From the IMG/VR virus record IMGVR_UViG_2563366870_000005: 41,444 bases of DNA; one strand, written 5' to 3'. The notes beneath the pieces are model-generated. The model was not told where the DNA came from, ran no database searches, and worked only from the letters and a program-made list of their open reading frames with translations. Positions within the stretch are counted from its first letter, which is position 1; the number at the start of each line of letters is the position of its first letter. A program made the translations under genes and the position numbers. This DNA is from a virus (lineage: Duplodnaviria > Heunggongvirae > Uroviricota > Caudoviricetes). This document shows, piece after piece, positions 1 to 41,444 of the stretch.

Positions 1-555
1 TCATTTATCTCCGACCGGAAACCTCTTATACAAAGTCGATATGCCAACATCATAGATGATCGCCACCTTCTGGCGAGGAACTCCTGATGCAATTAATCGT
101 CCGGCCTGTGCCCATTGTTCTGGTGTAAGTTTGGGACGTCGTCCACCAATTCGTCCCTGTGCGCGAGCAGCTTCCAGGCCAGCTTTTGTTCGTTCAACAA
201 TCAGTTCTCGTTCCATTTCAGCCAGGGCACCCATCACATGAAAGAAAAAACGCCCCATCGGTGTGCTGGTATCAATAGCATCCGTCAGGCTGCGAAAATT
301 AACGCCACGTTCGCGCAACTCCTCAACCAGAATGACCAGATGCCGCATACTACGCCCCAGCCGATCCAGCTTCCAGACCACCAGCGTATCACCTGCCGAT
401 AATGTCCTGAGCAGTTTTTTCAGTCCAGGCCTTTCGGACTTTGTACCGCTTATCTTGTCTTCAAAAATCAGCTCGCATCCTGCACAGTTCAGCGCATTAC
501 GTTGTAGATCTGTGTTCTGGTCATTTGTTGACACACGTACATAGCCAATAAGCAT
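1..555 (-). CDS. pin: DNA invertase (Hin/Gin/Pin-family serine recombinase)
   Basis: Translation from ATG 553-555 begins MLIGYVRVSTNDQNTDLQ, the conserved N-terminus and catalytic-Ser region of Gin/Hin/Pin invertases, with a C-terminal HTH; SD GGGGGAG ~6 nt upstream; stop TGA at 1-3. Track ORF 1..591 is an in-frame upstream extension. Confidence 0.9.
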   Translation of the reverse strand: MLIGYVRVSTNDQNTDLQRNALNCAGCELIFEDKISGTKSERPGLKKLLRTLSAGDTLVVWKLDRLGRSMRHLVILVEELRERGVNFRSLTDAIDTSTPMGRFFFHVMGALAEMERELIVERTKAGLEAARAQGRIGGRRPKLTPEQWAQAGRLIASGVPRQKVAIIYDVGISTLYKRFPVGDK

Positions 556-609
556 GGTAGCTCCCCCTGACAAAAGCAGGAATGATGCCATTTGCTCGTT
601 ATTTCTGCA

Positions 610-635
610 TTTTCATAAACGTTGGTTTGGGAGAA
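610..635. other. Inversion crossover site, left (hix/gix-like, 12-2-12 architecture)
   Basis: Inner half-site 624-635 and core TT 622-623 are identical (as reverse complement) to the right site; outer half-site 610-621 is an imperfect copy (about 8/12). Lies ~55 nt upstream of the invertase start. Confidence 0.65.
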
Positions 636-2519
636 GCGGCAAAACGAAATGTGGGTACAGTGGTATAGCAGACCCCGGATATGCCAGCATTTGCAATTGA
701 TTCGTGGTCCTTTAGGCTATTATGTAAGTTTATTGGTGAGAAATTCACTTCTACAGAATACCCTGTGCTCGTGAACGTGGTTCCCTCGCTTGCACTACCT
801 GCCGATCAGCCGGTTTTTATAGGCATCGGGGAGGACGGTCCCGTGATTGCAGACCGACCGAATCTTGCTCCGGGGGAATCGTCTGCAATTTTTGAACATG
901 TACGTAATATGGCATTGCGTGCGGGAGCCGGTCTTGCCGCAGGGAGATCCAGAGACAGTTTAAATCCAGGAGGACGGTCAAAAGATGATGTCTATGGTCT
1001 AGGCCGAACAGAATGACTCTGTCCTAAGGTAGCTTCATCTCTCTGAGCACGTATCTCTCGTATGGCCCAACGATGTGGTCGAAATAGTGGACATTGATGT
1101 CGCCGAATTTATGAAGGAAGTACCGCAAGGAAATTACAGATGTGTCATCAACAGTGAAACCGGTTTTAGTTAAAAACGGCCGGCCTATAACGAGGGACAA
1201 TTTGCCTTAGCCTTACTAGAAAAGCGGCAATTATTAAATTAGCGCCTGGTATAATGAATATGTAAACACTGGCGTAGTAATGCGGCCATGTGCCGCCTGT
1301 AAGGTGCCGAGCTGACACATTCCGGGAAGTGGCGCGATATTCTCGGGTCAGTGATGGAGGCCGAAACTTGAGGTTCGCCAGATAACGATTGGCCCAAGCG
1401 AAAGGGACTCCAGGCTAGAAGAGGATCATAGCTGTGCTATTATAGGTTGTCATCTCCGCGTTTAAACATTCCCGCACAACGTTAAATCGGATGGTGTCTA
1501 GTGGGTTCCGGATACCGAGGCACAGTATAGCCCGTTGGAACAGGCGGCAGGAAGCCAGTGCAGGACGATGCATGATCTGGCGCTGTCTTCCAGCCGTCTG
1601 TATTGCCTCAATATACTGGGCGTCCGTAACCTGCCGCAACTTGACAACACCCGATTTAACGCTTTGCGGTAATAGATAAAGCGTGAGACAACCATAGTTG
1701 CCGGCACAGATCTGATCCTCAGTAACAGTGGAGCCATTGAGAGGTAAGCCAACGATCTCCTTGCGAAGCGCTTCTTTAGAGCTGCACCACTGACTCCTAA
1801 TTACACACCCACATCCCATAATGCTCCAGCTCCTGTCAATTCCAGCGGCAAAGGGGGGCTTACTTAGGCCAGTGTTTATTTTTTCATTAGTCGAGCACGT
1901 GTATAAACACGTGACGCTTTTACAATTAGGCTGACGCAAATTGCCCCTCGCGGTAGGGAGCTCGATTACATATAAATGAAGTCTCTCTATCGAGCCCTCC
2001 CCAGAATGTTAATTCCGATACTTCCTTGATAAGTTTGTCTACCTCAATGTCGTCTATTTTGATTATATCGCCGGGCCATACGCCAGATAAGTGCTAAGCG
2101 ATATGAAGCTCCATAGAGAACAAGGTCTTTCTTTTTAACTAGTAAATAGATATCTTCTTTAGCCCGTCTTATCGAGTTTTATCCTTATCTGGAATTTTGT
2201 GCGACAACACTGTTTCCCGTACACCATGCTAAATTACTGGCATGTTCAAAAATTGTGGATAATACCTCCGGAAGTGGATTACGCGGGACTTCAAGAACGC
2301 CATCATACATCACAATAAGTATGAACTCCGCCCGATCGTGAAATAATATAGGGGCCTGTAAACCTATAGACCGCGTAGGGTAACCAGAGACAGTGACATA
2401 CTGACCAATGTACCCCAATAACAGCATAAACGATCCAGTGTCAGATGCGGTAGTTGGCATTGCGGCTAACGGCCTGACCAACGTTCCCACATTTCGTTTT
2501 GCCGCTTCTCCCAAACCAA
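622..2519. other. Invertible DNA segment (~1.9 kb) bounded by 34-bp perfect inverted repeats
   Basis: 622-655 is the exact reverse complement of 2486-2519; identity starts at the putative core dinucleotide and extends inward, as in Gin/Hin/Pin systems; adjacent to invertase gene and tail-fibre gene. Confidence 0.65.
656..1016 (+). pseudogene. Silent alternative tail-fibre C-terminal cassette (opposite orientation), apparently disrupted
   Basis: Plus-strand frame entering from the left crossover site (codons from 624) is the frame the fibre would use after inversion; it hits TAG at 666-668, then ORF 681..1016 in the same frame encodes a sequence recognisably similar to the current fibre C-terminus (DxxSF, LLxxFIGxxxTxxxYP, IFEH). 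Confidence 0.35.
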
Positions 2520-2856
2520 GGTTTTCGAGAGCCGTTTTCACCGTGCCATCCGATTTGATATCGCCAAACGGATTCTTGCGGCTCAGATATTCAACAGCAA
2601 ACCCCGATCCCAGCAATTCAACAAAACCGGGCAGATCACCATTATCAAGCACATCCCGTTGCGTTTTATCACTTACAAACTGGGCCAGAGCTGCAGCAAT
2701 AAAGCTGGCCTGCCGAATAACCTTATTGACTTGCGCACTGGATGCTTTCCCTGCTGTAAATCCGGATAAAAGCGCAGGCAACGCTTCCCATTCCTCCTGC
2801 GACATAACATTGGCATTTTTACCCGTTGCGAATGCTTTAAAGTCATTTTTTGCCAT
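2185..2856 (-). CDS. Tail fibre protein; constant N-terminal part outside and variable C-terminal ~110 aa inside the invertible segment
   Basis: ORF crosses the right crossover site; ATG at 2854-2856 overlaps the upstream stop (TGATG); position immediately after baseplate wedge genes and next to the invertible segment. Confidence 0.55.
   Translation of the reverse strand: MAKNDFKAFATGKNANVMSQEEWEALPALLSGFTAGKASSAQVNKVIRQASFIAAALAQFVSDKTQRDVLDNGDLPGFVELLGSGFAVEYLSRKNPFGDIKSDGTVKTALENLGLGEAAKRNVGTLVRPLAAMPTTASDTGSFMLLLGYIGQYVTVSGYPTRSIGLQAPILFHDRAEFILIVMYDGVLEVPRNPLPEVLSTIFEHASNLAWCTGNSVVAQNSR
2506..2531. other. Inversion crossover site, right (hix/gix-like)
   Basis: TTCTCCCAAACC-AA-GGTTTTCGAGAG: two 12-nt half-sites in inverted orientation (about 9/12 match) around a 2-nt core; resembles hix/gix sites; lies inside the tail-fibre coding sequence. 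Confidence 0.65.
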
Positions 2857-3536
2857 CAGAGTAATACTCCCCATGCCCCTACATCAAAACCACTGATGAA
2901 TTCGTTATCCATATCAAAACCAAAAAATTTTGAACCTTCCGATGGGGTTTCCACCGAAGGTGTTTCAATGCCACCCGCCCACACCCCGGCGGCTTTTACT
3001 GTGAGATATCCCTGTTTAATTGCAGCAATTAACTCACGCGATACATCTGAAATATCAGTATCAGGAAAGACCCAGACCGATATCGTCATGTCCTGGTTAT
3101 CGACAATCTGCATTCGCAGCCCGGAGCCTGCTGTCGCCGCGTCAAGAATTGCTGGAAGAGAATCATTCCGTCCGTCCCAGTTATTAATCGCAATCTTCGC
3201 TTTAAGAATGACACGATAAGTTTCATCGCTGAGATACATGTATCCTGAATCAGGATCGTATGGTCCCTGCCATACACCCTGATCATATCCAAGCCCGTCG
3301 GTATCCCAGCTGAAATAAACACCTGAGATAGGCTGGCTGACAACACGGCTACGCCCGATCCACAATCCCAGAATGTCAAGTTGCACACCAACGGCAGAGT
3401 CAATATCAAATGCAGTAATCAGCCCTCTGGTGGCCACCGCAACATCAATAAGCGGCCGGGTCATCAGATCAACATGTGCAAGAAATTTAGGTTTGGTGGC
3501 GTGGTAGTTCGTGATTAGTTCGGTGTATTTGCTCAT
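2856..3536 (-). CDS. Baseplate wedge/tail protein (P2 gpI / Mu gp48-like position)
   Basis: 226-aa ORF, ATGA start/stop overlap with the upstream J-like gene; position between J-like protein and tail fibre. Confidence 0.55.
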   Translation of the reverse strand: MSKYTELITNYHATKPKFLAHVDLMTRPLIDVAVATRGLITAFDIDSAVGVQLDILGLWIGRSRVVSQPISGVYFSWDTDGLGYDQGVWQGPYDPDSGYMYLSDETYRVILKAKIAINNWDGRNDSLPAILDAATAGSGLRMQIVDNQDMTISVWVFPDTDISDVSRELIAAIKQGYLTVKAAGVWAGGIETPSVETPSEGSKFFGFDMDNEFISGFDVGAWGVLL

Positions 3537-4732
3537 GACTCCACCGTTATAACGATATTTTCTGGGGTACAGGACGCAGATTCGTTGTATCTGATATCAA
3601 TGTTTGATGACGACAAAGCCCCCGGGGATTTCCCAATCGTCAGTTCCTGAATATCGTAATAGCGTGCATTCCCGCCACTCACCACGCCAAGATTCGCCGG
3701 TGAGTAAATGCGACTTAAAAGGACCGAATCACCAATCATCAGACTATTGATATAGTCGGAAATAGCCTGCTGGATCTGCTGCCCTATCTGTGATGTATAA
3801 CCCGTAAAAACTTTTAATTTAATCCGGGCATAAACAGGCACATCACTGGAACGCGAGAATTTGATTACATGGGGATTGCCGTATTTATCCGGAACCGTAA
3901 CAGATGTTGTACCGTGAGTGGCTGTCCCCTGGCCTTTATTCCCTCTGATAGCCTGAGCAATATCCGTCACATCACCGCCATCCACAATTACAGCAACAGA
4001 GTGTGGCGGTAACCCGTTACCGTCCTCCGAACCAGTATCGTTTTCATAGAGTTTGTGGCGGGTTACACCGGCAACATTAGAAACAGCGCCATCCAATGTT
4101 TCAAATGGGGTTATTGATGGCAACGCAACACTTTGCGACTGGCGAATACGTAACTCAGCGTCAGTTTCTGCTGGAGTGCCCACAGTAGCCGCAGCAGGAT
4201 TGGTTACCGAAACCCAGCCACGGGTTGGCGTATTAATTTCAGTGATAGTTCCAGCCAGCGCCGCCACTGCACCACTGACGGAACATGTTGCAGTCACCAT
4301 CACTGTACCATCCACGCCGACCACCACTGAAGCAGGCAAACGCCATATCACATTATTACTGTCTTTCACACTGCCATTAATGATGGTTGTTCCGGCAGTT
4401 CCTGTAAGAAGCAAATCAACCGTAGAATTCGTCGCGCCTTTACGTGAAATACCATTTATTTTCACGTTACTGGTCAGTGCAGCCCCATAGCCGGTTGCCG
4501 GTGAAAAACAGTTGTAGACAGTTATCGCCATATTATTGGCATCATGAATCGCCAGCGCCATCAGAGCCACCATCTGGCCGTCTTTGCTGTCCGGTTCGAG
4601 GTAGGCATCACTGCCATAAATCTGCTGAAAATAGCTAATCAGGGTGCTGAGTATCGTCTGATAATCAGGCGCACTGATCCCCTCCGCGGTTACCTTTGCA
4701 GATAAACCGAGAGAATCAAGGTTCAGAGCCAT
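3533..4732 (-). CDS. Baseplate J-like protein (P2 gpJ / Mu gp47-like)
   Basis: 399-aa ORF translationally coupled to flanking baseplate genes; size and order W-J-I typical of contractile-tail baseplates. Confidence 0.65.
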   Translation of the reverse strand: MALNLDSLGLSAKVTAEGISAPDYQTILSTLISYFQQIYGSDAYLEPDSKDGQMVALMALAIHDANNMAITVYNCFSPATGYGAALTSNVKINGISRKGATNSTVDLLLTGTAGTTIINGSVKDSNNVIWRLPASVVVGVDGTVMVTATCSVSGAVAALAGTITEINTPTRGWVSVTNPAAATVGTPAETDAELRIRQSQSVALPSITPFETLDGAVSNVAGVTRHKLYENDTGSEDGNGLPPHSVAVIVDGGDVTDIAQAIRGNKGQGTATHGTTSVTVPDKYGNPHVIKFSRSSDVPVYARIKLKVFTGYTSQIGQQIQQAISDYINSLMIGDSVLLSRIYSPANLGVVSGGNARYYDIQELTIGKSPGALSSSNIDIRYNESASCTPENIVITVES

Positions 4733-5085
4733 TACGCCTCCGATGTAACAGTCGTTATTCCATAAAGAGTGTCGATTTCAGCGGAAAACATGACACGTCG
4801 GGTCGTGGTATCCACTGTCGTATTGAAAGAGAGGATTGATTTAACGCCCCGCGTTTCGAGGATGCGCTTACGGATCGCCAGGTTGTAGGTTTCCGGCTTC
4901 TGCTTACCGAGCACGGACTGGATCCACGGAGTCCCTTCGGTGGTGTCGAGAAACCATTGCCCATACCACAATTCGAATCGCGTTTTCACAGCCTGTGCTA
5001 CGGCCTCAGGCGAGTTAATCAGCCAGGTGTCATCACCGCTGCCAAAGGTGTAATCGCCATCGGCGTCTTCACGTCTGTATCGCAT
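4732..5085 (-). CDS. Baseplate protein (P2 gpW / gp25-like)
   Basis: 117-aa ORF between spike and J-like genes; stop/start overlaps on both sides. Confidence 0.6.
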   Translation of the reverse strand: MRYRREDADGDYTFGSGDDTWLINSPEAVAQAVKTRFELWYGQWFLDTTEGTPWIQSVLGKQKPETYNLAIRKRILETRGVKSILSFNTTVDTTTRRVMFSAEIDTLYGITTVTSEA

Positions 5086-5837
5086 CAGTTTACCCCATCG
5101 GTATTGCTTCCACCGCGCTGAACACCGCCATGAGTGTGCGTATCATCGATTGGCTTGCCGTTAGCCTTAACGCTCCCCAAGAACTCAACAGCACCAGTGA
5201 TTTTTGAAGCCACACCAGAAACCACAGACCCCACCATGCCCCCCAACCAGGTTAACAGGCCATGAATGGTTACTTTCTCAGAAAAATCAGCCAGAGGGGC
5301 AACCACATCAAGACCACCCGGAGCGACAATTTTAATTTTCCTGGTATCAGGATTAAGCTCAAAATAGGTGCTGCCGTCGTCACTACGCAACTGTGTGGCA
5401 CTGGTATTAATACCGCTAATCTTCCTCGCCTGCGACTGGGGACCGACAATACAAAACGCATCCGATAAATCATGCATTCTGTCATCGACCGGCTCCTGTA
5501 TCCCACCGCTCTGCCACCAGAAATCAATACAACGATCGGCAAAAACGACAAGACACTCATCCCCGGCTTTAACCGGAAAAGTCAACGTACAGCCTCCACC
5601 GCGCGGAAATACCACTGGCACATCCACCAGCAACGGGTAATTTTTGGTAATGCGGTTACCGTCGTTATCCTTTTCAACCGAACGAATAGCTGGCTGCACA
5701 ACCGCCGTCACCGCGTCGGGCTCGAATGACTGAACAATGCCAGGCAAGGCGACACGGATCTGGTTCTTTGTTGTTTCCCGTTCAGATTTGAATGTTTCGG
5801 CAAGGTCGCCGCTGCGGGTCTGGTCAGATACTGCCAT
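5085..5837 (-). CDS. Baseplate spike/assembly protein (P2 gpV / Mu gp45-like)
   Basis: 250-aa ORF with Gly-rich C-terminal region; first gene of the V-W-J-I block. Confidence 0.6.
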   Translation of the reverse strand: MAVSDQTRSGDLAETFKSERETTKNQIRVALPGIVQSFEPDAVTAVVQPAIRSVEKDNDGNRITKNYPLLVDVPVVFPRGGGCTLTFPVKAGDECLVVFADRCIDFWWQSGGIQEPVDDRMHDLSDAFCIVGPQSQARKISGINTSATQLRSDDGSTYFELNPDTRKIKIVAPGGLDVVAPLADFSEKVTIHGLLTWLGGMVGSVVSGVASKITGAVEFLGSVKANGKPIDDTHTHGGVQRGGSNTDGVN

Positions 5838-5854
5838 TTAGTAGGCTCCAGAAA

Positions 5855-5880
5855 GCAAAAAACCCGCCGGGTGGCGGGTT
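5855..5880 (-). terminator. Rho-independent terminator downstream of the moron pair
   Basis: On the minus strand a 7-bp GC-rich stem (ACCCGCC/GGCGGGT, 4-nt loop) is followed by TTTTTT; sits between the stop of the 79-aa gene (5897) and the spike gene start (5837). Confidence 0.7.
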
Positions 5881-5896
5881 CATTATTGAAGTTTCA

Positions 5897-6136
5897 TTAC
5901 TGCTTGTTTGCTTCTAACGCTTCAGCTATTCGGCGAAGATACTCATTGTTTTTAAATGAAACCATGATGCACTCAAAGAATATTCGGCAAAATACAGCAC
6001 ATAACAAAAGCACTAAAGCGCCAGCAGCCTTCCCATTAACAAACGTTATAATGGCGGCAACAACCAGAAGTAACATTGTGATGCCATACAGAACGTTGAT
6101 GATTTTTGGAGTTATTAATTTATCAAATCCGAACAT
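5897..6136 (-). CDS. Small membrane protein (two predicted TM helices), moron
   Basis: 79-aa ORF with two hydrophobic stretches; ATG 6134-6136 with SD AAGGAA; AT-rich compared with flanking tail genes; own candidate promoter and terminator. Confidence 0.6.
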   Translation of the reverse strand: MFGFDKLITPKIINVLYGITMLLLVVAAIITFVNGKAAGALVLLLCAVFCRIFFECIMVSFKNNEYLRRIAEALEANKQ

Positions 6137-6172
6137 GCGACAAATTCCTTATCGTGAAAGTAGAAGTATCAC

Positions 6173-6200
6173 ATTATAATTACGAGTGATTAATCAACAA
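6173..6200 (-). promoter_or_regulatory. Candidate sigma70 promoter for the small membrane-protein gene
   Basis: Minus strand: -35-like TTGTTG (6195-6200), 16-nt spacer, perfect -10 TATAAT (6173-6178), ~40 nt upstream of the ATG at 6136. Confidence 0.4.
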
Positions 6201-6531
6201 TCTTTTTGCATGGAAAGGAACCGATGATTTTCGGCGCATCCATGCTGTTCTGCAGCAGTTGCACATTCAGGAATCGCGTTTCGGTACCAGGGCGACGAAT
6301 GTATTCAAAGCCGTAGTTGTTACCGTCTTTGGCAGGCATAATCCCCATGTCTACTTTCAAACCATTGGTACCCAGTTCGGTGATTTTTTGAGAGGTAACT
6401 CTTTCACCGTTGATTGTCGATAACTCGCCCTGGTTTGCAACCATAGTGTAGCCACCGCATTTAACCGTGAAGCCATCCGCCCACGCGCTGCACGCAGAAA
6501 AGACAGCTAACAGAAAAATGATACCCCTCAT
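6190..6531 (-). CDS. Secreted protein / possible lipoprotein, moron
   Basis: 113-aa ORF with N-terminal signal peptide (MRGIIFLLAVFSACSAWA) containing a lipobox-like FSAC and an AWA cleavage motif; SD AAGGGG; AT-rich; embedded between baseplate genes. Confidence 0.6.
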   Translation of the reverse strand: MRGIIFLLAVFSACSAWADGFTVKCGGYTMVANQGELSTINGERVTSQKITELGTNGLKVDMGIMPAKDGNNYGFEYIRRPGTETRFLNVQLLQNSMDAPKIIGSFPCKKIVD

Positions 6532-6534
6532 TGC

Positions 6535-7596
6535 TCATCCCCTTTGCAAAGCCGATTGCGTATACAGATCCGCCGCGCCACGCGCTTCGCACATCATATC
6601 CATGTACCACGCCTGGCCCCTTGTGTCGCCAGTGTACATAATCCCGCGCACAATATAAACGCCATCCGTTGCGATGCTGGCAGGCTGTGATGTGGTGCCG
6701 CTGAGCGTAATATTTCCGTCCGTGTTCTGGTCGGTGATCTGCCCACCAGCCATAGCGATATCGTTGTTCGACAACGCGGTGCGATATACAGAAGCCTGAT
6801 CCAGTTGAATGAGCCCGTTAACCCGGATGTTCGGATTAATGAGCGCACGGACGTTTACGCCGTTACCGATAGTCTGCTGCGGCATGCCAATAAGCCCGGT
6901 AGCGCTGTTGAGCACAATCGCTTCATGAACATATTCGTTATTCGCCACCATCTGGCGCTGACCGTCCACGAATTGCCATGTTGCGCCACATTGCCCGGCT
7001 ACGTTATCCATTAGATGCCGCGTCATGCCAAAGAGTACCCGCCCCCGGGGGAATACAGTAGCAGGCATTTCAGGCGTCAGGCCTTCGGTCGCGCCTTTGG
7101 CTTCGAAGTCTTTCATCAGCGCACGGTTCACATCAGCGACCGTGTAACCGGCAGCCAGCGTCTGTGAGGTTATACTGGTGGCAAAAGCCAAATCAGTATC
7201 TGCTGCCTGAATCAGGACGTAGGAATCAACCGGACTGTCTTTTCCTGTAACCGAGTAGCGAATTTCACCGCTGAAAATTAGTCCGTAGTTGCGGCCATCA
7301 CTCTGGCCCACGTCCGCCGCATCAACCTCCCGCACGATCCCGACGTCGCTTGCCGACACCTCCGGCGCGATACCGTCGTAACCCGCAATCAGACGCACTT
7401 TCGAAAACTCCTGCCCGGTGATTCGGTTCACAGTATCTGCCGAGAGGTTATAAATTTTGATAGTCCCTACCCGGGACGCACTGCTGATGTTGAACCAGTC
7501 GATCGTAAAGGTGACTTTAAAATCACTTAGCTCAATTCCCTGACCGTTCCCGTCCACAAGCTGCAGCTCGAAATGTCTCATCCAGTTCTGTGACAT
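6535..7596 (-). CDS. Baseplate hub / tail protein (Mu gp44 / P2 gpD-like position)
   Basis: Large ORF after the tape measure block; preferred start ATG 7594-7596 (MSQNWMRH) with GGAG 5 nt upstream and 2 nt after the upstream stop; track start 7629 is TTG. Confidence 0.5.
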   Translation of the reverse strand: MSQNWMRHFELQLVDGNGQGIELSDFKVTFTIDWFNISSASRVGTIKIYNLSADTVNRITGQEFSKVRLIAGYDGIAPEVSASDVGIVREVDAADVGQSDGRNYGLIFSGEIRYSVTGKDSPVDSYVLIQAADTDLAFATSITSQTLAAGYTVADVNRALMKDFEAKGATEGLTPEMPATVFPRGRVLFGMTRHLMDNVAGQCGATWQFVDGQRQMVANNEYVHEAIVLNSATGLIGMPQQTIGNGVNVRALINPNIRVNGLIQLDQASVYRTALSNNDIAMAGGQITDQNTDGNITLSGTTSQPASIATDGVYIVRGIMYTGDTRGQAWYMDMMCEARGAADLYTQSALQRG

Positions 7597-7598
7597 GC

Positions 7599-7901
7599 TT
7601 ACTCCGTTGATACCAGTAAATGGCTGCAACTGCCCAGGTCAGTTTTCGTGGGATAATCCTGTGTGTTGTCATCGCAGACCACCAACAGCTTAAAACCAAG
7701 CCCCATACAGGCGTACTGCGCCAGCAGATCAGCGCCAGTGACGAGAGGAATACCGGAGATTACCGGCTCCCCTCTGTCATTCTGCAGGTCCATAATCCAG
7801 TACAGATCGCGCCATATGATGCTAATCCGCCAGGTGACACCGCCCAGGACGATGCTGAACTGCTGGTTGTCCGCTGTCAGCGGAATTTCCTGAATTGTCA
7901 T
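7599..7901 (-). CDS. Tail protein (small, baseplate-associated)
   Basis: 100-aa ORF, ATG 7899-7901 overlapping the stop of the upstream gene; within the tail operon. Confidence 0.5.
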   Translation of the reverse strand: MTIQEIPLTADNQQFSIVLGGVTWRISIIWRDLYWIMDLQNDRGEPVISGIPLVTGADLLAQYACMGLGFKLLVVCDDNTQDYPTKTDLGSCSHLLVSTE

Positions 7902-8488
7902 TAGCCGCCTCCCAGTAATGACGCCACGTTACCCGTAATGCTTTTCAGCAGTGAAGTATCTGGAGGCTTTGTGGTTTTGTTGCCGCTATTCTGTACCGCC
8001 GACGTGCTGGCCCCTTCCTTCATGTTGGTTTTATCCGCGACGGTAATCTGCTGTGTCCGGGAGATAAGGACCTCCCTCAGGGTAAGGACGGCGGACAGGA
8101 CATTTTCGGTTGTCTTGTCCGTCGTCACTTCCAGCGCCCGGATCAACATGTTGCTGTACAGCCGTTTACCGGTTACCACATCGAAGGGGATACGGCTTTC
8201 CTGCAAATCCAGTAGCTCCTGATACGTCTGCTGAGGACTCAGGCCGAGCAGGCTGGTAGCCGTCAGGTTACTGGCAAAATCCAGCAATGTGCCGCCACCG
8301 GCGAAACCAACCTCCATCACCACTTCTGACGGTTTTTTATAGGCATGATCAGCGACAGCAGCCCCGACCTCTACCGGATGCTCGGTTATTTCAAGCATAT
8401 CTGTATGCTTCTCTGAAATAACAACACTGGGAACAATCATTCCTATTTTTCTGCTCTGCTGATGAAAAAGTGTAGAGAGAATATCCAC
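7901..8488 (-). CDS. Tail protein following the tape measure
   Basis: 195-aa ORF starting with GTG 8486-8488 overlapping the tape-measure stop; function by position only. Confidence 0.45.
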   Translation of the reverse strand: MDILSTLFHQQSRKIGMIVPSVVISEKHTDMLEITEHPVEVGAAVADHAYKKPSEVVMEVGFAGGGTLLDFASNLTATSLLGLSPQQTYQELLDLQESRIPFDVVTGKRLYSNMLIRALEVTTDKTTENVLSAVLTLREVLISRTQQITVADKTNMKEGASTSAVQNSGNKTTKPPDTSLLKSITGNVASLLGGG

Positions 8489-10476
8489 TAACCCACCCTC
8501 ACCTGATTACTTCGCATGACCTGAGCATTTGCAGACTGTTGCCGACGTGCAACCTCATTACCGACAGCGTGCGGATCTCCGCCACCGTAAATGTGGTAGG
8601 TATTTTGCTGGTTAACCTCTGTCATTTTGCCACTAATTCCCGCCACGGCAGCCTTATTAATCAGCTCTCGAGAATAGATATTTCTTCCATTTTCATGCTG
8701 GATAATGCTGCTCATCAATGCTGACATGGTTTTCGGATCGCTCATATTCAGGGCAGCCCGGGGATCCACTCCCAGTCGTTGCGATACAGCCCTGATATAC
8801 GCAGTTGTGTTGTTATTATCAGAGGCAGGTGCCCAGGTAGAGATAATTTTTTCCACACTGTTTATTCCTCGCCCGGCGTACAACATTAACTGACGAGCAA
8901 GAGCCCGTAATCCATCAAAGGCAGTTTCAAATCTGGCAAATCGCCCGCCCGGGTGTTCAAGAGAAGCCCCCGCCTGACCAGCAAAATTAAGGTTTCCCGG
9001 ATTGTTATTCCGTTCTCCTCGTTTCGTAGCCTGTGCATGTTGTTCCGGCTCATCATCACCAAACCAGCCGCGTACCGTCCGGCCCACACTGCGGGGATCG
9101 AATCCCCAGTGCTCTTTAATCCAGTCGGCAGTACTGTTAGCGCTGTCTGTAACCATCGGCATCGCTGACGGATTTTCGCTGCCCTGATTAAGTATCTGTT
9201 TGCCGATGCTGACGGCATCAGCCCAGCGTCCATCTTTGATAGCGTTGAGCAGGTCGGCGATCATGTTCAGCATTTTGCTGAATTCGCCCATCTGGTCGAT
9301 GAAGTTGCTGAAATCCCACTTCAGGGACCATGATTTGGGGTCAATATTGAGTAGTTTCGCCAGCGCTTTCGCCAGATCGTTAACGGTCGTTTTAAGGTCA
9401 CGAACCATCTTCAGCGCGGCATCGACCTCCGGTTTCCACTTGCCCCAGTCAATCAGGCTGTCGCCGCCTTCCTTCCAGGTCTGATAGTCCTCCCACAGGA
9501 GGGCAATCCCCGCCGCCAGCGCGGTAATGAGGCCAACCGGCGACATCCAGAACGTACTGTTCAGAATGCGCAGCGCAATCGTCAGTGCGCCAAACAGCGA
9601 GATCAACTCCCGCGTTTGCTTATCCAGCGATTGCCACCAGGTGATAAGGCCTGATGTCCCCTCAATCAGTCTGAAGAACAGCCGCCCGATAATATCCCCG
9701 AGCGCCAGAATGCCTTTTATGGCTTTCGTCAGAGTCTGCTCGATACGAGGGAAGTTGTCCAGGATATGGCGGCGCAGGGTGTCCAGCGAACCTGCAAGCC
9801 CACCCGCAAGATTAGAGCCGATTTTGTCACGGGCCATGCCTGCCATCGCGCTAAACTCACGCAAGGAGGTCATAAATTTGTTGGAGCTTCTGGCCGCCTC
9901 GTCAGCATTGAAGCCGATAGCTTTCGCCATTGCGCTGTACTGCCCGGAGAAGCCACCCACACCCCGGCGCATCGCCATAAGGGTATTTTCGTCAATGCCC
10001 AGCATCTGCGCATACTGGTTAGCCCGGTAATACGGCATGCTGCTGAGTTTCTGTCCAACGCCCGTAAAGATAGCGGCCATGTCACGCATGTTACCGCTGG
10101 CATCACGGGTCTGTACGCCCAGGCGATTCAGAAATCCCTCCGCCCCGGGATTATTACGAATAAACCGGGAGAGGTTTTCCAGAGAAGATCGCGCAGCGTC
10201 CACGCTGCCGCCAACCTGCGAAACCGCATAGCCAATAGACTGAATTCCCTGGACTGTCGCGCCGGTGCGCTGTGACGCCCAGTAAAGATTATCCAGACCA
10301 GAGGCGATCTTAGCCGTGAAGGCCACCACGGACAGCGCAGCTCCTTCGACGGCCAGCCCCATTTTGATGACATTTGCAGTTGTACCGGCGAGGACAGAAC
10401 CGAATTTTTTCGCTCCTGCATCATCCACACTGAAGCCAAGCGAGACGAGGAAATCTTTAATAGTCTCGGCGTTCAT
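8488..10476 (-). CDS. Tail tape measure protein
   Basis: Largest tail ORF, follows the tube-chaperone-frameshift arrangement; preferred start ATG 10474-10476 (MNAETIKDFL) with strong SD GGAGAGAGG; track start 10497 is TTG. Confidence 0.8.
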   Translation of the reverse strand: MNAETIKDFLVSLGFSVDDAGAKKFGSVLAGTTANVIKMGLAVEGAALSVVAFTAKIASGLDNLYWASQRTGATVQGIQSIGYAVSQVGGSVDAARSSLENLSRFIRNNPGAEGFLNRLGVQTRDASGNMRDMAAIFTGVGQKLSSMPYYRANQYAQMLGIDENTLMAMRRGVGGFSGQYSAMAKAIGFNADEAARSSNKFMTSLREFSAMAGMARDKIGSNLAGGLAGSLDTLRRHILDNFPRIEQTLTKAIKGILALGDIIGRLFFRLIEGTSGLITWWQSLDKQTRELISLFGALTIALRILNSTFWMSPVGLITALAAGIALLWEDYQTWKEGGDSLIDWGKWKPEVDAALKMVRDLKTTVNDLAKALAKLLNIDPKSWSLKWDFSNFIDQMGEFSKMLNMIADLLNAIKDGRWADAVSIGKQILNQGSENPSAMPMVTDSANSTADWIKEHWGFDPRSVGRTVRGWFGDDEPEQHAQATKRGERNNNPGNLNFAGQAGASLEHPGGRFARFETAFDGLRALARQLMLYAGRGINSVEKIISTWAPASDNNNTTAYIRAVSQRLGVDPRAALNMSDPKTMSALMSSIIQHENGRNIYSRELINKAAVAGISGKMTEVNQQNTYHIYGGGDPHAVGNEVARRQQSANAQVMRSNQVRVG

Positions 10477-11106
10477 TATCCTCTCTCCATTTCTCAATGC
10501 GCCGCTGGTTATCCGCTTTTACCGCCAGATGGTCATTCAAGAGAGCAATGTCGTACAAATCGACAGAGCCATCTTTAAGTGCTGTATAAGGAATTAACCC
10601 GGCGTCAACCGGATTGAGAAGGTAGGACAGCCCGTCCGGCAGGCTGTTAAACGTCAGCCCTGTTGCAGGCTCTGCGTCGTGCTGGTAAGGGGTGTAGGCA
10701 AAAAATTTCCCAGCGAATCGGCGACCACCCGCGCCACCAGCTGCAGCATGACCAGCAGGTCAATATCATCAAACATCAGTTCGCCCTGGGTAAATACCGG
10801 CACCCATCCGTCCATATGACGCCGCGATACCACCGCAAGACAGGGATGAATAATCGCATCGGTGTCATCTTCGGTCAGGGAAGACAGTTCCTCAGCGATA
10901 CGCGGGAGCATGGTTTCAAACACCGGTTTTAACTGCTCTAATTTCACGGTGTCGATTTTGCCATCAGCAGGCAAACGGGAGCGAATGCTCCCGAAATCTG
11001 ACATCATTCCTGCCAGCACCGGCAGAAGTTTGCGGGTCACTTTCAGCTGATCAAAAACGCTGAGTTTTGCCGCGCGATATTTCACGCCTTTAATTTCGAA
11101 TTCCAT
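10457..11106 (-). CDS. Tail assembly chaperone, -1 frameshift-extended product (GT / E+E'-like)
   Basis: After slippage at T TTT TTG (10699-10705) the -1 frame stays open for 80 codons, contains no ATG or GTG, and stops at TAA 10457-10459 just inside the tape-measure start. Confidence 0.55.
10654..11106 (-). CDS. Tail assembly chaperone (lambda G / P2 gpE-like)
   Basis: 150-aa ORF between tail tube and tape measure; contains a slippery heptamer near its 3' end, followed by a long -1 open frame. Confidence 0.7.
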   Translation of the reverse strand: MEFEIKGVKYRAAKLSVFDQLKVTRKLLPVLAGMMSDFGSIRSRLPADGKIDTVKLEQLKPVFETMLPRIAEELSSLTEDDTDAIIHPCLAVVSRRHMDGWVPVFTQGELMFDDIDLLVMLQLVARVVADSLGNFLPTPLTSTTQSLQQG

Positions 11107-11109
11107 GTA

Positions 11110-11550
11110 TTAAAACTCCCCGAGAACCTGGTCAATCTTGCCACAGTCAAACACCCACGGCATCGTATTACCGGTTTTAGCGTTGGCGTTATCCGGTTGT
11201 TTCTGGAACGCAACACTGCGTGCCGTGATGATGTCGCCGCTGACCTTGTTGCGGATCACGATAACGTTATTCCCCCATGTGGCAGAAGACTGGCTCTGTG
11301 CGTTATACGCCAGCGACAATTTTTTATTTGTCGGTGATGTCTTCAGAAGGTTAACGGTAATCGTCCCGCTTTTATCTGCATGGAGACTGTGCATCACTTC
11401 GCCATCAGCACCGATGGTCATGGTGTTTTTAGGACCGCCCATCGCAACCACAATCCCCTCTTCAGAACTTGCCGAACCGTACCCGAGGTCAATCGAACCT
11501 GTCGGCCCGGTCAGCGTCGCAGTGACATCCATAAAAGAATAGGTAGACAT
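11110..11550 (-). CDS. Tail tube protein
   Basis: 146-aa ORF immediately downstream of the sheath gene and upstream of the chaperone, the canonical myovirus order. Confidence 0.65.
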   Translation of the reverse strand: MSTYSFMDVTATLTGPTGSIDLGYGSASSEEGIVVAMGGPKNTMTIGADGEVMHSLHADKSGTITVNLLKTSPTNKKLSLAYNAQSQSSATWGNNVIVIRNKVSGDIITARSVAFQKQPDNANAKTGNTMPWVFDCGKIDQVLGEF

Positions 11551-11560
11551 TCACTTCCCC

Positions 11561-12706
11561 TTAGCGAACAACGTTAATCTGTACGTCAGCGTAATGAACC
11601 GCGCCTGCAAGTTTTATTGCAGCCTGAATCACCGGAGCCTTACGGGCTTCACGTTCTGATTGTGCCTGTTCATCCAGCGGCTGGGCGTATACGTAATAAC
11701 CTTTGGGCAGCGTGTCACCTGATGACAACTGGCCAAGGTCGCCCCCGTTCCATACGCCCGGAGCAATCAGTCCATTCTGAACGGCCTGATCCAGTGATTT
11801 TTCAACATTTGATAACAGTCGGGTAATACCGGCTTCAGTCTGGGGAACTTTCGTGGTGCTGGTATAAAGCAGGTTATAGAGGTTGGTCTGCACATAATTC
11901 TGTAACCAGTCCAGGCCGTGGCGTTCATCAAAGAAATCGCCGTTAGCCATCACTCCCTGCTGGAGGATAGCTGTATCATTCTGGTAGTACACGAACACAT
12001 TGCAGTTTTTTGCATCAAGTGCCGATGCCTGGCTGACTGTCAGTGTTTCATACCCGACACCCGGCTCCTGCTTAAACTTGAGCGTAATCGCGGTATTACT
12101 GCCATTGAAATTAACCGTGAATGCCCGGCCAAATGCAGATAACGCAGCGTATTTATTACCCGATGAATACTGAATAAAACTGCGTGAATATCCGGCGGTT
12201 TTCAGTTTTGATGCCAAATCATCGCTGGATGCAGTCTGCAGGCATTTCTCATCGCTTGTCGTAATCGCCAGAATACGGCTTACAGAAGAGGATTCGATCG
12301 CCGCAGCCACTTTCAGCCAGTCTGCATCCGGAATATCTTCATCGTCTGCAATCCCCAGCCCATACCATGAAGTATAATCGAGCATGGCATTCACAGCCTG
12401 CTCCAGCGTCTCAGGCGTGGCCTGTTCGCTGTCTCCCTTCGTTTTCACCCAACGACCAACAAAAACCTCCTGAGGTTTCGGTGATTGTGAGAAAAACACC
12501 TGCGCAGCCTTATATTCTGGTGATTCCACGCCAAAATCTTTTCCAATATCTTCCGCGGCAGAATAACGGCGAATGCGCTCACTTACCGGAATGATTGTGG
12601 ACGGGCCGAGAATGAGTAATGCACCAAAATTTCGCCCTGATGCTGCACGCGGCGACATGATCACATCAACATTAACAACGTTTGATACAGGCAAGCCCTG
12701 TGCCAT
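11561..12706 (-). CDS. Tail sheath protein
   Basis: 381-aa ORF preceding tube/chaperone/tape measure; size and position typical for a contractile sheath. Confidence 0.65.
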
Positions 12707-12709
12707 AGC

Positions 12710-13273
12710 TTAATCTCCGAAAAAGATGACTGGTGCTTCCACCAGCGATTTAATACCGTACTCGCGTACAACCTTCCGGCGCAGACGCACCGTCATATCG
12801 TAGCGGCGGACCCATTGCTGATTAATAAGTTCAGGGAAGGGAGTCAGACCTGTGTAATCGCCAAGAGACAGCCCCAGCACATTCAGTGCTGCGTTGTTCT
12901 GCGGTACAGATATACCGTCACGAAACCGGGACGCATACACCATCCCCGCCGGACCATAAAACGAAGCCATACACTCAATCGTTTCATGCCGCCAGAGCTG
13001 AGAGCCATCATCAGTCTGTCTGGTGAATGCCGGACTGTCATCACCTGACCATCCGATAACCCCAAACGCACACCAGTTCGTTTCAACCGGTAGCAGTGGC
13101 GGCTGCTCTTTCTGCCAGCGCGGACGAACCATCCCGGCAGACAGACCGGAAACGTTACGCATCCACTGGCTTAACAGCCTGTCGAGCGCTTCGTCATAAT
13201 CCGGATCGCCACTGGTTGGTATCAGCCATCCGCGCTCTGTGCTGGTGTTATTGCTCAACCGGAATTCCCCCAT
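12710..13273 (-). CDS. Virion structural protein (neck/tail-completion region); start uncertain
   Basis: ORF in the head-tail joining block; ATGs at 13318 and 13273 both possible, neither has a clear SD; overlaps the upstream gene. Confidence 0.45.
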   Translation of the reverse strand: MGEFRLSNNTSTERGWLIPTSGDPDYDEALDRLLSQWMRNVSGLSAGMVRPRWQKEQPPLLPVETNWCAFGVIGWSGDDSPAFTRQTDDGSQLWRHETIECMASFYGPAGMVYASRFRDGISVPQNNAALNVLGLSLGDYTGLTPFPELINQQWVRRYDMTVRLRRKVVREYGIKSLVEAPVIFFGD

Positions 13274-13637
13274 CAAACGGCAGCAACTCACAATGCGCCT
13301 GAACGAATCCGGCACCATACGCTGTATACGGGTCGACGAAAGTCACACGATAATCACGGCCCTGATACGTCACGATATCGGCATCACGGCCAGTCTGTCC
13401 CTGCGTCAGTCGCTCAGTCGTCACAATCAGAATTGCACCACTGATTACCTGCCCGGCCTGCATACGACGGTTTTCCAGAGAGCGATCAACAGTTACGACT
13501 CCGGCAAACTGCTTTTTAACTTCGCTGTCGCTGCCGATCCCGTCCGCATCCACCGTTTGCACACGGCGTGTTACCCACAAATTGAAGTCGCAAAAATCGG
13601 GGTCAAAAAGCACATCTGTTACATCAAGAGTCGGCAT
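13248..13637 (-). CDS. Head-tail joining / tail completion protein
   Basis: 129-aa ORF, ATG 13635-13637 overlapping upstream stop; position between head and tail modules. Confidence 0.45.
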   Translation of the reverse strand: MPTLDVTDVLFDPDFCDFNLWVTRRVQTVDADGIGSDSEVKKQFAGVVTVDRSLENRRMQAGQVISGAILIVTTERLTQGQTGRDADIVTYQGRDYRVTFVDPYTAYGAGFVQAHCELLPFDGGIPVEQ

Positions 13638-14178
13638 TTTTATCCCTCACAACATGGGTAATCGCTCTGCGATATTGCCCGGTGTCAATTAATGGTTTCG
13701 CCAGTTCGGTTCCCGGGGATTCGCCAGCAGCACGCCGGGCAAGTTCCAGTGTTGCCCCCTTGCGCCCCCGACGAGCCCGGGCTTCAACAGTACTGTCAGC
13801 AAGCGGCGTAAAGCCGGTAATGGTCATGTAACGCCTGACGCCATTAGCGGCCAGTGTTCCGGCACGGTTGAGTGCGCTTTCTGCTCCCGCAGCATTACCA
13901 TCAAGTGCAGCCTGCGCCGCGGCTTTGAGCTGCGGCACCGTCTGCTCTTCTGCCGATTTAACGCCGGGGACCAGGTGAGGTCGTGGCGGGATGTTCTGCT
14001 CTGGTGAGCCGTATTCGTTGAGGTAACCGATGCCCGCATTACCAAACGGAACATCATCCCGCTCGCTGTCTTCCGAAGGGATGCCGACCAGCACATCTTT
14101 TTTGGTTAACGACCTGAGCGCATCCAGAATAGCCTTAGCGTTATCCACCCTCGTTGTTACACCGCTTTTGAAACTCAT
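13624..14178 (-). CDS. Head-tail connector / virion morphogenesis protein
   Basis: 184-aa ORF, ATG 14176-14178 overlapping upstream stop; position. Confidence 0.45.
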
Positions 14179-14582
14179 AGCTGGCGACCACCTGCACCGA
14201 ACATCGTGATCAACTGATAAAATTCAGCGCCATATCGGGTGTTATTCCAGAAACCTGCATCAGGATTCAGCGTCGCGCTGGTGTCATAACTGACGCTTAC
14301 CTTATCCACGGACTTTGAGGACTGAACACCATTGGTTGAACCGCCCGGCTCGCCAGCCAGCATCGCCCGGCTGTCTGCCGCCCAGAGCGTCATGTAGTGC
14401 GCAACGAACAACCCGGCAAAGTACGGAAACAACTTTTTGCCGGTGACGTTTTCGCTCAGCAGTTCATCGGCCAGATTCAGACGAAACTGGATTTGCGCTT
14501 CGGGATATTTGGCAGGGTCAGCAAACTGCGGGAAGTCGCGGCGAAAATCACTTACCGCTGGCAGACTTTGATTCTTTGGCAT
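14175..14582 (-). CDS. Head-tail adaptor / head completion protein
   Basis: 135-aa ORF with ATG 14580-14582; follows the capsid genes. Confidence 0.45.
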
Positions 14583-14769
14583 TTTTTACCTCGTTACGCG
14601 CGTCTGTGGCTTTGCCAACGGATACTTCCGCGTGCGCACGAGTGAACCAGTGCGTGGCAACGTCTTCCTCCACAGCATGACGGCCTTTAACAAACTCGCG
14701 CCGTGAACCGTCGGGAAGCGTGAGCACAAACGGGGTATGTACGTGTATTACTGCATTATTTTTTGCCAT
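14548..14769 (-). CDS. Small head-associated protein
   Basis: 73-aa ORF, ATG 14767-14769, directly downstream of the major capsid gene. Confidence 0.4.
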
Positions 14770-14810
14770 CGGGTCATCCTTAATGGCCCCGCCAGGGGGC
14801 CATGTGGCTG

Positions 14811-15752
14811 TTAAATGCCATCAACGTACGAAATGGTTTCTTTGTACACTGGCTCGACTGCACCCAGCTTGCCGTAGTAAGTGACGATCTGATACAGACC
14901 GCGATACTGCACTGGCACGCTCTGAAGCGGAACCAGCGGGTAGCGGACGTATTTTTTATCGTTGGTGTACGCAACCATGCGATCCTTATTCCCCACACCA
15001 CGGCCTTTCAGCCATTTAACCGCGCGGATATTCAGCGGAACACCGTTCTGGTGATAGCTGATGGTGTTGGTCTGAAGGTACGTCAACAGGGACTGGTTAC
15101 CCGCAGATGAAACGATGATGCTGGACAACAGAGCAAACTGCTCAGGCGGGATCAGCAAATCACGCGGAACCACAGAGTAACCGGAAGCGGCCCACGCATC
15201 AGACAGCACCTGGTTAATGCTTGCGCGGATTTCGTCCGGTGTTGAGGTTGCCCACGTTTTGGCAGCGTTGTTGACAGGCACGCCGTCCAGGGTAACAAGA
15301 CCTTTCAGGTTTAATGCGGAATCGCCAACATATACCTGTTCATCGTTATCCATCTGCCATTTCAGTTGCATCCCGTCATACTTCTGCGTATCAATCGGGC
15401 GTCCGATCTGCTGAGCAGCCTGCAATTCTATGACCGTCCAGCCAAGTTCCATCCCCCACAGGTTCAGCGGGTTACCGGATTTGCCGATATCCACGTTCAC
15501 GCCAGCAATAGCGGTTGAGTCTTTGCCTACCCAGTTTTTGCCATTCGGATTTGCACCAGTACCCGCAGCGGCGAAGCTGGTATTCGTCCAGCTGGAAATG
15601 TCATCTGCGATGGAGACATCTTCACGCAACTGAATATCGCGGGTCCAGGTGTACCCCACCAGTGGCAGGTTCAGCGTCTGGTCGAGTCGCTCCAGCTCCC
15701 CGATGAGAAAGGCACCAGAGCTGTCAACGGTTGCCTGATCAAAAGTAATCAT
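14811..15752 (-). CDS. Major capsid protein
   Basis: 313-aa ORF at the end of the scaffold/decoration/capsid trio; ATG 15750-15752; size and order typical. Confidence 0.7.
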   Translation of the reverse strand: MITFDQATVDSSGAFLIGELERLDQTLNLPLVGYTWTRDIQLREDVSIADDISSWTNTSFAAAGTGANPNGKNWVGKDSTAIAGVNVDIGKSGNPLNLWGMELGWTVIELQAAQQIGRPIDTQKYDGMQLKWQMDNDEQVYVGDSALNLKGLVTLDGVPVNNAAKTWATSTPDEIRASINQVLSDAWAASGYSVVPRDLLIPPEQFALLSSIIVSSAGNQSLLTYLQTNTISYHQNGVPLNIRAVKWLKGRGVGNKDRMVAYTNDKKYVRYPLVPLQSVPVQYRGLYQIVTYYGKLGAVEPVYKETISYVDGI

Positions 15753-15763
15753 TCGTCTGTTCC

Positions 15764-16270
15764 TTAAATCTTCCAGGAAATTTCTGCATTGCCGTCAGCA
15801 TCACCGGCACCTGTGAATTCAGCGTTGGTCAGCACCACGTTTTTGCCACTGACTGACGTGGCCATGAATCCACCCAGCGGCACTTTGATGGATTCATCAG
15901 TGGAGACGACAACGTATACCGGGTCGCCTTTTTTGATGGTGCTGGCATCAAAATCAGAACCGAGATTAACGGTCACGTAGCCACGCTTCATTGCGTCGCC
16001 CGGGAAGTTCTTGCCACTCCCCACCTGGCGAACCATGTCCGGCTGCGAAGTGGTCGGATAAGGGCGCACGTAGATCCCCTTCACCTTGTCTGCGGTATCA
16101 CCATCTGCCAGCGGCACGAAAAAACCGTCATCATCGTATTTACCAGCCAGGCCATAGGCAGCGAAGGCGTTATCGGATTTAAGGACCACCGGTTCGACGG
16201 TTAAGTCCTGCGGGCGAGAGACGGCCCCGGCAATGCCAACAGGCATCCGGTACAGAAATACATTATTCAT
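15764..16270 (-). CDS. Head structural/decoration protein
   Basis: 168-aa ORF between the scaffold-like and major capsid genes. Confidence 0.45.
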   Translation of the reverse strand: MNNVFLYRMPVGIAGAVSRPQDLTVEPVVLKSDNAFAAYGLAGKYDDDGFFVPLADGDTADKVKGIYVRPYPTTSQPDMVRQVGSGKNFPGDAMKRGYVTVNLGSDFDASTIKKGDPVYVVVSTDESIKVPLGGFMATSVSGKNVVLTNAEFTGAGDADGNAEISWKI

Positions 16271-16273
16271 TTT

Positions 16274-17494
16274 TTACCCTTTACGGTTTGCCCAGAATTC
16301 AGCGTTTTGTTTGTTCAGGGAAGCGATACTGGTCATGCCCATGTTTGGGCGCTGTGCATCGCTGGTGGTGGCGCGGGTGTTTCGCCCTTTGGCAATCTCA
16401 GACACGGCATTAAACGCCATGTCGACCGATTGTTTCGGTAATTTGCGGATATCCGCATCACCGACTATCTGGCGAACCAGCGTTTTGTCAGCAGAAGCCA
16501 GAACCTCACGTTTGAACGCGGTCGGTTTCATCTTACGGCTCAGATCGATACCCGGAACGATAACTTCGGCACGCCAGGCTGAGTCACCAGTAATCGTGGT
16601 TTCCTCTTCATCGTCCTCGCCGTCACCGGTCGGATTATCGTCAGGCTTATTGTCGTTATCGCCCGTCGCATTTCCTTCCAGCTTAGCCAGCAGGGCTTTC
16701 AGTAATGTTTTGAGGTCATCATCACTGTCGCCCGTTGGACCTCCGCCCATCTCTGGTGCTTTGTCCGGTAGCGGTTGCTGCGGGGACAGGTTGATGTTGA
16801 GATTAACGCCCTGCGGCAAATCCCCCTCATCTCCTGTAACCGATGCGGGAGCCGACTCCACCAGTTCGTTCATGGTGTCAGCGTCACCCGTTTTGATGGC
16901 CGTGCGCATGCGGGTCCACCAGCTTTTCTTTTGATTTGCCATTGTGTCTCTGTCTCCAATTGCACAACGATTTCCGGCTCTGCCTTTAGGGACAAGAGCC
17001 ACATGGTTTCCGGTAATATCAACCTGCTCTGCCTTACCCGGCTCAGTCTGCTTATATTCCGCGTCATAGCCACACGACACTTCGCGCAGGCCATCTTCGA
17101 TCAGCTGAATGGCGTTTTCGTCTTTGACGATAAGGTCAGCCAGCATCAAATCAGACTGCACACCCGTCCCGCGCCGGACATTCTGAAGATGCCCGACCGC
17201 GAGCTCTTTCCAGTTCTCTGGATTCACCAGCCGCACATCCCCGTTTTCATCCTCGGGATGCAACACCGTGATACTCATTCCTTCGAATGAGGCAAGCGTG
17301 GCGGGATGGAATACCTGCTCAGGAGAACGCGTGACGACTATTTCACCGAACTTATCGGGTTTCAGTTTTGGCAGGTCATCAGCACCATAGAGCTGCTTAC
17401 CTGTTCGTCCTATCGGCACGTCTTTGCACAGCAACGAGCCGTCAGCCAGCTGATAGCGGGTTTCCCCCAGCCGGGTATTGAAAAAATATTTCAT
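16274..17494 (-). CDS. Head scaffold / maturation protein
   Basis: 406-aa ORF after portal and minor head genes; contains a strongly acidic low-complexity stretch (GDSDDDL ... GDGEDDEEETT). Confidence 0.5.
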   Translation of the reverse strand: MKYFFNTRLGETRYQLADGSLLCKDVPIGRTGKQLYGADDLPKLKPDKFGEIVVTRSPEQVFHPATLASFEGMSITVLHPEDENGDVRLVNPENWKELAVGHLQNVRRGTGVQSDLMLADLIVKDENAIQLIEDGLREVSCGYDAEYKQTEPGKAEQVDITGNHVALVPKGRAGNRCAIGDRDTMANQKKSWWTRMRTAIKTGDADTMNELVESAPASVTGDEGDLPQGVNLNINLSPQQPLPDKAPEMGGGPTGDSDDDLKTLLKALLAKLEGNATGDNDNKPDDNPTGDGEDDEEETTITGDSAWRAEVIVPGIDLSRKMKPTAFKREVLASADKTLVRQIVGDADIRKLPKQSVDMAFNAVSEIAKGRNTRATTSDAQRPNMGMTSIASLNKQNAEFWANRKG

Positions 17495-17508
17495 GTGTTA
17501 CCTGCGAT

Positions 17509-18282
17509 TCAGGCGGGATAAGATTGGGAGGTGGGAAAAACGATTTCTTTATAACAGCGACAATTCGGGAGCTCGCCAGCGTGACCTGTCATGCCGTCAA
17601 GCGTTGGAGGTTTGCCCCATTCGACAAATTTACCTTCCATTTCCCGATGAGAATGCCTGACGTCACCATCTTCGGCTGTACGCCAGATATAACCATTCGA
17701 ACCAATTGACAGCGCACGCGCCTGATCCAGCGCGCCGGTTGCACGTCCAAGTTCAGTACGGGCAATCAGGTCAGCTCTGGACTTTGCTATATCACCCGAT
17801 GCGGCTATTTCTTTAGCAAAATGTTCTGCTCTCCCACCGGTCACAACAGCTTCTGTCGCCCGATTCTGGATGTCGTACACCCTGTCAGCCGCCTCGAGGG
17901 GGAGCGATTTGATGTACTTGACCTGTTCGGCGATGATGGATTGCATCACCTGGCCCACAGGAGCGCTTTCCACAAGATTGCGGAGCTCGCGACTGATGTT
18001 CTTGCTGTGTTGCCGCCAAACTTTCTCGTTCTGCCGGGTTAGGTCCGCAGTAAAGTTTTCCGCGACCTTTGTCGCCCAGGGGGTTATGATTTCACTGTAG
18101 CGTTCCAGCGCCTCAATAATTTCCGTGATACTGTCATTTGAACCATCGTAGCGACCATTTACGATGTCCCCGACCGCCCGCGCTATCCTGCGTAGGCTGG
18201 TTCGATACCGGATTTCCGCCTGACGGTTCCTGCGGTTCGTCATCAGGTTCGCTGATGCCGGGCGGCGCTTCGTCTTCGGCAT
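17509..18282 (-). CDS. Head morphogenesis protein (Mu F / SPP1 gp7-like)
   Basis: 257-aa ORF directly after the portal gene; basic N-terminus; SD GAGGA upstream of ATG 18280-18282; overlaps the portal 3' end by ~149 nt, so start is uncertain. Confidence 0.6.
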   Translation of the reverse strand: MPKTKRRPASANLMTNRRNRQAEIRYRTSLRRIARAVGDIVNGRYDGSNDSITEIIEALERYSEIITPWATKVAENFTADLTRQNEKVWRQHSKNISRELRNLVESAPVGQVMQSIIAEQVKYIKSLPLEAADRVYDIQNRATEAVVTGGRAEHFAKEIAASGDIAKSRADLIARTELGRATGALDQARALSIGSNGYIWRTAEDGDVRHSHREMEGKFVEWGKPPTLDGMTGHAGELPNCRCYKEIVFPTSQSYPA

Positions 18283-19600
18283 TCTCTATGTCCTCGTCGG
18301 TAATGGATGCCCCGATGCCGGTTACGTCAGAATTTTCGCGCAAATCAGTCATAGCGGCTTTCAGTGTCATCAGACCATCACCCAGCGCTGTACTGATTGC
18401 GTTGGTGGTATTTAACGCCACCGTTGAGCGATCGACATCAGACATTTGCCAGAGCGGGTTAAACTCAAACGTGAAATCATCCGGGAGCGGCTTGCCAAGT
18501 TCCGAACGATGCATGATGTCCAGTATCCGCCGCACCGGAAGACGTAAACGCCTCTCCTGCAACGAGCTTACCCGGTCGTAATAGTTGGCAAGGTCTGCAT
18601 CGCCGGTAGAAAATCCCTTCGGGGACTGTCCGAACAACCGCACCAGTGGGATACCAACAGCGCCACTAATCTGTTCTGCAAACTGTGAAAGGATGTCATC
18701 CAGACCACTGAAGCTGTACTGATGGGTTTCAAACTTATCCCGCGAGTCCATGAGCGTCATGCCTTCATTGCTCTGGAACTGTCGAATCAGGTCGATATTC
18801 TTCAGCAACGCTTCATACGCAGGACCACCAAGTGCGATTAGCTCGCGTAGCTTCTCCACGCTGTAGGTACGCAAATGCGCCTTGTAGACCAGCTGCGCCG
18901 CGCCGACAGTAGCGCTGTCGAACGCGGTAAGACGATCCCAGATACGCTCTACAACCGACATTCCCCATTCGTTCTCGGTCATCTTCTGCTGGAATGGCAG
19001 CGTGACGCCATCAAAGCGAATCAGGCGACTGTGATGAATGCGCCAGGCAGGAATTCCCGTTGCTGTGGTCACCACATCGTAAAACTCAGGTTTACCCAGG
19101 TCCGGCCCCATATCTTTAATGCGGCGGGTCAGTACCGGGTCGATCATCCAGCGGTCGAGCGGGAGAATCCCCTTAAACTTGCCCTTACCGATGGTTTCGG
19201 GTCGCAGCGGGGTCATTGGTGCCTGCCCCTCAATCATGATGAAACCCACCGCGCCGCCGTAGAGGCGCGACCATTTCAGCACGTCGTTCAGCGCATCCCA
19301 GATTTGCAACTCATCCAGTTGTGATTCGAGAATGCCACGATCTTTTGCATCAATTTCCGACGTGATGCGAATGCCTTTGCGGGTCATATCATCCGGGATA
19401 GCATCGACCGCTTCGCCGATGATCCAGGACGAACGATAGGACCATTCCACCAGCATGCGGTTACGACTGGTGAAATTAGCCCGGTAGGTGGATGCTGAGT
19501 GCTGGTTAGGTGTCTGCATCCCTACGCGGGCAATAAAATTCTCATAACCATCAGCTGTGGCCTGCGCAGTTCGCCGCAGGGCTTGTTTGTTTCGTGCCAT
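18134..19600 (-). CDS. Portal protein
   Basis: 488-aa ORF immediately downstream of the large terminase with a 1-nt stop/start overlap; acidic C-terminal tail. Confidence 0.75.
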   Translation of the reverse strand: MARNKQALRRTAQATADGYENFIARVGMQTPNQHSASTYRANFTSRNRMLVEWSYRSSWIIGEAVDAIPDDMTRKGIRITSEIDAKDRGILESQLDELQIWDALNDVLKWSRLYGGAVGFIMIEGQAPMTPLRPETIGKGKFKGILPLDRWMIDPVLTRRIKDMGPDLGKPEFYDVVTTATGIPAWRIHHSRLIRFDGVTLPFQQKMTENEWGMSVVERIWDRLTAFDSATVGAAQLVYKAHLRTYSVEKLRELIALGGPAYEALLKNIDLIRQFQSNEGMTLMDSRDKFETHQYSFSGLDDILSQFAEQISGAVGIPLVRLFGQSPKGFSTGDADLANYYDRVSSLQERRLRLPVRRILDIMHRSELGKPLPDDFTFEFNPLWQMSDVDRSTVALNTTNAISTALGDGLMTLKAAMTDLRENSDVTGIGASITDEDIENAEDEAPPGISEPDDEPQEPSGGNPVSNQPTQDSAGGRGHRKWSLRWFK

Positions 19601-21222
19601 CAGGCCTGTCTCCCTAGCAGCTCCCAGATGTTCAGGGCTGAATTCATTGGGGCATAGTTGATCATCACCGAGTCGGCAAGGTTTGGCGACCGGGTTCCAT
19701 CAGGCTGTTTATCAATAACGATTTTTCCCACACCATTAATGGAATAGGTCGGCTGCGAAAGCTCAATGATGAGTTTATCTTTGAGTGCCATGCTACTGCT
19801 GATTGAGATGATTTCGTCCGGGTTGTAAGCCATACCTTCAACCACAGCGCGCCAGGTATTCTGAAAAAGTTTGCGTAACCGCCACCAGCTCTGGGCTTTG
19901 GCGTTAGCGAAGAAGTCCTTGTTCAGACGTGCTGCTTGCCCGTTGTCCCCGCGAACAGCTTCATCATCCGGATCAAATACCGCGCCACTGCCTCGAAACG
20001 GTGTGGCGAGTATTGACGGTCGACGCGCAGCGTTACGCAGTTCGTTGATAGCGCGTGCATCGCCGCGAACGCCAGCGCCCAGCCCGTCCTCGTCAAAGCG
20101 AAACTCTTCGAGGTTGTCCTGTTCGCAAAAGCCGAAAACCTTCTCGACGGACTGATAAATGTCGCTGCCCACACCGGACCATTCCCGCACATTTTCCAGG
20201 AGGAAGCCATGACGGGTGGAAAAGGCATTTTTGTCCCTGCCTTCGTCGGCGACATCCATCGCGCCAAGTCGTTTGCCTGTTGGCTGGATACCCAGTTTGA
20301 TATGCGCATCAACGGCAGCCTGTACCCATTCGGATGGAATCAGAACACCTTCCGCTGATGCGCTGTAGTTCAGATCAAGTTCCTGTGCCACCACCACCGG
20401 ATTATCGATTTTCTCGCATTCCCTGCGATACCACTCTTCATCCTTGCGAGGATCATCCCGCCAGTGGAATGTGAATACCGGTATCTTCCCGCCATGACGC
20501 TTCTGAGCGAACGGGTTCGCCATGCCGTTAACTGAACTCAGGTCGATACGGCAACGCGTCGTTTGTGACAACGCCGCATCAATCAGCAGAGGACGCTGAA
20601 GGAATGCAGCCTCATCAACCAGATAAAGCGTGGTACGGTCACCACGACCAATATTATCGCCAGCCTCGCCTTTGATAACGGCACCAGTTTCAGGAAACTC
20701 AACACGCATATATGGCGCGTGCTTCTTCTCACTCCACGAACCGCGAAACTCTACAGGTAGCGTTTCCACGAACTTGCGTGCCTTCCAGAACAATGCTTTC
20801 GGGTCACCAGTGCTGTCGACGTATTCCTCTTTACGGGAGCCGAAACCGATAACCATTTCTTTGTTGAAGAGACAAAGCGAGCAGGCCAGTCCGATCGCGG
20901 TCCAACTGAGCCCCATTTCACGGGATTTTTCGGTAATACCATTCTCCCTATTGCCCCAGCGTTCCATAATCCAGTGGATCCACTCCTCCTGCTTAGGGAA
21001 GAGTAAAAACGGAATGGTCACCGGCAGGCCATAATCAATATTACGCGGGTCCGTTGTCATGCCCCAGTCGATGATGAACTGAGCCGGGTTGGTTCGGTAA
21101 AACTGTTTTAGTGCTGGCAATATTTCAGGGTTCTGGCGAATGCGCTGTAAGCGTTCCATCCGCCATTCAAAAACCATCTGGTAATCAGGATGTTTAAAAT
21201 CGAAGGGGAATGGTAACGGCAT
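19600..21222 (-). CDS. Terminase large subunit
   Basis: 540-aa ORF between small terminase and portal; N-terminal ATPase-like and C-terminal nuclease-like acidic motifs ([20 protein letters not shown]). Confidence 0.8.
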
Positions 21223-21224
21223 AC

Positions 21225-21797
21225 TTAGCCCATCATTTTTCTATACGCCTCTGCAGCCTGCTCCGGCGTTAAGTTGGTAATTTCTGTTCTGACTGGTCCT
21301 CCATCAGCGCCAGTCACTTCATTTTTGACATTGTCTTTAAACGCCTGAACAGAAACATGACGCCCGAGCAACTCAAGGTTTTTAACCTTATCAGGCCACT
21401 TAATCTTTTTAAGGATCCCGACCATTTCTCTGTCATCTCCTCGCCCCTCAAACATTTCAGCGAGGTTAAATCCACTCAGGTACCGACGCCACGATTCCGG
21501 CCACGCAGACAGAGGCTTAATACTTAAATCGTCCTCCAGGATGTCAGCCACATCGAGCCTGTCGATCTCAACCAGTCGCATCAGCACATAATTCGCATCA
21601 ATGCCCAGTTGATCAATACGCTCCTGCTTTAGCTCGTTAATACGGGCGCGTATCTCAGGTTTACCGTATAGTTCAGCCCCCGTAACATGTGCTCGCCTGG
21701 AGGCGTAGCCTGCGCGAATAGCTGCTTGTGTAGCATTCAGATCGACAAGAAACTCGCGACAAAACACCTCGTGTTTTGCTTTCAGCTTCTTAGTCAT
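21225..21797 (-). CDS. Terminase small subunit
   Basis: 190-aa ORF preceding the large terminase; N-terminal HTH-like region ([20 protein letters not shown]) typical of small terminases. Confidence 0.7.
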
Positions 21798-21858
21798 TTT
21801 ATTTTCCAGTTATCAGGTCATTATCGAAGCCCCGCCAGGAAGAGCTTCTGTAATGCTA

Positions 21859-22383
21859 TTACCGGGACTGTTCTATTTGTCGGACACCAGCCAACTGGTT
21901 ATTCGCCTTCTCGATGGCTGCCAACAATGGGTTAATCCACAGAACAGCCTGGCAATATGTCAACGTTCTGGTGGTAGTGGCACGATCACCGGCTGAGTCA
22001 ATGTCCCCGGAATCGGCGTGCAATGCGCTGGCGCGTAAACGGTTCGCGTAGTTGAGCAACCCGACAGCAATATCAACAGGAACAGGGAAATCACAGTTCT
22101 TTTCACGGAGCAGAACCTCACGGTATTTGATGACTGTCTTCTCGTGATCGATGTCGACCAGAGAATTTAATCGGCTTGCGTTTTCTGCTATCTGGTTAAA
22201 ACGATTGAAGTTTAATGCCTGATTAGCTATCACTTTCCCTTGATATTCAGCTTCACCTTCCGCTTTATCAGCCCGCAACTTTTCTGCCTGATACTTGCTG
22301 TGGTAATGGTTTGCAGACCAGACGAGCGCCCCAAAGACAGAGAAGAAAAATGCCGCGATGACAATCTTATAAGTCAGCTTCAT
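21859..22383 (-). CDS. Lysis protein, i-spanin-like (Rz-like)
   Basis: 174-aa ORF with a single N-terminal TM segment followed by a charged coiled-coil-like region; follows holin and endolysin. Confidence 0.6.
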   Translation of the reverse strand: MKLTYKIVIAAFFFSVFGALVWSANHYHSKYQAEKLRADKAEGEAEYQGKVIANQALNFNRFNQIAENASRLNSLVDIDHEKTVIKYREVLLREKNCDFPVPVDIAVGLLNYANRLRASALHADSGDIDSAGDRATTTRTLTYCQAVLWINPLLAAIEKANNQLAGVRQIEQSR

Positions 22384-22843
22384 TTACCACCCCACCAGCA
22401 TCTTTAAACCTGGAAATCAGGTCACCGATTTTATGTTCATACTGACCGTAACCTGCACCAGGTAACGACGCCCAGATATTGCTGCAACGGTCGATTGCCT
22501 GACGAATATCGCCACGGTCAATCATCGGTAAAGCGCCACGCTCTTTAATCTGCTGCAGCGCCACAGCGTCCTGACTTTCTGGCGAAAAATCTTTCAGGCC
22601 AAGCTGCTTGCGGTAGGCATCCCACCAGCGTGAAAGAAGCTGATACCGGCCTGCGGCTGTTGATTTAAGCTTCGGGTTTAGCGTGACAAGTTTGCGAGGG
22701 TGATCGGAGTAATCAGTGAACAACTCACCTCCGACGATAACGTCATAACCGTGATTACGTGTCGGTTGTCGCCCGTTATCCGTTCCTTCTGACCATGCCA
22801 CCATATCCAGGAAAGCTTTACGTTGGGAATTTAGTGTCTGCAT
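22367..22843 (-). CDS. R: Endolysin, lambda R-type lytic transglycosylase
   Basis: Translation (NSQRKAFLDMVAWSEGTDNGRQPTRNHGYDVIVGGELFTDYSDHPRK ...) is near-identical to my recollection of lambda R. Confidence 0.9.
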   Translation of the reverse strand: MQTLNSQRKAFLDMVAWSEGTDNGRQPTRNHGYDVIVGGELFTDYSDHPRKLVTLNPKLKSTAAGRYQLLSRWWDAYRKQLGLKDFSPESQDAVALQQIKERGALPMIDRGDIRQAIDRCSNIWASLPGAGYGQYEHKIGDLISRFKDAGGVVNEADL

Positions 22844-22846
22844 GAA

Positions 22847-23188
22847 TTACTCCTTAGAGCCACCAAACTTGTTACCGATTACTCGCATTGCAGCCCCACG
22901 AATAGCATCGACACCGATCAGCCCAACACCACCACCAATGGCAACAGAAAGCGATTTAGGCCATCCGACATACTCAAGAGCGGATGCAAAAGTCAGCGTC
23001 AGAGCACCACAGAGCAAAATCTCAAGCGTTTTTCGTTTCCAGCCGCCGCCACCGCCAAAATAGGCAATGCGCAAGCCAGCCATAACAATTGACATAACCA
23101 CTGCGCCCAACGGCGTATCTCCACGCCACCAACTTTGTAAGAGTTCCAGTAAGTCAGGCCAGGAATGAGGAGCATTGTGCATTTTCAT
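22847..23188 (-). CDS. Holin with dual-start motif (class I-like)
   Basis: SD GGAGGTG immediately upstream of ATG-AAA-ATG (MKM, 23188-23180), a lambda S-like dual start; hydrophobic TM segments; directly upstream of the endolysin. Track ORF starts 18 nt upstream at ATG 23206. Confidence 0.75.
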   Translation of the reverse strand: MKMHNAPHSWPDLLELLQSWWRGDTPLGAVVMSIVMAGLRIAYFGGGGGWKRKTLEILLCGALTLTFASALEYVGWPKSLSVAIGGGVGLIGVDAIRGAAMRVIGNKFGGSKE

Positions 23189-23289
23189 ACTTCCCACCTC
23201 CGCCATTACGGGGTGTTGTTGAAAGGCGGGCCCTGCGTATACGCCCGTAGGATTGGGTTATGAGCCGTCCTTCGGTGGGCCCTGAATAC

Positions 23290-23312
23290 AAAAAAAGTTC
23301 GCCATAGCGAAC
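23290..23312 (-). terminator. Rho-independent terminator upstream of the lysis genes (tR'-like)
   Basis: Minus strand: stem GTTCGC/GCGAAC with 4-nt loop followed by TTTTTTT; located between the candidate late promoter region and the holin. Confidence 0.65.
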
Positions 23313-23540
23313 CTTGTTAAATTTGTTAAAAAAGGAAGTTATTTAACATAATGTACGTTATAGGAACCACACGATCCCCGCTCGCAATAGATTTGCGATG
23401 AAAGGCCTATTTAATCAACTTAAGTGGTCCAGAATGACGAAATTCGAGTGAATAAAAGGTGCATAAAAAAGGGCAAAAACTGCATAGCGTTTTTTCGCAG
23501 CGAAAGCCCTGTTTTATTAACTTTTCCCCAGAATGGGGCA

Positions 23541-23566
23541 ATAAAAAAGGCCCCCTTGCGGAAGCC
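23541..23566 (-). terminator. Rho-independent terminator after the Q operon
   Basis: Minus strand: GGCTTCC-GCAA-GGGGGCC hairpin (7 bp incl. two G-U pairs, GCAA tetraloop) followed by TTTTTTATT; downstream of ORF 23634..23975. Confidence 0.55.
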
Positions 23567-23633
23567 TCTTCGTGATGAACTGTTTTCAACGGATATCAGG
23601 CTAATCGGCTTTTTGGAATTCCACAACTATTTT

Positions 23634-23975
23634 TTATCTTACCTTGATGCCTGATGCCGTCAGATGTTTACGACAGTCCTGAATACCTTCGTTATAACCC
23701 GCATCGTAGAAGCTATCCGGCTTTGCCTTCAGCGCAGGAAGCGTAACGCTGGTAGCTCTTCGTTCGGCCAGAACACCTGCCTGAAAGAGTGTCCACATCA
23801 ACTGAACTGCTGAATCACAGTAAGTAACATCTTCACTGTACAATTCTCGTTCAATCCTGATGCCAAGTTGAGCCTTCATTGATGCGCTAATATTACCTTT
23901 GACCTGCAACGACAGGTCTGGGTACCTCTGTTCCATGAAGCTTTCGAATCTGTTGCGAACGCTGATCAGAGCCAT
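23634..23975 (-). CDS. Hypothetical protein
   Basis: 113-aa ORF with ATG start between Q and the late promoter region; no family recognised. Confidence 0.5.
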   Translation of the reverse strand: MALISVRNRFESFMEQRYPDLSLQVKGNISASMKAQLGIRIERELYSEDVTYCDSAVQLMWTLFQAGVLAERRATSVTLPALKAKPDSFYDAGYNEGIQDCRKHLTASGIKVR

Positions 23976-24006
23976 CTGGTTCCCTTACGTGATTGATTGC
24001 TGGATA

Positions 24007-24429
24007 TTATGCCGCCGAGCAGCTCCTACTCAAAGTCCTGATAGCCTGAGGCTTTGACTGAACCGACTGATCCATTTCGAGCACCACATCCAGCATGGCT
24101 AAGCAACCGTCAATAAATCCCTCTGCCGCCTGAAGCCTCTTCAGAACGTGGGTGTGAGATACGCCGAGCTTCTCACCCATCGCCCGCACGGGCATGGCCT
24201 GGACGTAATGCCACTCAAGGAGCGTGCACAGATACGGATCTTTTTTCTTCAGGCAGCTCATAGCGGAGTTGATGATAAGTCCGTCATTGTCACTGCATTT
24301 CAGCCTTCCAGACTGCGTCGCGGGTAGCAGATTCTTAAACCCGGCTGCAACAGGAGGAAAGTAGACGCTACCACCTTCACTCGCTGCCCAGCCACCCCAG
24401 CGCTCTAAAACCTGTTGAATATTACGCAT
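24007..24429 (-). CDS. Q: Late gene antitermination protein Q-like
   Basis: 140-aa ORF upstream of the late promoter/terminator region and lysis cassette; Cys/His-containing C-terminal half typical of Q-family antiterminators. Confidence 0.7.
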   Translation of the reverse strand: MRNIQQVLERWGGWAASEGGSVYFPPVAAGFKNLLPATQSGRLKCSDNDGLIINSAMSCLKKKDPYLCTLLEWHYVQAMPVRAMGEKLGVSHTHVLKRLQAAEGFIDGCLAMLDVVLEMDQSVQSKPQAIRTLSRSCSAA

Positions 24430-24558
24430 AGCTCTGACCTCTACGTTTTGCTACGAAAAAATTTTCTGAGAACCACGTCTGTTTATCCGTGGGTGTGGAT
24501 AACGCAGTTCCGATTCGCATATTGCATGTATCAACATGCAAAAAGTTGCTAATGCGGA

Positions 24559-24746
24559 GTGGAACCACCTGCCCCCACCTGGAACCACCTTTTCCTAACC
24601 TTTCCCTCAATCGACTTATATATATGGGGTTTCTAGTAGAAAGGTGGTTCCAGTGGTTCCAGTGGTTCCACCCCGCTTGCCACAAGGTCTGCAAGGTGGA
24701 ACCACCTTCTCTTTTAGGTGGTTCCGCGTGGTTCCAGCGGTTCCCA
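24559..24746. repeat. Iteron array, candidate replication origin
   Basis: At least eight copies of a 9-10 bp motif (TGGAACCACC / GGTGGTTCCA) in both orientations: two direct copies 20 bp apart (24560-24589), an AT-rich block (24611-24640), three tandem inverted copies (24643-24670), and more at 24696-24746. Confidence 0.7.
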
Positions 24747-26900
24747 AACCTTGCATTTTTTCCCCCCAATTCGCCTTTGGGCACGCTTATACCCGCAATT
24801 TTGCAAAACATTACTAATTCGCATTTCTTCGCGTTTTCCGATGCGGTCAGGATTTAGCCCAATCGCATCACGCAAAACATCACTTGCGCGTAAAAATTCG
24901 CAATTTCGCGGAAGTTCATTAGTCATCAGGTCTGGCGTGTCGAGCCATTTCTCTACCGTTTCAAGCCAAGCATCCTTGATGGTGTACTGTTCATGGACAC
25001 TCGCTGCCAGTTGTTCAGCCTCACGGAACTGGATACCCCCCAGACGCTGAAACACCTCACGAGCCTCAGCCCAAAGTAAAAGGAGATCTCTTTTTATCGC
25101 TTTCACGTCGACTTTCGACACTTCCACGGGGAGCCAGCGACGGTTACCAGTCTTGTCCGCAAGGAATTCGTCCTCATTGGTGGTACCAACGAACACCAGG
25201 CGACGAGGAAACTGGGTGGCGAACTCCCGGTATTTCGGGATCCAGTTTTCGTGAGTACGCGTCACAAACGCTTTGATTGACTCCAGCTCTTTGGTATTAA
25301 GTCCGCGCAGTTCACCAATCTCTGCCACCAGCCGACCACGCATTTTTCGAGCGAGATCATCGTCTTTTTCGGCAAAAGAGATTTCAGTAAAAAACGCAGG
25401 ATCAGGGCTCAGTGCCTCCACTCCGGAAGACTTACCGCAGCCCTGCGGACCAACGAGGATCGGCACCATATCCGCTTTGATGCCTGGCTCCAGTACTCGC
25501 CCCGCCAACGCGGTCCACATGTACATAGACACCGCACGGGTATAAGGCGTGTCGGCTGTACCGAAGTGCGTATGGTAGAAACATTCGATGCGCGGCACGC
25601 CATCCCACTCCAGTCCGTTCAGCCAGGTGATCGCTGAATCGAATGGTTGTTCATCGGCTGCAAGTAACACCACATCGCGAATAAGTTCACGACCAACAGG
25701 TTTAAATCCCCGCTTTTCCATCGTGATGCGCAGGCGCGCATAATCCGCATCGGTGAATGCCCGCCATTGTCCGGATCCTGCAGGGGCAAACATGATTTCG
25801 TCGCGGAACTGGTCAAAGCGAATATCGATGTCCACAAAATCAGGGCGTACTACTGCTTTGGCTGCGTTGCTGATGGTTGCCTCGATACGCCCCCATTTAT
25901 CACGCTCGAAAGCAGGCAGCGGTAAAGGTTCCGCCACTTCGGTGCTGGTCAGATCTTCGAAATCGTCGTTGCGGATCCCGATGGCATTAAGGAAATCTCC
26001 GTCATCACGATGCGCACAACTGGCATGCAGGCATTTAAAATGCCCCTGCTCAAAGCCCGCGGTTCCCGCAGGAAAATAAACTGTGCTTGTTGGATCGCCC
26101 CCGCTACTGTGGCCGTCTTCAAACGGACAGCGGATATATCGTTCACCATTTGCGCCATCCAGCAGCGTCCAGCCATTGGCATCAAGATATTCAGCTGTAT
26201 CATCCGTCGCGCCGGGCGTGAATGCTGATCGGTCGCGCATCTTCGTGTTGCCCGCTTCGGTGGTTACCGACACAGGGAGTTGTTCAGCCAGGCGCTGCCA
26301 CAGCGTTTCAAGCTGCTCACCAGTAATAGCCGGAGGTTCATCCGGCAAACCGCCGTCCCATTCGATACGCGCGCCGCTGCTGTGCGTACCGCAGGCAACA
26401 AACTGCTGCCCGTTCGCCAGCAGCTCGATAATCCCCATATCGCCCGCCAGACGGTGGATGCGCTTACGGAAATCGCCGTCAACGGCCAGCAGGTACAGGC
26501 ATTTGTTACTGTTGGCGCGCCAGCGACGCGGCGGCAGCTCACCAAGTAGCTGCACCAGCGTTTTGCGAATATCGGCCTGGATATCTTCGTCTTCGCTGTC
26601 GCAGTCCAGCGCCAGCCAGCCATGGCCTGTACGCACGCAGATGCCATAATCCGGTTCATTCGACCAGCGGGCAAAATCATGCTCAGTAACAACATGACCG
26701 GTCCATTGAGCAATACCGGTGACCTGACGGTCCCGGTTATAGCGACTTGGCGTCTTACCCAGCGCTTTCAGTTTACTGTCAGGGGATATAGTCGCACCGG
26801 GGTTACATACAACTGGGAGAAGATGATCAGTTCTCCCCAATACCAGGTCGAAATGAAACCACTCATCAGGCGTAGCTCCCCATGGTTTGCTATCGGACAT
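24714..26900 (-). CDS. DNA primase, P4 alpha-like (N-terminal primase-polymerase domain, Cys/His zinc motif, C-terminal Walker-A NTPase domain)
   Basis: 728-aa ORF; zinc-binding-like motif (CPFEDGH ... FKCLHASCAH); Walker A GPQGCGKSS; size and architecture of phage/plasmid P4-family primases; iterons overlap its 3' end. Confidence 0.75.
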   Translation of the reverse strand: MSDSKPWGATPDEWFHFDLVLGRTDHLLPVVCNPGATISPDSKLKALGKTPSRYNRDRQVTGIAQWTGHVVTEHDFARWSNEPDYGICVRTGHGWLALDCDSEDEDIQADIRKTLVQLLGELPPRRWRANSNKCLYLLAVDGDFRKRIHRLAGDMGIIELLANGQQFVACGTHSSGARIEWDGGLPDEPPAITGEQLETLWQRLAEQLPVSVTTEAGNTKMRDRSAFTPGATDDTAEYLDANGWTLLDGANGERYIRCPFEDGHSSGGDPTSTVYFPAGTAGFEQGHFKCLHASCAHRDDGDFLNAIGIRNDDFEDLTSTEVAEPLPLPAFERDKWGRIEATISNAAKAVVRPDFVDIDIRFDQFRDEIMFAPAGSGQWRAFTDADYARLRITMEKRGFKPVGRELIRDVVLLAADEQPFDSAITWLNGLEWDGVPRIECFYHTHFGTADTPYTRAVSMYMWTALAGRVLEPGIKADMVPILVGPQGCGKSSGVEALSPDPAFFTEISFAEKDDDLARKMRGRLVAEIGELRGLNTKELESIKAFVTRTHENWIPKYREFATQFPRRLVFVGTTNEDEFLADKTGNRRWLPVEVSKVDVKAIKRDLLLLWAEAREVFQRLGGIQFREAEQLAASVHEQYTIKDAWLETVEKWLDTPDLMTNELPRNCEFLRASDVLRDAIGLNPDRIGKREEMRISNVLQNCGYKRAQRRIGGKKCKVWEPLEPRGTT

Positions 26901-26903
26901 GGG

Positions 26904-27116
26904 TTAAGCCTTTTTATCGTTTTGTGAGCCATACAACAGCCAATTAGGGTCGCAATCCAATGCTATAGACATTTCAAGAAGATAACGTGGCCGAGCAATA
27001 ACACCACTTTCAATTCTGTTTATTGCCTGCTGGCTCACTCCTGTGAGCTCAGCCAACGTAACTTGCGTCATTTTGAGTTCTTTACGTCGTTCTTTTACTC
27101 GGGTCGCTAAGGTCAT
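26904..27116 (-). CDS. Cro-like HTH transcriptional regulator (XRE family)
   Basis: HTH motif (MTQVTLAELTGVSQQAINRIESG); preferred start ATG 27114-27116 with SD GAGGTGA; divergent from the CI-like gene and heads the minus-strand operon. Confidence 0.75.
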   Translation of the reverse strand: MTLATRVKERRKELKMTQVTLAELTGVSQQAINRIESGVIARPRYLLEMSIALDCDPNWLLYGSQNDKKA

Positions 27117-27174
27117 TGCTTTCACCTCATACAATTTTAGTGGTATTTAGCAACAACAAACGAGGTTTGTCAAA

Positions 27175-27211
27175 TACAACAAAAATTGTTTTTAATGTGG
27201 GTATACACATT
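27175..27211. promoter_or_regulatory. Candidate operator sites in the cro/cI divergent region
   Basis: Palindrome AATGTG-GGTATA-CACATT (27194-27211) and TACAA-N6-TTGT (27175-27189); the latter geometry recurs downstream of the CI-like gene (27996-28011). Confidence 0.35.
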
Positions 27212-27236
27212 AATACAACCCAGAAGGACTAATCCC

Positions 27237-27860
27237 ATGTCTCTCGCAGCCCGTTTTAAAGCACGTCGTTTGGAATTAGGAATGACTCAAGTGGAAGTAG
27301 CGAATTCTGCAGGGGTTAGCCAACAATCCATAGAATCCATCGAAAGTGGACGAACCAGAAAGCCACGCAATCTTCTGGATCTGGCTAAGGCCTTGAAATG
27401 TAGCCCAGATTGGCTACTGAACGGTAAAAATATTATGCCTCTCGCGGAGATAAGTACCAGACGCATACCTATATTAAGTTACGTTCAGGCAGGAGAGCTT
27501 ACAGAAGCAAGAGACATAACAGATCTGACAGGGGAATTTGAATATATTTTGGCAGACTCTGACATTCCAGAAACATGCTTCGCATTACGTATTGATGGCG
27601 ACAGCATGCAACCAGAGTTTAAAGAAGGAGACATTGTTATCATCGATCCTGATCTATGTCCTGCACCAGGGGAGTTTGTTGTCGCCAAAAACGACGGTCA
27701 CGAAGCTACATTTAAAAAATACCGTCCATTAGGAATCGGCATCGACGACTTTGAATTAATCCCCCTAAATCCTGATTACCCTATTTTTCGTAGTGCAGAT
27801 ATGAACTTACAGATCATAGGTGTAATGATCGAACACCGTATTTACCGCCGTAAACGTTAG
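27237..27860 (+). CDS. CI-like repressor (N-terminal HTH, C-terminal S24/LexA-like peptidase domain)
   Basis: HTH (LGMTQVEVANSAGVSQQSIESIESG) plus C-terminal S24-like region (RIDGDSMQPEFKEGDIVIIDP ... KKY); ATG 27237 with SD AGAAGGA; track start 27186 is TTG. Confidence 0.8.
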   Translation: MSLAARFKARRLELGMTQVEVANSAGVSQQSIESIESGRTRKPRNLLDLAKALKCSPDWLLNGKNIMPLAEISTRRIPILSYVQAGELTEARDITDLTGEFEYILADSDIPETCFALRIDGDSMQPEFKEGDIVIIDPDLCPAPGEFVVAKNDGHEATFKKYRPLGIGIDDFELIPLNPDYPIFRSADMNLQIIGVMIEHRIYRRKR

Positions 27861-27964
27861 TATTCCCACCGTAAATATCGGGAGGCGTAACAGCCTCCCT
27901 TACCCCATTTGTAAAGTATTACAAATTAAATTCACTTAAATATCAATAAAGTAGTATTCACACC

Positions 27965-28011
27965 CCACAAAATACCACATTTGTGGTTTACACAATACAA
28001 CTCAAATTGTA
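27965..28011. promoter_or_regulatory. Candidate operator/regulatory palindromes downstream of the CI-like gene (PL-like region)
   Basis: CCACAAA-N8-TTTGTGG (27965-27986) and TACAA-N6-TTGTA (27996-28011) in a ~320-bp region without convincing coding sequence. Confidence 0.3.
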
Positions 28012-28182
28012 TCTTTAGCCACAAGTCGAACGGCGCGACTCTAAACCATGCGTCGGGACCGTGGCGGGACAGGATGTCGGCAATACGGGTCAGTAAGTTC
28101 CCTTTGGGGTGCGGCGAAGCACTGTCTACTGATACAAGTCGAAGCCGCCGAACCACCAAAGTGAACTGAATGAGGAAACGGC

Positions 28183-28377
28183 GTGAAAACGTATAAACCG
28201 CTCAAAGGTGAATGCCCTGCTTGCCAAACACAGCTTCAGACACCAAAGCCAAAACGATACCAAATCAACGAATGTTATGAGCACTGCCCTGGATGTGGTG
28301 CTTTCCTGCATACCATTGCAACGCACTGGCGTGTCCGCTTCAACCTTGTGGTACCACGTACGCACAATACCAACTGA
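28183..28377 (+). CDS. Small zinc-ribbon protein (CxxC ... CxxC)
   Basis: 64-aa ORF, GTG start with SD GAGGA 7 nt upstream; Cys pairs CPACQ and CPGCG; followed by a terminator. Confidence 0.5.
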   Translation: MKTYKPLKGECPACQTQLQTPKPKRYQINECYEHCPGCGAFLHTIATHWRVRFNLVVPRTHNTN

Positions 28378-28408
28378 ATCATCCATGTAATTGCTGTGTG
28401 TAGTCTTT

Positions 28409-28436
28409 GCCCGCCGCAAGTGACGGGCTTTTTTAT
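28409..28436 (+). terminator. Rho-independent terminator
   Basis: GCCCG ... CGGGC stem followed by TTTTTTAT immediately after the zinc-ribbon ORF. Confidence 0.55.
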
Positions 28437-28493
28437 GTCTGAAAGCGCACTCGCAACAGCGCGCTCCCCGATATGAAAAAAGGAATACAACCG

Positions 28494-28643
28494 ATGAAAC
28501 CTGAACACCTCTATCGACTGACGGGGCGCGATGTTCTCCGTTATCGCCGTAAAAACTTCGATTTGATGACCGGTCTGGCCGTTGCCACTGCGCTCGGTCT
28601 GATCATCACTTTCATTCTCCTTGTAGCGAGGACCACAGTATGA
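28494..28643 (+). CDS. Small membrane protein (49 aa, one TM helix)
   Basis: Not in the >=60-aa track. ATG 28494 with SD AAGGAA; C-terminal hydrophobic stretch (LAVATALGLIITFILLV); stop overlaps the next start (ATGA). Confidence 0.45.
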   Translation: MKPEHLYRLTGRDVLRYRRKNFDLMTGLAVATALGLIITFILLVARTTV

Positions 28644-29542
28644 GTTTAGAAACCAGTCTCGAACTTAATAATCAACTTCTGGCACAACATAATGCGCTGC
28701 TTGAACGTCTTATCCGCACAATGGCATCAGGCATTGTTATGCATCCTGACACGATTTCACGAGTGCAGGAATGTCGGGATACAGCAACTGAAACTGAAAA
28801 TATGTCAGCGGCAATGACACTGGATGATCTGGAGTTCAGCGACGTTATCGCACTGGCTGGTTTCTACCCGGTAGCCACCCCTATCACAGAAGACATGCTG
28901 CAACGTGCTGTTGCCTACCGTGATGCTGAAGGCGATAAACGAGTTGTTCAGATTGATGCCCTCGACAGCGCATTGCAGGGCGTCAAACGAGCCAGGGCGC
29001 TGCTTAAACCTGCTCTCCTGGACCTGTCCCGTAACATCCTTAAGTTCTGGGACGACCTGCCAACCATCGGCGAGCGACGTGCTTTTGCCGAGCAGCTACT
29101 TGATGCACCTGCGGATGGGCGTGATGAAGTTAAGCCGAAAAAGGCCAGTAACAAGGATGGAGAACGCACGGGGCCGTTTTACGTCAAAAATGTATCCGGC
29201 ACAGCAGCCAGTGAACTCCACACCTTACGCAAGTTGAACGAGATGCTGAAAAAAGGCCATATCGAGATCAACCGTGTTGAGTACCTTCAGCTGCAGGAAG
29301 AATTTGCACGCAGAGACGCAGCAAATTCCAGCCAGAATAATGACGCCAAAGATGACCATACAATTGATTTCGCGGCACTACGCAAACAAGCTGAAGGGTT
29401 GATCCTCCAGTTAGCAAAAGGGGGTTACCGGGCAGAAGCTATTGCAATTCTGGAAAAACAGGGAGCCAGGAAACTTGGTGAAGTAACGGATGAAAATCTC
29501 GCTGAAGTAATCACCCTGGCTGAAAAAGCACTGGAGGGTTAA
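28640..29542 (+). CDS. Hypothetical protein (first gene of the replication/recombination block)
   Basis: 300-aa ORF, ATG start, translationally coupled to the small ORF upstream and followed 3 nt later by the exonuclease gene. Confidence 0.6.
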
Positions 29543-29544
29543 TC

Positions 29545-30846
29545 ATGCCAGACGTTCATGCACAACTTTCTCCATCATCAGCGCATCGATGGATGCGCTG
29601 CCCAGGAAGTCTGGCGCTGGAGGCCACACAACCGGATAAAGAAACAACTTTTGCAATCGAGGGGACTGCAGCGCACGCGCTTGCTGAAAAAGTTCTACGA
29701 AACAGGCAAAGCCACCCGGAACACTACGCCGGATGCAATGTTTCTATGTTTCTCGGCTCATACCCCCTTCGCGAAAATCCTGATGATACATCTGGCCCAC
29801 AGGTGGATGATGAAATAGTCGAAGCCGTTGGCCGGTATGTTGATACGGTCTGGACTCTTGCACAGAATAATGAACTATTGGTTGAACAACGTGTTGATTT
29901 CTCACATATAACGGGTGTGGAAGAATCTTTCGGAACTGCTGACGGCATAATCATCGCTGGTAACGAATTACAAATCCACGACCTGAAATATGGCAAAGGC
30001 GTCCGCATTGATGCAGAACAAAATGAGCAACTACAACTGTATGCTCTGGGTGCGCTCGAACAATTCAGCATGCTGTATGACTTTGAGACTGTAAGATTAT
30101 TTATTCACCAGCCAAGGCTCAACCACGTTTCAGAATGGTCGTTAACCGTGCAGGAACTTCAGTCTTTCGGTAAACGAGCACAGGAGGCCGCAACCAGTGC
30201 GATCCTTGTTCTCAATATTGCTGAATGCGAAGGCATTGAGACACTACCGCTGGAAAACTTCATACCTGGAGAAAAACAGTGCCGCTTCTGTAAAGCAAAA
30301 GCTATTTGCACTGCCCAGAAAATGCAGCATTTACAAACAGCGGCCAGCGACTTTGAAGACCTGACAAAGCCTGTCAGCGAAATAATCACCAATGCCAGCG
30401 CACGTGTACCTCTGTTAACCATTGAGCAGCTTGCGGAGATCTATAGCCAGGCCGACTTTATTGAGTCCTGGCTAAAGGCAGTACGGGACCGGGTTCACAA
30501 TGAACTCAATGCCGGACATCCGGTACCGGGGTTTAAACTGGTAACAGGAAAACAAGGTAACCGGGCCTGGAGTGATGAAGAGGCAGCTCGCGCACTTCTG
30601 AAGGACCAGTTCAGGTACAAAACTGAAGAAGTATTCGACTTTAAACTTATTAGTCCCACAAAAGCCGAAAAACTTATCAAAAAGGCCAGTCCGCGCCGTT
30701 GGTCAAAAGTCGAGGCACTGATAACACGAGCTGATGGTAAACCCACCGTCGTTCCCGAGTCAGACCCACGCCCCGCACTCGATATCAACCCTGTAAATGA
30801 TTTCGACGACGTATCCGACGATACGCTAACCGCAGACCTCATCTGA
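29545..30846 (+). CDS. PD-(D/E)XK nuclease, Cas4-like (DUF2800-type) with C-terminal Cys cluster
   Basis: Motifs ([31 protein letters not shown]) and Cys cluster ([12 protein letters not shown]); SD GGAGGG; this family normally precedes an SSB-like gene and a DNA polymerase. Confidence 0.7.
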
Positions 30847-30861
30847 TTTAAGGAAATACCC

Positions 30862-31410
30862 ATGAAACTGAAGTTGAACAATGTTCGTCTGGCCTTCCCG
30901 TCTCTGTTTGAAGCTAAAACTGTAAACGGCGAAGGCGATCCGCGTTTCTCCGCAGTATTTTTAATGTCACCCAAACACCCACAACTGGAAGAAATCCGTA
31001 AAGCTATGAAGCAGGTAGCGAAGGAAAAATGGGGAGAGAAGTGGGAGCCCATTTATAGCCAGCTGGAGAAAAAACTCAATCTGTGCCTGCATGATGGTGA
31101 TGAAAAAGCAGAGTATGAAGGCTTCCCCGGTAATTTCTTCCTGAACGCTGCTAACAAAGCGCGCCCAGCTGTTCTTGATCGCGATCGTTCGCCACTAATT
31201 CAGGCTGATGGACGTCCCTATGCAGGGTGCTATGTAAACGCCGTTATCGATATCTGGGCACAGGACAATAATTTCGGTAAACGCATTAATGCCTCACTCG
31301 GCGGAGTCCAGTTCCTGCGAGACGGCGATGCATTCGCTGGCGGCGGAGTGGCAAGCGCTGACGATTTCGACGATATCAGCGAAGGTGCTGATGCTGAAGC
31401 ACTGATTTAA
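30862..31410 (+). CDS. Phage ssDNA-binding-like protein (DUF2815-type)
   Basis: 182-aa ORF, SD AAGGAAA; N-terminus MKLKLNNVRLAFPSLFEAK and acidic C-terminal tail (DDFDDISEGADAEALI) typical of SSB-like proteins. Confidence 0.65.
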   Translation: MKLKLNNVRLAFPSLFEAKTVNGEGDPRFSAVFLMSPKHPQLEEIRKAMKQVAKEKWGEKWEPIYSQLEKKLNLCLHDGDEKAEYEGFPGNFFLNAANKARPAVLDRDRSPLIQADGRPYAGCYVNAVIDIWAQDNNFGKRINASLGGVQFLRDGDAFAGGGVASADDFDDISEGADAEALI

Positions 31411-31425
31411 CCCTTCTTCATAGAC

Positions 31426-31444
31426 GCCCGGTTACACGCCGGGC
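31426..31444 (+). other. GC-rich hairpin at the left edge of the AT-rich insertion
   Basis: GCCCGG-TTACACG-CCGGGC stem-loop without a T-tract, at the junction between the SSB-like gene and the AT-rich SIR2-like gene. Confidence 0.3.
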
Positions 31445-31500
31445 GAGATCCAAAAAGCTATTGGAATTTTTACGGCTATTTGTTTTTATAGAGGTATTAC

Positions 31501-33003
31501 GTGTCAACTTTGAGAATCGGTATGGAAATCCAAGAGTTTGTAAGTCACTATAAAAACCACCCTGTTCTATTCATTGGAACAGGATTTAGCCTACGGTATC
31601 TAGAAAACTCATTTAGCTGGGATGGTCTTCTTTTGAGTGTCGCAATGGAACTAACCGGTAATGCTGAGTTTTACTACGATTTGAAAGCTGAAAGCCTAGA
31701 AGGTGACGACTATCGATATGATATCTTAGCTACAAAACTTGAAGATATTTTTAATAAAAAGCTGGCAGAAGATCGTAACGGTAAGTTCAAAGACATCAAT
31801 GATGTTTTCTATGAGCACATGAAAAAAGGAAAAAAACTAAGTCGATTCAAAATTTATTTAACTTCAATACTTAAAGACCTAAAGATAAAAGAGTCAATGA
31901 TGGAGGAAATAAACAGCTTAATAAAAACAAGAAAAAACATAGGCTCCATCATTACAACAAACTACGACCAACTCGTAGAGAACATCTTCGAATTTAACCC
32001 ACTGATTGGTAACAACATTCTTTTAAGTAACCCATACGGTTCAGTTTACAAAATACATGGCTGTGTTAGTGATCCTAACAACATAATTATCACAGGTGAA
32101 GACTACGCAAACTTCGACAATAAATATGAGTTAATTCGCGCTCAATTACTCTCAATATTCATACACAACCCTATCATATTTATAGGGTATAGTATTAGCG
32201 ATAAAAACATTAAGTACTTATTAAAAACCATATTCTCATACGTTGACTTAAATACCGAACTTGCAAAAAGGATAAAAGATAATTTTCTTTTGGTTGAATA
32301 CGAAAAAGACAGCATGTCAACTGAAATTACGGAGCATGACATAGATATAGAAGGCATGTCTATCATAAGAATAAACAAAATAAAAACAAACAATTACAAA
32401 GCTGTATATGATGCCATCTCGGGACTAGTTTTGCCAGTATCCGCAATGGACATAAGAAAGGTTCAAAAAGTTTGGAGTACCATCAAAAGTGGTGGTGAGA
32501 TAAAGGTTAAAATTACAGAAAATTTAGATGAACTTCGCAATGATGAAATGGTCATTGCTGTTGGTTCAGAAAGAACCGTACAATATGTTTATCAAACAAA
32601 ATCTGAAATGATACAGAACTATTTTAAAATAGTTGACGAAGCAAACTCTCAGCTTATCGCATTACTGAATAAGCAAACCATAGCTAATAGCGAACACTTT
32701 CCAATATACGCTTTTAGTTCTATCTGCCCTGAACTAGAAAATACCGAGACATACAGAAAACGGCAGCTAGATAAAATCATTGGTAACCTTTCTCGAATTA
32801 AAACATGTAAGAGTGAGGCTGTGTCTATTGATGAAATACTAAAAGAAACGAAAGAGTATAAAGTTGCTAACACGATTATGTATTGCGTACTAAACGATAC
32901 TATTTCATTGAAACAACTACGAGATTATTTAACAAAACCAGGGCATAAAATTGATACCCAATACAGGCGACTTTTATGCTTGTATGATTATTTATCATAT
33001 TAA
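31501..33003 (+). CDS. SIR2-like (ThsA-like NADase) domain protein with uncharacterised C-terminal domain; candidate anti-phage defence gene
   Basis: N-terminal motifs in ThsA order: VLFIGTGFS, IITTNYDQLVE, KIHGCVSD, IIFIGYSISDKN. GTG start with SD AGAGG 6 nt upstream. Lys/Asn/Ile-rich and visibly AT-rich compared with neighbours; own terminator. Confidence 0.7.
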   Translation: MSTLRIGMEIQEFVSHYKNHPVLFIGTGFSLRYLENSFSWDGLLLSVAMELTGNAEFYYDLKAESLEGDDYRYDILATKLEDIFNKKLAEDRNGKFKDINDVFYEHMKKGKKLSRFKIYLTSILKDLKIKESMMEEINSLIKTRKNIGSIITTNYDQLVENIFEFNPLIGNNILLSNPYGSVYKIHGCVSDPNNIIITGEDYANFDNKYELIRAQLLSIFIHNPIIFIGYSISDKNIKYLLKTIFSYVDLNTELAKRIKDNFLLVEYEKDSMSTEITEHDIDIEGMSIIRINKIKTNNYKAVYDAISGLVLPVSAMDIRKVQKVWSTIKSGGEIKVKITENLDELRNDEMVIAVGSERTVQYVYQTKSEMIQNYFKIVDEANSQLIALLNKQTIANSEHFPIYAFSSICPELENTETYRKRQLDKIIGNLSRIKTCKSEAVSIDEILKETKEYKVANTIMYCVLNDTISLKQLRDYLTKPGHKIDTQYRRLLCLYDYLSY

Positions 33004-33023
33004 GCATTCTTAACTTCGGTTAT

Positions 33024-33055
33024 AAAAAGCCGCCATTTTGGCGGCTTTTTATTTA
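33024..33055 (+). terminator. Rho-independent terminator after the SIR2-like gene
   Basis: AAAAA-GCCGCC-ATTTT-GGCGGC-TTTTTATTT: perfect 6-bp GC stem flanked by A and T runs, 20 nt after the stop. Confidence 0.8.
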
Positions 33056-33079
33056 TTAAATCCAACGGGTCCTTACTTG

Positions 33080-35155
33080 ATGCAAAAACTTTGGTTAGAC
33101 CTCGAAACTTTCAGCGAAATCCCAATAAAAAACGGCACCCATGTCTATGCAGAAGGAGTCGAAATCATGTTATTCGCATGGGCAATCGACGAAGACCCCG
33201 TCAGCGTACACGATTTAACCACAGACTATAACTTGCCGACACGACTACTGACAGCTCTCAGCGATGAGAGCGTACTAATATATGCACACAACAGCCATTT
33301 CGATCGCACCATGTTGCGCCATGCATTGCTGCACACTCCCCAATGCGTTGTTGCAGGTAGTGCCAAACGCTGGCGAGACACAATGGTGCAGGCGCTGGCG
33401 CACGGTCTCCCGGGGTCTCTGGGGGAACTCTGCGAAATACTCGGCGTCCCGCAAGACAAAGCGAAGGACAAAGAAGGTAAAGCGCTGATCCAGCTGTTCT
33501 GTAAGCCCCGCCCGAAAAACAGCAAACTGCGCCGTGCCACCAGCAAAACCCACCCGGAAGAATGGCGGCGCTTTGTTGCTTACGCCGGACTGGATATCGA
33601 GGCAATGCGCGAAGTCTATAAACGTCTGCCAAAGTGGAATTATCAGGGGACAGAACTGGCGCTCTGGCATCGTGATCAGCAGATCAATGACCGGGGCGTC
33701 TGCATGGACGTGGAACTCGCACGCGCTGCGATCGACGCGGTAGACCAGGAACAAAAGCGCCTGGCAAAGCGTACACAGGAAATGACTGATGGCGAAGTGC
33801 AGGCAGCCACACAACGAGACGCGTTGATTAAGCACATTGTTGAATCCTACGGTGTGGAGCTACCAGACATGCAACGCAGTACTCTGGAACGTCGTATTGC
33901 CGACCCCGATTTACCATCTGCCGTGAAAGAACTGCTGGCTATCCGCCTGCAGGCCAGTACTACCAGCACCAGTAAATACAAGGCACTGATGAAAGGCGTA
34001 AGCCACGACGGGCGCTTACGCGGTACGCTACAGTTCTGCGGGGCGTCACGTACCGGTCGTTGGGCCGGACGGCTATTCCAGCCCCAGAACCTTCCCCGCC
34101 CTTCACTAAAACAGGAACAAATAGACGAAGGCATCGAAGCACTGAAAGCCGGATGTGCAGACCTGCTGTTTGACAATATCATGGAACTAACCAGTTCAGC
34201 GTTACGTGGCTGCATTATCGCGCCAACAGGCAAAAAGCTGGTGGTAAGTGACTTGTCGAACATTGAAGGCCGTATGCTGGCATGGCTGGCGGGAGAAGAA
34301 TGGAAACTGAATGCATTCAGAGAGTACGACGCCGGAACGGGTCCGGACTTATATAAACTGGCGTATGCAAAAGCTTTCGATATTGCACCAGATGATGTTG
34401 ATAAACACATGCGTCAGATCGGTAAAGTCATGGAACTCGGTCTGGGTTATGGTGGTGGTGTGTCGGCCTTCATCACTTTTGCACTGGTTTACGGTCTCGA
34501 TCTCGACGAGCTGGCGAACGCCGCACTACCAAACATTCCCCGCGATGTTATCCGCGAGGCGAAAAGCTGGTACGACGAATCGGTTAAACGCAAGTCAACC
34601 TACGGGCTTTCTGAACGGGTATTTATCGCCTGCGACTCACTTAAACGTCTCTGGCGCCGGGCGCATCCCGCGACCTGTGATTTCTGGTACGATCTGGAGC
34701 GCACCGTCCGCACTGCAATCGCCACACCGCAAAAAACATTGTATTGCGGTTATCTTAAAATCCGCCGCGATGGCGCGTGGCTGCGCATACAGCTACCATC
34801 CGGACGCGCTGTATGCTACCCGTCTCCGGTTATCGAAAAAGGGAATATCACCTACATGGGGGTTAACTCTTATTCGCGTAAATGGCAACGACTCAAAACC
34901 TACGGCGGAAAGCTGGTGGAGAACATCACCCAGGCGGCCGCCCGCGACATTCTGGCCGGAAACATGCCGCTTATCGAAGATGCCGGTTACAGCATTGTGC
35001 TGACGGTACACGACGAGGTGATCACCGAAGCACCTGACACAGAAGATTTCAACGATAAAGCGCTTTCCGCACTTCTCTCCACTAACCCCGAATGGGCGCC
35101 CGATATCCCACTGAACGCTGGCGGTTTTGAGGCGTACCACTACCGTAAGGATTAA
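33080..35155 (+). CDS. DNA polymerase, family A, with N-terminal 3'-5' exonuclease domain
   Basis: Exo motif [10 protein letters not shown] at the N-terminus; polymerase motifs A ([16 protein letters not shown]), B ([16 protein letters not shown]), C (VLTVHDEV). Preferred start ATG 33080; track start 33038 is TTG inside the terminator. Confidence 0.8.
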
Positions 35156-35160
35156 CTCCT

Positions 35161-35376
35161 ATGTCATTTAAATACCGGGACAATCCACTTTATTACAGGG
35201 CTGCAAGGGAAGCTTTGCGACTTGAACAATCCGGCGAATATGACCGGGCAGCGGAGGTCTGGGCAAAAGCCAACCGCGAATCACATCACGAACTGAATCA
35301 GGAATGGAGTGAACGCAGATCTGATTTTTGCCTGATGCAGAACATGCGTGAAAAGCGTAAGGCGGTCGAAGAATGA
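35161..35376 (+). CDS. Small hypothetical protein
   Basis: 71-aa ORF with ATG start, translationally coupled (ATGA) to the next gene. Confidence 0.5.
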   Translation: MSFKYRDNPLYYRAAREALRLEQSGEYDRAAEVWAKANRESHHELNQEWSERRSDFCLMQNMREKRKAVEE

Positions 35377-35672
35377 TCGTTTACGTTGCCGGGCCGATGA
35401 GCGGTTACGAGCAATTTAACCGCCCGGCCTTTCATTCCGCAGCAAAGAGGCTAACGGACAAGGGATATGTTGTGCTTAACCCCGCAACTTTACCCAATGG
35501 TTTGACACAGGCTCAGTACATGGACATCTGCCTCGCAATGCTTCGCTGTGCCGATACGATTTATATGCTCAAAGAGTGGGAGTACTCTGCCGGCGCACGT
35601 GCAGAAAACGCGTTGGCAGAGAAACTGGAATTGAATGTGCTTTTTGAAGAGTGGGATTCAGATGGCCTATGA
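35373..35672 (+). CDS. DUF4406-like protein (nucleoside 2-deoxyribosyltransferase-like fold)
   Basis: 99-aa ORF beginning MIVYVAGPMSGYEQFNRPAF, as in DUF4406 proteins common in phage replication modules. Confidence 0.55.
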   Translation: MIVYVAGPMSGYEQFNRPAFHSAAKRLTDKGYVVLNPATLPNGLTQAQYMDICLAMLRCADTIYMLKEWEYSAGARAENALAEKLELNVLFEEWDSDGL

Positions 35673-35955
35673 ACGTGAAAACCTAATCGAGAAGCATCTC
35701 GTCGCCGAAGTGAAAAAGGCTGGTGGGGTCGCCTTTAAGTTCATATCACCTGGTCGCCGCTCGGTACCAGATCGCATTGTTCTGCTACCCGGCGGCCGTC
35801 TCGTTTTCGTTGAATGTAAATCTCCCGGCAAGCCACCACGGCCTGACCAGTTGCGCGAGCATGAACGTCTGCGAAAGCTGGGCTTTACCGTGGTAGTACT
35901 GGATAGCAAAAATCTGGAGGGGATATTGTGCGGGGAGCCTATTACAACGAAATAG
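35662..35955 (+). CDS. VRR-NUC domain nuclease
   Basis: Motif PDRIVLLPGGRLVFVECKSPGK (D ... E-x-K) typical of VRR-NUC PD-(D/E)XK nucleases; ATG 35662 overlapping upstream stop; track start 35635 probably too far upstream. Confidence 0.65.
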   Translation: MAYERENLIEKHLVAEVKKAGGVAFKFISPGRRSVPDRIVLLPGGRLVFVECKSPGKPPRPDQLREHERLRKLGFTVVVLDSKNLEGILCGEPITTK

Positions 35956-36941
35956 ACCCTAACGCAGCACAATGGCTGCGTAACCTTATTGCTGCGGGTC
36001 ATATCGCCCCGGGTGAAGTTGATGAAAGGAGTATCGAAGATGTCGCACCAGACGACTTGCGCGGATTCACACAGTGCCATTTCTTCGCCGGGATCGGCGT
36101 CTGGTCTTATGCTCTGCGTCTGGCCGGATGGCCGGATAACAAACCGGTCTGGACAGGAAGTTGCCCGTGCCAGCCTTTCAGCTCGGCTGGTAAAGGCGCT
36201 GGGTTTGATGACGAGCGGCACCTATGGCCAGCACTATTCCACCTCATCAGCGAGCGACGCCCTAAGCTGGTATTTGGCGAACAGGTTGCGGGAGTCAATG
36301 CCTGGTTCGATCTTGTACAAACTGACGTGGAGGCAGTGGACTACGCCTTTGGGCTTGTCCCGTTTCCGGCTGCGGGCGTCGGTGCCCCGCATATCCGAGA
36401 TAGAGCGTATTGGGTGGCCGACGCCAGCGGCGAGCGACCACAGCGGTGGCGAAAGCGCCTCAATAGCATTGAGGAAGATGTCTGGAGATCGTCGACCGTC
36501 CGGCAACACGCTACACAGCTCCCTGCGGGATTTTGCTCACCTGGCGGGGTGGTACACCCCAACCTGCAACACAAACCCACAGCCGGAGACAAAACGCGGT
36601 CTAGAAACCTTAGCGGGGCTATCCAGATTAGCGGGATGGCCGACAGTGACGACGGTCGACAACAACCAAGTTCGTGGCGAGGGCGCAGCGGCCAATCATA
36701 CCAAACGGGGAACGACCCTCGGCGGCCCAATACGATTAACAGCTGCTGGGATGATGCTGACTGGCTCCTCTGCCGGGATGGTCGCTGGCGGCCAGTTGAA
36801 TCCGGCACATTCCCGTTGGCTCATGGGATTACCTCCAGAGTGGGACGACTGCGCGCCTACGGCAACGCGATAGTCGCACCAGCTGCCGCAACATTCATCC
36901 GCTCGTTTATGGAATGCGCAGGATACGACCTCATCTGTTGA
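35928..36941 (+). CDS. DNA (cytosine-5)-methyltransferase, orphan
   Basis: Motif I FFAGIGV, motif IV PCQPFS (catalytic Cys), C-terminal RAYGNAIV; GTG start with SD GGAGGGG; no adjacent restriction endonuclease recognised. Confidence 0.75.
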
Positions 36942-36943
36942 TA

Positions 36944-37873
36944 TTATGGGTTAGGTAATGCACGATTATTAAAATTATCAATAATTTGCAACGCCGCCGT
37001 TTGTCCGCCAGCCAATAGCCCTGCTTTACTCAGAAGGTATTTAGGGAATTTGGTTGGTAAATAAACCGCACGAAGCCAGTGCCTGAATACAGCTAAAGCA
37101 TTATCAGGGTATGCATAGACCATTTGGGGATTACTTGCGGATTGGTTGAATTCTTCAGGGTAATAGTGCTGGCAGCGTTGTCTTGGGCCAATCGTCGCAT
37201 CGTAGTTGGAAGAAGACCAGTAGCGAGCCCAATGCTGGCCCACACTGATATCCGGTACAGTGTACTGGTTTACTGCTAATCCAGCATGGATGAGGTCTAC
37301 CATTAAACCGGCAATTTCATTGAATACAATGAAGTGTCCAGCAGGAACCGAGTTTGCCCCATGCATGATTGACACACGAGAGTGGTAATGACGCCAAGGG
37401 TCATCAGGTATGTAGCCAAGCGCTGTATAGATGTAACCACGCATACCCGCACGGGATAGCTCGCGGAAAAACTGTAGCGCAGTAGGAGTTGCAGCACTTT
37501 GAGATACAAATGCGTAGAACTCCAGAATAGCCATACAGACTACTTCTGGGTACGCATAATGGACTGACCCATCTTTGTTGATTGGGATATAAAGAGTCGG
37601 CTCATTATATTGCTCACGCTGTAAATATGAGCTGATAAACTCCATACGCCCTCGAGCGAAAACTCCGTGGCGGAAGCTCTCTTCCCACTCTCGAGAAATA
37701 TCCGCGATATTACTGCGATGCACCCCGCAAATCCTGGCCAGCCCATTTTGCGTAAGGTAGGAGATCCCGTTCTGAAGAACCCCCATTTCTATTTCGTTAA
37801 AAACCCCCTCGGTACTAACACCTAAGTCCAGTACTTGTTGGGGTGCGGGTTGCTGACCACCAAATTCACTCAT
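36944..37873 (-). CDS. Hypothetical HTH-domain protein, opposite strand to flanking genes
   Basis: 309-aa ORF with ATG and SD AAGGA; N-terminal HTH-like motif (LTQNGLARICGVHRSNIADI) plus ~220-aa unrecognised C-terminal domain; convergent with the methyltransferase (stops 2 bp apart). Confidence 0.6.
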   Translation of the reverse strand: MSEFGGQQPAPQQVLDLGVSTEGVFNEIEMGVLQNGISYLTQNGLARICGVHRSNIADISREWEESFRHGVFARGRMEFISSYLQREQYNEPTLYIPINKDGSVHYAYPEVVCMAILEFYAFVSQSAATPTALQFFRELSRAGMRGYIYTALGYIPDDPWRHYHSRVSIMHGANSVPAGHFIVFNEIAGLMVDLIHAGLAVNQYTVPDISVGQHWARYWSSSNYDATIGPRQRCQHYYPEEFNQSASNPQMVYAYPDNALAVFRHWLRAVYLPTKFPKYLLSKAGLLAGGQTAALQIIDNFNNRALPNP

Positions 37874-37983
37874 TTTATTGTTTATCCTTACATTTAACCC
37901 TGTGGGTTACCTTCGCTGTGAATAGTAAAAATTGCCAGGCCAACTGGTGCGACCTCTAACTAGCAAAAATTTGCGAGATTATA

Positions 37984-39378
37984 ATGCCTCAAAACTTTAT
38001 CCCTCGCCCCTACCAAGATCTCATTATCAACCACGAAATCGACATCATGCGCTGCAACATCTGGGCAGGTATGGGAATGGGTAAAACCGTAGCGACACTC
38101 ACCACGCTGGAAGATCTTTTCATGGCTGGAGCAGAAACACGACCCGCGCTGGTCCTCGCGCCGCTACGCGTTGCAGCAAGCACCTGGCCTGATGAAGTTG
38201 TTAAATGGGGGCATCTGCGTAATATTGAGGTACAGCCGATCATCGGTAACGCCAAAGCGCGCTCTACAGCGCTGGCGAACAGCAACGCGAGCGTGTTCAC
38301 AATCAACTACGATAACCTTGTCTGGCTGGTTGAAGAATTGGGAGAACGATGGCCGTTCGGTACTGTCATTCCAGATGAAAGCACCCGGCTAAAATCCTTC
38401 CGGCTGCGAGGTGGTGGTAAGCGCGCGGCGGCGCTGGGCAAAGTGGCGCACAAGTATGTCCGGCGCTGGATAAATCTCACCGGTACGCCAGCACCGAACG
38501 GCCTGGTAGATTTGTGGGGACAATCGTGGTTTGTGGACCAGGGGCAACGTCTCGGGCGCACTTACGGCGCGTTTACCTCACGCTGGTTCAATTCGATACA
38601 GTTTCCGGGGCAGAGCTGGACCAAACTGGAGCCTTTTGCTCACTCACAGGGTGAAATACAGCGAGCGTTAGCCGATGTGACCCTCTCGCTGGATGCGGCC
38701 GACTGGTTCGATATCAAAGACCCCATCCATAACGTAATCCGCGTGGATATGCCGCCGAAGGCCCGTCAGCAGTATCGTGAAATGGAAAAGGAAATGTTCC
38801 TCGAGCTGAATGGCGAAGGCATCGAAGCACCGAACGCCGCGGCCAAGACACTGAAGTGTCTGCAAATCGCCAGTGGCGCAGTATACACAAACGACACCGG
38901 AAGTTGGTCAGAACTGCATGACACCAAACTGCAGGCGCTGGACAGCATACTGACCGAAGCAGCTGGCGCACCTGTGCTGGTTGCTTATCACTGGAAACAC
39001 GATCTTGAACGCTTGCTTAAAGCATTCCCTCGCGGTCGTCACCTCGACCAAGATCCACAGACACTGCGCGACTGGAATTCCGGAAAGATTCCTGTTCTCT
39101 TTGCACACCCAGCCAGCGCGGGCCACGGTCTGAACATGCAGGACGGCGGAAACATACTGGTATTTTTCTCACACTGGTGGGACCTGGAGCAGTATCAGCA
39201 AATTATTGAACGTATCGGCCCCACCAGGCAGATACAGGCCGGACACAATCGTCCGGTATTTATTCACCACATTATTGCGGCCGACACTATGGACGAAATG
39301 GTGATGGAGCGGCGCAACTCAAAACGAACAGTGCAGGACATCCTGCTCGATGCCATGAAAAAGAGAGGTATAGCATGA
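37984..39378 (+). CDS. SF2 helicase (DEAD/DEAH-like, SNF2-related)
   Basis: Q-motif RPYQ, Walker A GMGKT, motif II DEST, C-terminal helicase region; 464 aa. Confidence 0.75.
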   Translation: MPQNFIPRPYQDLIINHEIDIMRCNIWAGMGMGKTVATLTTLEDLFMAGAETRPALVLAPLRVAASTWPDEVVKWGHLRNIEVQPIIGNAKARSTALANSNASVFTINYDNLVWLVEELGERWPFGTVIPDESTRLKSFRLRGGGKRAAALGKVAHKYVRRWINLTGTPAPNGLVDLWGQSWFVDQGQRLGRTYGAFTSRWFNSIQFPGQSWTKLEPFAHSQGEIQRALADVTLSLDAADWFDIKDPIHNVIRVDMPPKARQQYREMEKEMFLELNGEGIEAPNAAAKTLKCLQIASGAVYTNDTGSWSELHDTKLQALDSILTEAAGAPVLVAYHWKHDLERLLKAFPRGRHLDQDPQTLRDWNSGKIPVLFAHPASAGHGLNMQDGGNILVFFSHWWDLEQYQQIIERIGPTRQIQAGHNRPVFIHHIIAADTMDEMVMERRNSKRTVQDILLDAMKKRGIA

Positions 39379-39575
39379 GCGAGAAACCCGACGATTTACT
39401 CACCCCAGATGAAGTATGCCAAAAGTTAGGTATTACACAGAAAACGCTATGTGAGTGGAATATTAAGCATCGTCATCGGGCTATCCTGGCACCAATTCGT
39501 TTCAGTGCAAAAGTAGTTCGTTATGAGCGCCGAAATGTCGACGCTTTTATTCAAAAGTGTCGCAGCCAGTATTAA
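39375..39575 (+). CDS. AlpA/excisionase-family HTH protein (putative Xis)
   Basis: 66-aa ORF (LLTPDEVCQKLGITQKTLCEW) typical of AlpA/Xis-like regulators; adjacent to and convergent with the integrase; SD AGAGG. Confidence 0.7.
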   Translation: MSEKPDDLLTPDEVCQKLGITQKTLCEWNIKHRHRAILAPIRFSAKVVRYERRNVDAFIQKCRSQY

Positions 39576-40969
39576 CCTCGCCGCCGTAGCAATGCAACCT
39601 GCGCAAGTATGCTCCGCTCATGAGCCTCGAAAGCTTCGCGCTTTAACGCAATCTCTTCCTGTAAAATCTCATCAGAAAAGTCGTAATGTTCTGCCATCGG
39701 GTCATCTGACTTGCTGGAGTGGTGAAGGCAAAGGAGGCTGATTTCCCTTCGGTCTGATCGGGAATAGCCTCTTTCCTTCATCAAGGCAATAACATTGCTC
39801 TTAAGGAATTTACGGCACATCGTATTAAATGCACCGTCTTTCCCTTTAACAGTCCCATCATGTTTTATTCCTTTTACAGCCCCGTCCGGGCTGTATGTTT
39901 TCACCAGCTTATCCAGTGATCGTTTTGAAAATGGCTGCATTGGATCACGTGGCTGCAAAAATACATAATCCCTGTTGCACTCAGGAACTGAATCACGCCA
40001 GGCTTTCTGCTCGTCGATAATCCGCCGGATCTCAGGCGTTATCGGCAGGCGGAAAGCCTTTTGTGTTTTCATAGCCCCTCGCATACCGATAACCCCTTCC
40101 GGATAAACAATTTCACCAGCCTCCTCGTGAACGTAGTCCCAGCGCAGGTTATGGACATTAATCGGACGAACGCCAGTGATGATCATGAAGCGAACAGCAT
40201 TCTTCTGGTGTACAGAGGTGCAGGCAGCAACATTGAGCCAGAGTCGGGCGATTGATTCAATATCGGTAAAAAGCCGTGTGGGGGTAGGTTTCTGTACGCG
40301 GGAGGAAACATAATCATCTGGCAGACTGGCGGCAACATTGCGGCCGTTGCAAAGAGTAGGTGCGCAGAACTTCCAGAACCGACGGAGCTCGGCAAACAAC
40401 TCCAGGGCGTTATTGTTCGAGCGAGTGGCGATCCACTCGTCCAGCACTTCCACCAGCCGATTGTATGTTACGTCGCTGAACACCTCACGCTCGCCGAACG
40501 TTGCTTTAATCCGGTCGATACGCACCCCGTAGGTTGTGAAACTGTCCGGGCTCAGCTTCTGCCGGGCGACTTTGGCTTTGAGGTCATCCCGGTACATTTC
40601 CAGCGCTGCATGTACGGACTCTGCCCGCAAGCCACAGTCAGCCATACCTAGCGCTTTTTCGCGCGCCAGCTGGATAGCGAGCTCCGGCCACTCGCCGAGC
40701 TTTTTACCCTTGAGGCCCATCTTTTTTGGAAACTCGGCGTAAAATGTAACCTTACCGGCTTTGCTGAAATCGATACGGAGATAGTTCTCTTTTTCGTATT
40801 TGGAACGGCGAGCCACGCCGGAAGCAGCGAGGATGATTTTGGCGGCAGCAACACAGATTTTCATGTGTGCGCTGGTATAGGGGGGTTTACAGGCGTCCCA
40901 TTTTTCAGATGCGGCTAAAACATCGTCATTATTGGGGCTATCCGGATTATGTGTTACAGTGCGCGGCAT
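39572..40969 (-). CDS. int: Integrase (tyrosine recombinase family)
   Basis: Recombinase-like motifs (ITGVRPINV with Arg; LLCLHHSS ... AEHY with His and Tyr), but the usual HxxR His is not obvious; preferred start ATG 40967-40969 with SD AAGGA; track start 40975 is TTG; last prophage gene before the host gene. Confidence 0.6.
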   Translation of the reverse strand: MPRTVTHNPDSPNNDDVLAASEKWDACKPPYTSAHMKICVAAAKIILAASGVARRSKYEKENYLRIDFSKAGKVTFYAEFPKKMGLKGKKLGEWPELAIQLAREKALGMADCGLRAESVHAALEMYRDDLKAKVARQKLSPDSFTTYGVRIDRIKATFGEREVFSDVTYNRLVEVLDEWIATRSNNNALELFAELRRFWKFCAPTLCNGRNVAASLPDDYVSSRVQKPTPTRLFTDIESIARLWLNVAACTSVHQKNAVRFMIITGVRPINVHNLRWDYVHEEAGEIVYPEGVIGMRGAMKTQKAFRLPITPEIRRIIDEQKAWRDSVPECNRDYVFLQPRDPMQPFSKRSLDKLVKTYSPDGAVKGIKHDGTVKGKDGAFNTMCRKFLKSNVIALMKERGYSRSDRREISLLCLHHSSKSDDPMAEHYDFSDEILQEEIALKREAFEAHERSILAQVALLRRRG

Positions 40970-41174
40970 TCTCAATCCTTATCTGCGTAGGCGCAGAAAA
41001 CAAGCTCACACATACAAGTCTTTTCTACGGGACAAAATGCAATGTGTTGCGGTTTTGTGTTGCTGGACTGAGTTTATCAAGGTTAAATATACTGGATCAA
41101 CATACAGTAAGTTAATGACAGTAAAGCATACAAACTCGATACAACTTACTGATTTTAAAATGATTTAACGGTAA

Positions 41175-41444
<270 letters not shown>

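Follow-up and report, generated by a model that had tools for sequence, protein, structure and literature searches.

The window (the whole stretch of 41,444 bp that was analysed) carries a full-length myovirus-type prophage, with baseplate J, DUF2612, sheath and tube genes, a repressor and an integrase, and this prophage is the host element of a serine-invertase locus with a crossover site within a tail-fibre gene. The earlier note on this DNA was right in assigning the system to the Gin/Hin/Pin family. Of 5,426 complete E. coli genomes, 3,366 have matches to DNA of the locus, a count that is due in part to the widespread invertase gene. The flanks are 95–99.4% identical to E. coli prophages and show a natural mutation pattern, and the remainder of the window resembles an ordinary, intact prophage. 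A scan for promoters and terminators over positions 1–3600 stayed at shuffle level and was uninformative.

The pinE-like invertase gene (positions 1–555, minus strand) adjoins the repeat described below and, in agreement with the earlier note, is complete, encoding 184 aa; its open reading frame as called mechanically extends to 591, and the homologues begin at the methionine of position 555. The product is a small serine recombinase in which the catalytic domain is N-terminal (Pfam Resolvase, 8.9e-52, residues 3–135) and is followed by a C-terminal helix-turn-helix (HTH_7, 6.3e-12, residues 138–179). It is closer to the invertases than to the resolvases: among PDB structures it matches Mu Gin best (3UJ3/4M6F, E ~1e-93, full length), with 314 bits over residues 1–181, against 111 bits for gamma-delta resolvase. 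Identity to Mu Gin extends to 141 of the 184 residues (77%), including the conserved YVRVSTNDQ catalytic-serine motif, and the N-terminal LIGYVRVSTNDQNTDLQRNAL is the same in both proteins. The gene is collinear with the annotated pinE of natural E. coli prophage relatives (L001 and L003), and its mismatches fall mostly in third codon positions (3/1/23 for positions 1/2/3), which is the natural pattern.

The references given in PMC3798978 are the source for a recombinational enhancer, established for Gin and Hin, inside the invertase gene. In the window, the sequence GTGCAGGATGCGAGC at 471–485 (minus strand) fits the pattern GNNYRNNWNNYRNNC, and it occupies position 71–85 of the invertase gene (window 485–471), the same gene position at which Mu gin has the matching motif GTGCAGGATGTGAAC. 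This candidate Fis-binding motif, located inside the 5′ end of the gene, may possibly be part of an enhancer. The enhancers of the family act in cis and have two Fis-binding sites; the strict pattern revealed no second one here.

On the other side of the segment, the tail-fibre open reading frame (2185–2874, minus strand, 229 aa) spans the right crossover site, whose location inside this frame had also been read correctly before. Its constant N-terminal part (Sc; 2520–2874, minus strand), taken from the list of open reading frames, is collinear with the fibre genes of L001, L003 and L007; in the relatives the annotated start is Met 2856 (MAKNDFKAF…), and the open reading frame has an upstream methionine at 2874. 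Immediately upstream lies a DUF2612 baseplate-wedge gene (2856–3536, minus strand; Pfam DUF2612, 4e-47), the stop of which overlaps the fibre start codon annotated in the relatives. Positions 2520–4415 are 96.9% identical to L003 with natural substitutions (43 transitions and 16 transversions), and the mismatches of the DUF2612 gene to L003 are distributed 0/1/18 over the three codon positions. The right site falls within …ENLGLGEAAKRNVG…, in the reading frame of the fibre gene; in L003, fibre tips are encoded in the same frame at both ends of the segment.

Two inverted 26-bp crossover sites bound the segment, each formed by imperfect 12-bp half-sites around matching 2-bp cores (TT/AA). The left site (610–635, plus strand) is composed of the outer half-site TTTTCATAAACG, the core TT at 622–623 and the inner half-site GGTTTGGGAGAA, while the right site (2506–2531, minus strand) reads CTCTCGAAAACC TT GGTTTGGGAGAA from outside to inside, with its core (AA) at 2518–2519. 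The half-sites agree in dyad symmetry at 8/12 positions on the left and 9/12 on the right, and comparison of the two 26-bp sites with Mu gix gave 17/26 and 18/26 identical positions, respectively. The site centre, a 19-nt sequence (AAACSTTGGTTTGGGAGAA), has exactly two copies in the window, in inverted orientation, when 0.01 would be expected.

From the cores inward, the left arm (622–655) is the exact reverse complement of the right arm (2486–2519), in 34 of 34 positions. This pair, absent from the automatic repeat listing and revealed by direct comparison of the sequences, is the sole perfect inverted repeat of at least 16 bp between separate sites in the window, and according to our own calculation the chance expectation of a perfect inverted repeat of 34 bp is ~1e-11. 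The right arm is part of the reading frame of the fibre, where it codes for …LGLGEAAKRNVG. The earlier description of 34-bp perfect inverted repeats that begin at a 2-nt core between 12-nt half-sites is therefore exact. With no more than two sites in the window, the idea of a multi-site shufflon was discarded.

What can be read in the window itself is the invertase, both sites and the constant part of the fibre. By analogy with the Hin and Gin literature, from which the chemistry of strand exchange and the dependence on Fis and the enhancer are borrowed, the serine invertase would recombine the two inverted 26-bp sites at their 2-bp cores. Given that the right site is inside the fibre gene, inversion would place one or the other of two C-terminal tips behind the constant N-terminal part of the fibre (2520–2856), and each tip would be trailed by its own assembly chaperone. 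Tail-fibre inversion segments that swap a C-terminal tip together with its chaperone have been described (PMC4134206).

The cargo of two tips and two chaperones, as well as the existence of both orientations, is seen only in the natural relatives. L003 carries a Gp53-like_C fibre tip, a second tip with a weak Collar match and two Caudo_TAP chaperones (1e-27 and 3e-33). The same chaperone (WP_000613358.1) is found in the e14 elements L005 and L006, but the side of the segment on which it lies and its strand with respect to pinE are reversed between the two. Among L001–L006, the types of arm and the cargo genes swap ends, with L001, L002 and L006 in one arrangement and L003 and L005 in the other. 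The proposal that inversion exchanges the C-terminal domain of the fibre holds for the natural relatives, where the tip and its assembly chaperone are swapped together, but in this window the domains themselves are unreadable.

The reason is found in the interior of the segment (656–2485), which is a per-base, approximately 50:50 blend of both orientations of a natural Sv′-U′-U-Sv cargo. Searches for near-identity with the interior gave no match, and distant searches gave uniform matches of ~64%. Compared with L003 in the forward orientation, the interior aligns collinearly from end to end with only one gap, of 6 bp, and 62.3% identity, and identity at this level (~62%) is limited to the stretch between 656 and 2485; compared with the flipped segment, identity is ~64%. 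The substitutions relative to L003 have a flat matrix, with a transition to transversion ratio of 223:467 (0.48), and are equally frequent in codon positions 1, 2 and 3. A first hint of a global mirror symmetry came from an imperfect 69-nt pair (1461–1529/1612–1680) whose coordinates sum to 3141, which puts it on the diagonal of the 34-bp arms, and in fact the interior is complementary to itself in exact register at 0.607 of its positions (~61%), against a background of at most 0.31 in L001 and L003.

A further test asks of each interior base whether it equals the forward or the flipped base of L003, which is true for 99.3% of them, compared with 71.7% under a null of random substitution. The same test gives 98.9% with L004 and with L008, and 70% with L007, the cargo of which is unrelated. 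Forward and flipped picks number 670 and 677, so that the two orientations are superimposed in the window at ~1:1; the mean run length is 1.96, neighbouring picks are the same or different in 477 and 491 cases, respectively, and the picks are independent of the mirrored pick and free of base bias. The choice of orientation at each differing base thus behaves as an independent fair coin, and this independence from base, neighbour and mirror argues against a deterministic tie-break or a majority taken from a read pile-up. Two edges of the interior (656–683 and 2416–2485) that appeared to be unblended and ‘L001-like’ were rejected as such, being the product of BLAST extension through sequence of low identity; the blend reaches the arms. 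The collections contain no exact parent, and the best cargo relative is the one that explains 99.3% of the bases. The closest flank relative (MLI108K3, 99.4% identical) was rejected as parent on account of its unrelated cargo and truncated invertase.

It follows that the interior is an artefact that cannot be used as real DNA or as genes: what is recorded there corresponds to no DNA molecule and contains the code for neither a working fibre tip nor a working chaperone, and the segment is not the intact, readable switch that the earlier note had taken it for. The chaperone genes are destroyed (the collinear chaperone frame has 10 stops) and the ‘C-terminus’ of the fibre is chimeric, made up of two tips; inside the segment the fibre frame belongs to the blend and is therefore not a real gene. 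The open reading frames 681–1016 (plus strand) and 1415–1939 (minus strand) and the fibre part 2185–2485 are meaningless, and a Pfam search of the blended frames, including the fibre ‘C-terminus’, found no match. The open fibre frame was considered as a sign of selection or of non-random blending and this was rejected, as a long open frame is expected when two in-frame tips are blended (P = 0.35). Two tips with cognate chaperones in mirror arrangement are missing from the window as recorded because the record is blended, and not owing to the biology of the locus. A diversity-generating retroelement was also dropped, since there are no long direct repeats in 1–6000 and blending alone accounts for the whole interior. 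That the quasi-palindromic interior as recorded could be a real DNA molecule is improbable in the extreme.

The length of the repeat deserves separate consideration. The 26-bp site is the functional unit, and in natural relatives only ~15 bp, counted inward from the core, are repeated. Among 54 natural site pairs, drawn from E. coli genomes and IMG/VR contigs, the perfect repeat that runs inward measures 7–20 bp, with a mode of 15, and mirror symmetry is 0.21–0.29; the window, with 34 bp and 0.607, lies outside both ranges, and its 34 bp are an outlier. Positions 16–34 of both arms are the ‘type-1’ fibre sequence (…EAAKRNVG), which natural relatives have at one end of the segment only, the type-2 sequence of the same positions being GGTGCTCCAGCTATTGGCGT. 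Each junction taken separately is natural, given that both 561–655 on the left and 2486–2580 on the right occur in natural E. coli genomes at 100% identity, and L007, the closest relative in the flanks, carries the exact 34-mer at the right-hand end only.

The hybrid junction needed for a true 34-bp repeat (…EAAKR[N/D]VG followed by PFFWP…) is absent from the 5,426 E. coli genomes and, when searched as a codon-degenerate pattern, from 2.9 million viral contigs and 185,579 species-representative genomes; as a positive control, the ordinary junction was found in 101 viral contigs. The extended arm is present in none of the ~900 or more natural junctions examined. The sites are genuine, but the 34-bp perfect repeat on which the earlier note mainly relied is the part of them that looks least natural. 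That note had also named inverted repeats that are assembly artefacts as one finding that would undo its proposal, and this applies in part, since the sites stand while the additional 19 bp of identity have no support in any natural sequence found and the interior is an artefact. The lengthening of the arms from ~15 to 34 bp is either part of the same manipulation as the blend or a rare natural variant, so far unseen, that arose by gene conversion.

Among the closest known systems is the Pin/P segment of the cryptic prophage e14 of E. coli, together with the homologues annotated as pinE in many E. coli prophages. The invertase is annotated as pinE in all close relatives, both window junctions (flank plus 34-mer arm) occur at 100% identity in e14 elements beside mcrA-pinE, and the order of the parts agrees (invertase, tip′, chaperone′, chaperone, tip and constant fibre part), with 26-bp sites of the same type and a TT core. 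However, e14 is a remnant, whereas the switch of the window is in a full-length myovirus-type prophage, and the cargo of the window is blended and its arms measure 34 bp instead of ~15 bp. The Gin/G segment of Mu shares the 141 of 184 invertase residues and the best structural match, the 17–18 of 26 site positions (including AAAC(C/G)-NN-GGTTT), a constant part (Sc) to which one variable part or another is fused, along with the chaperones U and U′, and also a perfect repeat of 34 bp. The latter comprises in Mu the whole 26-bp gix plus 8 bp inside, whereas in the window the repeat begins only with the core, and the outer half-sites are not alike; moreover, the core is TC in Mu and TT here, and the G segment has ~3 kb and a fibre of 504 aa, compared with ~1.9 kb and a fibre of ~231 aa here.

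Segments of the same class have been described in the same host, in the prophages Phi1, Phi2 and Phi4 of EC958, with 26-bp sites and ~50% of the long reads in each orientation (PMC4134206). The sites of Phi2 (…ATAAACGTT GGTTTGGGGGAA and …ATTACCTT GGTTTAGGAGAA; PMC4134206) closely resemble those of the window. In EC958, mixed orientations gave rise to spurious contigs and clustered consensus discrepancies (PMC4134206), and by analogy a mixed population of this kind could underlie a blend, but the assemblers yielded two clean alternative contigs without any per-base mixture and the cargo is 2.1–3.1 kb (PMC4134206). The Hin/hix system of Salmonella is the mechanistic model of the family, with a small serine invertase whose gene contains an enhancer bound by Fis, and with two 26-bp sites that have a 2-bp core (PMC3798978). 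Unlike the window, Hin flips a promoter and not the ends of genes, and the window has only a candidate enhancer motif.

Taken together, these observations indicate that the locus is very probably a standard host-range switch of the Pin/Gin type, which serves the tail fibre of a myovirus-like prophage of E. coli, and that the cargo of the switch (656–2485) is a computational blend of orientations. The opposite notion, that the record is faithful to an intact functional switch with real 34-bp repeats and interior frames that are real alternative fibre ends, can appeal to the repeat, the sites, the invertase and the open 229-aa fibre frame, all of them present, and to a second in-frame open reading frame (681–1016) that is similar to a fibre tip. 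It is nonetheless very improbable, for the interior has neither chaperone genes nor Pfam domains, 99.3% of its bases derive from one natural segment read forward or flipped with the statistics of a coin toss, its exact-register mirror identity of 0.61 is unmatched in 54 natural loci, and open frames of this kind arise when two in-frame tips are blended. Even less probable, and contradicted already by the mirror symmetry and by the test of forward or flipped bases, is that the cargo decayed by random mutation in a defective prophage. Such a history would suit the ~37% divergence from the relatives and the broken reading frames, but random substitution explains 71.7% of the bases and not 99.3%, predicts no mirror symmetry where 0.61 is observed, and would be expected to leave many indels and an excess of transitions in place of one 6-bp gap and a ratio of 0.48; besides, the flanks a few bases away are 95–99% conserved and have a normal mutation pattern.

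The origin of the blend has two explanations of roughly equal likelihood, mixed-template ambiguity and in-silico editing. Positions 16–34 are pure type 1 in both arms, which would have a chance of ~2^-26 had those positions been blended; this implies that the parent had a true 34-bp repeat or else that the arms were handled separately, given that a simple consensus of mixed templates should also have blended them. The first explanation supposes a source culture with the two orientations at ~1:1, consensus calls that were two-way ambiguous and then resolved at random, and a real 34-bp repeat formed by gene conversion between the fibre-tip genes. It is a serious possibility that falls somewhat short of an even chance. 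The reads split at ~50% per orientation and the consensus discrepancies are documented for E. coli prophages (PMC4134206), independent and unbiased picks are what the random resolution of two-base ambiguity codes would give, and the length of the flanking repeat varies widely among prophages (36–508 bp, imperfect, PMC4134206; 34 bp in Mu). Nevertheless, the hybrid junction that it requires is absent from the E. coli, viral and species-representative collections, 54 of 54 natural site pairs are in the range of 7–20 bp, and no public record with blended or ambiguity-coded sequence was found in the collections searched. In particular, the exact blended sequence, queried as a 48-mer, is absent from the viral, genome and metagenome collections, and a degenerate pattern that admits either orientation matched only clean natural segments of other prophages (L008–L010). 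The stronger claim, that the blend is the footprint of a population actively switching at ~1:1 whose parent had a 34-bp repeat by gene conversion, seems rather unlikely.

The second explanation is that the sequence was edited in silico, with one arm copied to give the perfect 34-bp repeat and the interior generated by random per-base crossover with its own reverse complement, and we regard it as close to an even bet. It accounts for a blend bounded exactly by the 34-bp arms, which show no blending and are identical in a stretch where natural arms differ, and for the perfect register without indels and the exact coin statistics, which would not easily come from read pile-ups, as adjacent columns draw on the same reads; the presence of the blended sequence in none of the collections searched is also in its favour. 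Against it, nothing points positively to editing, each junction exists at full identity in natural genomes, and the rest of the window is like that of an intact prophage. If editing is indeed the origin, the window would be uninformative about the mix of orientations in any sample.

Tail-fibre switches of the Pin/Gin type have been known since the 1980s, and the biology of this locus is already known, with nothing new added by the window. Its practical value is as a warning about data quality: an invertible segment may be recorded as a base-wise mix of its two orientations, and the blended record still displays perfect repeats, an intact invertase and long open reading frames, the latter because blending two in-frame genes rarely creates stops. 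From such a record, a reader or an annotation pipeline would infer a functional switch and predict chimeric ‘fibre’ proteins that do not exist. The signature of a blend is cheap to obtain, namely an exact-register mirror identity of ~0.6, an identity of ~62% to a relative both ways without indels, a transition to transversion ratio of ~0.5 and the absence of codon-position bias, and this test of mirror identity and blending can be applied to any candidate inversion locus.

The locus is bounded by two stretches, 622–655 and 2486–2519, which on direct comparison are reverse complements of each other at 34 of 34 bases; no other perfect inverted repeat of at least 16 bp between two separate sites exists in the 41,444-bp window. 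As claimed in the earlier note, this repeat starts at a 2-nt core (TT at 622–623, AA at 2518–2519) flanked by 12-nt half-sites, which gives a left 26-bp site at 610–635 (TTTTCATAAACG TT GGTTTGGGAGAA) and a right site at 2506–2531 (reading inward, CTCTCGAAAACC TT GGTTTGGGAGAA). The alignment proposed there as a check, with the gix site of phage Mu (TTATCCAAAACC TC GGTTTACAGGAA), gives 17/26 and 18/26 identical positions, with the centre AAAC(C/G)-NN-GGTTT common to both. The 19-nt site centre has exactly two copies in the window, in inverted orientation (0.01 expected by chance). An automated repeat search of 1–6000 missed the 34-bp pair, though it listed shorter and weaker ones; it also returned a 69-nt, 74% pair (1461–1529 / 1612–1680) on the diagonal of the arms.

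The small ORF at 1–555 (minus strand) is a complete serine recombinase gene, as had been described (Pfam Resolvase, 8.9e-52; HTH_7, 6e-12). The closest solved structure to its product is Mu Gin, matched over the full length (E ~1e-93), with 141 of 184 residues and the whole catalytic N-terminus identical, and a single candidate Fis-like motif lies at a position conserved with Mu gin. By analogy with Hin and Gin (PMC3798978 and references therein), invertase dimers bound to both sites would be joined with the Fis-bound enhancer, the DNA would be cut at the 2-bp core and, after subunit rotation and religation, the segment would be inverted. The fibre ORF (2185–2874, minus) does span the right site in frame. 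What the window itself shows is the invertase, a pair of 26-bp sites in the correct orientation whose cores match, and the constant part of the fibre; the cargo of two tips and two chaperones, and the existence of both orientations, are shown only in relatives.

In annotated relatives the segment has a mirror layout: fibre tip, tail-fibre assembly chaperone, second chaperone and second tip. That of L003 (E. coli O55:H7 DEC5B) carries a Gp53-like_C tip, a second tip with a weak Collar match and two Caudo_TAP proteins. In each relative one of the arms is type 1 (…GAAGCGGCAAAA…GTGGG, encoding …GEAAKRNVG) while the other differs, being either type 2 (…GAAGGTGCTCCAGC…) or type 3, and the arm adjoining the invertase varies from genome to genome. 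Both orientations of the segment are found in nature: one chaperone accession is shared by two e14 elements, L005 and L006, but its side of the segment and its strand are reversed between them. For switches of exactly this class, the genome paper of strain EC958 describes 26-bp crossover sites and PacBio reads divided about evenly, ~50% for either orientation (PMC4134206).

The interior (656–2485) has no high-identity match in E. coli genomes or phage records, and sensitive searches return single, near-gapless matches of ~1.7 kb at a uniform ~64%. Global alignment of 1–4415 to L003 is collinear, with one 6-bp gap, and identity is ~95–97% outside the segment and ~62% between the arms. The interior substitution matrix is flat (every off-diagonal cell holds 49–66 counts; transitions to transversions, 223:467) and its mismatches are spread equally over the three codon positions (e.g., 80/71/72). 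In the flanks they fall nearly all at the third position (0/1/18 and 3/1/23), with a predominance of transitions (43:16) in the right one. The interior aligns to the flipped L003 segment equally well, at 64%, and is 61% self-reverse-complementary in the exact register of the arms, paired coordinates summing to 3141; mirror identity is only background (≤0.31) in L003 and the relative L001, and 0.21–0.29 in 54 natural site pairs of the switch family.

A position-wise 50:50 blend of a sequence and its reverse complement predicts ~62–65% identity to each and ~63% mirror identity, and all three predictions fit the observed values. Of the interior bases, 99.3% are those of L003 read either forward or flipped, against 71.7% under random substitution at the same rate. 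Alternative parents L004 and L008 explain 98.9%; with L007 (NZ_CP117006.1, strain MLI108K3), whose cargo is unrelated, the figure falls to 70%. The picks are even (670 forward-only, 677 flipped-only; mean run length 1.96), adjacent picks are the same or different in 477 and 491 cases, mirrored positions are independent, and there is no base preference. Given the mirror symmetry, the forward-or-flipped fit and these coin statistics, the interior is not a natural sequence but a per-base fair-coin blend of both orientations of an L003-type cargo.

The genes across the segment have to be read accordingly. The 229-aa "fibre" is genuine only as far as the crossover site, and past it is a chimera of two tips. 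Its frame remains open because both orientations encode a same-frame tip at each end, which is also the reason that 681–1016 resembles a second tip; of 5,000 blends simulated, 35% ran at least as far before their first stop. The chaperone genes are absent from the window (10 stops in the collinear frame), and the ORFs inside the segment are without a Pfam match. Of the switch with an exchangeable fibre C-terminus that the earlier note had described, the invertase, the sites and the constant fibre part stand, but the recorded tip is chimeric and the chaperones are lacking.

The arms present a separate question. Among the 54 natural site pairs, perfect inward repeats measure 7–20 bp (mode 15), and 16–24 of the first 34 arm positions match, versus 34 in the window. 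Both window junctions exist in nature at 100% identity, each in different genomes: one corresponds to the orientation in which the type-1 arm adjoins the fibre gene, the other to that in which it adjoins the invertase. For the 34-bp repeat to be genuine, a tip gene would have to be hybrid, with a type-1 start and a type-2 body (…EAAKRNVG-PFFWP…); searches of 5,426 E. coli genomes, 2.9 million viral contigs and 185,579 species-representative genomes gave no such junction, and the ordinary type-2 junction is present in 101 viral contigs. The arms are unblended, and pure type 1 at both ends would have a chance of ~2^-26 had blending reached them, so either the parent was a gene-conversion variant, rare and so far unseen, or the arms were handled separately in the step that made the blend.

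As to the origin of the blend, the tosses are independent, unbiased, in perfect register and indel-free, and hence point to a product of computation. A read pile-up is an unlikely source, since neighbouring columns share reads and long single-source runs would be expected. Two-way ambiguous calls from real mixed data, resolved at random, and a deliberate per-base crossover edited in silico are about equally likely. The blended sequence was not found in viral, genome or metagenome collections, and a pattern accepting either orientation's base matched only clean natural segments there. If edited in silico, the blend is uninformative on any population; if it goes back to real mixed data, it reflects a ~1:1 mix of orientations, consistent with the EC958 reads (PMC4134206).

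A scan of the whole window for in-register mirror symmetry gave one further centre, 27176.5, with gapless 200-bp arms (26927–27126 / 27227–27426; 58%) and a ~100-bp spacer. This symmetry is natural: its source is a pair of intact paralogous HTH genes transcribed divergently, in which a cro-like ORF (minus) mirrors the N-terminus of a CI-like S24-peptidase repressor starting at 27238. The two form a repressor/antirepressor pair in the immunity region and look as if a single HTH domain had been duplicated. Genuine mirror similarity has intact ORFs on both sides; the blended segment does not.

The window is essentially one single prophage, and the DNA on either side of the switch is of an ordinary E. 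coli prophage kind: 1–655 plus 2520–3600 match 3,366 of 5,426 complete E. coli genomes (best 96–98%), and 2520–12000 is 99.4% identical to strain MLI108K3. Genes for a DUF2612 baseplate wedge, baseplate J/gp47, spike, sheath and tube neighbour the switch, and the far end holds a CI-like repressor, replication genes and the integrase (39572–40975, minus). Positions 1–3 are exactly the invertase stop codon, and the window looks like a predicted prophage trimmed at gene boundaries; DNA past the invertase, such as mom-like or host genes, would lie outside it. The early region also encodes a 500-aa SIR2_2-domain protein (31501–33003), between a DUF2800/PD-(D/E)XK nuclease gene and a family-A DNA polymerase gene, with an 18-bp perfect palindrome (AACTATTTTAAAATAGTT, 32617–32634) inside the ORF; this gene may serve in defence carried by the prophage.

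The parent itself is a mosaic. The cargo is ~99.3% L003-like, the flanks are 99.4% identical to MLI108K3-type prophages and only 95–97% to L003, and the type-1 tip is e14/L007-like, not L003-like, over its first ~85 nt; these different nearest relatives imply that the fibre cassette was exchanged between prophage backbones. In L007, the closest flank relative (99.4%), the invertase is truncated and pseudogenised (locus 1697–1963) and the segment is apparently intact, with a type-3 arm and a tfaE-like chaperone. To invert, this segment would depend on an invertase supplied in trans, as already proposed for EC958 Phi4 (PMC4134206).

Taken together, the locus is the same in its working as e14 Pin/P, Mu Gin/G and the EC958 prophage switches, and belongs to that family on every testable feature of its genuine parts; the cargo and natural-arm features are missing only because of how the segment was recorded. 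The biology of the switch is already known and very common; what deserves notice is the artefact, together with the simple signature by which it can be diagnosed.

Follow-up and report, generated by a model that had tools for sequence, protein, structure and literature searches.

Two small genes, which we call A and B, separate the baseplate hub gene from the spike gene in an E. coli prophage. The best explanation of the whole arrangement, to which we give a probability of about 0.7, is that they are separate non-structural genes inserted between what would otherwise be neighbouring hub and spike genes, in a minimal, Pam3-type operon of a prophage with Q antitermination. Gene A would be translated straight after the hub gene within the late operon and exported by a Sec/SPase-I signal peptide, and recombination would exchange its several alleles, which are deeply diverged. 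Gene B would be the cargo of a recombination slot, bordered on the left by the conserved 3' end of gene A and on the right by a conserved terminator. In the lysogen, transcription begun in the slot would halt at this terminator, leaving the spike and wedge genes silent; during lytic growth, Q-modified polymerase would pass it. For both proteins we infer a role in the cell envelope, directed against incoming phages.

The window, i.e. the whole stretch of 41,444 nucleotides that was analysed, is a temperate E. coli prophage with a contractile-tail operon, of the SEN34-like myophage lineage with a Pam3-type baseplate. A relative 99.9% identical to it is a prophage of E. coli O111:H11. Every sequence feature described in the original prediction was found where it had been placed, on the minus strand, and all features given below lie on that strand unless otherwise indicated. 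The gene order (Dit-like, plug, hub, A and B, spike, sheath initiator, J, wedge, fibre) parallels gp17-gp24 of Pam3, where spike (gp20) comes right after hub (gp19). The insertion site is flanked on the left by the hub gene (6535-7629; phrog_196 baseplate hub, E 1e-89, with a weak match to PF22759, E217_GP41, in a Pfam scan), and on the right by the spike gene (5085-5837; PF18352, E 7e-44, and the Apex motif). The tape measure protein (TMP) gene (8488-10497) encodes a C-terminal muralytic-like domain, which provides context for a hypothesis of exclusion: its last 205 aa match solved structures of an 'Endolysin' (7q47_A, E 2e-13) and of Gp29 (9vvp_L, E 2e-20). A Q-family antiterminator gene is present at 24007-24429 (PF06530, Phage_antitermQ, E 5e-42), and its counterpart in the O111:H11 prophage is annotated as an antiterminator Q family protein.

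As had been predicted, the two genes between hub and spike (6190-6531 and 5897-6136) are AT-rich. GC content dips to about 0.39-0.43 over 5851-6450, between flanks at 0.50-0.56, and in relatives the cargo region has a GC content of 0.36-0.46 versus 0.48-0.57 for the hub gene. An Rfam scan of 5400-7000 gave no match above threshold, and an antisense ORF overlapping gene B (5871-6179, plus strand, 102 aa) was dismissed for want of support. Our comparisons used 117 related loci of Enterobacterales, many of which, in IMG/VR, are near-identical prophages, so that the counts do not represent independent events; three of the 117 have no gene between hub and spike. The baseplate region occurs in 353 of 5,426 complete E. 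coli genomes (about 6%), and the cassette carrying gene B in 83.

Gene A, a predicted exported protein

Gene A (6190-6531, 113 aa) starts 3 nt past the stop codon of the hub gene and belongs to the uncharacterised family phrog_3443. The N-terminus of its product reads MRGIIFLLAVFSACSAWA, with DG following the vertical mark. Residues 1-18 (6478-6531) are a putative signal peptide, with a predicted SPase-I cut after AWA. All 29 aligned homologues have the n-h-c pattern, i.e. a basic N-terminus and a hydrophobic core, in a sequence that is otherwise variable, and the Ala at -1 of the AxA-type site is at least 90% conserved. Such a pattern, kept in the alignment despite sequence drift, is that of a Sec/SPase-I signal peptide, and the segment has low pLDDT in the AlphaFold2 model. 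The alignment thus predicts that gene A is exported via a conserved SPase-I signal peptide. This bears out half of the original description of a signal-peptide and lipobox protein. The lipobox half fails: the motif L-[AS]-[GA]-C with an invariant +1 Cys is not conserved in the family, Cys14 (in FSAC) being present in the window-type allele only and missing from most homologues. The lipoprotein reading was rejected because Cys14 is not conserved.

The invariant cysteines, C25 and C108, are both in the mature part. AlphaFold2 models the protein as an 8-stranded beta-barrel (pLDDT 79.5), and the mature protein most likely folds in the periplasm as such a barrel, closed by a disulfide bond. The fold match is generic. 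Searches of Pfam, NCBIfam and PADLOC gave no match to gene A, and the protein shows neither a match to the Pfam MliC family nor the conserved motifs of the PliC/MliC lysozyme inhibitors. A profile search of 1.84 billion representatives retrieved 69 clusters only, none of which ties the protein to a family already known; three of the matches, long repeat proteins, look like spurious hits to beta-hairpins. The family counts 763 sequences at 90% clustering, all from Enterobacterales.

Gene A follows the hub gene directly in 104 of the 117 loci, across Enterobacterales, and is absent or replaced in the other 13. It is the sole gene between hub and spike in seven loci, and in six the gap between gene A and spike is 0-3 nt. 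In every context examined, the family was met only beside this baseplate hub. Gene A is under purifying selection (median dN/dS of 0.056), and its distribution identifies it as what appears to be a long-standing, lineage-wide resident of the hub-spike junction. It is also allelic. In a set of 80 relatives whose hubs are at least 96% identical, gene A forms 6 clusters at 90% identity versus 1-2 each for TMP, Dit, plug, hub and gpW. There are hence at least 6 alleles, which reassort independently of their neighbours. In the same 80 relatives we found no association between these alleles and the TMP segments, the N- or C-terminal parts of the spike, J, wedge or fibre (AMI at most 0.1), and the lack of co-variation with the TMP C-terminal domain, the spike tip and the fibre counts against our main reading. 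Among 50 more distant loci, the cross-tabulation of gene A subfamily and TMP C-terminal variant put 18 and 13 loci on the diagonal and 5 off it, a result confounded by phylogeny; the "SLT-type" TMP query used there contains the same NNPGN domain as the TMP of the window. Gene A is a widespread secreted prophage protein, and its allele pattern suggests an ongoing conflict.

Gene B and the cargo slot

Gene B (5897-6136, 79 aa) is preceded by a Shine-Dalgarno-like AAGGA (6146-6150), read from the sequence, 9 nt 5' of the start codon. The prediction of a membrane protein with two transmembrane segments was upheld. The product matches PF14110 (DUF4282) with 42.2 bits for a cut-off of 27 (E 1.2e-10, profile positions 2-85 of 86) and is also assigned to phrog_12129; all 87 homologues carry PF14110. 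The AlphaFold2 model is a two-helix hairpin (residues 10-33 and 37-78, pLDDT 87.7), presumably of the inner membrane. Conservation is concentrated in the N-terminus and in the segment R51-E55...KNNEYLRRI. A fold search in a viral structure library returned unnamed helical hairpins only, and the Pfam scan gave DUF4282 and a sub-threshold YbhQ, with no assignment to the families of HK97 gp15/YebO or T4 Imm. Neither gene A nor gene B matches any PADLOC defence model, and our literature search found no paper mentioning DUF4282, STY1065 or STY2022.

Gene B is present in 15 of the 117 loci, and in one Pectobacterium locus, and is lacking from the other 102. A DUF4282 cassette 99.4% identical to that of the window occurs in a divergent backbone whose hub is 48% identical, where it is accompanied by 85 nt left over from the 3' end of gene A. 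The cassette is therefore mobile. In unrelated prophages, DUF4282 homologues adjoin genes of the injection machinery, being directly 3' of TMP in Klebsiella prophages and in Edwardsiella phage GF-2. This placement is suggestive as to function. One homologue sits after a lysis cassette and not by tail genes, which we count against our main reading.

The right border of the slot is an intrinsic terminator (5851-5881), in which the hairpin AACCCGCC-ACCC-GGCGGGTT (5860-5881) is followed by a T-run. The stem counts 9 pairs, of which 6 are G-C, the loop has 4 nt, and the centroid hairpin comes to -16 kcal/mol. Of all terminator-like sites in 20 kb this one ranks first, in agreement with the strong terminator predicted after the second gene. 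Its ownership is another matter. Of 59 distinct junction sequences, 57 have the terminator regardless of cargo, and the segment 5838-5880 is kept in E. coli prophages carrying other cargo. Between cargo types, homology ends in the last codons of gene A and resumes exactly at the terminator stem. Since nearly all cargo types have this terminator in common, it belongs to the slot and not to the cassette of gene B; it does follow gene B, as predicted, but as a conserved border and not as the cassette's own.

The slot can be empty, and across the 117 loci its cargo amounts to about 50 ORF families, most of it oriented like the late operon. Among them are a YafO toxin, DUF2335, Mrr-like, ClpP-like and PDC-S02-like proteins, and PD-Lambda-1 (E 3e-82). 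Gene B is thus one of about 50 interchangeable cargoes of a slot that runs from the 3' end of gene A to the terminator. The arrangement is of a known kind, that of morons and prophage hotspots. Judged by the definition of morons (Juhala et al. 2000, as summarised in PMC3594210), gene B is extra DNA between genes adjacent in relatives, has a divergent base composition and is directly followed by a hairpin and T-run, though this terminator is owned by the slot. The site also has what marks a prophage hotspot of defence and accessory genes: conserved flanks and many unrelated cargoes, known defence genes among them. The hub-spike junction is hence a precisely bounded exchange site within an essential operon and a practical hunting ground for envelope-level anti-phage genes, in which most cargo families are unannotated and one is the validated PD-Lambda-1.

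The ribosome-binding site of the spike gene (GGAG, 5846-5849) lies a few bases 3' of the terminator, and the distance between the hairpin and the spike ATG is only 43 nt, which leaves no space for a promoter. The Q antiterminator of the prophage would explain read-through to this essential gene. The site thus provides a clean natural test of whether Q antitermination permits terminator-bounded cargo in late operons.

Expression and alternative explanations

The original prediction placed a near-consensus promoter in front of the second gene. A sigma-70-like candidate is found there (6173-6200), made of a -35 TTGTTG (6195-6200) that falls within the final codons of gene A, a spacer of 16 nt and a perfect -10 TATAAT (6173-6178). 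Yet "near-consensus" overstates it: the -35 agrees with TTGACA at 3 of 6 positions, which left the candidate unlisted by a consensus scan, and its score of 9 out of 12 is equalled by 14% of composition-matched shuffles of the local 88-nt segment. By chance, 0.28 matches to TTG-N19-TATAAT are expected in the window, and 22% of shuffles have at least one. The match might then be due to chance and gene B silent in the prophage, in which case it would be an extra gene of the late operon acting, e.g., in secondary-infection exclusion or in pre-lysis membrane modulation. We hold this to be a minority possibility. Besides the weak -35 and the shuffles of the cassette, it agrees with the 5' ends of 16 cargo types, at which promoter scores are not above those of shuffles (7.75 vs 7.28 of 12), with the orientation of gene B, which like most cargo follows that of the late operon, and with Q read-through, which gives late expression anyway. 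It also counts against our main reading that a well-spaced -35 was not found in a Pectobacterium orthologue of the cassette. A chance match is harder to reconcile with the position of the TATAAT, 16 nt from the TTGTTG and about 30 nt 5' of a good ribosome-binding site, and with the uniqueness of the motif: TTG-N19-TATAAT has a single match in the 41-kb window. Moreover, a terminator after the cargo slot alone is hard to explain without transcription to stop there, and the candidate accompanies the DUF4282 cassette where this has joined other gene A alleles or another backbone, the transferred cassette having retained the segment that bears the -35.

An alternative, in line with the original prediction, is that A and B make up one two-gene moron, acquired and expressed jointly as a lysogenic-conversion unit. 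Both genes are richer in AT than what surrounds them and encode envelope proteins, the flanking genes are neighbours in Pam3 and in three related loci, and the order of gene A then DUF4282 is also that of a Pectobacterium prophage. But gene A is far more widespread than gene B (104 versus 15 of the 117 loci), and the two recombine separately: loci L121 and L125 have gene B at 100% identity paired with gene A alleles that are 62-64% identical. The candidate promoter is 3' and not 5' of gene A, upstream of which the promoter scan found no promoter-like site, and the terminator is common to all cargo types. The comparative data thus largely refute the joint unit, which we regard as very unlikely, and what stands of it is gene B as an exchangeable cargo, the moron proper. 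Core conservation of both genes as baseplate components had been named as what would overturn the prediction; gene A is conserved though non-structural, and gene B is not conserved. That gene A might nevertheless be part of the virion or assist in assembling the hub-spike complex is what its fixed position, its tight coupling to the hub gene, its presence in nearly all relatives and its purifying selection would lead one to expect. We find this highly improbable. Gene A has a cleavable signal peptide of variable sequence and an invariant cysteine pair typical of a periplasmic disulfide. It has neither a solved counterpart nor the indispensability of a structural component, as the solved Pam3 baseplate is fully accounted for by gp17-gp24, three loci have nothing at the site, and in nine an unrelated exported protein takes its place. 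Its six alleles are below 90% identity, whereas the true structural neighbours are all above 90%, and one Serratia prophage has seven paralogues in tandem. We rejected a structural role on account of the signal peptide, the comparison with Pam3 and the loci without gene A. Gene A might otherwise benefit the host, as a periplasmic immunity-type or binding protein, e.g. against cell-wall-targeting toxins of competitors, and so be a lysogenic-conversion factor. This too is improbable: the fold match is generic, the family keeps to this baseplate hub in all contexts examined, and a promoter of its own for expression in the lysogen was not found.

Relation to known exclusion systems and hotspots

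With two separate genes at the junction as the preferred reading, the closest parallel to gene B is the HK97 gene 15 moron, reportedly the work of Juhala and Hendrix and, in 2012, of Cumby and co-workers. Both encode small inner-membrane proteins from within the tail operons of temperate coliphages that use Q-type late transcription, and both diverge from their neighbours in base composition. HK97 gp15 was the first moron described, an inner-membrane exclusion protein that blocks DNA entry depending on the tail of the incoming phage (PMC3594210). Yet the two have no sequence relationship, gene B being DUF4282 and not YebO-like. The HK97 gene lies between chaperone and TMP and not between hub and spike, and the terminator here is a fixed slot border serving many cargoes. 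Gene B resembles HK97 gp15/YebO and T4 Imm in size, topology and genomic setting only. By this analogy it might act at the inner membrane as they do, which we consider possible but short of an even chance.

The slot itself recalls the hotspots of antiviral systems in P2 and P4 prophages (Rousset et al. 2022, PMC9122126), in that conserved flanks surround variable AT-rich cargo, including PD-Lambda-1, the YafO toxin and an Mrr-like nuclease. It differs from them in its carriers, which are SEN34-like myophages with a Pam3-type baseplate, in its position in the middle of an essential baseplate operon and not at the edge of a module, and in its borders, a secreted-protein gene and a terminator.

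In T4, Spackle blocks the tail lysozyme and Imm blocks DNA entry. The parallel with genes A and B lies in the pairing of a small periplasmic protein with a signal peptide and a small two-helix inner-membrane protein, and the TMP of the window carries an endolysin-like domain. Nevertheless, no sequence similarity to genes A and B was detected, Spackle is helical whereas gene A is predicted to be a beta-barrel, the T4 genes are early genes outside the tail cluster, and the alleles of gene A do not follow the muralytic domain of TMP. The periplasmic peptidoglycan-hydrolase inhibitors PliC/MliC and PhiA also count among the closest known systems. That gene A acts as a periplasmic blocker is a tentative proposal, to which we give somewhat less credit than to the role of gene B at the inner membrane.

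One might speculate further, with less confidence still, that gene A founds a new family of periplasmic beta-barrel "entry-immunity" proteins, wired into the baseplate operon beside hub and spike. Each allele would then neutralise a particular periplasmic activity delivered by the tails of incoming relatives, such as the TMP muralytic domain or the spike tip. If so, the multi-allelic pattern and the seven-copy Serratia array would be a repertoire of specificities, and slot and terminator a dedicated landing pad for further defences. The position of gene A beside hub and spike would then be likened to that of type VI secretion immunity genes beside vgrG.

Gene order and prophage setting

All genes of this region lie on the minus strand, in the order tape measure protein (TMP, 8488-10497), Dit-like tube initiator (7901-8488, PF21821), plug (7599-7901, PF22479 Pam3_gp18), hub (6535-7629, phrog_196), gene A (6190-6531, an exported protein of 113 aa), gene B (5897-6136, a DUF4282 protein of 79 aa) and, past a hairpin terminator (5860-5881), spike (5085-5837, PF18352 plus Apex), a sheath-initiator-like gene (4732-5085), baseplate J (3533-4732) and wedge (2856-3536, DUF2612). 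In their order the baseplate genes follow those of cyanophage Pam3, whose solved baseplate consists of gp17-gp24 with hub gp19 adjoining spike gp20 (PMC9942802). Since hub and spike are neighbours there, genes A and B have been added to a structural set that is complete without them. In a Pam3-type structure, the spike and every baseplate gene downstream of it encode essential parts (PMC9942802). The original prediction of two small AT-rich genes between hub and spike, followed by a strong terminator, describes the locus correctly: GC drops to 0.39-0.43 in the two genes, compared with 0.50-0.56 in their surroundings, and the hairpin, the top-scoring terminator-like site of the first 20 kb, folds at about -16 kcal/mol.

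A prophage 99.9% identical to the window is found in E. coli O111:H11 strain 8D, integrated between yfhL and yfhH. It encodes an integrase, a LexA-like repressor, a family-A DNA polymerase, a contractile tail and a lambda-type holin and lysis cassette, and a Q-family antiterminator is encoded at window 24007-24429 (PF06530, E 5e-42). Among its isolated relatives are Yersinia phage YP3, Salmonella phage SEN34 and several induced E. coli phages such as vB_EcoM-689R2. At the edge of the window, a resolvase/invertase gene (1-591, minus strand; PF00239, E 1e-51), annotated as partial in its strain 8D counterpart, lies next to oppositely oriented tail-fibre and fibre-assembly genes (1415-2874), which points to an invertible segment for host range, of the Gin/Cin type.

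An exported protein behind the hub

We gathered 45 related loci from bacterial genomes, one per species, and 80 from IMG/VR, and found both hub and spike in 117 of them; many IMG/VR loci are near-duplicates, so these counts overstate the number of independent events. A gene A homologue stands directly behind the hub in 104 of the 117, which is hard to reconcile with gene A being half of a two-gene moron. In six loci the gap between gene A and spike is 0-3 nt, and in a seventh the terminator alone separates them. Where gene A is missing, another exported protein comes first in nine loci (lipoprotein family F9 or secreted family F11), and hub and spike are adjacent in three. The position after the hub seems reserved for envelope proteins. 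Such substitutes occur in loci L147 (3001-3879), L023, L113, L116, L118, L093, L110, L130 and L012; the secreted family has 158 aa, and the lipoprotein family has longer members (P0341, P0352) with a gene A-like domain at their end.

Gene A belongs to phrog_3443, a family without assigned function, and had no match in Pfam, NCBIfam, PADLOC or PDB. The family, apparently Enterobacterales throughout, comprises 763 sequences when clustered at 90% and 69 clusters at 50%, and was behind this hub type in every case examined. All homologues start with a signal peptide of variable sequence in which Ala at -1 is nearly invariant. The apparent lipobox FSAC, which would make gene A a lipoprotein, was rejected since its Cys14 is not conserved among homologues; the invariant cysteines are C25 and C108, both in the mature part. 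In the AlphaFold2 model, an eight-stranded up-and-down beta-barrel (mean pLDDT 79.5), these lie in the first and last strands, which would be expected to close the barrel, making a C25-C108 disulfide plausible.

Is gene A then a part of the baseplate? Among 80 close relatives (hub identity ≥96%), it falls into six clusters at 90% identity, whereas TMP, Dit, plug, hub and sheath initiator each give no more than two; only the spike C-terminus and the fibre are as variable. Gene A alleles showed no association with the alleles of any neighbour in these relatives (AMI ≤0.1). Inside allele lineages, purifying selection acts on gene A much as on the hub (median dN/dS 0.056). In a Serratia aquatilis prophage (CP173186; L034, 7119-12007) seven tandem paralogues separate hub from spike. 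Six are full length and one is truncated, all have the signal peptide and conserved cysteines, and an IS transposase is inserted among them. Judged from sequence, gene A is an accessory protein that is real, functional and exported, and it stays in place yet is swapped as alleles, the pattern expected of a gene in conflict, not of a structural part.

A cargo slot and its borders

The interval from the 3' end of gene A to the terminator before spike, hereafter the slot, behaves differently. Between gene A and spike there are 50 ORF families in 41 architectures, called mechanically, so that in two cases (families F10 and F26) an antisense ORF was chosen over DUF4282. In the window, too, an ORF of 102 aa (5871-6179, plus strand) lies opposite gene B; it lacks homology or context support and is probably a by-product of AT-rich sequence. 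The commonest cargo is an unannotated pair, F2 and F1 (31 loci, L062-L092 and others); then come DUF4282 (15 loci) and a YafO-toxin pair (at least nine). F2 and F1, the most frequent cargo among E. coli relatives, have about 266 and about 150 aa, matched nothing in Pfam or PADLOC and are a candidate two-gene system. Further cargo includes DUF2335, an Mrr-like nuclease, a ClpP-like protein and a tRNA_anti-like secreted protein. In Pantoea dispersa (L027, about 2830-4060), a 409-aa T5orf172 protein matches PD-Lambda-1, a validated defence system (E 3e-82). Cargo DNA is AT-rich throughout.

Gene B, which matches DUF4282 above the Pfam threshold, occurs in 15 of the 117 loci and at the same site of a Pectobacterium prophage (67% identity). 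This distribution marks gene B as exchangeable cargo, and the moron reading holds for it while failing for gene A. The slot has sharp borders. On the right, alignment of all cargo types begins exactly at the terminator stem, AACCCGCC...GGCGGGTTTTTT, and takes in the ribosome-binding site of spike. The hairpin had been assigned to the A and B pair itself; it is instead common to 57 of 59 distinct junction sequences, across genera and whatever the cargo, is retained in the cargo-free locus L046, and is missing only from two junctions that end in an opposite-strand gene. On the left, homology is lost within the final few codons of gene A. The DUF4282 cassette also occurs behind gene A alleles with 62-64% identity (L121, L125) and, in E. 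coli CFS3292 and EC20017429, in a backbone with a hub of only 48% identity. In these two loci (L142, 3847-3931; L143), 85 nt from the 3' end of a window-type gene A came along as a remnant, which separates a divergent full-length gene A from the DUF4282 cassette and looks like a recombination scar of the move. Elsewhere, DUF4282 homologues directly follow TMP in Klebsiella prophages and Edwardsiella phage GF-2, and one follows a lysis cassette in Pantoea. The GF-2 arrangement (L051, 4001-6316), TMP, DUF4282 and then an Arc/Ant immunity-type insertion within the tail module, is another accessory island among tail genes.

For gene B a candidate promoter, TTGTTG-16-TATAAT, is indeed present at 6173-6200. 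Its -35 overlaps the closing codons of gene A, the -10 is about 37 nt upstream of the gene B start codon, and an AAGGA ribosome-binding site comes between -10 and start. The codons bearing TTGTTG, which the remnant includes, are part of the DUF4282 cassette. The TTG/TATAAT pattern is unique in the window (chance expectation 0.28). Calling it near-consensus is nevertheless too generous: the -35 matches three of six consensus positions, 14% of local shuffles score as high, and a promoter scan by consensus did not list it.

Possible functions and related systems

The terminator lies 43 nt before the spike start, too short a distance for an intervening promoter. In the repressed prophage, transcription from the slot would stop at the hairpin and leave the tail genes silent, which would allow foreign cassettes to be tolerated amid an essential operon; in late transcription, a Q-modified polymerase would read through. 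The conserved gene A 3' end and the terminator-spike junction could serve as homology arms for cassette exchange. The logic is that of the classic moron (PMC3594210), with the refinement that the terminator is a property of the site, not of individual cargo.

What might the two proteins do? Gene B is predicted to fold into a helical hairpin whose turn has three residues and whose C-terminal helix is long. Conservation is highest in its N-terminal MFGFDKLITPKII, at R51 and E55 of the second helix and in the KNNEYLRRI segment, with variable membrane cores and turn; by the positive-inside rule, we infer that the conserved surfaces face the cytoplasm. Its likeliest role, put forward tentatively, may be interference at the inner membrane with genome entry of incoming phages, given its size, its topology, the HK97 gp15 precedent, the defence-type company in the slot and its recurrence next to TMP, hub and spike genes of unrelated prophages. 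For gene A the best guess, a rather doubtful one, is a periplasmic blocker of an entry step. The C-terminal ~200 residues of TMP (NNNPGN motif; 8488-9100, minus strand), not recognised by a Pfam scan, match the solved endolysin 7q47_A (E 2e-13) and Gp29 9vvp_L (E 2e-20), and with such matches the tail probably has its own cell-wall-degrading domain. This domain would be an obvious target for gene A, and remains a lead only, because gene A alleles do not track it.

Our literature search found no paper naming DUF4282, STY1065 or STY2022, and to our knowledge a moron hotspot at the hub-spike junction has no earlier description. Tested by sequence, neither protein belongs to the families of HK97 gp15, T4 Spackle and Imm or the PliC/MliC inhibitors; likeness to Spackle, Imm and PliC/MliC is one of functional analogy only. 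The closest systems are the HK97 gene 15 moron and the prophage defence hotspots of the P2/P4 type, and the arrangement described here is a moron hotspot beside an uncharacterised, lineage-wide secreted protein.

Follow-up and report, generated by a model that had tools for sequence, protein, structure and literature searches.

In phage P2, the E and E+E' proteins are produced from the FETUD tail operon by a -1 frameshift at the site TTTTTTG, which PMC3091744 (relaying Christie et al. 2002) describes as working without a downstream structure. In phage lambda, gpG and gpGT arise through a shift at G GGA AAG (Levin et al. 1993; Xu, Hendrix and Duda 2004, 2013, 2014; PMC5009743), and the GT:G ratio needed is given there as about 1:30. 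Poly-T (GTTTTT) -1 programmed ribosomal frameshifting has been proposed for the chaperones of Vandenendeviridae and Andersonviridae myoviruses (PMC12846349). In Klebsiella phage Mulock (MN098327), CPT_Mulock_014/015 is recorded as a joined CDS named 'tape measure chaperone frameshift product'; the joined annotation is computational only, and the frameshift is not mentioned in the Mulock genome paper.

The window analyzed here is the whole 41,444-nt stretch of DNA, which belongs to an E. coli prophage and contains a myovirus tail operon. The chaperone gene is located between the tube gene (11550..11110) and the tape-measure gene (10476..8488), all three on the minus strand. The initial annotation had noted a slippery heptamer T TTT TTG 14 codons before the chaperone stop, followed by a -1 frame that is open for 80 codons without ATG or GTG and ends just after the tape-measure start; each of these elements is present at the coordinates given, and all of them are on the minus strand, which that annotation had left unstated. 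The features of the locus are as follows:

11110..11550, minus strand: tail tube protein (Pfam PF11681, E=9e-61)
11106..10654, minus strand: 0-frame chaperone product, 'G'-like or TAC-N form, 150 aa
10711..10699, minus strand: 13-nt tract G GGA AAT TTT TTG, in which three heptamers overlap in register (G GGA AAT, A AAT TTT and T TTT TTG)
10705..10699, minus strand: candidate -1 slip site T TTT TTG, a slippery heptamer in X XXY YYZ register
10657..10698, minus strand: dual-coding overlap of the last 14 codons in the 0 frame with the first part of the -1 extension
10457..10698, minus strand: -1-frame extension, 'T'-like domain, 80 codons and TAA
10475..10591, minus strand: DUF6889 match (Pfam PF21829), fusion residues 173-211, with coordinates derived by mapping via the codon table
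8488..10476, minus strand: tape measure protein, 662 aa (phrog_2276, 'tail length tape measure protein', E=8e-283)

The 3' codons of the chaperone gene read ...CTG GGA AAT TTT TTG CCT..., with 14 sense codons between the heptamer and the TGA (10656..10654). When read from position 10705, the -1 frame gives FF and 80 further codons before the TAA at 10459..10457, and the ORF ends 17 nt beyond the tape-measure ATG (10476..10474, the identical start in RefSeq). This frame has been open since 10759, which amounts to about 100 codons in total, and the predicted fusion product has 216 aa. No ATG or GTG codons occur in it, and TTG is found only at 10558 and 10540, deep in the conserved domain. The tape-measure ATG and its Shine-Dalgarno sequence (GGAGAGAGG) are located within the 3' end of the -1 ORF.

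The prophage locus shares with P2 the identical heptamer TTTTTTG and a position in a myovirus tail operon immediately 5' of the tape-measure gene. A conserved RNA structure downstream of the site was not found in the prophage, and P2 is likewise reported to have none. No sequence-family relationship between the two was detected, as P2 E was absent from all search results whereas the prophage gene is of the Phage_TAC_15 plus DUF6889 type. The products also differ in length (91/142 aa in P2 versus 150/216 aa here), and the P2 shift is reported as an established translational frameshift (PMC3091744), while that of the prophage is a prediction from sequence. With lambda, the prophage shares the type of arrangement; lambda shifts at G GGA AAG (PMC5009743), whereas the prophage carries a G GGA AAT that can be dispensed with and has T TTT TTG as its conserved site. 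Phage Mulock is a true homologue (58% amino acid identity of the chaperone), with the same GGGAAATTTTTTG, the same DUF6889-type extension stopping at the tape-measure start, and the CDS joined at the homologous site; the sequences of the 0-frame tail and the linker differ. The prophage also matches PF11863 (sheath) and PF11681 (tube), named after Pseudomonas phages E217 and KPP10; this likeness to the Vandenendeviridae and Andersonviridae involves other genera and hosts and concerns the sheath and tube families. A tail-chaperone frameshift is a routine, well-known phage device, and this further probable example, with the heptamer of P2, changes no concepts.

Conservation of the slip site was evaluated in 59 related loci from other Enterobacterales with 52-85% amino acid identity. 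A T6 run in register was found in 59/59 of them (TTTTTTG in 57, TTTTTTA in one and TTTTTTC in one), a count that does not represent 59 independent events because the loci share ancestry. The exact T6 was also retained in all 80 close relatives. Based on the codon usage of the same genes, the probability of T6 given Asn-Phe-Leu is 0.026, and the run was observed in 58/58 unique homologous genes. In some homologues Asn is replaced by Gly, Ser or Asp, and the codon still ends in T; no second T6 was found elsewhere in the homologous chaperone genes. These comparisons support the view that the run is under selection at synonymous nucleotide positions. At heptamer position 7, the conserved G is subject to constraint from both frames (Leu in the 0 frame, Ala in the -1 frame), so it gives no separate support for a heptamer over a simple T run.

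The -1 frame was open in 57/59 related loci; the exceptions were L111, which is truncated, and L090, in which the chaperone gene is disrupted and which was left out of the T6 scoring. Immediately after T6, both amino acid conservation and the variable codon position cease to follow the 0 frame and follow the -1 frame instead. Within the overlap, the mean pairwise amino acid identity (49 loci) was 0.60 in the -1 frame versus 0.39 in the 0 frame, and the least conserved nucleotide position was the third position of the -1 frame. Purifying selection thus passes from one frame to the other exactly at T6. In the related locus L134, a -1-frame TGA lies directly 5' of T6, which pins the shift to T TTT TTG. 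The sequence GGGAAA 5' of T6 was retained in 51/59 loci and replaced by CGGAAA, GGGCGG, GGGCAG, GGGTGA or TGGAAA in the other eight, so the two upstream heptamers are dispensable. The candidate role of G GGA AAT as an essential lambda-like shift site was rejected, since it is absent in 8/59 loci and since, in L134, the -1-frame TGA lies between it and T6.

In the 41 long ORFs of the window, 36 X XXY YYZ heptamers are in register, and only the three overlapping heptamers of this tract have a -1 frame extending more than 30 codons beyond the 0-frame stop. Only 1.9% of in-frame positions in these ORFs are followed by at least 82 open -1 codons. The arrangement at this site is not due to chance.

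The identity of the gene as a tail assembly chaperone, as originally assigned, is borne out by a match to Pfam Phage_TAC_15 (PF21822; 109 bits against a cutoff of 22 bits, E=2.6e-31), a match to phrog_1688 (E=6e-65), the TAC fold obtained by structure prediction, and the position of the gene. The -1 extension matches DUF6889 (E=9.1e-20, 70.6 bits against a cutoff of 23.9 bits) and phrog_4364 (E=2e-23), which is annotated as 'unknown function'. The 0-frame tail (residues 135-150) is predicted to be disordered (pLDDT 32-47). In the AlphaFold model of the extension, the first 21 residues are disordered and are followed by short helices and a long C-terminal helix; its pLDDT of 56.8 is too weak for a fold search. 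A PDB sequence search with the fusion protein gave no match. Judged by its family matches and conservation, the -1 extension is a coding sequence and not a chance open frame. That DUF6889 is the putative frameshift-encoded 'T' domain of Phage_TAC_15 chaperones is well supported by these sequence data and is the only modestly new point of this analysis; no paper mentioning DUF6889 was found in a literature search.

Taken as a sequence-based prediction, a programmed -1 ribosomal frameshift of the lambda G/GT (P2 E/E+E') type is very probably encoded at this locus. The conserved G/GT-type recoding arrangement suggested in the initial annotation is supported in this predicted form by the conservation of T6, the coding -1 frame without a conserved start, the frame-switch signature and the precedents of P2 (PMC3091744) and the joined Mulock annotation; all sequence-level hallmarks of this type that can be assessed in silico are present. 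According to the proposed mechanism, the majority of ribosomes would read through T TTT TTG and stop 14 codons further on, giving the 150-aa chaperone. A minority would slip one base back while tRNA-Phe occupies UUU in the P site and the A site is either still empty or filled by tRNA-Leu on UUG. The slipped ribosomes would translate 80 codons of the -1 frame, and the resulting 216-aa fusion, ending just inside the tape-measure gene, would consist of the chaperone core, a linker of about 35 residues and the DUF6889 domain. The junction is predicted to be ...SLGNFLAYTPYQHDAEPATGL... after a tandem slip and ...GNFFAYTP... after a P-site slip.

The functions of the two forms may be outlined on the model of lambda. 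The tape-measure protein would be coated by the N-terminal part that both forms have in common, tail polymerization would start when the rare C-terminal extension brings in the tube protein, and both chaperone forms would be absent from the virion. The tail tube protein (11110..11550) is the likely partner of the T-like domain; this suggestion follows the lambda gpGT/gpV model (PMC5009743). Lambda is a siphovirus, whereas the prophage is a myovirus, and we infer the binding partners from this analogy.

A downstream stem-loop or pseudoknot, which the initial annotation had suggested looking for, was not found as a conserved element. Folding of the 123 nt from the slip site gave z = -0.87, and RNAalifold analysis of 34 diverged loci gave -1 kcal/mol with 0 covarying pairs and no conserved stem-loop or pseudoknot. 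Local hairpins in the window start at least 21 nt past the heptamer and are not conserved. By eye, no Shine-Dalgarno-like stimulator was seen 6-17 nt upstream within the 24 nt inspected; GGGA at -6..-3 and GGTGG at -24..-20 both fall outside the 6-17 nt range of Sharma et al. Since no stimulators were found, efficiency cannot be argued from them. The missing conserved RNA structure does not count against a frameshift, as it is an optional feature and is reported absent in P2. Motifs of the U_UUG type are weakly shifty in E. coli, and UUG, a 'heterogeneous' A-site codon, was ranked as a poor shifter by Sharma et al. (PMC4066793). Such weak shifting and the low GT:G ratio of lambda fit each other. 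At the prophage site, no RNA stimulator appears to take part, and low efficiency is expected and is probably what is needed.

A different account of the same tract is doubtful, though it carries some weight. The 13-nt G GGA AAT TTT TTG might serve as a stimulator-free multi-site tract offering up to three slip chances, with the junctions ...LGK-FFA, ...GNF-FA and ...NFL-A, so that their summed probability, and not RNA structure, would set the short:long ratio; or else T6 might act by RNA-polymerase slippage at an unusually short run.

For E. coli RNA polymerase to slip productively, a run of at least about 8-9 A/T is generally required, and T6 falls below this length. Slippage during transcription, in which RNA polymerase would sometimes add an extra U on T6 and the same fusion would be made from a subset of mRNAs, is improbable here also because the run is never lengthened in the 59 related loci or the 80 close relatives and always stands in X XXY YYZ register. 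The conserved element is nevertheless a homopolymer, and its synonymous conservation fits both mechanisms equally. A T7 variant fusing both frames in one public assembly indicates that the run is indel-prone at some level. It is the origin of P0004, the sole fused protein in the databases, which was rejected as 'Rosetta stone' evidence, the T7 indel being confined to one Logan assembly and possibly a sequencing error or mutation. For T4-like chaperones, a mechanism other than ribosomal slippage has been proposed, to judge from the title of Vladimirov et al. 2022 cited in PMC12846349. The identical heptamer of P2 is described as a translational frameshift (PMC3091744). What the sequences of the prophage and its relatives show is how the site is arranged, that it is conserved and that the -1 frame codes for protein; the ribosomal nature of the slippage, its efficiency, the junction residue and the binding partners are inferred.

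The stand-alone ORFs of 46-78 aa called by PGAP and other pipelines present DUF6889 as an independent small gene (57 aa from CTG at 10630 in RefSeq), which would either initiate independently or depend on translational coupling to the chaperone stop, with no fusion. The Pfam-matched core does lie entirely downstream of the 0-frame stop. This model is very improbable, given that the -1 frame here has no ATG or GTG, that the starts annotated for the ORF in databases fall at six different positions, and that an open -1 frame subject to purifying selection begins to be seen at T6, well upstream of every proposed start. An independent start was rejected after a scan of 57 unique loci that covered the -1 frame between its preceding stop and the tenth codon of the domain: 30 had no ATG, GTG or TTG, the others had scattered start candidates, nearly all without a Shine-Dalgarno sequence, and no Shine-Dalgarno sequence was conserved. 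A stand-alone gene also leaves the conservation of T6 without a reason. An evolutionary relic or chance open frame, in which recoding does not occur and the 150-aa chaperone is the sole product of importance, would agree with the abundance of heptamers in the window (36 in register) and with T TTT TTG being an intrinsically weak shifter (PMC4066793). A non-coding sequence is incompatible with the matches of the -1 frame in Pfam and PHROG, with its cross-genera conservation and with the frame-switch signature, and this reading is effectively refuted, with next to no probability left to it.

With a programmed -1 ribosomal frameshift as the preferred reading, current annotation would be missing the frameshift in this phage group. 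DUF6889 (PF21829, phrog_4364) would gain a role as the C-terminal, frameshift-encoded domain of Phage_TAC_15 chaperones. RefSeq lists DUF6889 either as a separate ORF starting at CTG or under the name 'NTP pyrophosphohydrolase', and many stand-alone records named 'DUF6889 family protein' or 'NTP pyrophosphohydrolase' are probably artefacts with CTG or other ad hoc starts. Many sequences are affected: among 5426 complete E. coli genomes, 368 gave a match to the region. The 177-nt stretch has been left unannotated in SEN34 and YP3, both of them reference phages.

The proposed frameshift site is housed in a complete myovirus morphogenesis operon on the minus strand. The operon order is small and large terminase, portal, protease/scaffold, major head, neck, sheath, tube, the 150-aa ORF, tape measure, and baseplate genes, including the following:

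15752..14811, minus strand, major head
12706..11561, minus strand, sheath
11550..11110, minus strand, tube
11106..10654, minus strand, 150-aa chaperone ORF
10476..8488, minus strand, tape measure

The remainder of the window encodes a CI-like repressor, replication genes, and an integrase; with the morphogenesis operon, this makes the window essentially one temperate prophage. Of 5426 complete E. coli genomes, 368 held a match to the same region. The closest isolated relatives by nucleotide identity were vB_EcoM-606R2-type phages (98%) and Yersinia phage YP3 (84%), followed by Salmonella phage SEN34 of the genus Brunovirus (76%) and Klebsiella phage Mulock (68%). The portal ORF (19600..18134, minus strand) shares 149 nt (18134..18282) with the longest version of the head-morphogenesis ORF (18282..17509), and the true start of the latter gene is probably further in than 18282.

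The 3' end of the 150-aa ORF reads ...GAT TCG CTG GGA AAT TTT TTG CCT ... GGC TGA. As the initial annotation had stated, a T TTT TTG heptamer (10705..10699) in the X XXY YYZ register precedes the chaperone stop (TGA, 10656..10654) by 14 codons. The 80-codon open -1 frame was also recovered: from 10705, two Phe codons are followed by 80 codons up to a TAA (10459..10457), 17 nt past the start codon (ATG, 10476) of the tape-measure gene, and the frame is free of ATG and GTG, with TTG codons only at 10558 and 10540. Two more in-register heptamers overlap it on the 5' side (G GGA AAT TTT TTG, 10711..10699). A total of 36 in-register heptamers lie in the window's 41 long ORFs; all but these three lack a -1 frame extending more than 30 codons past the 0-frame stop, and at least 82 open -1 codons occur at just 1.9% of in-frame positions.

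The 0-frame product was assigned as a tail assembly chaperone from its matches to Pfam Phage_TAC_15 (E=2.6e-31) and phrog_1688 (E=6e-65); its tail, the 16 residues that follow the slip site, is predicted to be disordered. The -1 extension matched Pfam DUF6889 (E=9e-20, well over the gathering score) and phrog_4364 (E=2e-23), which indicates a real coding sequence.

To compare related loci, one genome per species was scanned, yielding 60 loci, 58 of them with the chaperone gene complete. The sources included Enterobacter, Citrobacter, Pantoea, Photorhabdus, Erwinia, Serratia, and Rahnella, and the encoded chaperones were 52-85% identical to that of the window. The six-T run of the heptamer (T6) was scored in 59 loci, including the window and phage Mulock and leaving out L090, a locus with a disrupted chaperone gene. 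T6 was found in the same register in all 59 (TTTTTTG in 57, TTTTTTA and TTTTTTC in one each), and exactly T6 in 80/80 close viral-contig relatives. The expected frequency of Asn-Phe-Leu being spelled with six Ts, given the codon usage of the same genes, is 0.026, and 58/58 unique genes show this spelling. Codons for Gly, Ser, or Asp at the Asn position likewise have T as their last base. No second T6 was found elsewhere in these chaperone genes. The upstream GGGAAA is missing from 8 loci, and locus L134 carries a -1-frame TGA directly before T6, which rules out the lambda-like G GGA AAT as the essential shift site and, judged from these sequences, leaves T TTT TTG in that role with dispensable upstream heptamers.

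The -1 frame is open from the slip site to the '...WREDNER*' end at the tape-measure start in 57/59 loci. Nucleotide conservation is lowest at the 0-frame third position 5' of T6 (0.71), already at the -1-frame third position in the 14-codon overlap (0.66), and again at the -1-frame third position in the downstream -1-only region (0.585). Amino acid identity in the overlap is 0.60 for the -1 frame versus 0.39 for the 0 frame. This switch in nucleotide periodicity and amino acid conservation indicates that selection tracks the path of a ribosome changing frame at T6. It also argues, together with the DUF6889 match and the frame being open in 57/59 loci, against a chance open frame or relic, a reading that is scarcely credible.

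Independent initiation of DUF6889 is very improbable. In 30/57 unique loci, the stretch that begins at the upstream -1 stop and reaches 10 codons into DUF6889 contains no ATG, GTG, or TTG, and the others have scattered candidates, nearly all lacking a Shine-Dalgarno sequence. It is further contradicted by the frame switch right after T6 and by database entries for the DUF6889 ORF (46-78 aa), which begin at six different positions, often with a Leu codon made 'M'. Transcriptional slippage on T6 would be compatible with the conservation data, but the run is very short and never longer, so this explanation is unlikely. The strongly favoured explanation is programmed -1 ribosomal frameshifting at T TTT TTG, of the lambda G/GT (P2 E/E+E') type.

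Such a slip would yield the 150-aa chaperone alongside a minor fusion product of 216 aa (chaperone-linker-DUF6889), with Leu or Phe as the presumed junction residue. By analogy with lambda gpG/gpGT (PMC5009743), the N-terminal domain common to both forms would bind the tape-measure protein, and the extension would recruit the tube protein. The G/GT-type arrangement put forward initially was found in all features accessible in silico, the optional downstream RNA structure apart. A stem-loop or pseudoknot, for which a search had been proposed, was not supported, the fold of the 123 nt from the slip site being no more stable than that of shuffled sequences (z = -0.87); across 34 diverged loci, RNAalifold found no conserved downstream structure (-1 kcal/mol, zero compensatory pairs). 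No Shine-Dalgarno-like element was seen by eye 6-17 nt upstream of the heptamer. P2-like phages likewise have the same heptamer without structure after it (PMC3091744). U_UUG-type motifs are weakly shifty in E. coli (PMC4066793), consistent with a low long:short ratio such as the one needed in lambda, about 1:30 (PMC5009743).

The site joins a well-known class of tail-chaperone frameshifts, sharing its proposed mode of action with lambda G/GT and its heptamer and phage type with P2 E/E+E'; a recent proposal of a poly-T site in the chaperones of related myoviruses is a parallel (PMC12846349). The new points are a putative role for DUF6889 as a frameshift-encoded chaperone extension and the annotation artefacts. 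The site is mis-annotated in RefSeq, where PGAP starts the DUF6889 ORF at a CTG (window 10630), and in SEN34 and YP3 this stretch (177 nt) carries no annotation. A joined 'tape measure chaperone frameshift product' is annotated in Mulock only, at the truly homologous GGGAAATTTTTTG. Many NCBI records give the stand-alone DUF6889 ORF (10460..10630, minus strand; database proteins P0122-P0145) the name 'NTP pyrophosphohydrolase', which probably reflects a propagated misannotation of the extension; both this name and the stand-alone annotations are flagged here as artefacts.

Several individual loci deviated. Two are probably degenerate prophages: L111, whose -1 ORF is truncated after 59 codons, and L090, whose chaperone ORF has an interruption at codon 47. 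The prophage copy L143 (96% identity; Logan SRR23924998 contig, 1897..1912) has T7 in place of T6, joining chaperone and DUF6889 in one frame at the DNA level (213-aa protein P0004, cluster of 16 member sequences); this may be a sequencing error in the homopolymer or else a mutant, natural and 'fusion-only', and was not used as evidence. Enterobacterial-type chaperone regions (68-78% identity) in the non-enterobacterial assemblies of Chryseobacterium sp. 18061 (L094), Bacillus sp. AFS073361 (L140), and Elizabethkingia phage EKP1 (H20) are more suggestive of contamination or wrongly labelled hosts than of transfer across phyla.

Residues ~474-649 (C-terminal third) of the tape-measure protein (8488..10476, minus strand) matched endolysin and 'tail injection transglycosylase' PHROGs (phrog_873, phrog_7182), and its RefSeq name in some genomes is 'lytic transglycosylase'; apparently a peptidoglycan-degrading domain is built into this tape measure. 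A 500-aa SIR2-domain protein (31501..33003, plus strand), encoded between the ssDNA-binding protein and DNA polymerase A genes, matched the PADLOC candidate defence family PDC-S25 (E=4e-158); a weaker match was to the ThsA SIR2 domain. It is likely a prophage-borne anti-phage defence protein. Near the integrase end of the prophage, a 309-aa protein (36944..37873, minus strand) matched the PADLOC model (E=2.5e-110) of BstA, a prophage-encoded abortive-infection defence protein.

Follow-up and report, generated by a model that had tools for sequence, protein, structure and literature searches.

What is the function of a cluster of short repeats that reaches into the 3' end of a phage primase gene, and which part of which protein would recognize it? 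The question is raised by a locus in the window, as we call the whole stretch of 41,444 bp that was analysed. An Escherichia-type chromosome carries it as an integrated prophage, which represents a complete temperate phage. It has terminase, portal, head, tail, baseplate and lysis genes as well as an integrase and PolA, and near-identical E. coli prophages are adjoined by yfhL/acpS. On the minus strand, the gene for a Cro-like HTH protein (26904-27134) is followed by the gene for a 728-aa primase-helicase, a gap of 284 bp, the gene for the antiterminator Q (24007-24429; Pfam Phage_antitermQ, E 5e-42), and the holin, lysozyme, terminase, head and tail genes. The divergent arm encodes an S24/HTH repressor, DUF2800, DUF2815, a family-A DNA polymerase, VRR-NUC, SNF2 and the integrase. 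The repeat cluster sits in the early transcript, with the primase gene on one side and Q on the other.

We conclude, with a probability of about 0.8, that this complete temperate phage has its vegetative replication origin at 24560-24746, and that the origin belongs to the self-loading helicase type. An iteron-type origin had been proposed for this site in the initial annotation, and that reading is supported here by homology of the encoded protein to SaPI Rep, by a predicted winged helix, by a repeat layout of the SaPI/PICI kind and by co-variation of the wing with the repeat; iteron binding, melting and origin firing we infer from homology and architecture.

Architecture of the repeat cluster

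Ten copies of the 10-bp unit TGGAACCACC, eight good and two degenerate, were read in both orientations at 24560-24746. This agrees with the earlier claim of at least eight copies arranged as direct and inverted groups around an AT-rich block. When up to one mismatch was allowed, TGGAACCACC matched 11 times in the 41,444 bp, and eight of these 11 matches lie inside 24560-24736; the expectation was 2.7 ± 1.5, and none of 100 shuffles reached 11. The core GGAACCR occurs nine times in 24561-24744, compared to 11 times across the other 41 kb. A sliding scan identified 24560-24746 as the densest short-repeat cluster of the window (10 copies, against at most seven and usually two to four elsewhere). 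A second cluster of TGGAACCACC is absent from the 41-kb window, which has lone one-mismatch matches at 12519, 12732 and 25179.

The distal flank consists of three plus-strand copies at a pitch of 10 bp: TGGAACCACC (24560-24569), the degenerate TGCCCCCACC (24570-24579) and TGGAACCACC (24580-24589). It is oriented opposite to a tandem triple on the minus strand, in which the plus-strand letters GTGGTTCCA occur three times at a pitch of 9 bp (24643-24652, 24652-24661 and 24661-24670; TRF period 9, 3.0 copies, 100%). Between these two sets of three lies the AT-rich centre (24590-24642), a putative unwinding element with a GC content of 0.35-0.375 compared to approximately 0.50 locally; it contains TATATATAT at 24617-24625 and is bordered on one side by the tandem triple. 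The proximal group is made up of three direct copies on the minus strand, the strand of the primase gene, with the sequences TGGGAACCGC, TGGAACCACG and CGGAACCACC. These copies occupy 24717-24726, 24727-24736 and 24737-24746, the one at 24737-24746 being the second degenerate copy, and the group is closed by a single inverted copy of TGGAACCACC on the plus strand (24697-24706).

No promoter or terminator consensus was detected on the minus (sense) strand of the gap between primase gene and Q, and the lone terminator-like match in it is the repeat palindrome on the plus strand. A hidden gene was considered and rejected: a 129-aa ORF at 24422-24811 (minus strand) and the other ORFs of the gap are broken in three related loci (L001, L002 and L003), and no ORF of the gap remains open across repeat types. 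GC skew and cumulative skew switch at the cI/cro divergence and track the direction of transcription, and are therefore uninformative on the position of the origin.

Other elements were observed on the Q side of the cluster. A palindrome, TTGCATGT-ATCA-ACATGCAA, is located at 24522-24541 and was scored as a terminator on neither the plus nor the minus strand; most Q-linked relatives keep a hairpin-capable TTGCA...TGCAA whose stem differs in sequence. A perfect DnaA box, TTATCCACA (24494-24502, minus strand), one of two perfect boxes in the window, lies within the inverted repeat TTATCC-N8-GGATAA (24483-24502), 58 bp past the last repeat and approximately 65 bp ahead of the start of Q. This box is partly conserved, being perfect in the E. 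coli prophage FDAARGOS_144 and carrying one or two mismatches in loci with other repeat types.

The primase-helicase is related to SaPI Rep

The gene at 24714-26900 (minus strand) was assigned as a primase-helicase-initiator of 728 aa on the basis of Pfam, PHROG, PDB and AF2 with Foldseek. A search with its N-terminal 400 aa returned Prim-Pol (PF09250, E 3.6e-10) at approximately residues 53-185. The protein also has a Zn-like CxxH..CxxC..H segment and, at residues 427-639, a VapE/SF3 helicase domain (Pfam VapE-like_dom, E 2.3e-60), and its PHROG labels are DNA primase and DNA helicase. The sole sequence relative in the PDB found by phmmer was 7pds_A, a SaPI Rep (E 8.2e-34, residues 393-657). 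The same structure was the top Foldseek match of the AF2 model (E 6e-6), followed by winged-helix proteins such as Stf76, Fur, PadR and FOXO3a. By sequence comparison, the protein is homologous to the SaPI Rep initiator-helicases.

AF2 predicted a C-terminal winged helix at residues 644-721 with pLDDT values above 90. Its helices span residues 644-653, 672-680 and 689-701 and its strands residues 704-711 and 714-721; the helix at 689-701 corresponds to the recognition helix and the two strands form the wing. The codons of wing strand beta-3, K714-P721 (KKCKVWEP), occupy 24738-24761 on the minus strand. The last seven residues of the protein are predicted to be disordered.

From these features, the following mechanism can be proposed. 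An early rightward-type operon, comprising the Cro-like gene and the primase-helicase gene, would supply the 728-aa protein, in which an AEP Prim-Pol domain, a VapE/SF3 hexameric helicase and a winged helix are combined. The winged helix would bind the 10-bp repeats, and the opposed sets (three copies at a pitch of 9 bp and three inverse copies at a pitch of 10 bp) would place one hexamer on each side of the 53-bp centre. The AT-rich centre would then melt, and the two helicase hexamers would load in opposite directions without a separate loader. Priming would be carried out by the Prim-Pol domain, and elongation by the family-A polymerase module of the phage (PolA, the SSB-like DUF2815 protein, the DUF2800 nuclease, SNF2 and VRR-NUC). 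Wing strand beta-3 (GK-x-x-[KR]-x-[W/F/Y], residues 714-719) would be the main determinant of repeat specificity. The proximal 3+1 group, at the end of the gene, may serve to increase affinity or have a control function.

Comparison with known replication origins

SaPI Reps are self-loading initiator-helicases whose C-terminal winged helix binds 6-12 iterons directly 3' of rep, and the SaPI origin has an AT-rich centre with at least two iterons per side in opposite directions (PMC9371898). In SaPI5, a primase is fused to Rep (PMC9371898). The PICIs of E. coli share this origin plan, and a pri-rep-ori segment drives plasmid replication (PMC6092414).

At the sequence level, the window shows all features of this plan, and it resembles these Pri-Rep-ori systems (SaPI1 Rep, SaPI5 PriRep5 and EcCICFT073 of E. 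coli) in several respects. The VapE/SF3 helicase cores are homologous, PriRep5 is likewise a primase-helicase fusion, and a C-terminal winged helix, predicted in the case of the window, is common to both. As in SaPI/PICI origins, which have 6-12 short repeats 3' of the gene, the window has 10 repeats in this position, in opposed sets around an AT-rich centre. However, SaPIs and PICIs are satellites, whereas the window is a temperate phage of approximately 39 kb with its own structural, lysis and PolA genes. Its repeats are 10 bp long instead of 5-6 bp, and it has an additional proximal 3+1 group that is able to enter the ORF. Furthermore, its variants differ in about five wing residues, in contrast to the whole divergent C-terminal domain in SaPI/PICI. 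The window is thus a PICI-like replicon in function, but not a PICI.

The plan was described as exclusive to PICI satellites, and complete phages with it were explicitly not expected (PMC6092414). The phage family of the window carries the plan and is therefore a counter-example to this exclusivity. While this kind of origin is already known, its occurrence in complete temperate phages of enterobacteria is new, and it bears on where satellite replicons arose. In addition, a probable origin and its initiator are now known for a prophage family that occurs in the Yersinia phages YeP4-6 and in about 2-3% of complete E. coli genomes; the surrounding 2.9 kb of the repeat cluster were found in 145 of 5,426 such genomes.

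The initial annotation had likened the locus to P4 ori/crr. This likeness stands as a functional analogy and fails as homology. P4 alpha, like the protein of the window, combines primase, SF3-type helicase and C-terminal origin-binding domain in one polypeptide, and binds 8-bp repeats, TGTTCACC, in both orientations; a repeat cluster, crr, likewise lies directly 3' of its gene. However, BLASTP between the two proteins gave E 0.7, the domains of alpha are Zn-ribbon, Toprim, D5_N and Pox_D5 rather than Prim-Pol and VapE, and the two share just a sub-threshold DUF5906 match. P4 also has two separated cis regions, ori and crr (NC_001609), whereas the window has a single cluster.

The P4 arrangement nonetheless provides the alternative that survives best. 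The cluster could be a crr-like auxiliary element in cis that replication depends on or that controls copy number by titrating or handcuffing the initiator, with strand opening and first priming taking place elsewhere. In the P4 record, crr is directly 3' of alpha and has type-1 repeats in both orientations, while ori lies 2.1 kb upstream of alpha; moreover, the proximal 3+1 copies of the window have no obvious role in a simple model with two hexamers. We consider this alternative improbable, because the window holds no second cluster of TGGAACCACC and because the cluster itself is a complete SaPI/PICI origin plan with an AT-rich centre between opposed sets. In addition, the protein is a homologue of SaPI Rep and not of P4 alpha.

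An origin at 24560-24746 can also be compared with more distant systems. In lambda, phi80, 82 and P22, the specificity region of O is coupled to the iterons, and these ori-specificity types are swapped between phages. As in lambdoid O/ori-lambda, the origin of the window would lie in an early pR-type transcript and overlaps the initiator gene, albeit at its 3' end and not mid-gene as in lambda O. Unlike lambda, the window has no O/P homologues, and its initiator is itself helicase and primase, so that no P-like loading of DnaB is implied. SV40 large T antigen and papillomavirus E1 are SF3 helicase-initiators; at their origins, short inverted repeats border an element that melts readily, and two hexamers assemble on these repeats. 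SaPI Rep has been likened to both (PMC9371898). They differ from the window in belonging to eukaryotic viruses, in the fold of the origin-binding domain and its position N-terminal to the helicase, and in having no fused primase. Iteron plasmids of the RepA/pi/TrfA kind have direct iterons of 17-22 bp, a WH1-WH2 Rep, host DnaA boxes and DnaB loading. In contrast, the repeats of the window are 10 bp long and in both orientations, the candidate binder is a helicase-primase, and one perfect but only partly conserved DnaA box lies 58 bp off.

The layout is conserved while the repeat sequence switches

Related loci were gathered from genomes (22), IMG/VR (80) and metagenomes (80), the metagenomes being scanned with a 26-sequence alignment. 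At least six copies of some 8-mer were present in 85 of 86 distinct downstream regions of close relatives (median 9), compared to 4 of 254 control windows. A constant plan was seen in about 100 related prophages and phages: two or three direct copies, one inverted copy, three tandem copies at a 9-bp pitch, the AT-rich centre, and two or three inverted copies. Counted from the codon of the wing aromatic residue, the direct copies are at +11 and +21 and the inverted copy, which is kept in nearly all relatives, at +41 nt. After approximately 35 bp follow the three direct copies (9-bp pitch), about 65 bp of AT-rich sequence and the two or three inverted copies (pitch about 10 bp). Of 69 metagenomic relatives, 42 show the layout, with identities over the 200 C-terminal residues as low as approximately 35%. 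The isolated Yersinia phage YeP4 has the same repeat plan; it was reached via the protein only, as a nucleotide search with the origin region against sequenced phages gave no match.

The initial annotation had called for a comparison of the repeats in related prophages. This comparison revealed that the repeat sequence switches in concert under a constant layout: at least 12 types were distinguished, a change of type affects all copies at once, and neither the AT-rich block nor the flanks change with it. When three E. coli prophages were aligned with the window (alignment A1), 2013C-4465 had the same repeat as the window (TGGAACCACC), and another repeat was found at the same positions in FDAARGOS_144 (TGTACCAACC) and Sx181 (TGTTACCACC). 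The block CGACTTATATATATGGGGTT (24612-24631) in the AT-rich centre stays constant across repeat types in this alignment and in a second alignment, which covers 15 types. According to alignment A1, the exchangeable specificity cassette is approximately 240 bp long (24518-24758), with the palindrome described above at its distal edge; phages that have unlike repeat types but are otherwise 95-99% identical differ in this stretch alone. For example, FDAARGOS_144 and the window are 95.4% identical across 2.9 kb and about 75% identical at 24430-24800 (371 bp).

A different AT-rich centre was observed in the related loci L101, L103 and L187 (Yersinia phage YeP4, 2260-2450, minus strand), where it is another module (AGATTACAGAAACGACTATATAAGG...). 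In these three loci, the downstream gene is not Q, and the repeat layout is nonetheless retained. Judging by these loci, it seems that the AT-rich centre can be swapped on its own, separately from the repeats.

The position of the cluster suggests a second alternative, in which the repeats would be an operator or roadblock array that times read-through into Q, bound by the primase tail or another factor and with no origin function. The array does lie between the primase gene and Q in the transcript, in a gap without terminator or promoter consensus, and the conserved palindrome and the DnaA box are located between array and Q. This reading is very unlikely, since a gene other than Q comes next in several loci and the array is still found behind the primase gene (YeP4, L007, L101, L103, L104 and L107). 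Moreover, identical Q, Cro and cI proteins are found beside different repeat types, and origins that were defined by experiment have a matching architecture and a homologous initiator. The array may still have a regulatory side-effect.

A wing strand as candidate determinant of repeat specificity

Each repeat type goes with its own motif after the conserved Gly-Lys in wing strand 714-721. The repeat TGGAACCACC is accompanied by the wing GKK[CS]K[VIL]W, TGTAACCACC by GKV[QLCS][RK]VW, TGTTACCACC by GKLMKVW, TGTAGCCACC by GKMTKAW, TGTCCCCACC by GKKQRIW and TGTACCCACC by GKMTRIW. The wing is GK[MV][TV]RIF with TGTACCAACC, GKKMRIF with TGTCCCAACC, GKQQR[VI]F with TAGACAACC, GKQIRVW with TAGACCACC and GKSQRVY with TGTAACAACC. 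Wing residues 715-719 (GK-xx-[KR]-x-[WFY]) are the only protein feature that tracks the repeat type. When the mutual information with repeat type was computed for each alignment column of 70 distinct primases, it peaked at residues 716 (0.82) and 715 (0.77), compared to a mean of 0.02-0.07 for residues 1-680. The primases of the window and FDAARGOS_144 are 98% identical and differ only past K714. The same type also recurs on a distant backbone, since a Photorhabdus locus (L024) with 73% identity has GKKCKVWE together with GGAACCAC. The association is no coding artefact, because none of the repeats extends into codons 715-718 (24747-24758).

In the two cleanest pairs, with backbones more than 99.8% identical, divergence starts 4 and 13 codons ahead of the aromatic residue, inside the wing hairpin; crossover mapping is informative only in such pairs, as background divergence hides the boundary elsewhere. 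The recognition helix (689-701) is invariant in types 1-8, which would be unusual if the winged helix read DNA canonically.

In 12 of 14 types, base 7 of the repeat goes with residue 719, being C if this residue is W and A if F or Y takes its place. Four minimal pairs illustrate this relation: QIRVW/QQRVF, KQRIW/KMRIF, MTRIW/MTRIF and VQRVW/SQRVY. There are two exceptions, both distant loci, namely L193 (GKVCRVW with TGTAACAACC) and L225, and owing to them we lowered a strict code of W to C and F or Y to A to a tendency. The wing VLKVW was found with both GTAACCAC and GTATCCAC arrays. A separate specificity for type 4 (GTATCCAC) was rejected, since its arrays mix in GTAACCAC copies and share the VLKVW wing; by these sequences, type 4 probably has the same specificity as type 2.

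Candidate repeat binders were compared across types as well. Identical Cro, cI, Q, hyp113, holin, lysozyme, TerS, TerL, portal, hyp300, DUF2800 and DUF2815 proteins occur beside different repeat types, which rules out Cro, cI, Q or TerS as the binder. PolA and the primase body were not excluded by this identical-protein test, and only the per-column association speaks against both.

On these alignments, we infer that residues 715-719 are the determinant of repeat specificity. A more specific proposal, to which we give even odds, is that this five-residue wing strand, and not the invariant recognition helix, reads the variable half of the iteron, near to one residue per base, and thereby defines at least 12 orthogonal origins; at base 7, C would be matched to W and A to F/Y, and Lys 715 would go with G/C-rich bases 3-5. 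Since the wing codons adjoin the repeats, determinant and target move together as a cassette of approximately 240 bp, although for the same reason linkage alone would also yield an association between wing and repeat. If the proposal is true, this cassette carries both lock and key, and at least 12 mutually orthogonal origins are exchanged among enterobacterial phages; such orthogonality would perhaps keep prophages and satellites resident in the same host from cross-activating or hijacking an origin.

The most improbable alternative of all is that the repeats are an origin whose reader is the invariant recognition helix in combination with a factor of the host or an unlinked one of the phage, and that the differences in the tail hitch-hike with cassette exchange: linkage is indeed expected from wing codons that abut the repeats, the W/C rule has its exceptions, VLKVW accompanies two arrays, and a possible unidentified specificity factor has been raised for SaPI1 Rep, which discriminates poorly in vitro (PMC9371898), but a concerted change of all copies requires an altered reader, every other protein tested within ±10 kb is unchanged across different types, the cleanest pairs cross over upstream of residue 715 and never between wing and repeats, the four minimal pairs tie one residue to one base, and GTATCCAC arrays mixed with GTAACCAC copies are consistent with a single tolerant reader.

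A natural series of specificity swaps that is confined to the cassette at 24518-24758 is also new. With at least 12 repeat/wing variants on near-identical backbones, it represents a natural experiment on origin recognition by a self-loading helicase. The SaPI structures left this recognition open, and the variant series could show how it works; it is also usable for building orthogonal replicons.

Overlap of the repeats with the end of the ORF

The ORF at 24714-26900 (minus strand) ends in ...KKCKVWEPLEPRGTT / ...GGKKCKVWEPLEPRGTT before its stop codon. Codons W719-T728 correspond to 24717-24746 and thus to the final three repeat copies, so that the earlier statement that the last three copies lie inside the primase ORF and encode WEPLEPRGTT is borne out by the codon positions. 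In most relatives, however, the ORF stops three codons past the aromatic residue, with the stop codon within or touching the first repeat (e.g., G-TAA-CCAC); in the same register, these short-tailed relatives have two copies starting at the stop codon. When the repeat offers no in-frame stop, as in the type of the window, the ORF extends 8-10 codons further. The repeat-encoded tail, EPLEPRGTT, is variable in length, frameshifted at some loci and predicted to be disordered. Since, in addition, most relatives stop at the first repeat, the overlap between ORF and repeats is incidental. The functionally interesting adjacency is that of the wing codons and the repeats rather than the overlap.

Two IMG/VR loci (L037 and L089) have a frameshift after ...WEPLEP, by which the tail PKREGGSTLQAL replaces RGTT while the repeats are intact. 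This is natural evidence that the repeat-encoded tail is dispensable. A different irregularity was seen in two Klebsiella proteins, P0032 and P0098, which are annotated as antitermination protein Q (PF06323) and match the C-terminal region of the primase with 85-90% identity over 25-55% of a 200-aa query. Either gene fusion or miscalling of ORFs that span the primase end and Q may account for them.

Accessory genes and a further intergenic region

Other observations concern the remainder of the window. A 427-bp region between hyp113 and holin (23207-23633) has no ORF that matches an annotated gene of the near-identical E. coli prophages, its ORFs being short mechanical ones of 45-76 aa. It is the expected place for a Q-dependent late promoter with qut and terminator.

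At 31501-33003 (plus strand), a 500-aa SIR2-domain protein is encoded within an island with a GC content of 0.37 that is inserted in the replication arm. PADLOC assigned it to PDC-S25, a candidate system (E 4e-158), with weaker matches to ThsA. As this gene was found in just four related loci, it probably represents defence cargo carried by the prophage. A C5 cytosine DNA methylase gene (35928-36941, plus strand) adjoins the gene for a BstA-family abortive-infection protein (36944-37873, minus strand; PADLOC BstA, E 2.5e-110). Both are located between VRR-NUC and SNF2 and represent variable accessory genes.

Follow-up and report, generated by a model that had tools for sequence, protein, structure and literature searches.

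A myovirus-like prophage of Escherichia coli carries, as cargo, a gene for what is probably a mobile single-gene anti-phage system of the PADLOC candidate family PDC-S25, in which a SIR2 effector is predicted to act as an abortive-infection NADase coupled to C-terminal sensing. The gene lies in a 41,444-nucleotide stretch of DNA (the window), in which an earlier note had proposed a single-protein SIR2 defence system. The features of the locus are as follows.

31425..31445, plus strand: GC-rich hairpin 3' of the ssDNA-binding protein gene (8-bp stem, dG -16.1, z = -3.4)
31445..33079 (about), plus strand: exchangeable AT-rich cargo cassette, consisting of leader, SIR2 ORF and terminator, with boundaries drawn by blastn against prophage L001
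31462..31494, plus strand: conserved leader, with a TTGGAA box (31462-31467), an AT-rich spacer and TATAGAGG containing the Shine-Dalgarno sequence AGAGG (31490-31494)
31501..33003, plus strand: SIR2-family ORF, assigned to PADLOC PDC-S25 (500 aa from GTG; 493 aa from ATG 31522)
31522..32415, plus strand: SIR2 (SIR2_2-type) NADase-like domain, residues 8-305, with GxG loop, TTNYD (31954-31968) and H186-G187 (32056-32061)
32416..32595, plus strand: highly conserved linker of uncertain structure, residues 306-365, with LPVSAMDIRKVQ, GGxIxV and G355
32596..33000, plus strand: C-terminal all-helical module, residues 366-500, with the signature NYF, FP, Q422, T486 and terminal YD
32731..32955, plus strand: hypervariable patch of the helical module, residues 411-485, a candidate recognition surface
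33023..33051, unstranded: perfect bidirectional intrinsic terminator at the cassette end, AAAAAGCCGCC-ATTTT-GGCGGCTTTTT, 28 nt 5' of the polymerase ATG (33080)

The 500-residue protein described in the earlier note corresponds to the ORF at 31501..33003 read from its GTG. The true start codon is ambiguous between this GTG and the ATG at 31522: M8, encoded by the ATG, is invariant among homologs and is the start chosen by the NCBI PGAP annotation, whereas the nearest enterobacterial relatives conserve the upstream GTG/ATG together with its Shine-Dalgarno sequence and an in-frame extension, LRIGM. The proposed ThsA-like SIR2 domain at the N terminus was borne out by both HMM and structure. The domain matched Pfam SIR2_2 (E = 1.7e-22), the sole SIR2 family matched in Pfam, and the GxG (FIGTGFSLRY; G26, G28), TTNYD (N154, D156) and HG (H186, G187) motifs are invariant across 45 homologs and align with the corresponding motifs of ThsA. 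AF2 confidence was low for the loop bearing the catalytic histidine (residues 166-189) and for the linker (312-363). The structural neighbours of the protein are defence NADases, and the sequence marks it as a candidate SIR2-type NADase.

The C-terminal region, previously put at about 250 residues and left unassigned, does lack a family, as no Pfam or NCBIfam family was found for it, but it is shorter than proposed, at about 195 residues (306-500). The SLOG domain that had been reported missing is absent by HMM and by structure; a degenerate SLOG or Rossmann fold was considered and ruled out, as an HMM match is absent and the module is all-helical. The linker has an entropy of 0.90 bits and a pLDDT below 50 in the full-length model, and residues 366-500 form a confident, autonomous predicted helical fold of 135 aa. 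A search for a relative of this module with a solved structure found none, and no phage mimic of it was matched in BFVD. Within the module, residues 411-485 reach an entropy of 2.25 bits, compared with about 1.0 in every other region. We measured variability as amino-acid entropy rather than dN/dS because the DNA homologs are 70-78% identical (protein) and synonymous sites would be saturated; the variability of 411-485 could stem from relaxed constraint rather than diversifying selection. In P0204 the same module is joined to a Schlafen/AlbA_2 domain, and in P0198 to the C-terminal domain of GreA/B, although each fusion was seen in one cluster representative, which counts against the explanation we favour, and the module may also occur as a free-standing protein of about 135 aa.

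Residues 4-500 aligned with positions 4-514 of the 517 in the PADLOC model PDLC04968 (PDC-S25; E = 4.1e-158, 525.6 bits), and the other PDC-S25 model, PDLC04967, matched at E = 3.6e-56. Homologs at 32-83% identity also matched the PDC-S25 model over its full length. By these sequence matches the gene is a full-length member of PDC-S25. PADLOC states that its PDC entries are not all validated, and in the literature searched we found no experimental validation, mechanism or domain description of PDC-S25, the sole mention being in a PADLOC listing for an O157:H7 strain. Two candidates for a validated name of the family, Nezha and the Sir2 homologue described by Vassallo et al. 2022, proved to be different systems. 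The family is widespread: more than 1,700 homologs were detected, and the family occurs across many bacterial phyla on phages, plasmids and restriction-modification islands. It was found at 55 IMG/VR viral loci and on 130 plasmids, 91 of them conjugative. An 83% identical homolog sits between gpQ and gpA of a P2-like prophage, which is the old/tin anti-phage hotspot, and in Methylobacter a homolog has inserted alone between ubiD and hemY. The gene is also retained in a degraded prophage remnant of Klebsiella, in which the neighbouring genes are truncated, and this Klebsiella protein appears in 668 blocks of the collection.

No partner gene accompanies the ORF. The absence of a TIR (ThsB) gene noted earlier holds for the window's non-structural genes (10 neighbouring proteins) and for the annotation of a near-identical prophage, and no candidate partner recurs beside homologs in 80 genomes. 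ORF clustering around the homologs gave neighbour clusters that were each present in at most 7 of the 80 genome loci, which span many phyla, and gene neighbourhoods differ between taxa. The recurrent neighbours are recombinases, integrases, a relaxase, Dcm/Vsr and type I restriction-modification genes. A Salmonella gene 30 bp downstream (L149 7527-8753) was considered as a partner and rejected, having no PADLOC match and no recurrence.

The gene occupies a cargo slot of the prophage replication module. As had been noted, it is AT-rich: the cassette has a GC content of 33.4% in a window of 50.4%, with values of 0.33-0.35 over 31501-33000 and about 0.49-0.55 in the flanks. It lies between the genes for an Enc34-type ssDNA-binding protein and a family-A DNA polymerase. 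The earlier note, which had the gene splitting a conserved junction, was right about these flanks; the junction, however, is not tight but a slot for cargo, and most relatives have some other gene there. Only 5 of 159 related E. coli prophages with the same replication module carry the SIR2 gene, which places it outside the module's core, and the rest carry another gene in the slot. The gene is mobile, moron-like cargo as proposed, but replacement of a cassette in a variable slot describes it better than insertion. Diverged prophages hold the SIR2 gene in the same slot, where it has diverged in step with the replication genes, and in one sub-lineage of phages it has occupied the slot for a long time. 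The prophage also carries a second defence gene, BstA, in another of its variable slots.

The cassette shows the traits of a prophage moron, namely atypical GC, patchy occurrence and its own terminator. The terminator, described before as perfect, is a strong hairpin (dG -20.1 kcal/mol, z = -5.5), and equal folding was seen in 0 of 200 shuffles. A flanking hairpin is also present, as claimed, but it is phage backbone rather than part of the cargo, because homology to prophage L001, which carries alternative cargo, reaches 31444. This hairpin lacks a U-tract here, whereas its Klebsiella equivalent has one. The gene has its own Shine-Dalgarno sequence, as the note had it, six bases 5' of the GTG, and loci in Klebsiella, Brenneria, Intestinirhabdus and Scandinavium have kept the leader along with the gene. 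A search of the 56-nt leader for a canonical sigma-70 promoter gave no match, and manual reading showed only the TTGGAA box and, at a distance of 20 nt, a TATAGA box. Because the gene is co-oriented with early replication genes, expression in the lysogen is putative and might occur mainly in the lytic cycle.

These features suggest the following model. In the uninfected lysogen, the protein would be kept inactive. Upon superinfection, the helical module, probably through the patch at 411-485, would directly recognise a component made by the phage, and this recognition would make the protein assemble with itself or change its conformation, such that the SIR2 active site (N154, D156, H186) opens. 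The enzyme would then hydrolyse NAD+, and the infected cell would cease to support phage replication, resulting in abortive infection. A bolder reading, which we regard as possible but tentative, is that residues 366-500 are an undescribed portable infection sensor whose 411-485 surface recognises phage components and which couples to SIR2, Schlafen/AlbA_2 or GreA/B C-terminal (RNA-polymerase-docking type) outputs. In that case, PDC-S25 would represent a class of sensor not described before, with the GreA/B fusion as a hint that transcription is involved in what is sensed.

If the abortive-infection model is confirmed, a widespread candidate family would join the validated SIR2-based abortive-infection systems, and a compact 500-aa protein would serve as a model for switching a SIR2 NADase without a partner or a second messenger. 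The helical module offers a concrete handle on the phage trigger because it has no known fold relative, contains a hypervariable patch and occurs in alternative fusions. In the prophage itself, the cargo slot of the replication module resembles the P2/P4 defence hotspots in its behaviour, and the prophage carries two defence genes, SIR2 and BstA. All the computational checks that the earlier note had put forward as possible refutations were carried out, and none went against it. The reading of the gene as an anti-phage candidate stands, but its novelty was overstated, as the family is already listed as PDC-S25. Single-protein SIR2 abortive-infection systems (DSR1/DSR2; AbiH) are also established. 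With single-protein SIR2 defence established and the family flagged by PADLOC, the value of the finding is incremental rather than paradigm-changing; what is new here is the helical module at 366-500, its hypervariable patch and its Schlafen/AlbA_2 and GreA/B fusions.

We considered whether the gene could instead serve the phage itself, in the lytic cycle or in counter-defence, by encoding an NAD-dependent modifier (an ADP-ribosyltransferase or deacylase) of replication proteins of the host or the phage, made together with the early replication operon, or whether it might be a toxin of the addiction type with a stabilising effect on the element. The DUF2800, ssDNA-binding and polymerase genes run in the same direction as the SIR2 gene, which sits between the latter two, no canonical promoter was found for it, and the upstream hairpin lacks a U-tract, so that read-through is likely; the gene has also stayed in one slot in diverged prophages and diverged along with the replication genes, which would fit such a role. 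However, 154 of the 159 related E. coli prophages replicate without the gene, and close homologs turn up in places unconnected with phage replication, namely the P2 old/tin hotspot, plasmids, restriction-modification islands and lone chromosomal insertions. The gene has also been kept in the degraded Klebsiella remnant, its structural neighbours are defence NADases and the cassette, with its own terminator, is moron-like. On balance, we consider a role in the phage's own cycle improbable. An ordinary CobB-like sirtuin deacylase with a housekeeping or regulatory function, present on the prophage by chance, is far less probable still: CobB/Sir2 deacylases carry a zinc ribbon with two CxxC pairs, whereas the protein here has no CxxC pair and matches Pfam SIR2_2 only.

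It is also conceivable, although unlikely and slightly more so than a role in the lytic cycle, that the protein is an orphan Thoeris-type (ThsA-like) effector awaiting a nucleotide signal from a TIR or other enzyme encoded in the host chromosome or on another element. Among solved structures, ThsA (PDB 6LHX, 7UXT, 8WC0, 8BTO) gave the strongest sequence match (E = 3e-9), the Thoeris ThsA1 models of PADLOC are the next matches after PDC-S25 (E = 4e-18), and the C-terminal region starts exactly where the SLOG domain of ThsA starts. The best fold match, KomC, likewise belongs to a multi-gene system, Kongming (KomABC), as its SIR2 NADase component, and is activated by a signal. In place of the SLOG/STALD domain of ThsA, however, the protein here has an unrelated helical bundle, and the adjacent TIR gene, ThsB, that characterises Thoeris is missing from its 10 neighbours, the near-identical prophage and the 80 loci. 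We favour a self-contained SIR2 system of the PDC-S25 family, which can be compared with several known systems.

KomC consists of a SIR2 domain alone (264 aa) and acts together with KomA and KomB, whereas the protein here has an additional C-terminal region and no partner genes. Sequence identity to KomC (PDB 8ZSF, 9V0G) and to human FAM118B (PDB 9R0P) is 17-19%; no neighbour is conserved in the 80 loci, and PADLOC v2.0.0 (2023), with which the models were compared, contains no Kom models. SIR2-HerA (Nezha) and SIR2-pAgo act with a HerA helicase or a short pAgo, and such partners are absent from the window and not recurrent in the 80 loci; the PADLOC SIR2 (HerA-type) and Aga_SIR2 matches were marginal (E 1e-4 to 2e-2).

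Closer in kind are single-gene determinants. Lactococcal AbiH, a single-gene abortive-infection protein now seen as sirtuin-like and with an uncharacterised mechanism, is a precedent for a SIR2-like determinant of this type on mobile DNA (PMC13064643), although the AbiH model gave no match at E <= 1 in Pfam or PADLOC. The 'SIR2' cassette of pFR88, from a hotspot of a P4-like satellite (Rousset et al. 2022, Table S2B), is likewise a SIR2 gene carried alone in a defence hotspot of an E. coli mobile element. This sister-family member, assayed under its native promoter with 8 coliphages, appears only among the 'additional tested systems', not the validated ones (Rousset et al. 2022), which weighs against the explanation we favour. 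It is 33% identical over residues 13-301 and matches positions 10-342 of the PDC-S25 model, and the similarity stops at the start of the C-terminal region, such that the two proteins share the same SIR2 half but have different C termini.

A parallel in architecture is provided by the defence-associated sirtuins DSR1/DSR2 (Garb et al. 2022, as cited in later papers), which similarly have a SIR2 effector at the N terminus and a sensing region at the C terminus of one polypeptide. The similarity in sequence is weak and limited to the SIR2 domain (E = 3.7e-5 for PADLOC Dsr1, confined to residues 149-278; 11 bits for NCBIfam Dsr1, where the cutoff is 1400). The Dsr1 models span 1,227-1,263 positions, compared with 500 aa here, and the 135-aa helical module has no counterpart in DSR1/DSR2. 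The logic of the PDC-S25 protein would be expected to be alike, with direct sensing of a phage component leading to NAD+ depletion and aborted infection.

On sequence evidence, the 500-aa protein encoded in this window is a bona fide member of PDC-S25, a candidate phage defence family that is already catalogued by PADLOC and is uncharacterised. The decisive result for its classification is the PADLOC search, in which the protein matched PDC-S25 over its full length (residues 4-500, E = 4.1e-158); the ThsA models matched the SIR2 part only, and those for Dsr1, SIR2-HerA and SIR2-pAgo gave marginal matches. We found no experimental work on PDC-S25 in the literature searched, and PADLOC's PDC entries are acknowledged as a class to be unvalidated (not all have been validated). 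The ThsA-like SIR2 identity proposed in the earlier note was borne out: Pfam SIR2_2 covers residues 149-246 (E = 1.7e-22), and a profile search of the PDB matched only the SIR2 half, to ThsA, KomC and FAM118B, with TTNYD and YKIHG aligning to the ThsA motifs. An AlphaFold model built with 45 homologs (pLDDT 74, pTM 0.73) superposed best on defence-type SIR2 NADases. Residues G26, G28, N154, D156, H186 and G187 are invariant, and even among relatives as distant as 32-50% identity the conservation of N154 and H186 is 90% or more.

The window is nearly the whole of an E. coli prophage, with tail and baseplate genes at one end and an integrase next to yfhL at the other, and phage vB_EcoM-606R2 is a relative. 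The SIR2 gene lies among the following features:

Farther upstream than the ssDNA-binding gene: DUF2800/PD-(D/E)XK nuclease gene
30862-31410: Enc34-type ssDNA-binding protein gene, flanking the SIR2 ORF
31425-31445: upstream hairpin (z = -3.4)
Six bases 5' of the GTG: Shine-Dalgarno sequence AGAGG
31501-33003, +: SIR2 ORF, 500 aa, GTG start
33023-33051: perfect hairpin with A and T runs on either side (dG -20.1 kcal/mol, z = -5.5)
33080: ATG of the family-A DNA polymerase gene, the other flank

The AT-rich ORF that had been described with its own Shine-Dalgarno sequence and a perfect terminator is thus real, with a GC content of 0.33-0.35 against about 0.5 on either side (33.4% for the whole cassette and 50.4% for the window). 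The flanking hairpin also exists, but it belongs to the phage backbone, because homology to L001, a related E. coli prophage with different cargo, continues across it to 31444 and restarts at about 33098 within the polymerase gene, placing the exchangeable cassette at about 31445-33079. The start codon is ambiguous between GTG 31501 and ATG 31522: M8, encoded by the latter, does not vary in the family, and PGAP also starts there, whereas the upstream start, its Shine-Dalgarno sequence and the in-frame LRIGM extension are kept in the closest enterobacterial relatives. The 56-nt leader, which is conserved together with the gene in other genomes, has no canonical sigma-70 promoter. The gene has the same orientation as the early replication genes, so its expression in the lysogen is only putative. 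Since the strong bidirectional terminator stops just 28 nt short of the polymerase ATG, leaving no space for a promoter, polymerase expression in lytic growth appears to depend on antitermination or on transcripts reading through the terminator; the annotation of a near-identical prophage includes a Q-family antiterminator.

The gene had been proposed as an acquired insertion splitting a conserved SSB-like/polymerase junction. We found that this junction is not normally tight: among 159 complete E. coli genomes carrying this replication module, only five have the SIR2 gene, and the listed alternatives fill the slot with a 207-aa gene on the minus strand whose function is unknown. Core membership, which the earlier note had named as a refuting finding, is thus not seen, and the gene is accessory in E. 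coli. In one sub-lineage, its distribution nevertheless marks it as a slot occupant of long standing that selection has retained, rather than a one-off recent insertion, because 13 of the 55 IMG/VR viral loci of the family have it in the same slot, because diverged prophages with this arrangement show joint drift of four proteins (DUF2800 64%, ssDNA-binding protein 58%, polymerase 76%, SIR2 68%), and because a degraded Klebsiella prophage remnant keeps a 71% homolog there (the collection lists this protein in 668 blocks). Plasmids also carry the family: it is on 130, of which 91 are conjugative. Distant homologs that align over their full length (27-31% identity) come from temperate phages of Firmicutes, among them phBC6A51 and Javan227, and from ~94.7-kb B. 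anthracis plasmids, which we take by size to be pXO2. An 83%-identical E. coli homolog occupies the interval from the portal gene gpQ to gpA in a P2-like prophage; this is the old/tin position, an anti-phage hotspot for which a figure legend names SIR2 cassettes (Rousset et al.).

The 207-aa gene (L001 4919-5542, -; equivalent to window 31445-33079) is the commonest alternative among related E. coli prophages. Its product had no Pfam or PADLOC match and is a defence or moron candidate because of the slot's behaviour. A second variable slot, the BstA island (about 36932-37980), lies in the Dcm methylase/SNF2 helicase interval and encodes a full-length BstA homolog (36944-37873, -; PADLOC PDLC02356, E = 2.5e-110; no Pfam hit). 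As BstA is known as an abortive-infection protein of prophages, the prophage bears two defence-type cargo genes, SIR2 and BstA. Prophages L002 and L095, near-identical in other respects, lack the latter; in the diverged prophage L100, BstA lies 3' of the SIR2 slot (65% identity). A third island directly 3' of the polymerase gene (window 35161-35672, L001 7666-8694) holds a PerC-like 71-aa ORF and a DUF4406 protein (Pfam E = 6e-34) in the window, whereas L001 encodes there, on the minus strand, a HATPase_c protein of GHKL type that matches DrmA-like proteins weakly. Two more small islands, 23555-24382 (with ORFs 23634-23975 and 24007-24429 (-)) and 28178-28363, are not shared with L002.

As the earlier note had stated, no TIR gene lies nearby; nor did we find HerA, Argonaute or another partner among the window's non-structural genes, and the annotation of a near-identical prophage lists structural, lysis, regulatory and replication genes only. 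We surveyed the neighbours of 80 homologs (51-79% identity) in species-representative genomes from many phyla by de novo ORF clustering, and no neighbour family occurred in more than seven of the 80 loci. Recurring neighbours were serine recombinases, tyrosine integrases, a relaxase, Dcm with Vsr, and type I restriction-modification genes (HsdM, HsdR, YgjP), with HsdR ~73 bp from the homolog in three loci; in Methylobacter, the homolog is a lone insertion in the ubiD/hemY interval. This pattern is the signature expected of a self-sufficient, horizontally mobile gene that accompanies defence and mobility genes. In Firmicute loci L006-L008 (720-5126), the homolog adjoins two genes, one for a 993-aa reverse transcriptase (RVT_1) and one for a 474-aa HATPase_c_4 protein, which are bounded by recombinase fragments and a KilA-N gene; this arrangement may represent an RT-based defence system within the same island.

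The unassigned C-terminal part, put earlier at ~250 aa, is about 195 residues: residues 306-500 matched no Pfam or NCBIfam family, even at permissive thresholds. Conservation is strong in residues 306-365 (LPVSAMDIRKVQ, GGxIxV), although their predicted structure has low confidence, whereas residues 360-500 modelled alone gave a ten-helix bundle with very high confidence (pLDDT 93.7, pTM 0.88). This bundle agrees with the reported lack of SLOG, ruling out a SLOG-like reading, and also rules out a death-domain lead from the whole-protein structure search. Entropy reaches 2.25 bits in residues 411-485, against about 1.0 elsewhere, and this hypervariable patch is framed by a conserved NYF...FP segment and a T...LLCxYD tail.

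When 1.84 billion representatives were scanned exhaustively with HMMER for residues 301-500, only 92 proteins were found. All ten SIR2-type carriers scanned in Pfam had an N-terminal SIR2_2 domain, and the remaining full-length carriers align over the SIR2 motifs. Effector and C-terminal module are separable units, because P0204 joins a Schlafen/AlbA_2 domain (Pfam E = 1.3e-10) to the module, P0198 follows the module with a GreA/GreB C-terminal domain (E = 6e-10; it also matches the final 150 positions of the PDC-S25 model), and pFR88, a single-gene satellite cassette, is homologous in its SIR2 half (33% identity, residues 13-301) and divergent past that point. About a dozen representatives of 134-144 aa (P0155, P0157, P0162, P0164, P0165, P0168, P0169, P0175-P0178, P0181) consist of the module alone, correspond to window 32608-33000 and all begin at the conserved internal Met-Met of 'EMMxNYF' (residues 370-371). 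Short contigs could have led to truncated gene calls here, or the short form could be genuine, either free-standing or initiated internally. P0179 (4357 aa, 16 stretches) and P0202 (1245 aa, 10 stretches) contain many tandem ~45-aa copies matching residues 427-471, within the hypervariable patch, a match that may reflect either composition or a true relationship between repeats.

The best-supported reading is that the SIR2 protein would act as a single-protein abortive-infection system, and we infer every step of this mechanism for PDC-S25. The C-terminal module would sense a phage component and activate the SIR2 domain, which would then deplete NAD+ and abort infection. Activation would probably involve higher-order assembly, as helical or filament assemblies have been deposited for several of the nearest structural relatives. 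As the trigger, we favour a phage macromolecule that is sensed directly over a small-molecule signal, because there is no signal-generating partner and because variability concentrated in one patch is more in keeping with a recognition surface than with a conserved messenger pocket. The cassette pFR88, from a sister family, was challenged with eight coliphages and is listed only under 'additional tested systems' (Rousset et al.).

The helical C-terminal module is undescribed, whereas the effector and logic are familiar. The gene is a well-founded experimental candidate of moderate interest that would not surprise a specialist. Although its SIR2 domain is of the ThsA/KomC type, the protein lacks the SLOG domain and TIR partner that define Thoeris. 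It is also the wrong size for DSR and falls outside the Dsr models, has no partner gene of the kind defining SIR2-HerA and SIR2-pAgo, and matches no AbiH model. Its predicted working nevertheless resembles that of DSR1/DSR2 and AbiH, which are single-polypeptide SIR2 abortive-infection systems.

What the first reader, a model, noticed from the sequence alone, without database searches (positions are those of the whole stretch)
36942..37983. Convergent HTH gene among the replication genes with a 2-bp stop-to-stop gap
A 309-aa protein (N-terminal HTH plus unknown C-terminal domain) is encoded on the opposite strand with its own SD and promoter region. Its stop is 2 bp from the methyltransferase stop, leaving no room for terminators, so transcriptional interference is likely. 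Antirepressors and accessory/defence genes are often found in this kind of position.
Basis: partly seen in the sequence, partly recalled or inferred. Interest (0 to 1): 0.5.

Follow-up and report, generated by a model that had tools for sequence, protein, structure and literature searches.

The report
BstA abortive-infection gene with self-immunity repeats
The opposite-strand gene is a known prophage anti-phage defence gene (BstA), already catalogued in the paper that discovered the family; it carries the short DNA repeats that probably stop it from attacking its own prophage.

Summary
A 309-aa ORF lies at 36944..37873 (-), and its stop codon is 2 bp from the stop of the cytosine methylase gene. 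The gene is a full-length member of the BstA family of prophage abortive-infection proteins (PADLOC BstA E=2.5e-110; PHROG 6287 E=6e-98; 38% identity to BstA of Salmonella phage BTP1). The identical protein (WP_001288450.1, E. coli O103:H2 12009) is one of the 72 homologs listed in Table S1 of Owen et al. 2021, so its identity is already known. The context differs from the textbook layout: the gene is not downstream of the cI-like repressor, which is 9 kb away. It stands alone, antisense, in a cargo slot between the methylase and the SNF2 helicase of a prophage next to yfhL. All six relatives at 59-66% identity that I placed in this prophage type occupy the same slot, with 3' ends abutting or overlapping in five. 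Around the start codon I found a pair of direct repeats 57 bp apart (GTAACCCACA / GCAACCCGCA; 37840-37910). They sit where the mapped BTP1 anti-BstA (aba) self-immunity element lies. In 54 of 101 bstA loci a locus-specific repeat pair occurs at 56/57 bp in this position. Function, promoter and transcriptional interference remain untested.

The parts
36944..37873 (-). bstA coding sequence (309 aa, stop codon included)
   Evidence: ORF. PADLOC BstA PDLC02356 E=2.5e-110 over residues 10-303. PHROG 6287 'BstA abortive infection system' E=6e-98. 38% identity over 94% of the length to BTP1 BstA. The protein has the consensus residue at every column that is invariant across the 107 aligned family members.
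37409..37822 (-). N-terminal KilA-N/APSES-like DNA-binding domain (about residues 18-155)
36947..37408 (-). BstA C-terminal domain (about residues 156-309; PF26567)
37840..37910 (-). Candidate cognate anti-BstA (aba) self-immunity element: 37 bp upstream of the ATG plus the first 34 bp of the CDS
   Evidence: It occupies the same position as the mapped 63-bp BTP1 aba, which is 29 bp upstream plus 34 bp of CDS with terminal CCCGCC repeats 56 bp apart. The window repeat pair matches 8 of 10 at offset 57, with at most 6 of 10 at any other offset from 50 to 63. Shuffle p = 0.007. See the family statistics.
37897..37910 (-). Repeat r1: GTAACCCACA followed by GGGT. It is non-coding and contains the in-frame TAA that closes the upstream frame.
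   Evidence: GGGT is invariant in the 8 aligned subclade loci.
37840..37853 (-). Repeat r2: GCAACCCGCA followed by CCCC. It lies inside codons 7-12, which encode the low-confidence N-terminal tail.
   Evidence: pLDDT is 51 for residues 1-10.
37885..37889 (-). Shine-Dalgarno AAGGA, 11 nt upstream of the ATG
   Evidence: Read directly from the sequence. AAGGA plus an A(A/T)CAA motif before the ATG recurs across most of the subclade alignment.
37874..37983 (.). 110-bp divergent intergenic region between bstA and the SNF2 helicase gene. The bstA promoter should lie here but was not identified.
   Evidence: No minus-strand sigma-70 match at 9 of 12. A weak terminator-like hairpin lies at 37955-37937 (-). 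RNA folding z-score is +0.24.
36942..36943 (.). 2-bp gap between the convergent stop codons of the methylase gene and bstA
   Evidence: No terminator is predicted on either strand.
36932..38000 (.). Exchangeable cargo cassette: the stretch not shared with sister prophages
   Evidence: Alignment with the BH100N and A34 prophages loses homology in the last codons of the methylase gene and regains it about 6 codons into the SNF2 gene.
35928..36941 (+). Flanking DNA cytosine-5 methyltransferase gene (convergent neighbour)
   Evidence: PF00145 E=2e-12.
37984..39378 (+). Flanking SNF2-family helicase gene (divergent neighbour)
   Evidence: PF00176 E=2.8e-12.
27186..27860 (+). CI-like (HTH_3 + Peptidase_S24) prophage repressor, 9 kb from bstA

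Best explanation
The gene encodes a BstA-family abortive-infection protein carried as cargo by an E. coli prophage integrated next to yfhL. By analogy with the characterised BstA proteins of BTP1, Klebsiella and E. coli, it would be made in the lysogen. When an unrelated phage infects, BstA would gather at the replicating foreign DNA and block its replication. The infected cell would then die without releasing progeny, which protects the lysogen population and the prophage in it. When the resident prophage itself is induced, BstA would be neutralised by a cognate DNA element, aba, which I predict lies at 37840-37910. That element consists of two locus-specific 10-nt direct repeats 57 bp apart that straddle the ribosome-binding site and start codon. 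Steps shown here: family membership, domain architecture, prophage context, the conserved cargo slot, and the presence and family-wide conservation of the repeat architecture. Steps inferred: expression in the lysogen, the defence phenotype, and the idea that the repeats confer self-immunity. Also inferred: because this subclade is not co-transcribed with the repressor, early-operon transcription running antisense through the gene after induction may help to shut it off.
For: Family membership: PADLOC BstA E=2.5e-110 and PHROG 6287 E=6e-98, both full length. 38% identity over 94% of the length to BTP1 BstA. 329 homologs were found; all 120 listed carry PF26567. The protein has the consensus residue at all columns invariant across 107 aligned members. 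The identical protein WP_001288450.1 at NC_013353 3182172-3183101 contains the interval AP010958 3183047-3182178 listed in Table S1 of Owen 2021.

Fold: two domains, with a KilA-N/APSES-like N-terminus.

Prophage context: integrase, CI-like and Cro-like regulators, antiterminator Q, and terminase, head and lysis genes in the near-identical DEC5E prophage.

Conserved slot: six of the seven looked-up homologs at 59-66% identity lie antisense between the SNF2 helicase gene and the small gene(s) next to PolA of this prophage type; the 3' ends overlap the neighbour by 9-18 bp in five of them.

aba: in BTP1 the element is 29 bp upstream plus 34 bp of CDS, with terminal direct repeats 56 bp apart whose point mutation abolishes immunity. 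In 53 of 79 loci the best repeat pair has offset 56 or 57, where about 4 would be expected. 54 of 101 loci reach at least 8 of 10 matches at 56/57 bp, against 0-3 of 101 at control offsets. Within-locus r1/r2 identity is 8.09 of 14, against 5.06 across loci, permutation p <= 1e-4, and no other locus's r2 matches the window's r1 better than its own among the 101. 17 of the 42 loci where an in-frame stop separates r1 from the ORF still reach at least 8 of 10, so the constraint acts on DNA. The window pair scores 8 of 10 at 57 bp, p = 0.007. The CL707 locus, which resembles bstA-Ec, and a Klebsiella phage locus show the same layout.
Against: No experiment exists on this homolog. It is not next to the repressor, so the paper's presumed route of expression, sharing the repressor's promoter, does not apply, and no consensus promoter was found. 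The window repeats are imperfect (8 of 10). The short core AACCCRCA is not enriched in the window (5 found, 3.1 expected). In the 6-locus test at a fixed 57-bp offset, covariation is only marginal (exact permutation p = 0.065). BstA-Ec was reported to be less active than BstA-BTP1 against coliphages. How aba works is unknown even in BTP1, and a single chromosomal copy supplied in trans did not protect.
Confidence: 0.8

Rival explanations
1. The repeats around the start codon are operator sites through which BstA, or another regulator, controls bstA and/or the divergent SNF2 promoter. They would not be a self-immunity element, or self-immunity would be only a by-product of titration by multicopy operator DNA.
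For: The repeats lie in a 110-bp divergent promoter region and overlap the RBS and start codon. BstA has a DNA-binding N-terminal domain. In BTP1, aba works in trans only at high copy number, which is what titration of a DNA-binding protein would look like.
Against: In BTP1 the element is needed for prophage induction titres, and its function did not require transcription of aba. The two readings do not exclude each other.
Confidence: 0.25
2. The protein is a KilA-N-type antirepressor or regulator that acts in the prophage's own lysis-lysogeny or replication control, not in defence.
For: It has a KilA-N-like N-terminal domain and sits among replication genes.
Against: The match to BstA models covers the full length, including the BstA-specific C-terminal domain. 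The local Pfam copy gave no hit at all, so no ANT or Bro-N hit. The gene is dispensable for the prophage type: sister prophages carry unrelated cargo in the slot, and only 15 of the 160 E. coli genomes matching this module carry it. Three diverse BstA proteins tested by Owen 2021 all confer defence.
Confidence: 0.05
3. The gene is an inert passenger. It would be silent in this context because it lacks a promoter, or because it is silenced by convergent transcription.
For: No consensus sigma-70 promoter was found. There is no terminator, and the gene is packed tightly against its convergent neighbour.
Against: The ORF is intact and has the consensus residue at all family-invariant columns. It is at least 99.3% identical in 15 genomes. 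The same slot and orientation are kept in relatives down to 59% identity, which argues for long-term selection. SD and spacing recur across most of the subclade. Consensus scans miss many real promoters.
Confidence: 0.08

Closest known systems
BstA-aba system of Salmonella prophage BTP1 (Owen et al. 2021, PMC8585504)
   Same: Both are about 309 aa and align over the full length (38% identity), with a KilA-N-like N-terminal domain plus the BstA_C domain. Both are carried by prophages. Both have direct repeats 56-57 bp apart that straddle the start codon, with r2 ending at nucleotide +34 of the CDS.
   Different: BTP1 bstA lies directly downstream of cI in the rexAB position, presumably shares the repressor's promoter, and has its own Rho-independent terminator. 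Here the gene stands alone, antisense within the early/replication operon 9 kb from the repressor, with no predicted terminator. The repeat sequence also differs (AACCCnCA rather than CCCGCC), as expected for cognate specificity.
BstA-Ec (E. coli NCTC10963; the CL707-like lambdoid immunity region) and the bstA genes reported only in lambda-like prophages at tRNA-Arg hotspot #32 (PMC10121019)
   Same: Same host species and same protein family. The CL707 locus also has a repeat pair (ATCCCTnCA) 57 bp apart around the ATG.
   Different: Only 32% identity to the CL707 homolog. The prophage type is different (PolA, SNF2, DUF2800 and Enc34-SSB module) and so is the integration site (beside yfhL). 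The gene is not adjacent to the repressor.
Lambda RexAB and other defence 'morons' in prophage cargo slots
   Same: Both are accessory abortive-infection genes carried in an exchangeable slot of a temperate phage. Here the gene also has lower GC than its flanking genes.
   Different: There is no sequence or mechanistic relationship. RexAB is a two-protein membrane-depolarising system, whereas BstA is a single DNA-associated protein with a DNA-encoded antidote.

Membership tests
BstA abortive-infection family (Owen et al. 2021) | Full-length sequence homology to BstA | tested here: met
   PADLOC PDLC02356 E=2.5e-110 (residues 10-303 on profile positions 4-289 of 292). PHROG 6287 E=6e-98. tblastn to BTP1 st313-td/bstA gives 38% identity over 94% of the length. 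The identical protein lies at the coordinates listed in the paper's Table S1.
BstA abortive-infection family (Owen et al. 2021) | Two-domain architecture: an N-terminal KilA-N-like DNA-binding domain plus a C-terminal BstA domain, with a boundary near residue 155 | tested here: met
BstA abortive-infection family (Owen et al. 2021) | Carried by a prophage | tested here: met
   Integrase 39572-40975, CI-like and Cro-like regulators, antiterminator Q, and a replication module. Structural and lysis genes are present in the 98-99% identical DEC5E prophage.
BstA abortive-infection family (Owen et al. 2021) | Located directly downstream of the prophage repressor, presumably sharing its promoter (frequent in the family, but not universal) | tested here: not met
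   The repressor is at 27186-27860 (+), while bstA is at 36944-37873 (-), 9 kb away on the opposite strand. The paper states this layout holds 'in many cases', so it is typical rather than defining.
BstA abortive-infection family (Owen et al. 2021) | A cognate aba DNA element overlapping the 5' end of the gene, with terminal direct repeats | tested here: inconclusive
   The sequence architecture is present: GTAACCCACA / GCAACCCGCA at 57 bp, 37 bp upstream plus 34 bp of CDS, p = 0.007, in register with the family-wide repeats. Self-immunity function cannot be tested in silico.
BstA abortive-infection family (Owen et al. 2021) | Abortive-infection phenotype: block of foreign phage DNA replication and protection at the population level | not testable with these tools
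   This needs plaque, burst and survival assays. Three homologs at 40-48% identity to each other were all active in Owen 2021.
KilA-N / ANT / Bro-N antirepressors | ANT (PF03374) or Bro-N (PF02498) domain, or similarity to an antirepressor outside the KilA-N-like domain | tested here: not met
   No Pfam family at E <= 0.01. The only other PADLOC/PHROG hits are weak (HTH model 9e-10; phrog_19425 E=0.041). The C-terminal domain has no PDB relative.
Conserved replication-module protein of this prophage type | Presence in all members of the prophage type, on the same strand as the operon | tested here: not met
   Only 15 of the 160 E. coli genomes that match the methylase/SNF2 module carry it. The sister prophages examined have unrelated minus-strand cargo in the slot.

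The most novel reading that the evidence does not exclude
The anti-BstA self-immunity element may not be peculiar to BTP1. It may be a family-wide module at a fixed position: two locus-specific direct repeats 56-57 bp apart that straddle the bstA start codon. r1 is often non-coding, and r2 dictates the sequence of the disordered N-terminal tail. The repeat cores co-vary within loci and differ between them, so they would be the determinants of cognate BstA-aba specificity. If so, the window's subclade, whose r1 ends in GGGT and whose r2 ends in a C-rich tetramer, gives a ready set of natural specificity variants. These include AACCCnCA, GGTTACA and AGCTCAC in otherwise similar loci. I found no statement of this family-wide architecture in Owen 2021 (search for 'repeat' in the main text) or in the four later papers that the library search returned.
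Probability: 0.6. Interest if true: 0.5.

Novelty: already known. Interest (0 to 1): 0.3.

Why it matters
The gene explains itself: it is a defence gene that the prophage carries to protect its host from other phages. It is not a replication or regulatory oddity. As an identification this is routine, because PADLOC would call it and the discovery paper lists it. Two points add modest value. First, one BstA lineage lives stably outside the repressor locus, antisense inside the early operon of a PolA/SNF2-type prophage. Co-transcription with cI is therefore not required for the system, and a different shut-off route after induction is needed. Second, the comparative analysis predicts where the cognate aba of this and of about 50 other loci lies, and which bases carry specificity. 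That turns an open question from the 2021 paper, how aba is recognised, into simple repeat-swap experiments.

Tried and rejected
- Pfam and NCBIfam scans of the 309-aa protein returned nothing. The local Pfam copy evidently lacks PF26567.
- The PDB sequence search with a 107-sequence profile gave no hit at E <= 1.
- Foldseek against the PDB gave nothing at E <= 0.001.
- Rfam found no family anywhere in the window.
- RNA folding of the junction and of the 5' region was no more stable than shuffles, with z between -0.3 and +0.9. This argues against a terminator, riboswitch-like leader or structured antisense RNA.
- The promoter scan found no minus-strand sigma-70 match upstream of bstA. The one minus-strand hit (36972-36943) lies at the 3' end of the gene and is within chance expectation.
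- The r1 palindrome AACCC-ACA-GGGTT looked like an operator, but the left half is not conserved in the subclade. Only GGGT is invariant there, preceded by C(A/G), so I treat the palindrome as coincidental.
- A central A-rich motif (AACAA) seen in the family consensus is 6 nt out of register in the window, so I did not use it as evidence.
- The core AACCCRCA is not enriched elsewhere in the prophage, so there is no sign of extra BstA sites.
- The alternative cargo proteins of sister prophages have no convincing Pfam hit (one UNC-50 match, below its cut-off) and no PADLOC hit.

Full report
**1. Observation**

The window holds an ATG-initiated ORF of 309 codons at 36944..37873 on the minus strand. 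The upstream plus-strand ORF, 35928..36941, is a cytosine-5 DNA methyltransferase (PF00145) and ends with TGA at 36939-36941. The minus-strand stop TAA occupies 36946-36944. Two bases (36942-36943) therefore separate the convergent stops, exactly as reported.

An AAGGA Shine-Dalgarno lies 11 nt before the ATG. The 110 bp between the ATG and the divergent SNF2 helicase gene (37984..39378; PF00176) must contain the promoter, but the consensus scan found no minus-strand sigma-70 site there. By eye there are only a TACTAT (37927-37922) and a TATAAT (37983-37978), neither with a credible -35.

No intrinsic terminator is predicted at the convergent junction on either strand. RNA folding of that stretch is no better than shuffled sequence. 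GC drops from 0.58-0.61 in the methylase gene to about 0.45-0.50 across the ORF and rises again in the helicase gene.

**2. What it is**

Pfam and NCBIfam gave nothing. Two other libraries identify the protein over its full length:
- PHROG 6287, 'BstA abortive infection system, replication inhibitor', E = 6e-98.
- PADLOC BstA, E = 2.5e-110.

tblastn against phage genomes finds BstA (st313-td) of Salmonella phage BTP1 at 38% identity over 94% of the length. The best phage hit is Pseudomonas phage PseuP_222 at 50%. The large protein database returns 329 homologs. All 120 listed carry the precomputed Pfam BstA C-terminal domain PF26567, including a 100% identical E. coli protein. In a 107-sequence alignment the window protein has the consensus residue at all 47 invariant columns.

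The identical protein, WP_001288450.1, is annotated 'hypothetical protein' at NC_013353 3182172-3183101 in E. coli O103:H2 12009. Table S1 of Owen et al. 2021 (PMC8585504) lists AP010958 3183047-3182178 among its 72 representative BstA homologs. That interval lies inside this CDS. The identity of the gene is therefore already on record, although this homolog has not been tested experimentally.

**3. Structure**

An AlphaFold2 model built on the 107-sequence alignment is confident (mean pLDDT 87.8). The first ten residues are low-confidence (pLDDT 51).

**4. Context**

The window is a prophage integrated beside yfhL in E. coli. Its parts include:
- a tyrosine integrase at 39572-40975 (-) and an AlpA-like HTH gene at 39375-39575;
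- a plus-strand early/replication operon: DUF2800 nuclease, Enc34-type ssDNA-binding protein, family-A DNA polymerase, DUF4406, VRR-NUC, methylase and SNF2 helicase;
- a CI-like S24 repressor at 27186-27860 (+), a Cro-like gene, a VapE-like primase and antiterminator Q.

The near-identical DEC5E prophage supplies terminase, head and lysis genes.

In the BTP1, PseuP_222 and CL707 phage records bstA follows the repressor directly, in the rexAB position. Owen et al. stress this layout. Here the repressor is 9 kb away and bstA is on the opposite strand, so that typical feature is not met.

**5. The slot**

Among 5426 complete E. coli genomes, 160 match part of the methylase-to-SNF2 stretch, but only 15 carry bstA. 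In those 15 it is at least 99.3% identical and sits in the same arrangement.

Sister prophages hold other minus-strand cargo at the same place. Strain BH100N has a 106-aa ORF whose end overlaps the methylase stop by 4 bp. Strain A34 has two ORFs of 71 and 166 aa that begin 5 bp after VRR-NUC. These cargo proteins have no convincing Pfam hit and no PADLOC hit. Homology between the prophages breaks in the last codons of the methylase gene and resumes about six codons into the SNF2 gene.

I looked up the homologs that are 59-66% identical to the window protein and have enough flanking DNA (P0002, P0003, P0006, P0010, P0012, P0013). All six lie in this slot of the same prophage type. Each is divergent from the SNF2 gene and convergent with the small gene next to PolA. 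In five of the six the 3' ends overlap by 9-18 bp. A Xenorhabdus relative lies antisense between Dam and SSB genes with a 4-bp overlap.

The tight convergent junction is therefore a conserved property of this BstA lineage and of the slot. It is not an accident of this one locus.

**6. The self-immunity element**

In BTP1 the prophage escapes its own BstA through aba. This is a 63-bp DNA element made of 29 bp upstream plus the first 34 bp of bstA. It has terminal CCCGCC direct repeats, and single-base changes in either repeat abolish immunity. The element acts as DNA and is specific to its cognate protein.

I asked whether the window has an equivalent. I anchored 80 bstA loci from genomes and phages on the invariant Met30 codon.
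- In 53 of 79 non-redundant loci, the best direct-repeat pair in the 130 bp upstream has an offset of 56 or 57 bp, where about 4 would be expected if the 36 allowed offsets were equally likely. The pair also sits at a fixed position.
- With 101 loci, 54 reach at least 8 of 10 matches at 56/57 bp, against 0-3 at seven control offset pairs.
- The repeat sequence differs from locus to locus (for example CCGGCCACC, GGTTGCCACC, CAGGTCGCCCCCCC, TGGTCA). It matches within a locus: mean 8.09 of 14 within loci against 5.06 between loci, permutation p <= 1e-4.
- In 42 loci an in-frame stop separates r1 from the ORF, and 17 of those still score at least 8 of 10. The constraint is therefore on DNA, not on a peptide repeat.
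- The CL707 locus matches the 3' end of the primer used to clone bstA-Ec. It has ATCCCTnCA twice, 57 bp apart. A Klebsiella phage locus has TGGTCA twice, 57 bp apart.

**7. In the window**

r1 is GTAACCCACA followed by GGGT (37910-37897). It contains the in-frame TAA. r2 is GCAACCCGCA followed by CCCC (37853-37840), inside codons 7-12. The two cores match at 8 of 10 positions at offset 57, and at no more than 6 of 10 at any other offset between 50 and 63. In a test restricted to the family's position and offsets, shuffles give p = 0.007. No other locus's r2 matches the window's r1 better than its own among the 101.

In the eight loci of the window's subclade the best offset is 57 (seven loci) or 56 (one locus). 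r1 is always followed by GGGT, and r2 by CCCC, CCCT, TCCC or TCCT in seven of the eight. The cores differ between loci (GGTTACA, AGCTCAC, AACCCnCA).

The predicted aba is 37840-37910: 37 bp upstream plus 34 bp of CDS, ending at the same CDS position as in BTP1. I found no description of this family-wide architecture in the main text of the 2021 paper or in the four later papers that the library search returned.

**8. Mechanism and its limits**

The most likely reading is that this is a functional BstA-aba system. BstA would be made in the lysogen and would block replication of unrelated infecting phages at the cost of the infected cell. The resident prophage would be spared through its cognate repeats. 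All of this rests on homology to three tested proteins and on the sequence architecture. Nothing here measures expression or phenotype.

This lineage cannot use the repressor's promoter. How it is switched on in the lysogen, and down after induction, is therefore open. There is no predicted terminator, and the SNF2 and AlpA-like genes lie beyond bstA on the plus strand. Early transcription probably runs antisense through bstA after induction.

**9. Verdict**

Novelty of the finding as stated: already known. The added value is the non-canonical, conserved antisense slot of this lineage and the prediction of a family-wide, locus-specific repeat architecture for aba.

Noticed in passing
window 31501-33003 (+): A 500-aa SIR2_2-domain protein matches the PADLOC candidate defence family PDC-S25 over its full length (E=4e-158). 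Its GC is about 0.32, against 0.5-0.58 in the flanks. It sits in a second cargo slot, between the Enc34-type ssDNA-binding gene and the DNA polymerase gene. Related prophages carry other cargo near PolA: a 209-aa hypothetical protein (DEC5E), DUF4145 or UCP028583 proteins (Yersinia), and a CAP12-PCTIR TIR protein on the other side of PolA (L106).
   Followed up: partly
window 24456-28380: The immunity/primase region (VapE-like primase, Cro-like gene, CI-like S24 repressor) does not align with the DEC5E prophage, although both flanks are about 98.5% identical. This indicates mosaic exchange of the immunity module within the prophage type.
   Followed up: partly
L001 4026-4346 (-); L002 5245-5957 (-): Sister prophages carry unrelated minus-strand ORFs (106 aa; 71 + 166 aa) in the bstA slot. 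They have no convincing Pfam hit (one UNC-50 match, below its cut-off) and no PADLOC match, so they are possible uncharacterised cargo or defence genes.
   Followed up: partly
L014, L016, L019, L040 and other alphaproteobacterial loci, about -130 to -60 relative to the Met30 codon: In the roughly 340-aa 'long' BstA homologs the called ORF extends over both repeats, giving peptide repeats such as SPAT...SPATP. The same DNA positions are non-coding in the short homologs. The N-terminal extension may be an annotation artefact or a by-product of the DNA element.
   Followed up: partly
window 37955-37937 (-): A weak terminator-like hairpin followed by a T-run (AGGTCGCACCAGTTGGCCT GGCAATTTTT) lies upstream of bstA on its own strand, inside the divergent intergenic region. 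The number of such sites in the region is within chance expectation, and its significance is unknown.
   Followed up: no
window 35161-35376 (+) and 35373-35672 (+): A small PerC/ANR-like regulator (below the Pfam cut-off) and a DUF4406 protein sit between the polymerase and VRR-NUC genes. The adjacent genes from DUF4406 to the methylase overlap at their ends, which suggests tight translational coupling in the plus-strand operon.
   Followed up: no
RefSeq annotations of the same gene (NZ_AP038976.1, NZ_CP193497.1): The identical gene is variously annotated as 'hypothetical protein', 'PI-PLC domain-containing protein' and 'BstA C-terminal domain-containing protein'. The PI-PLC label finds no support in the searches run here.
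   Followed up: no
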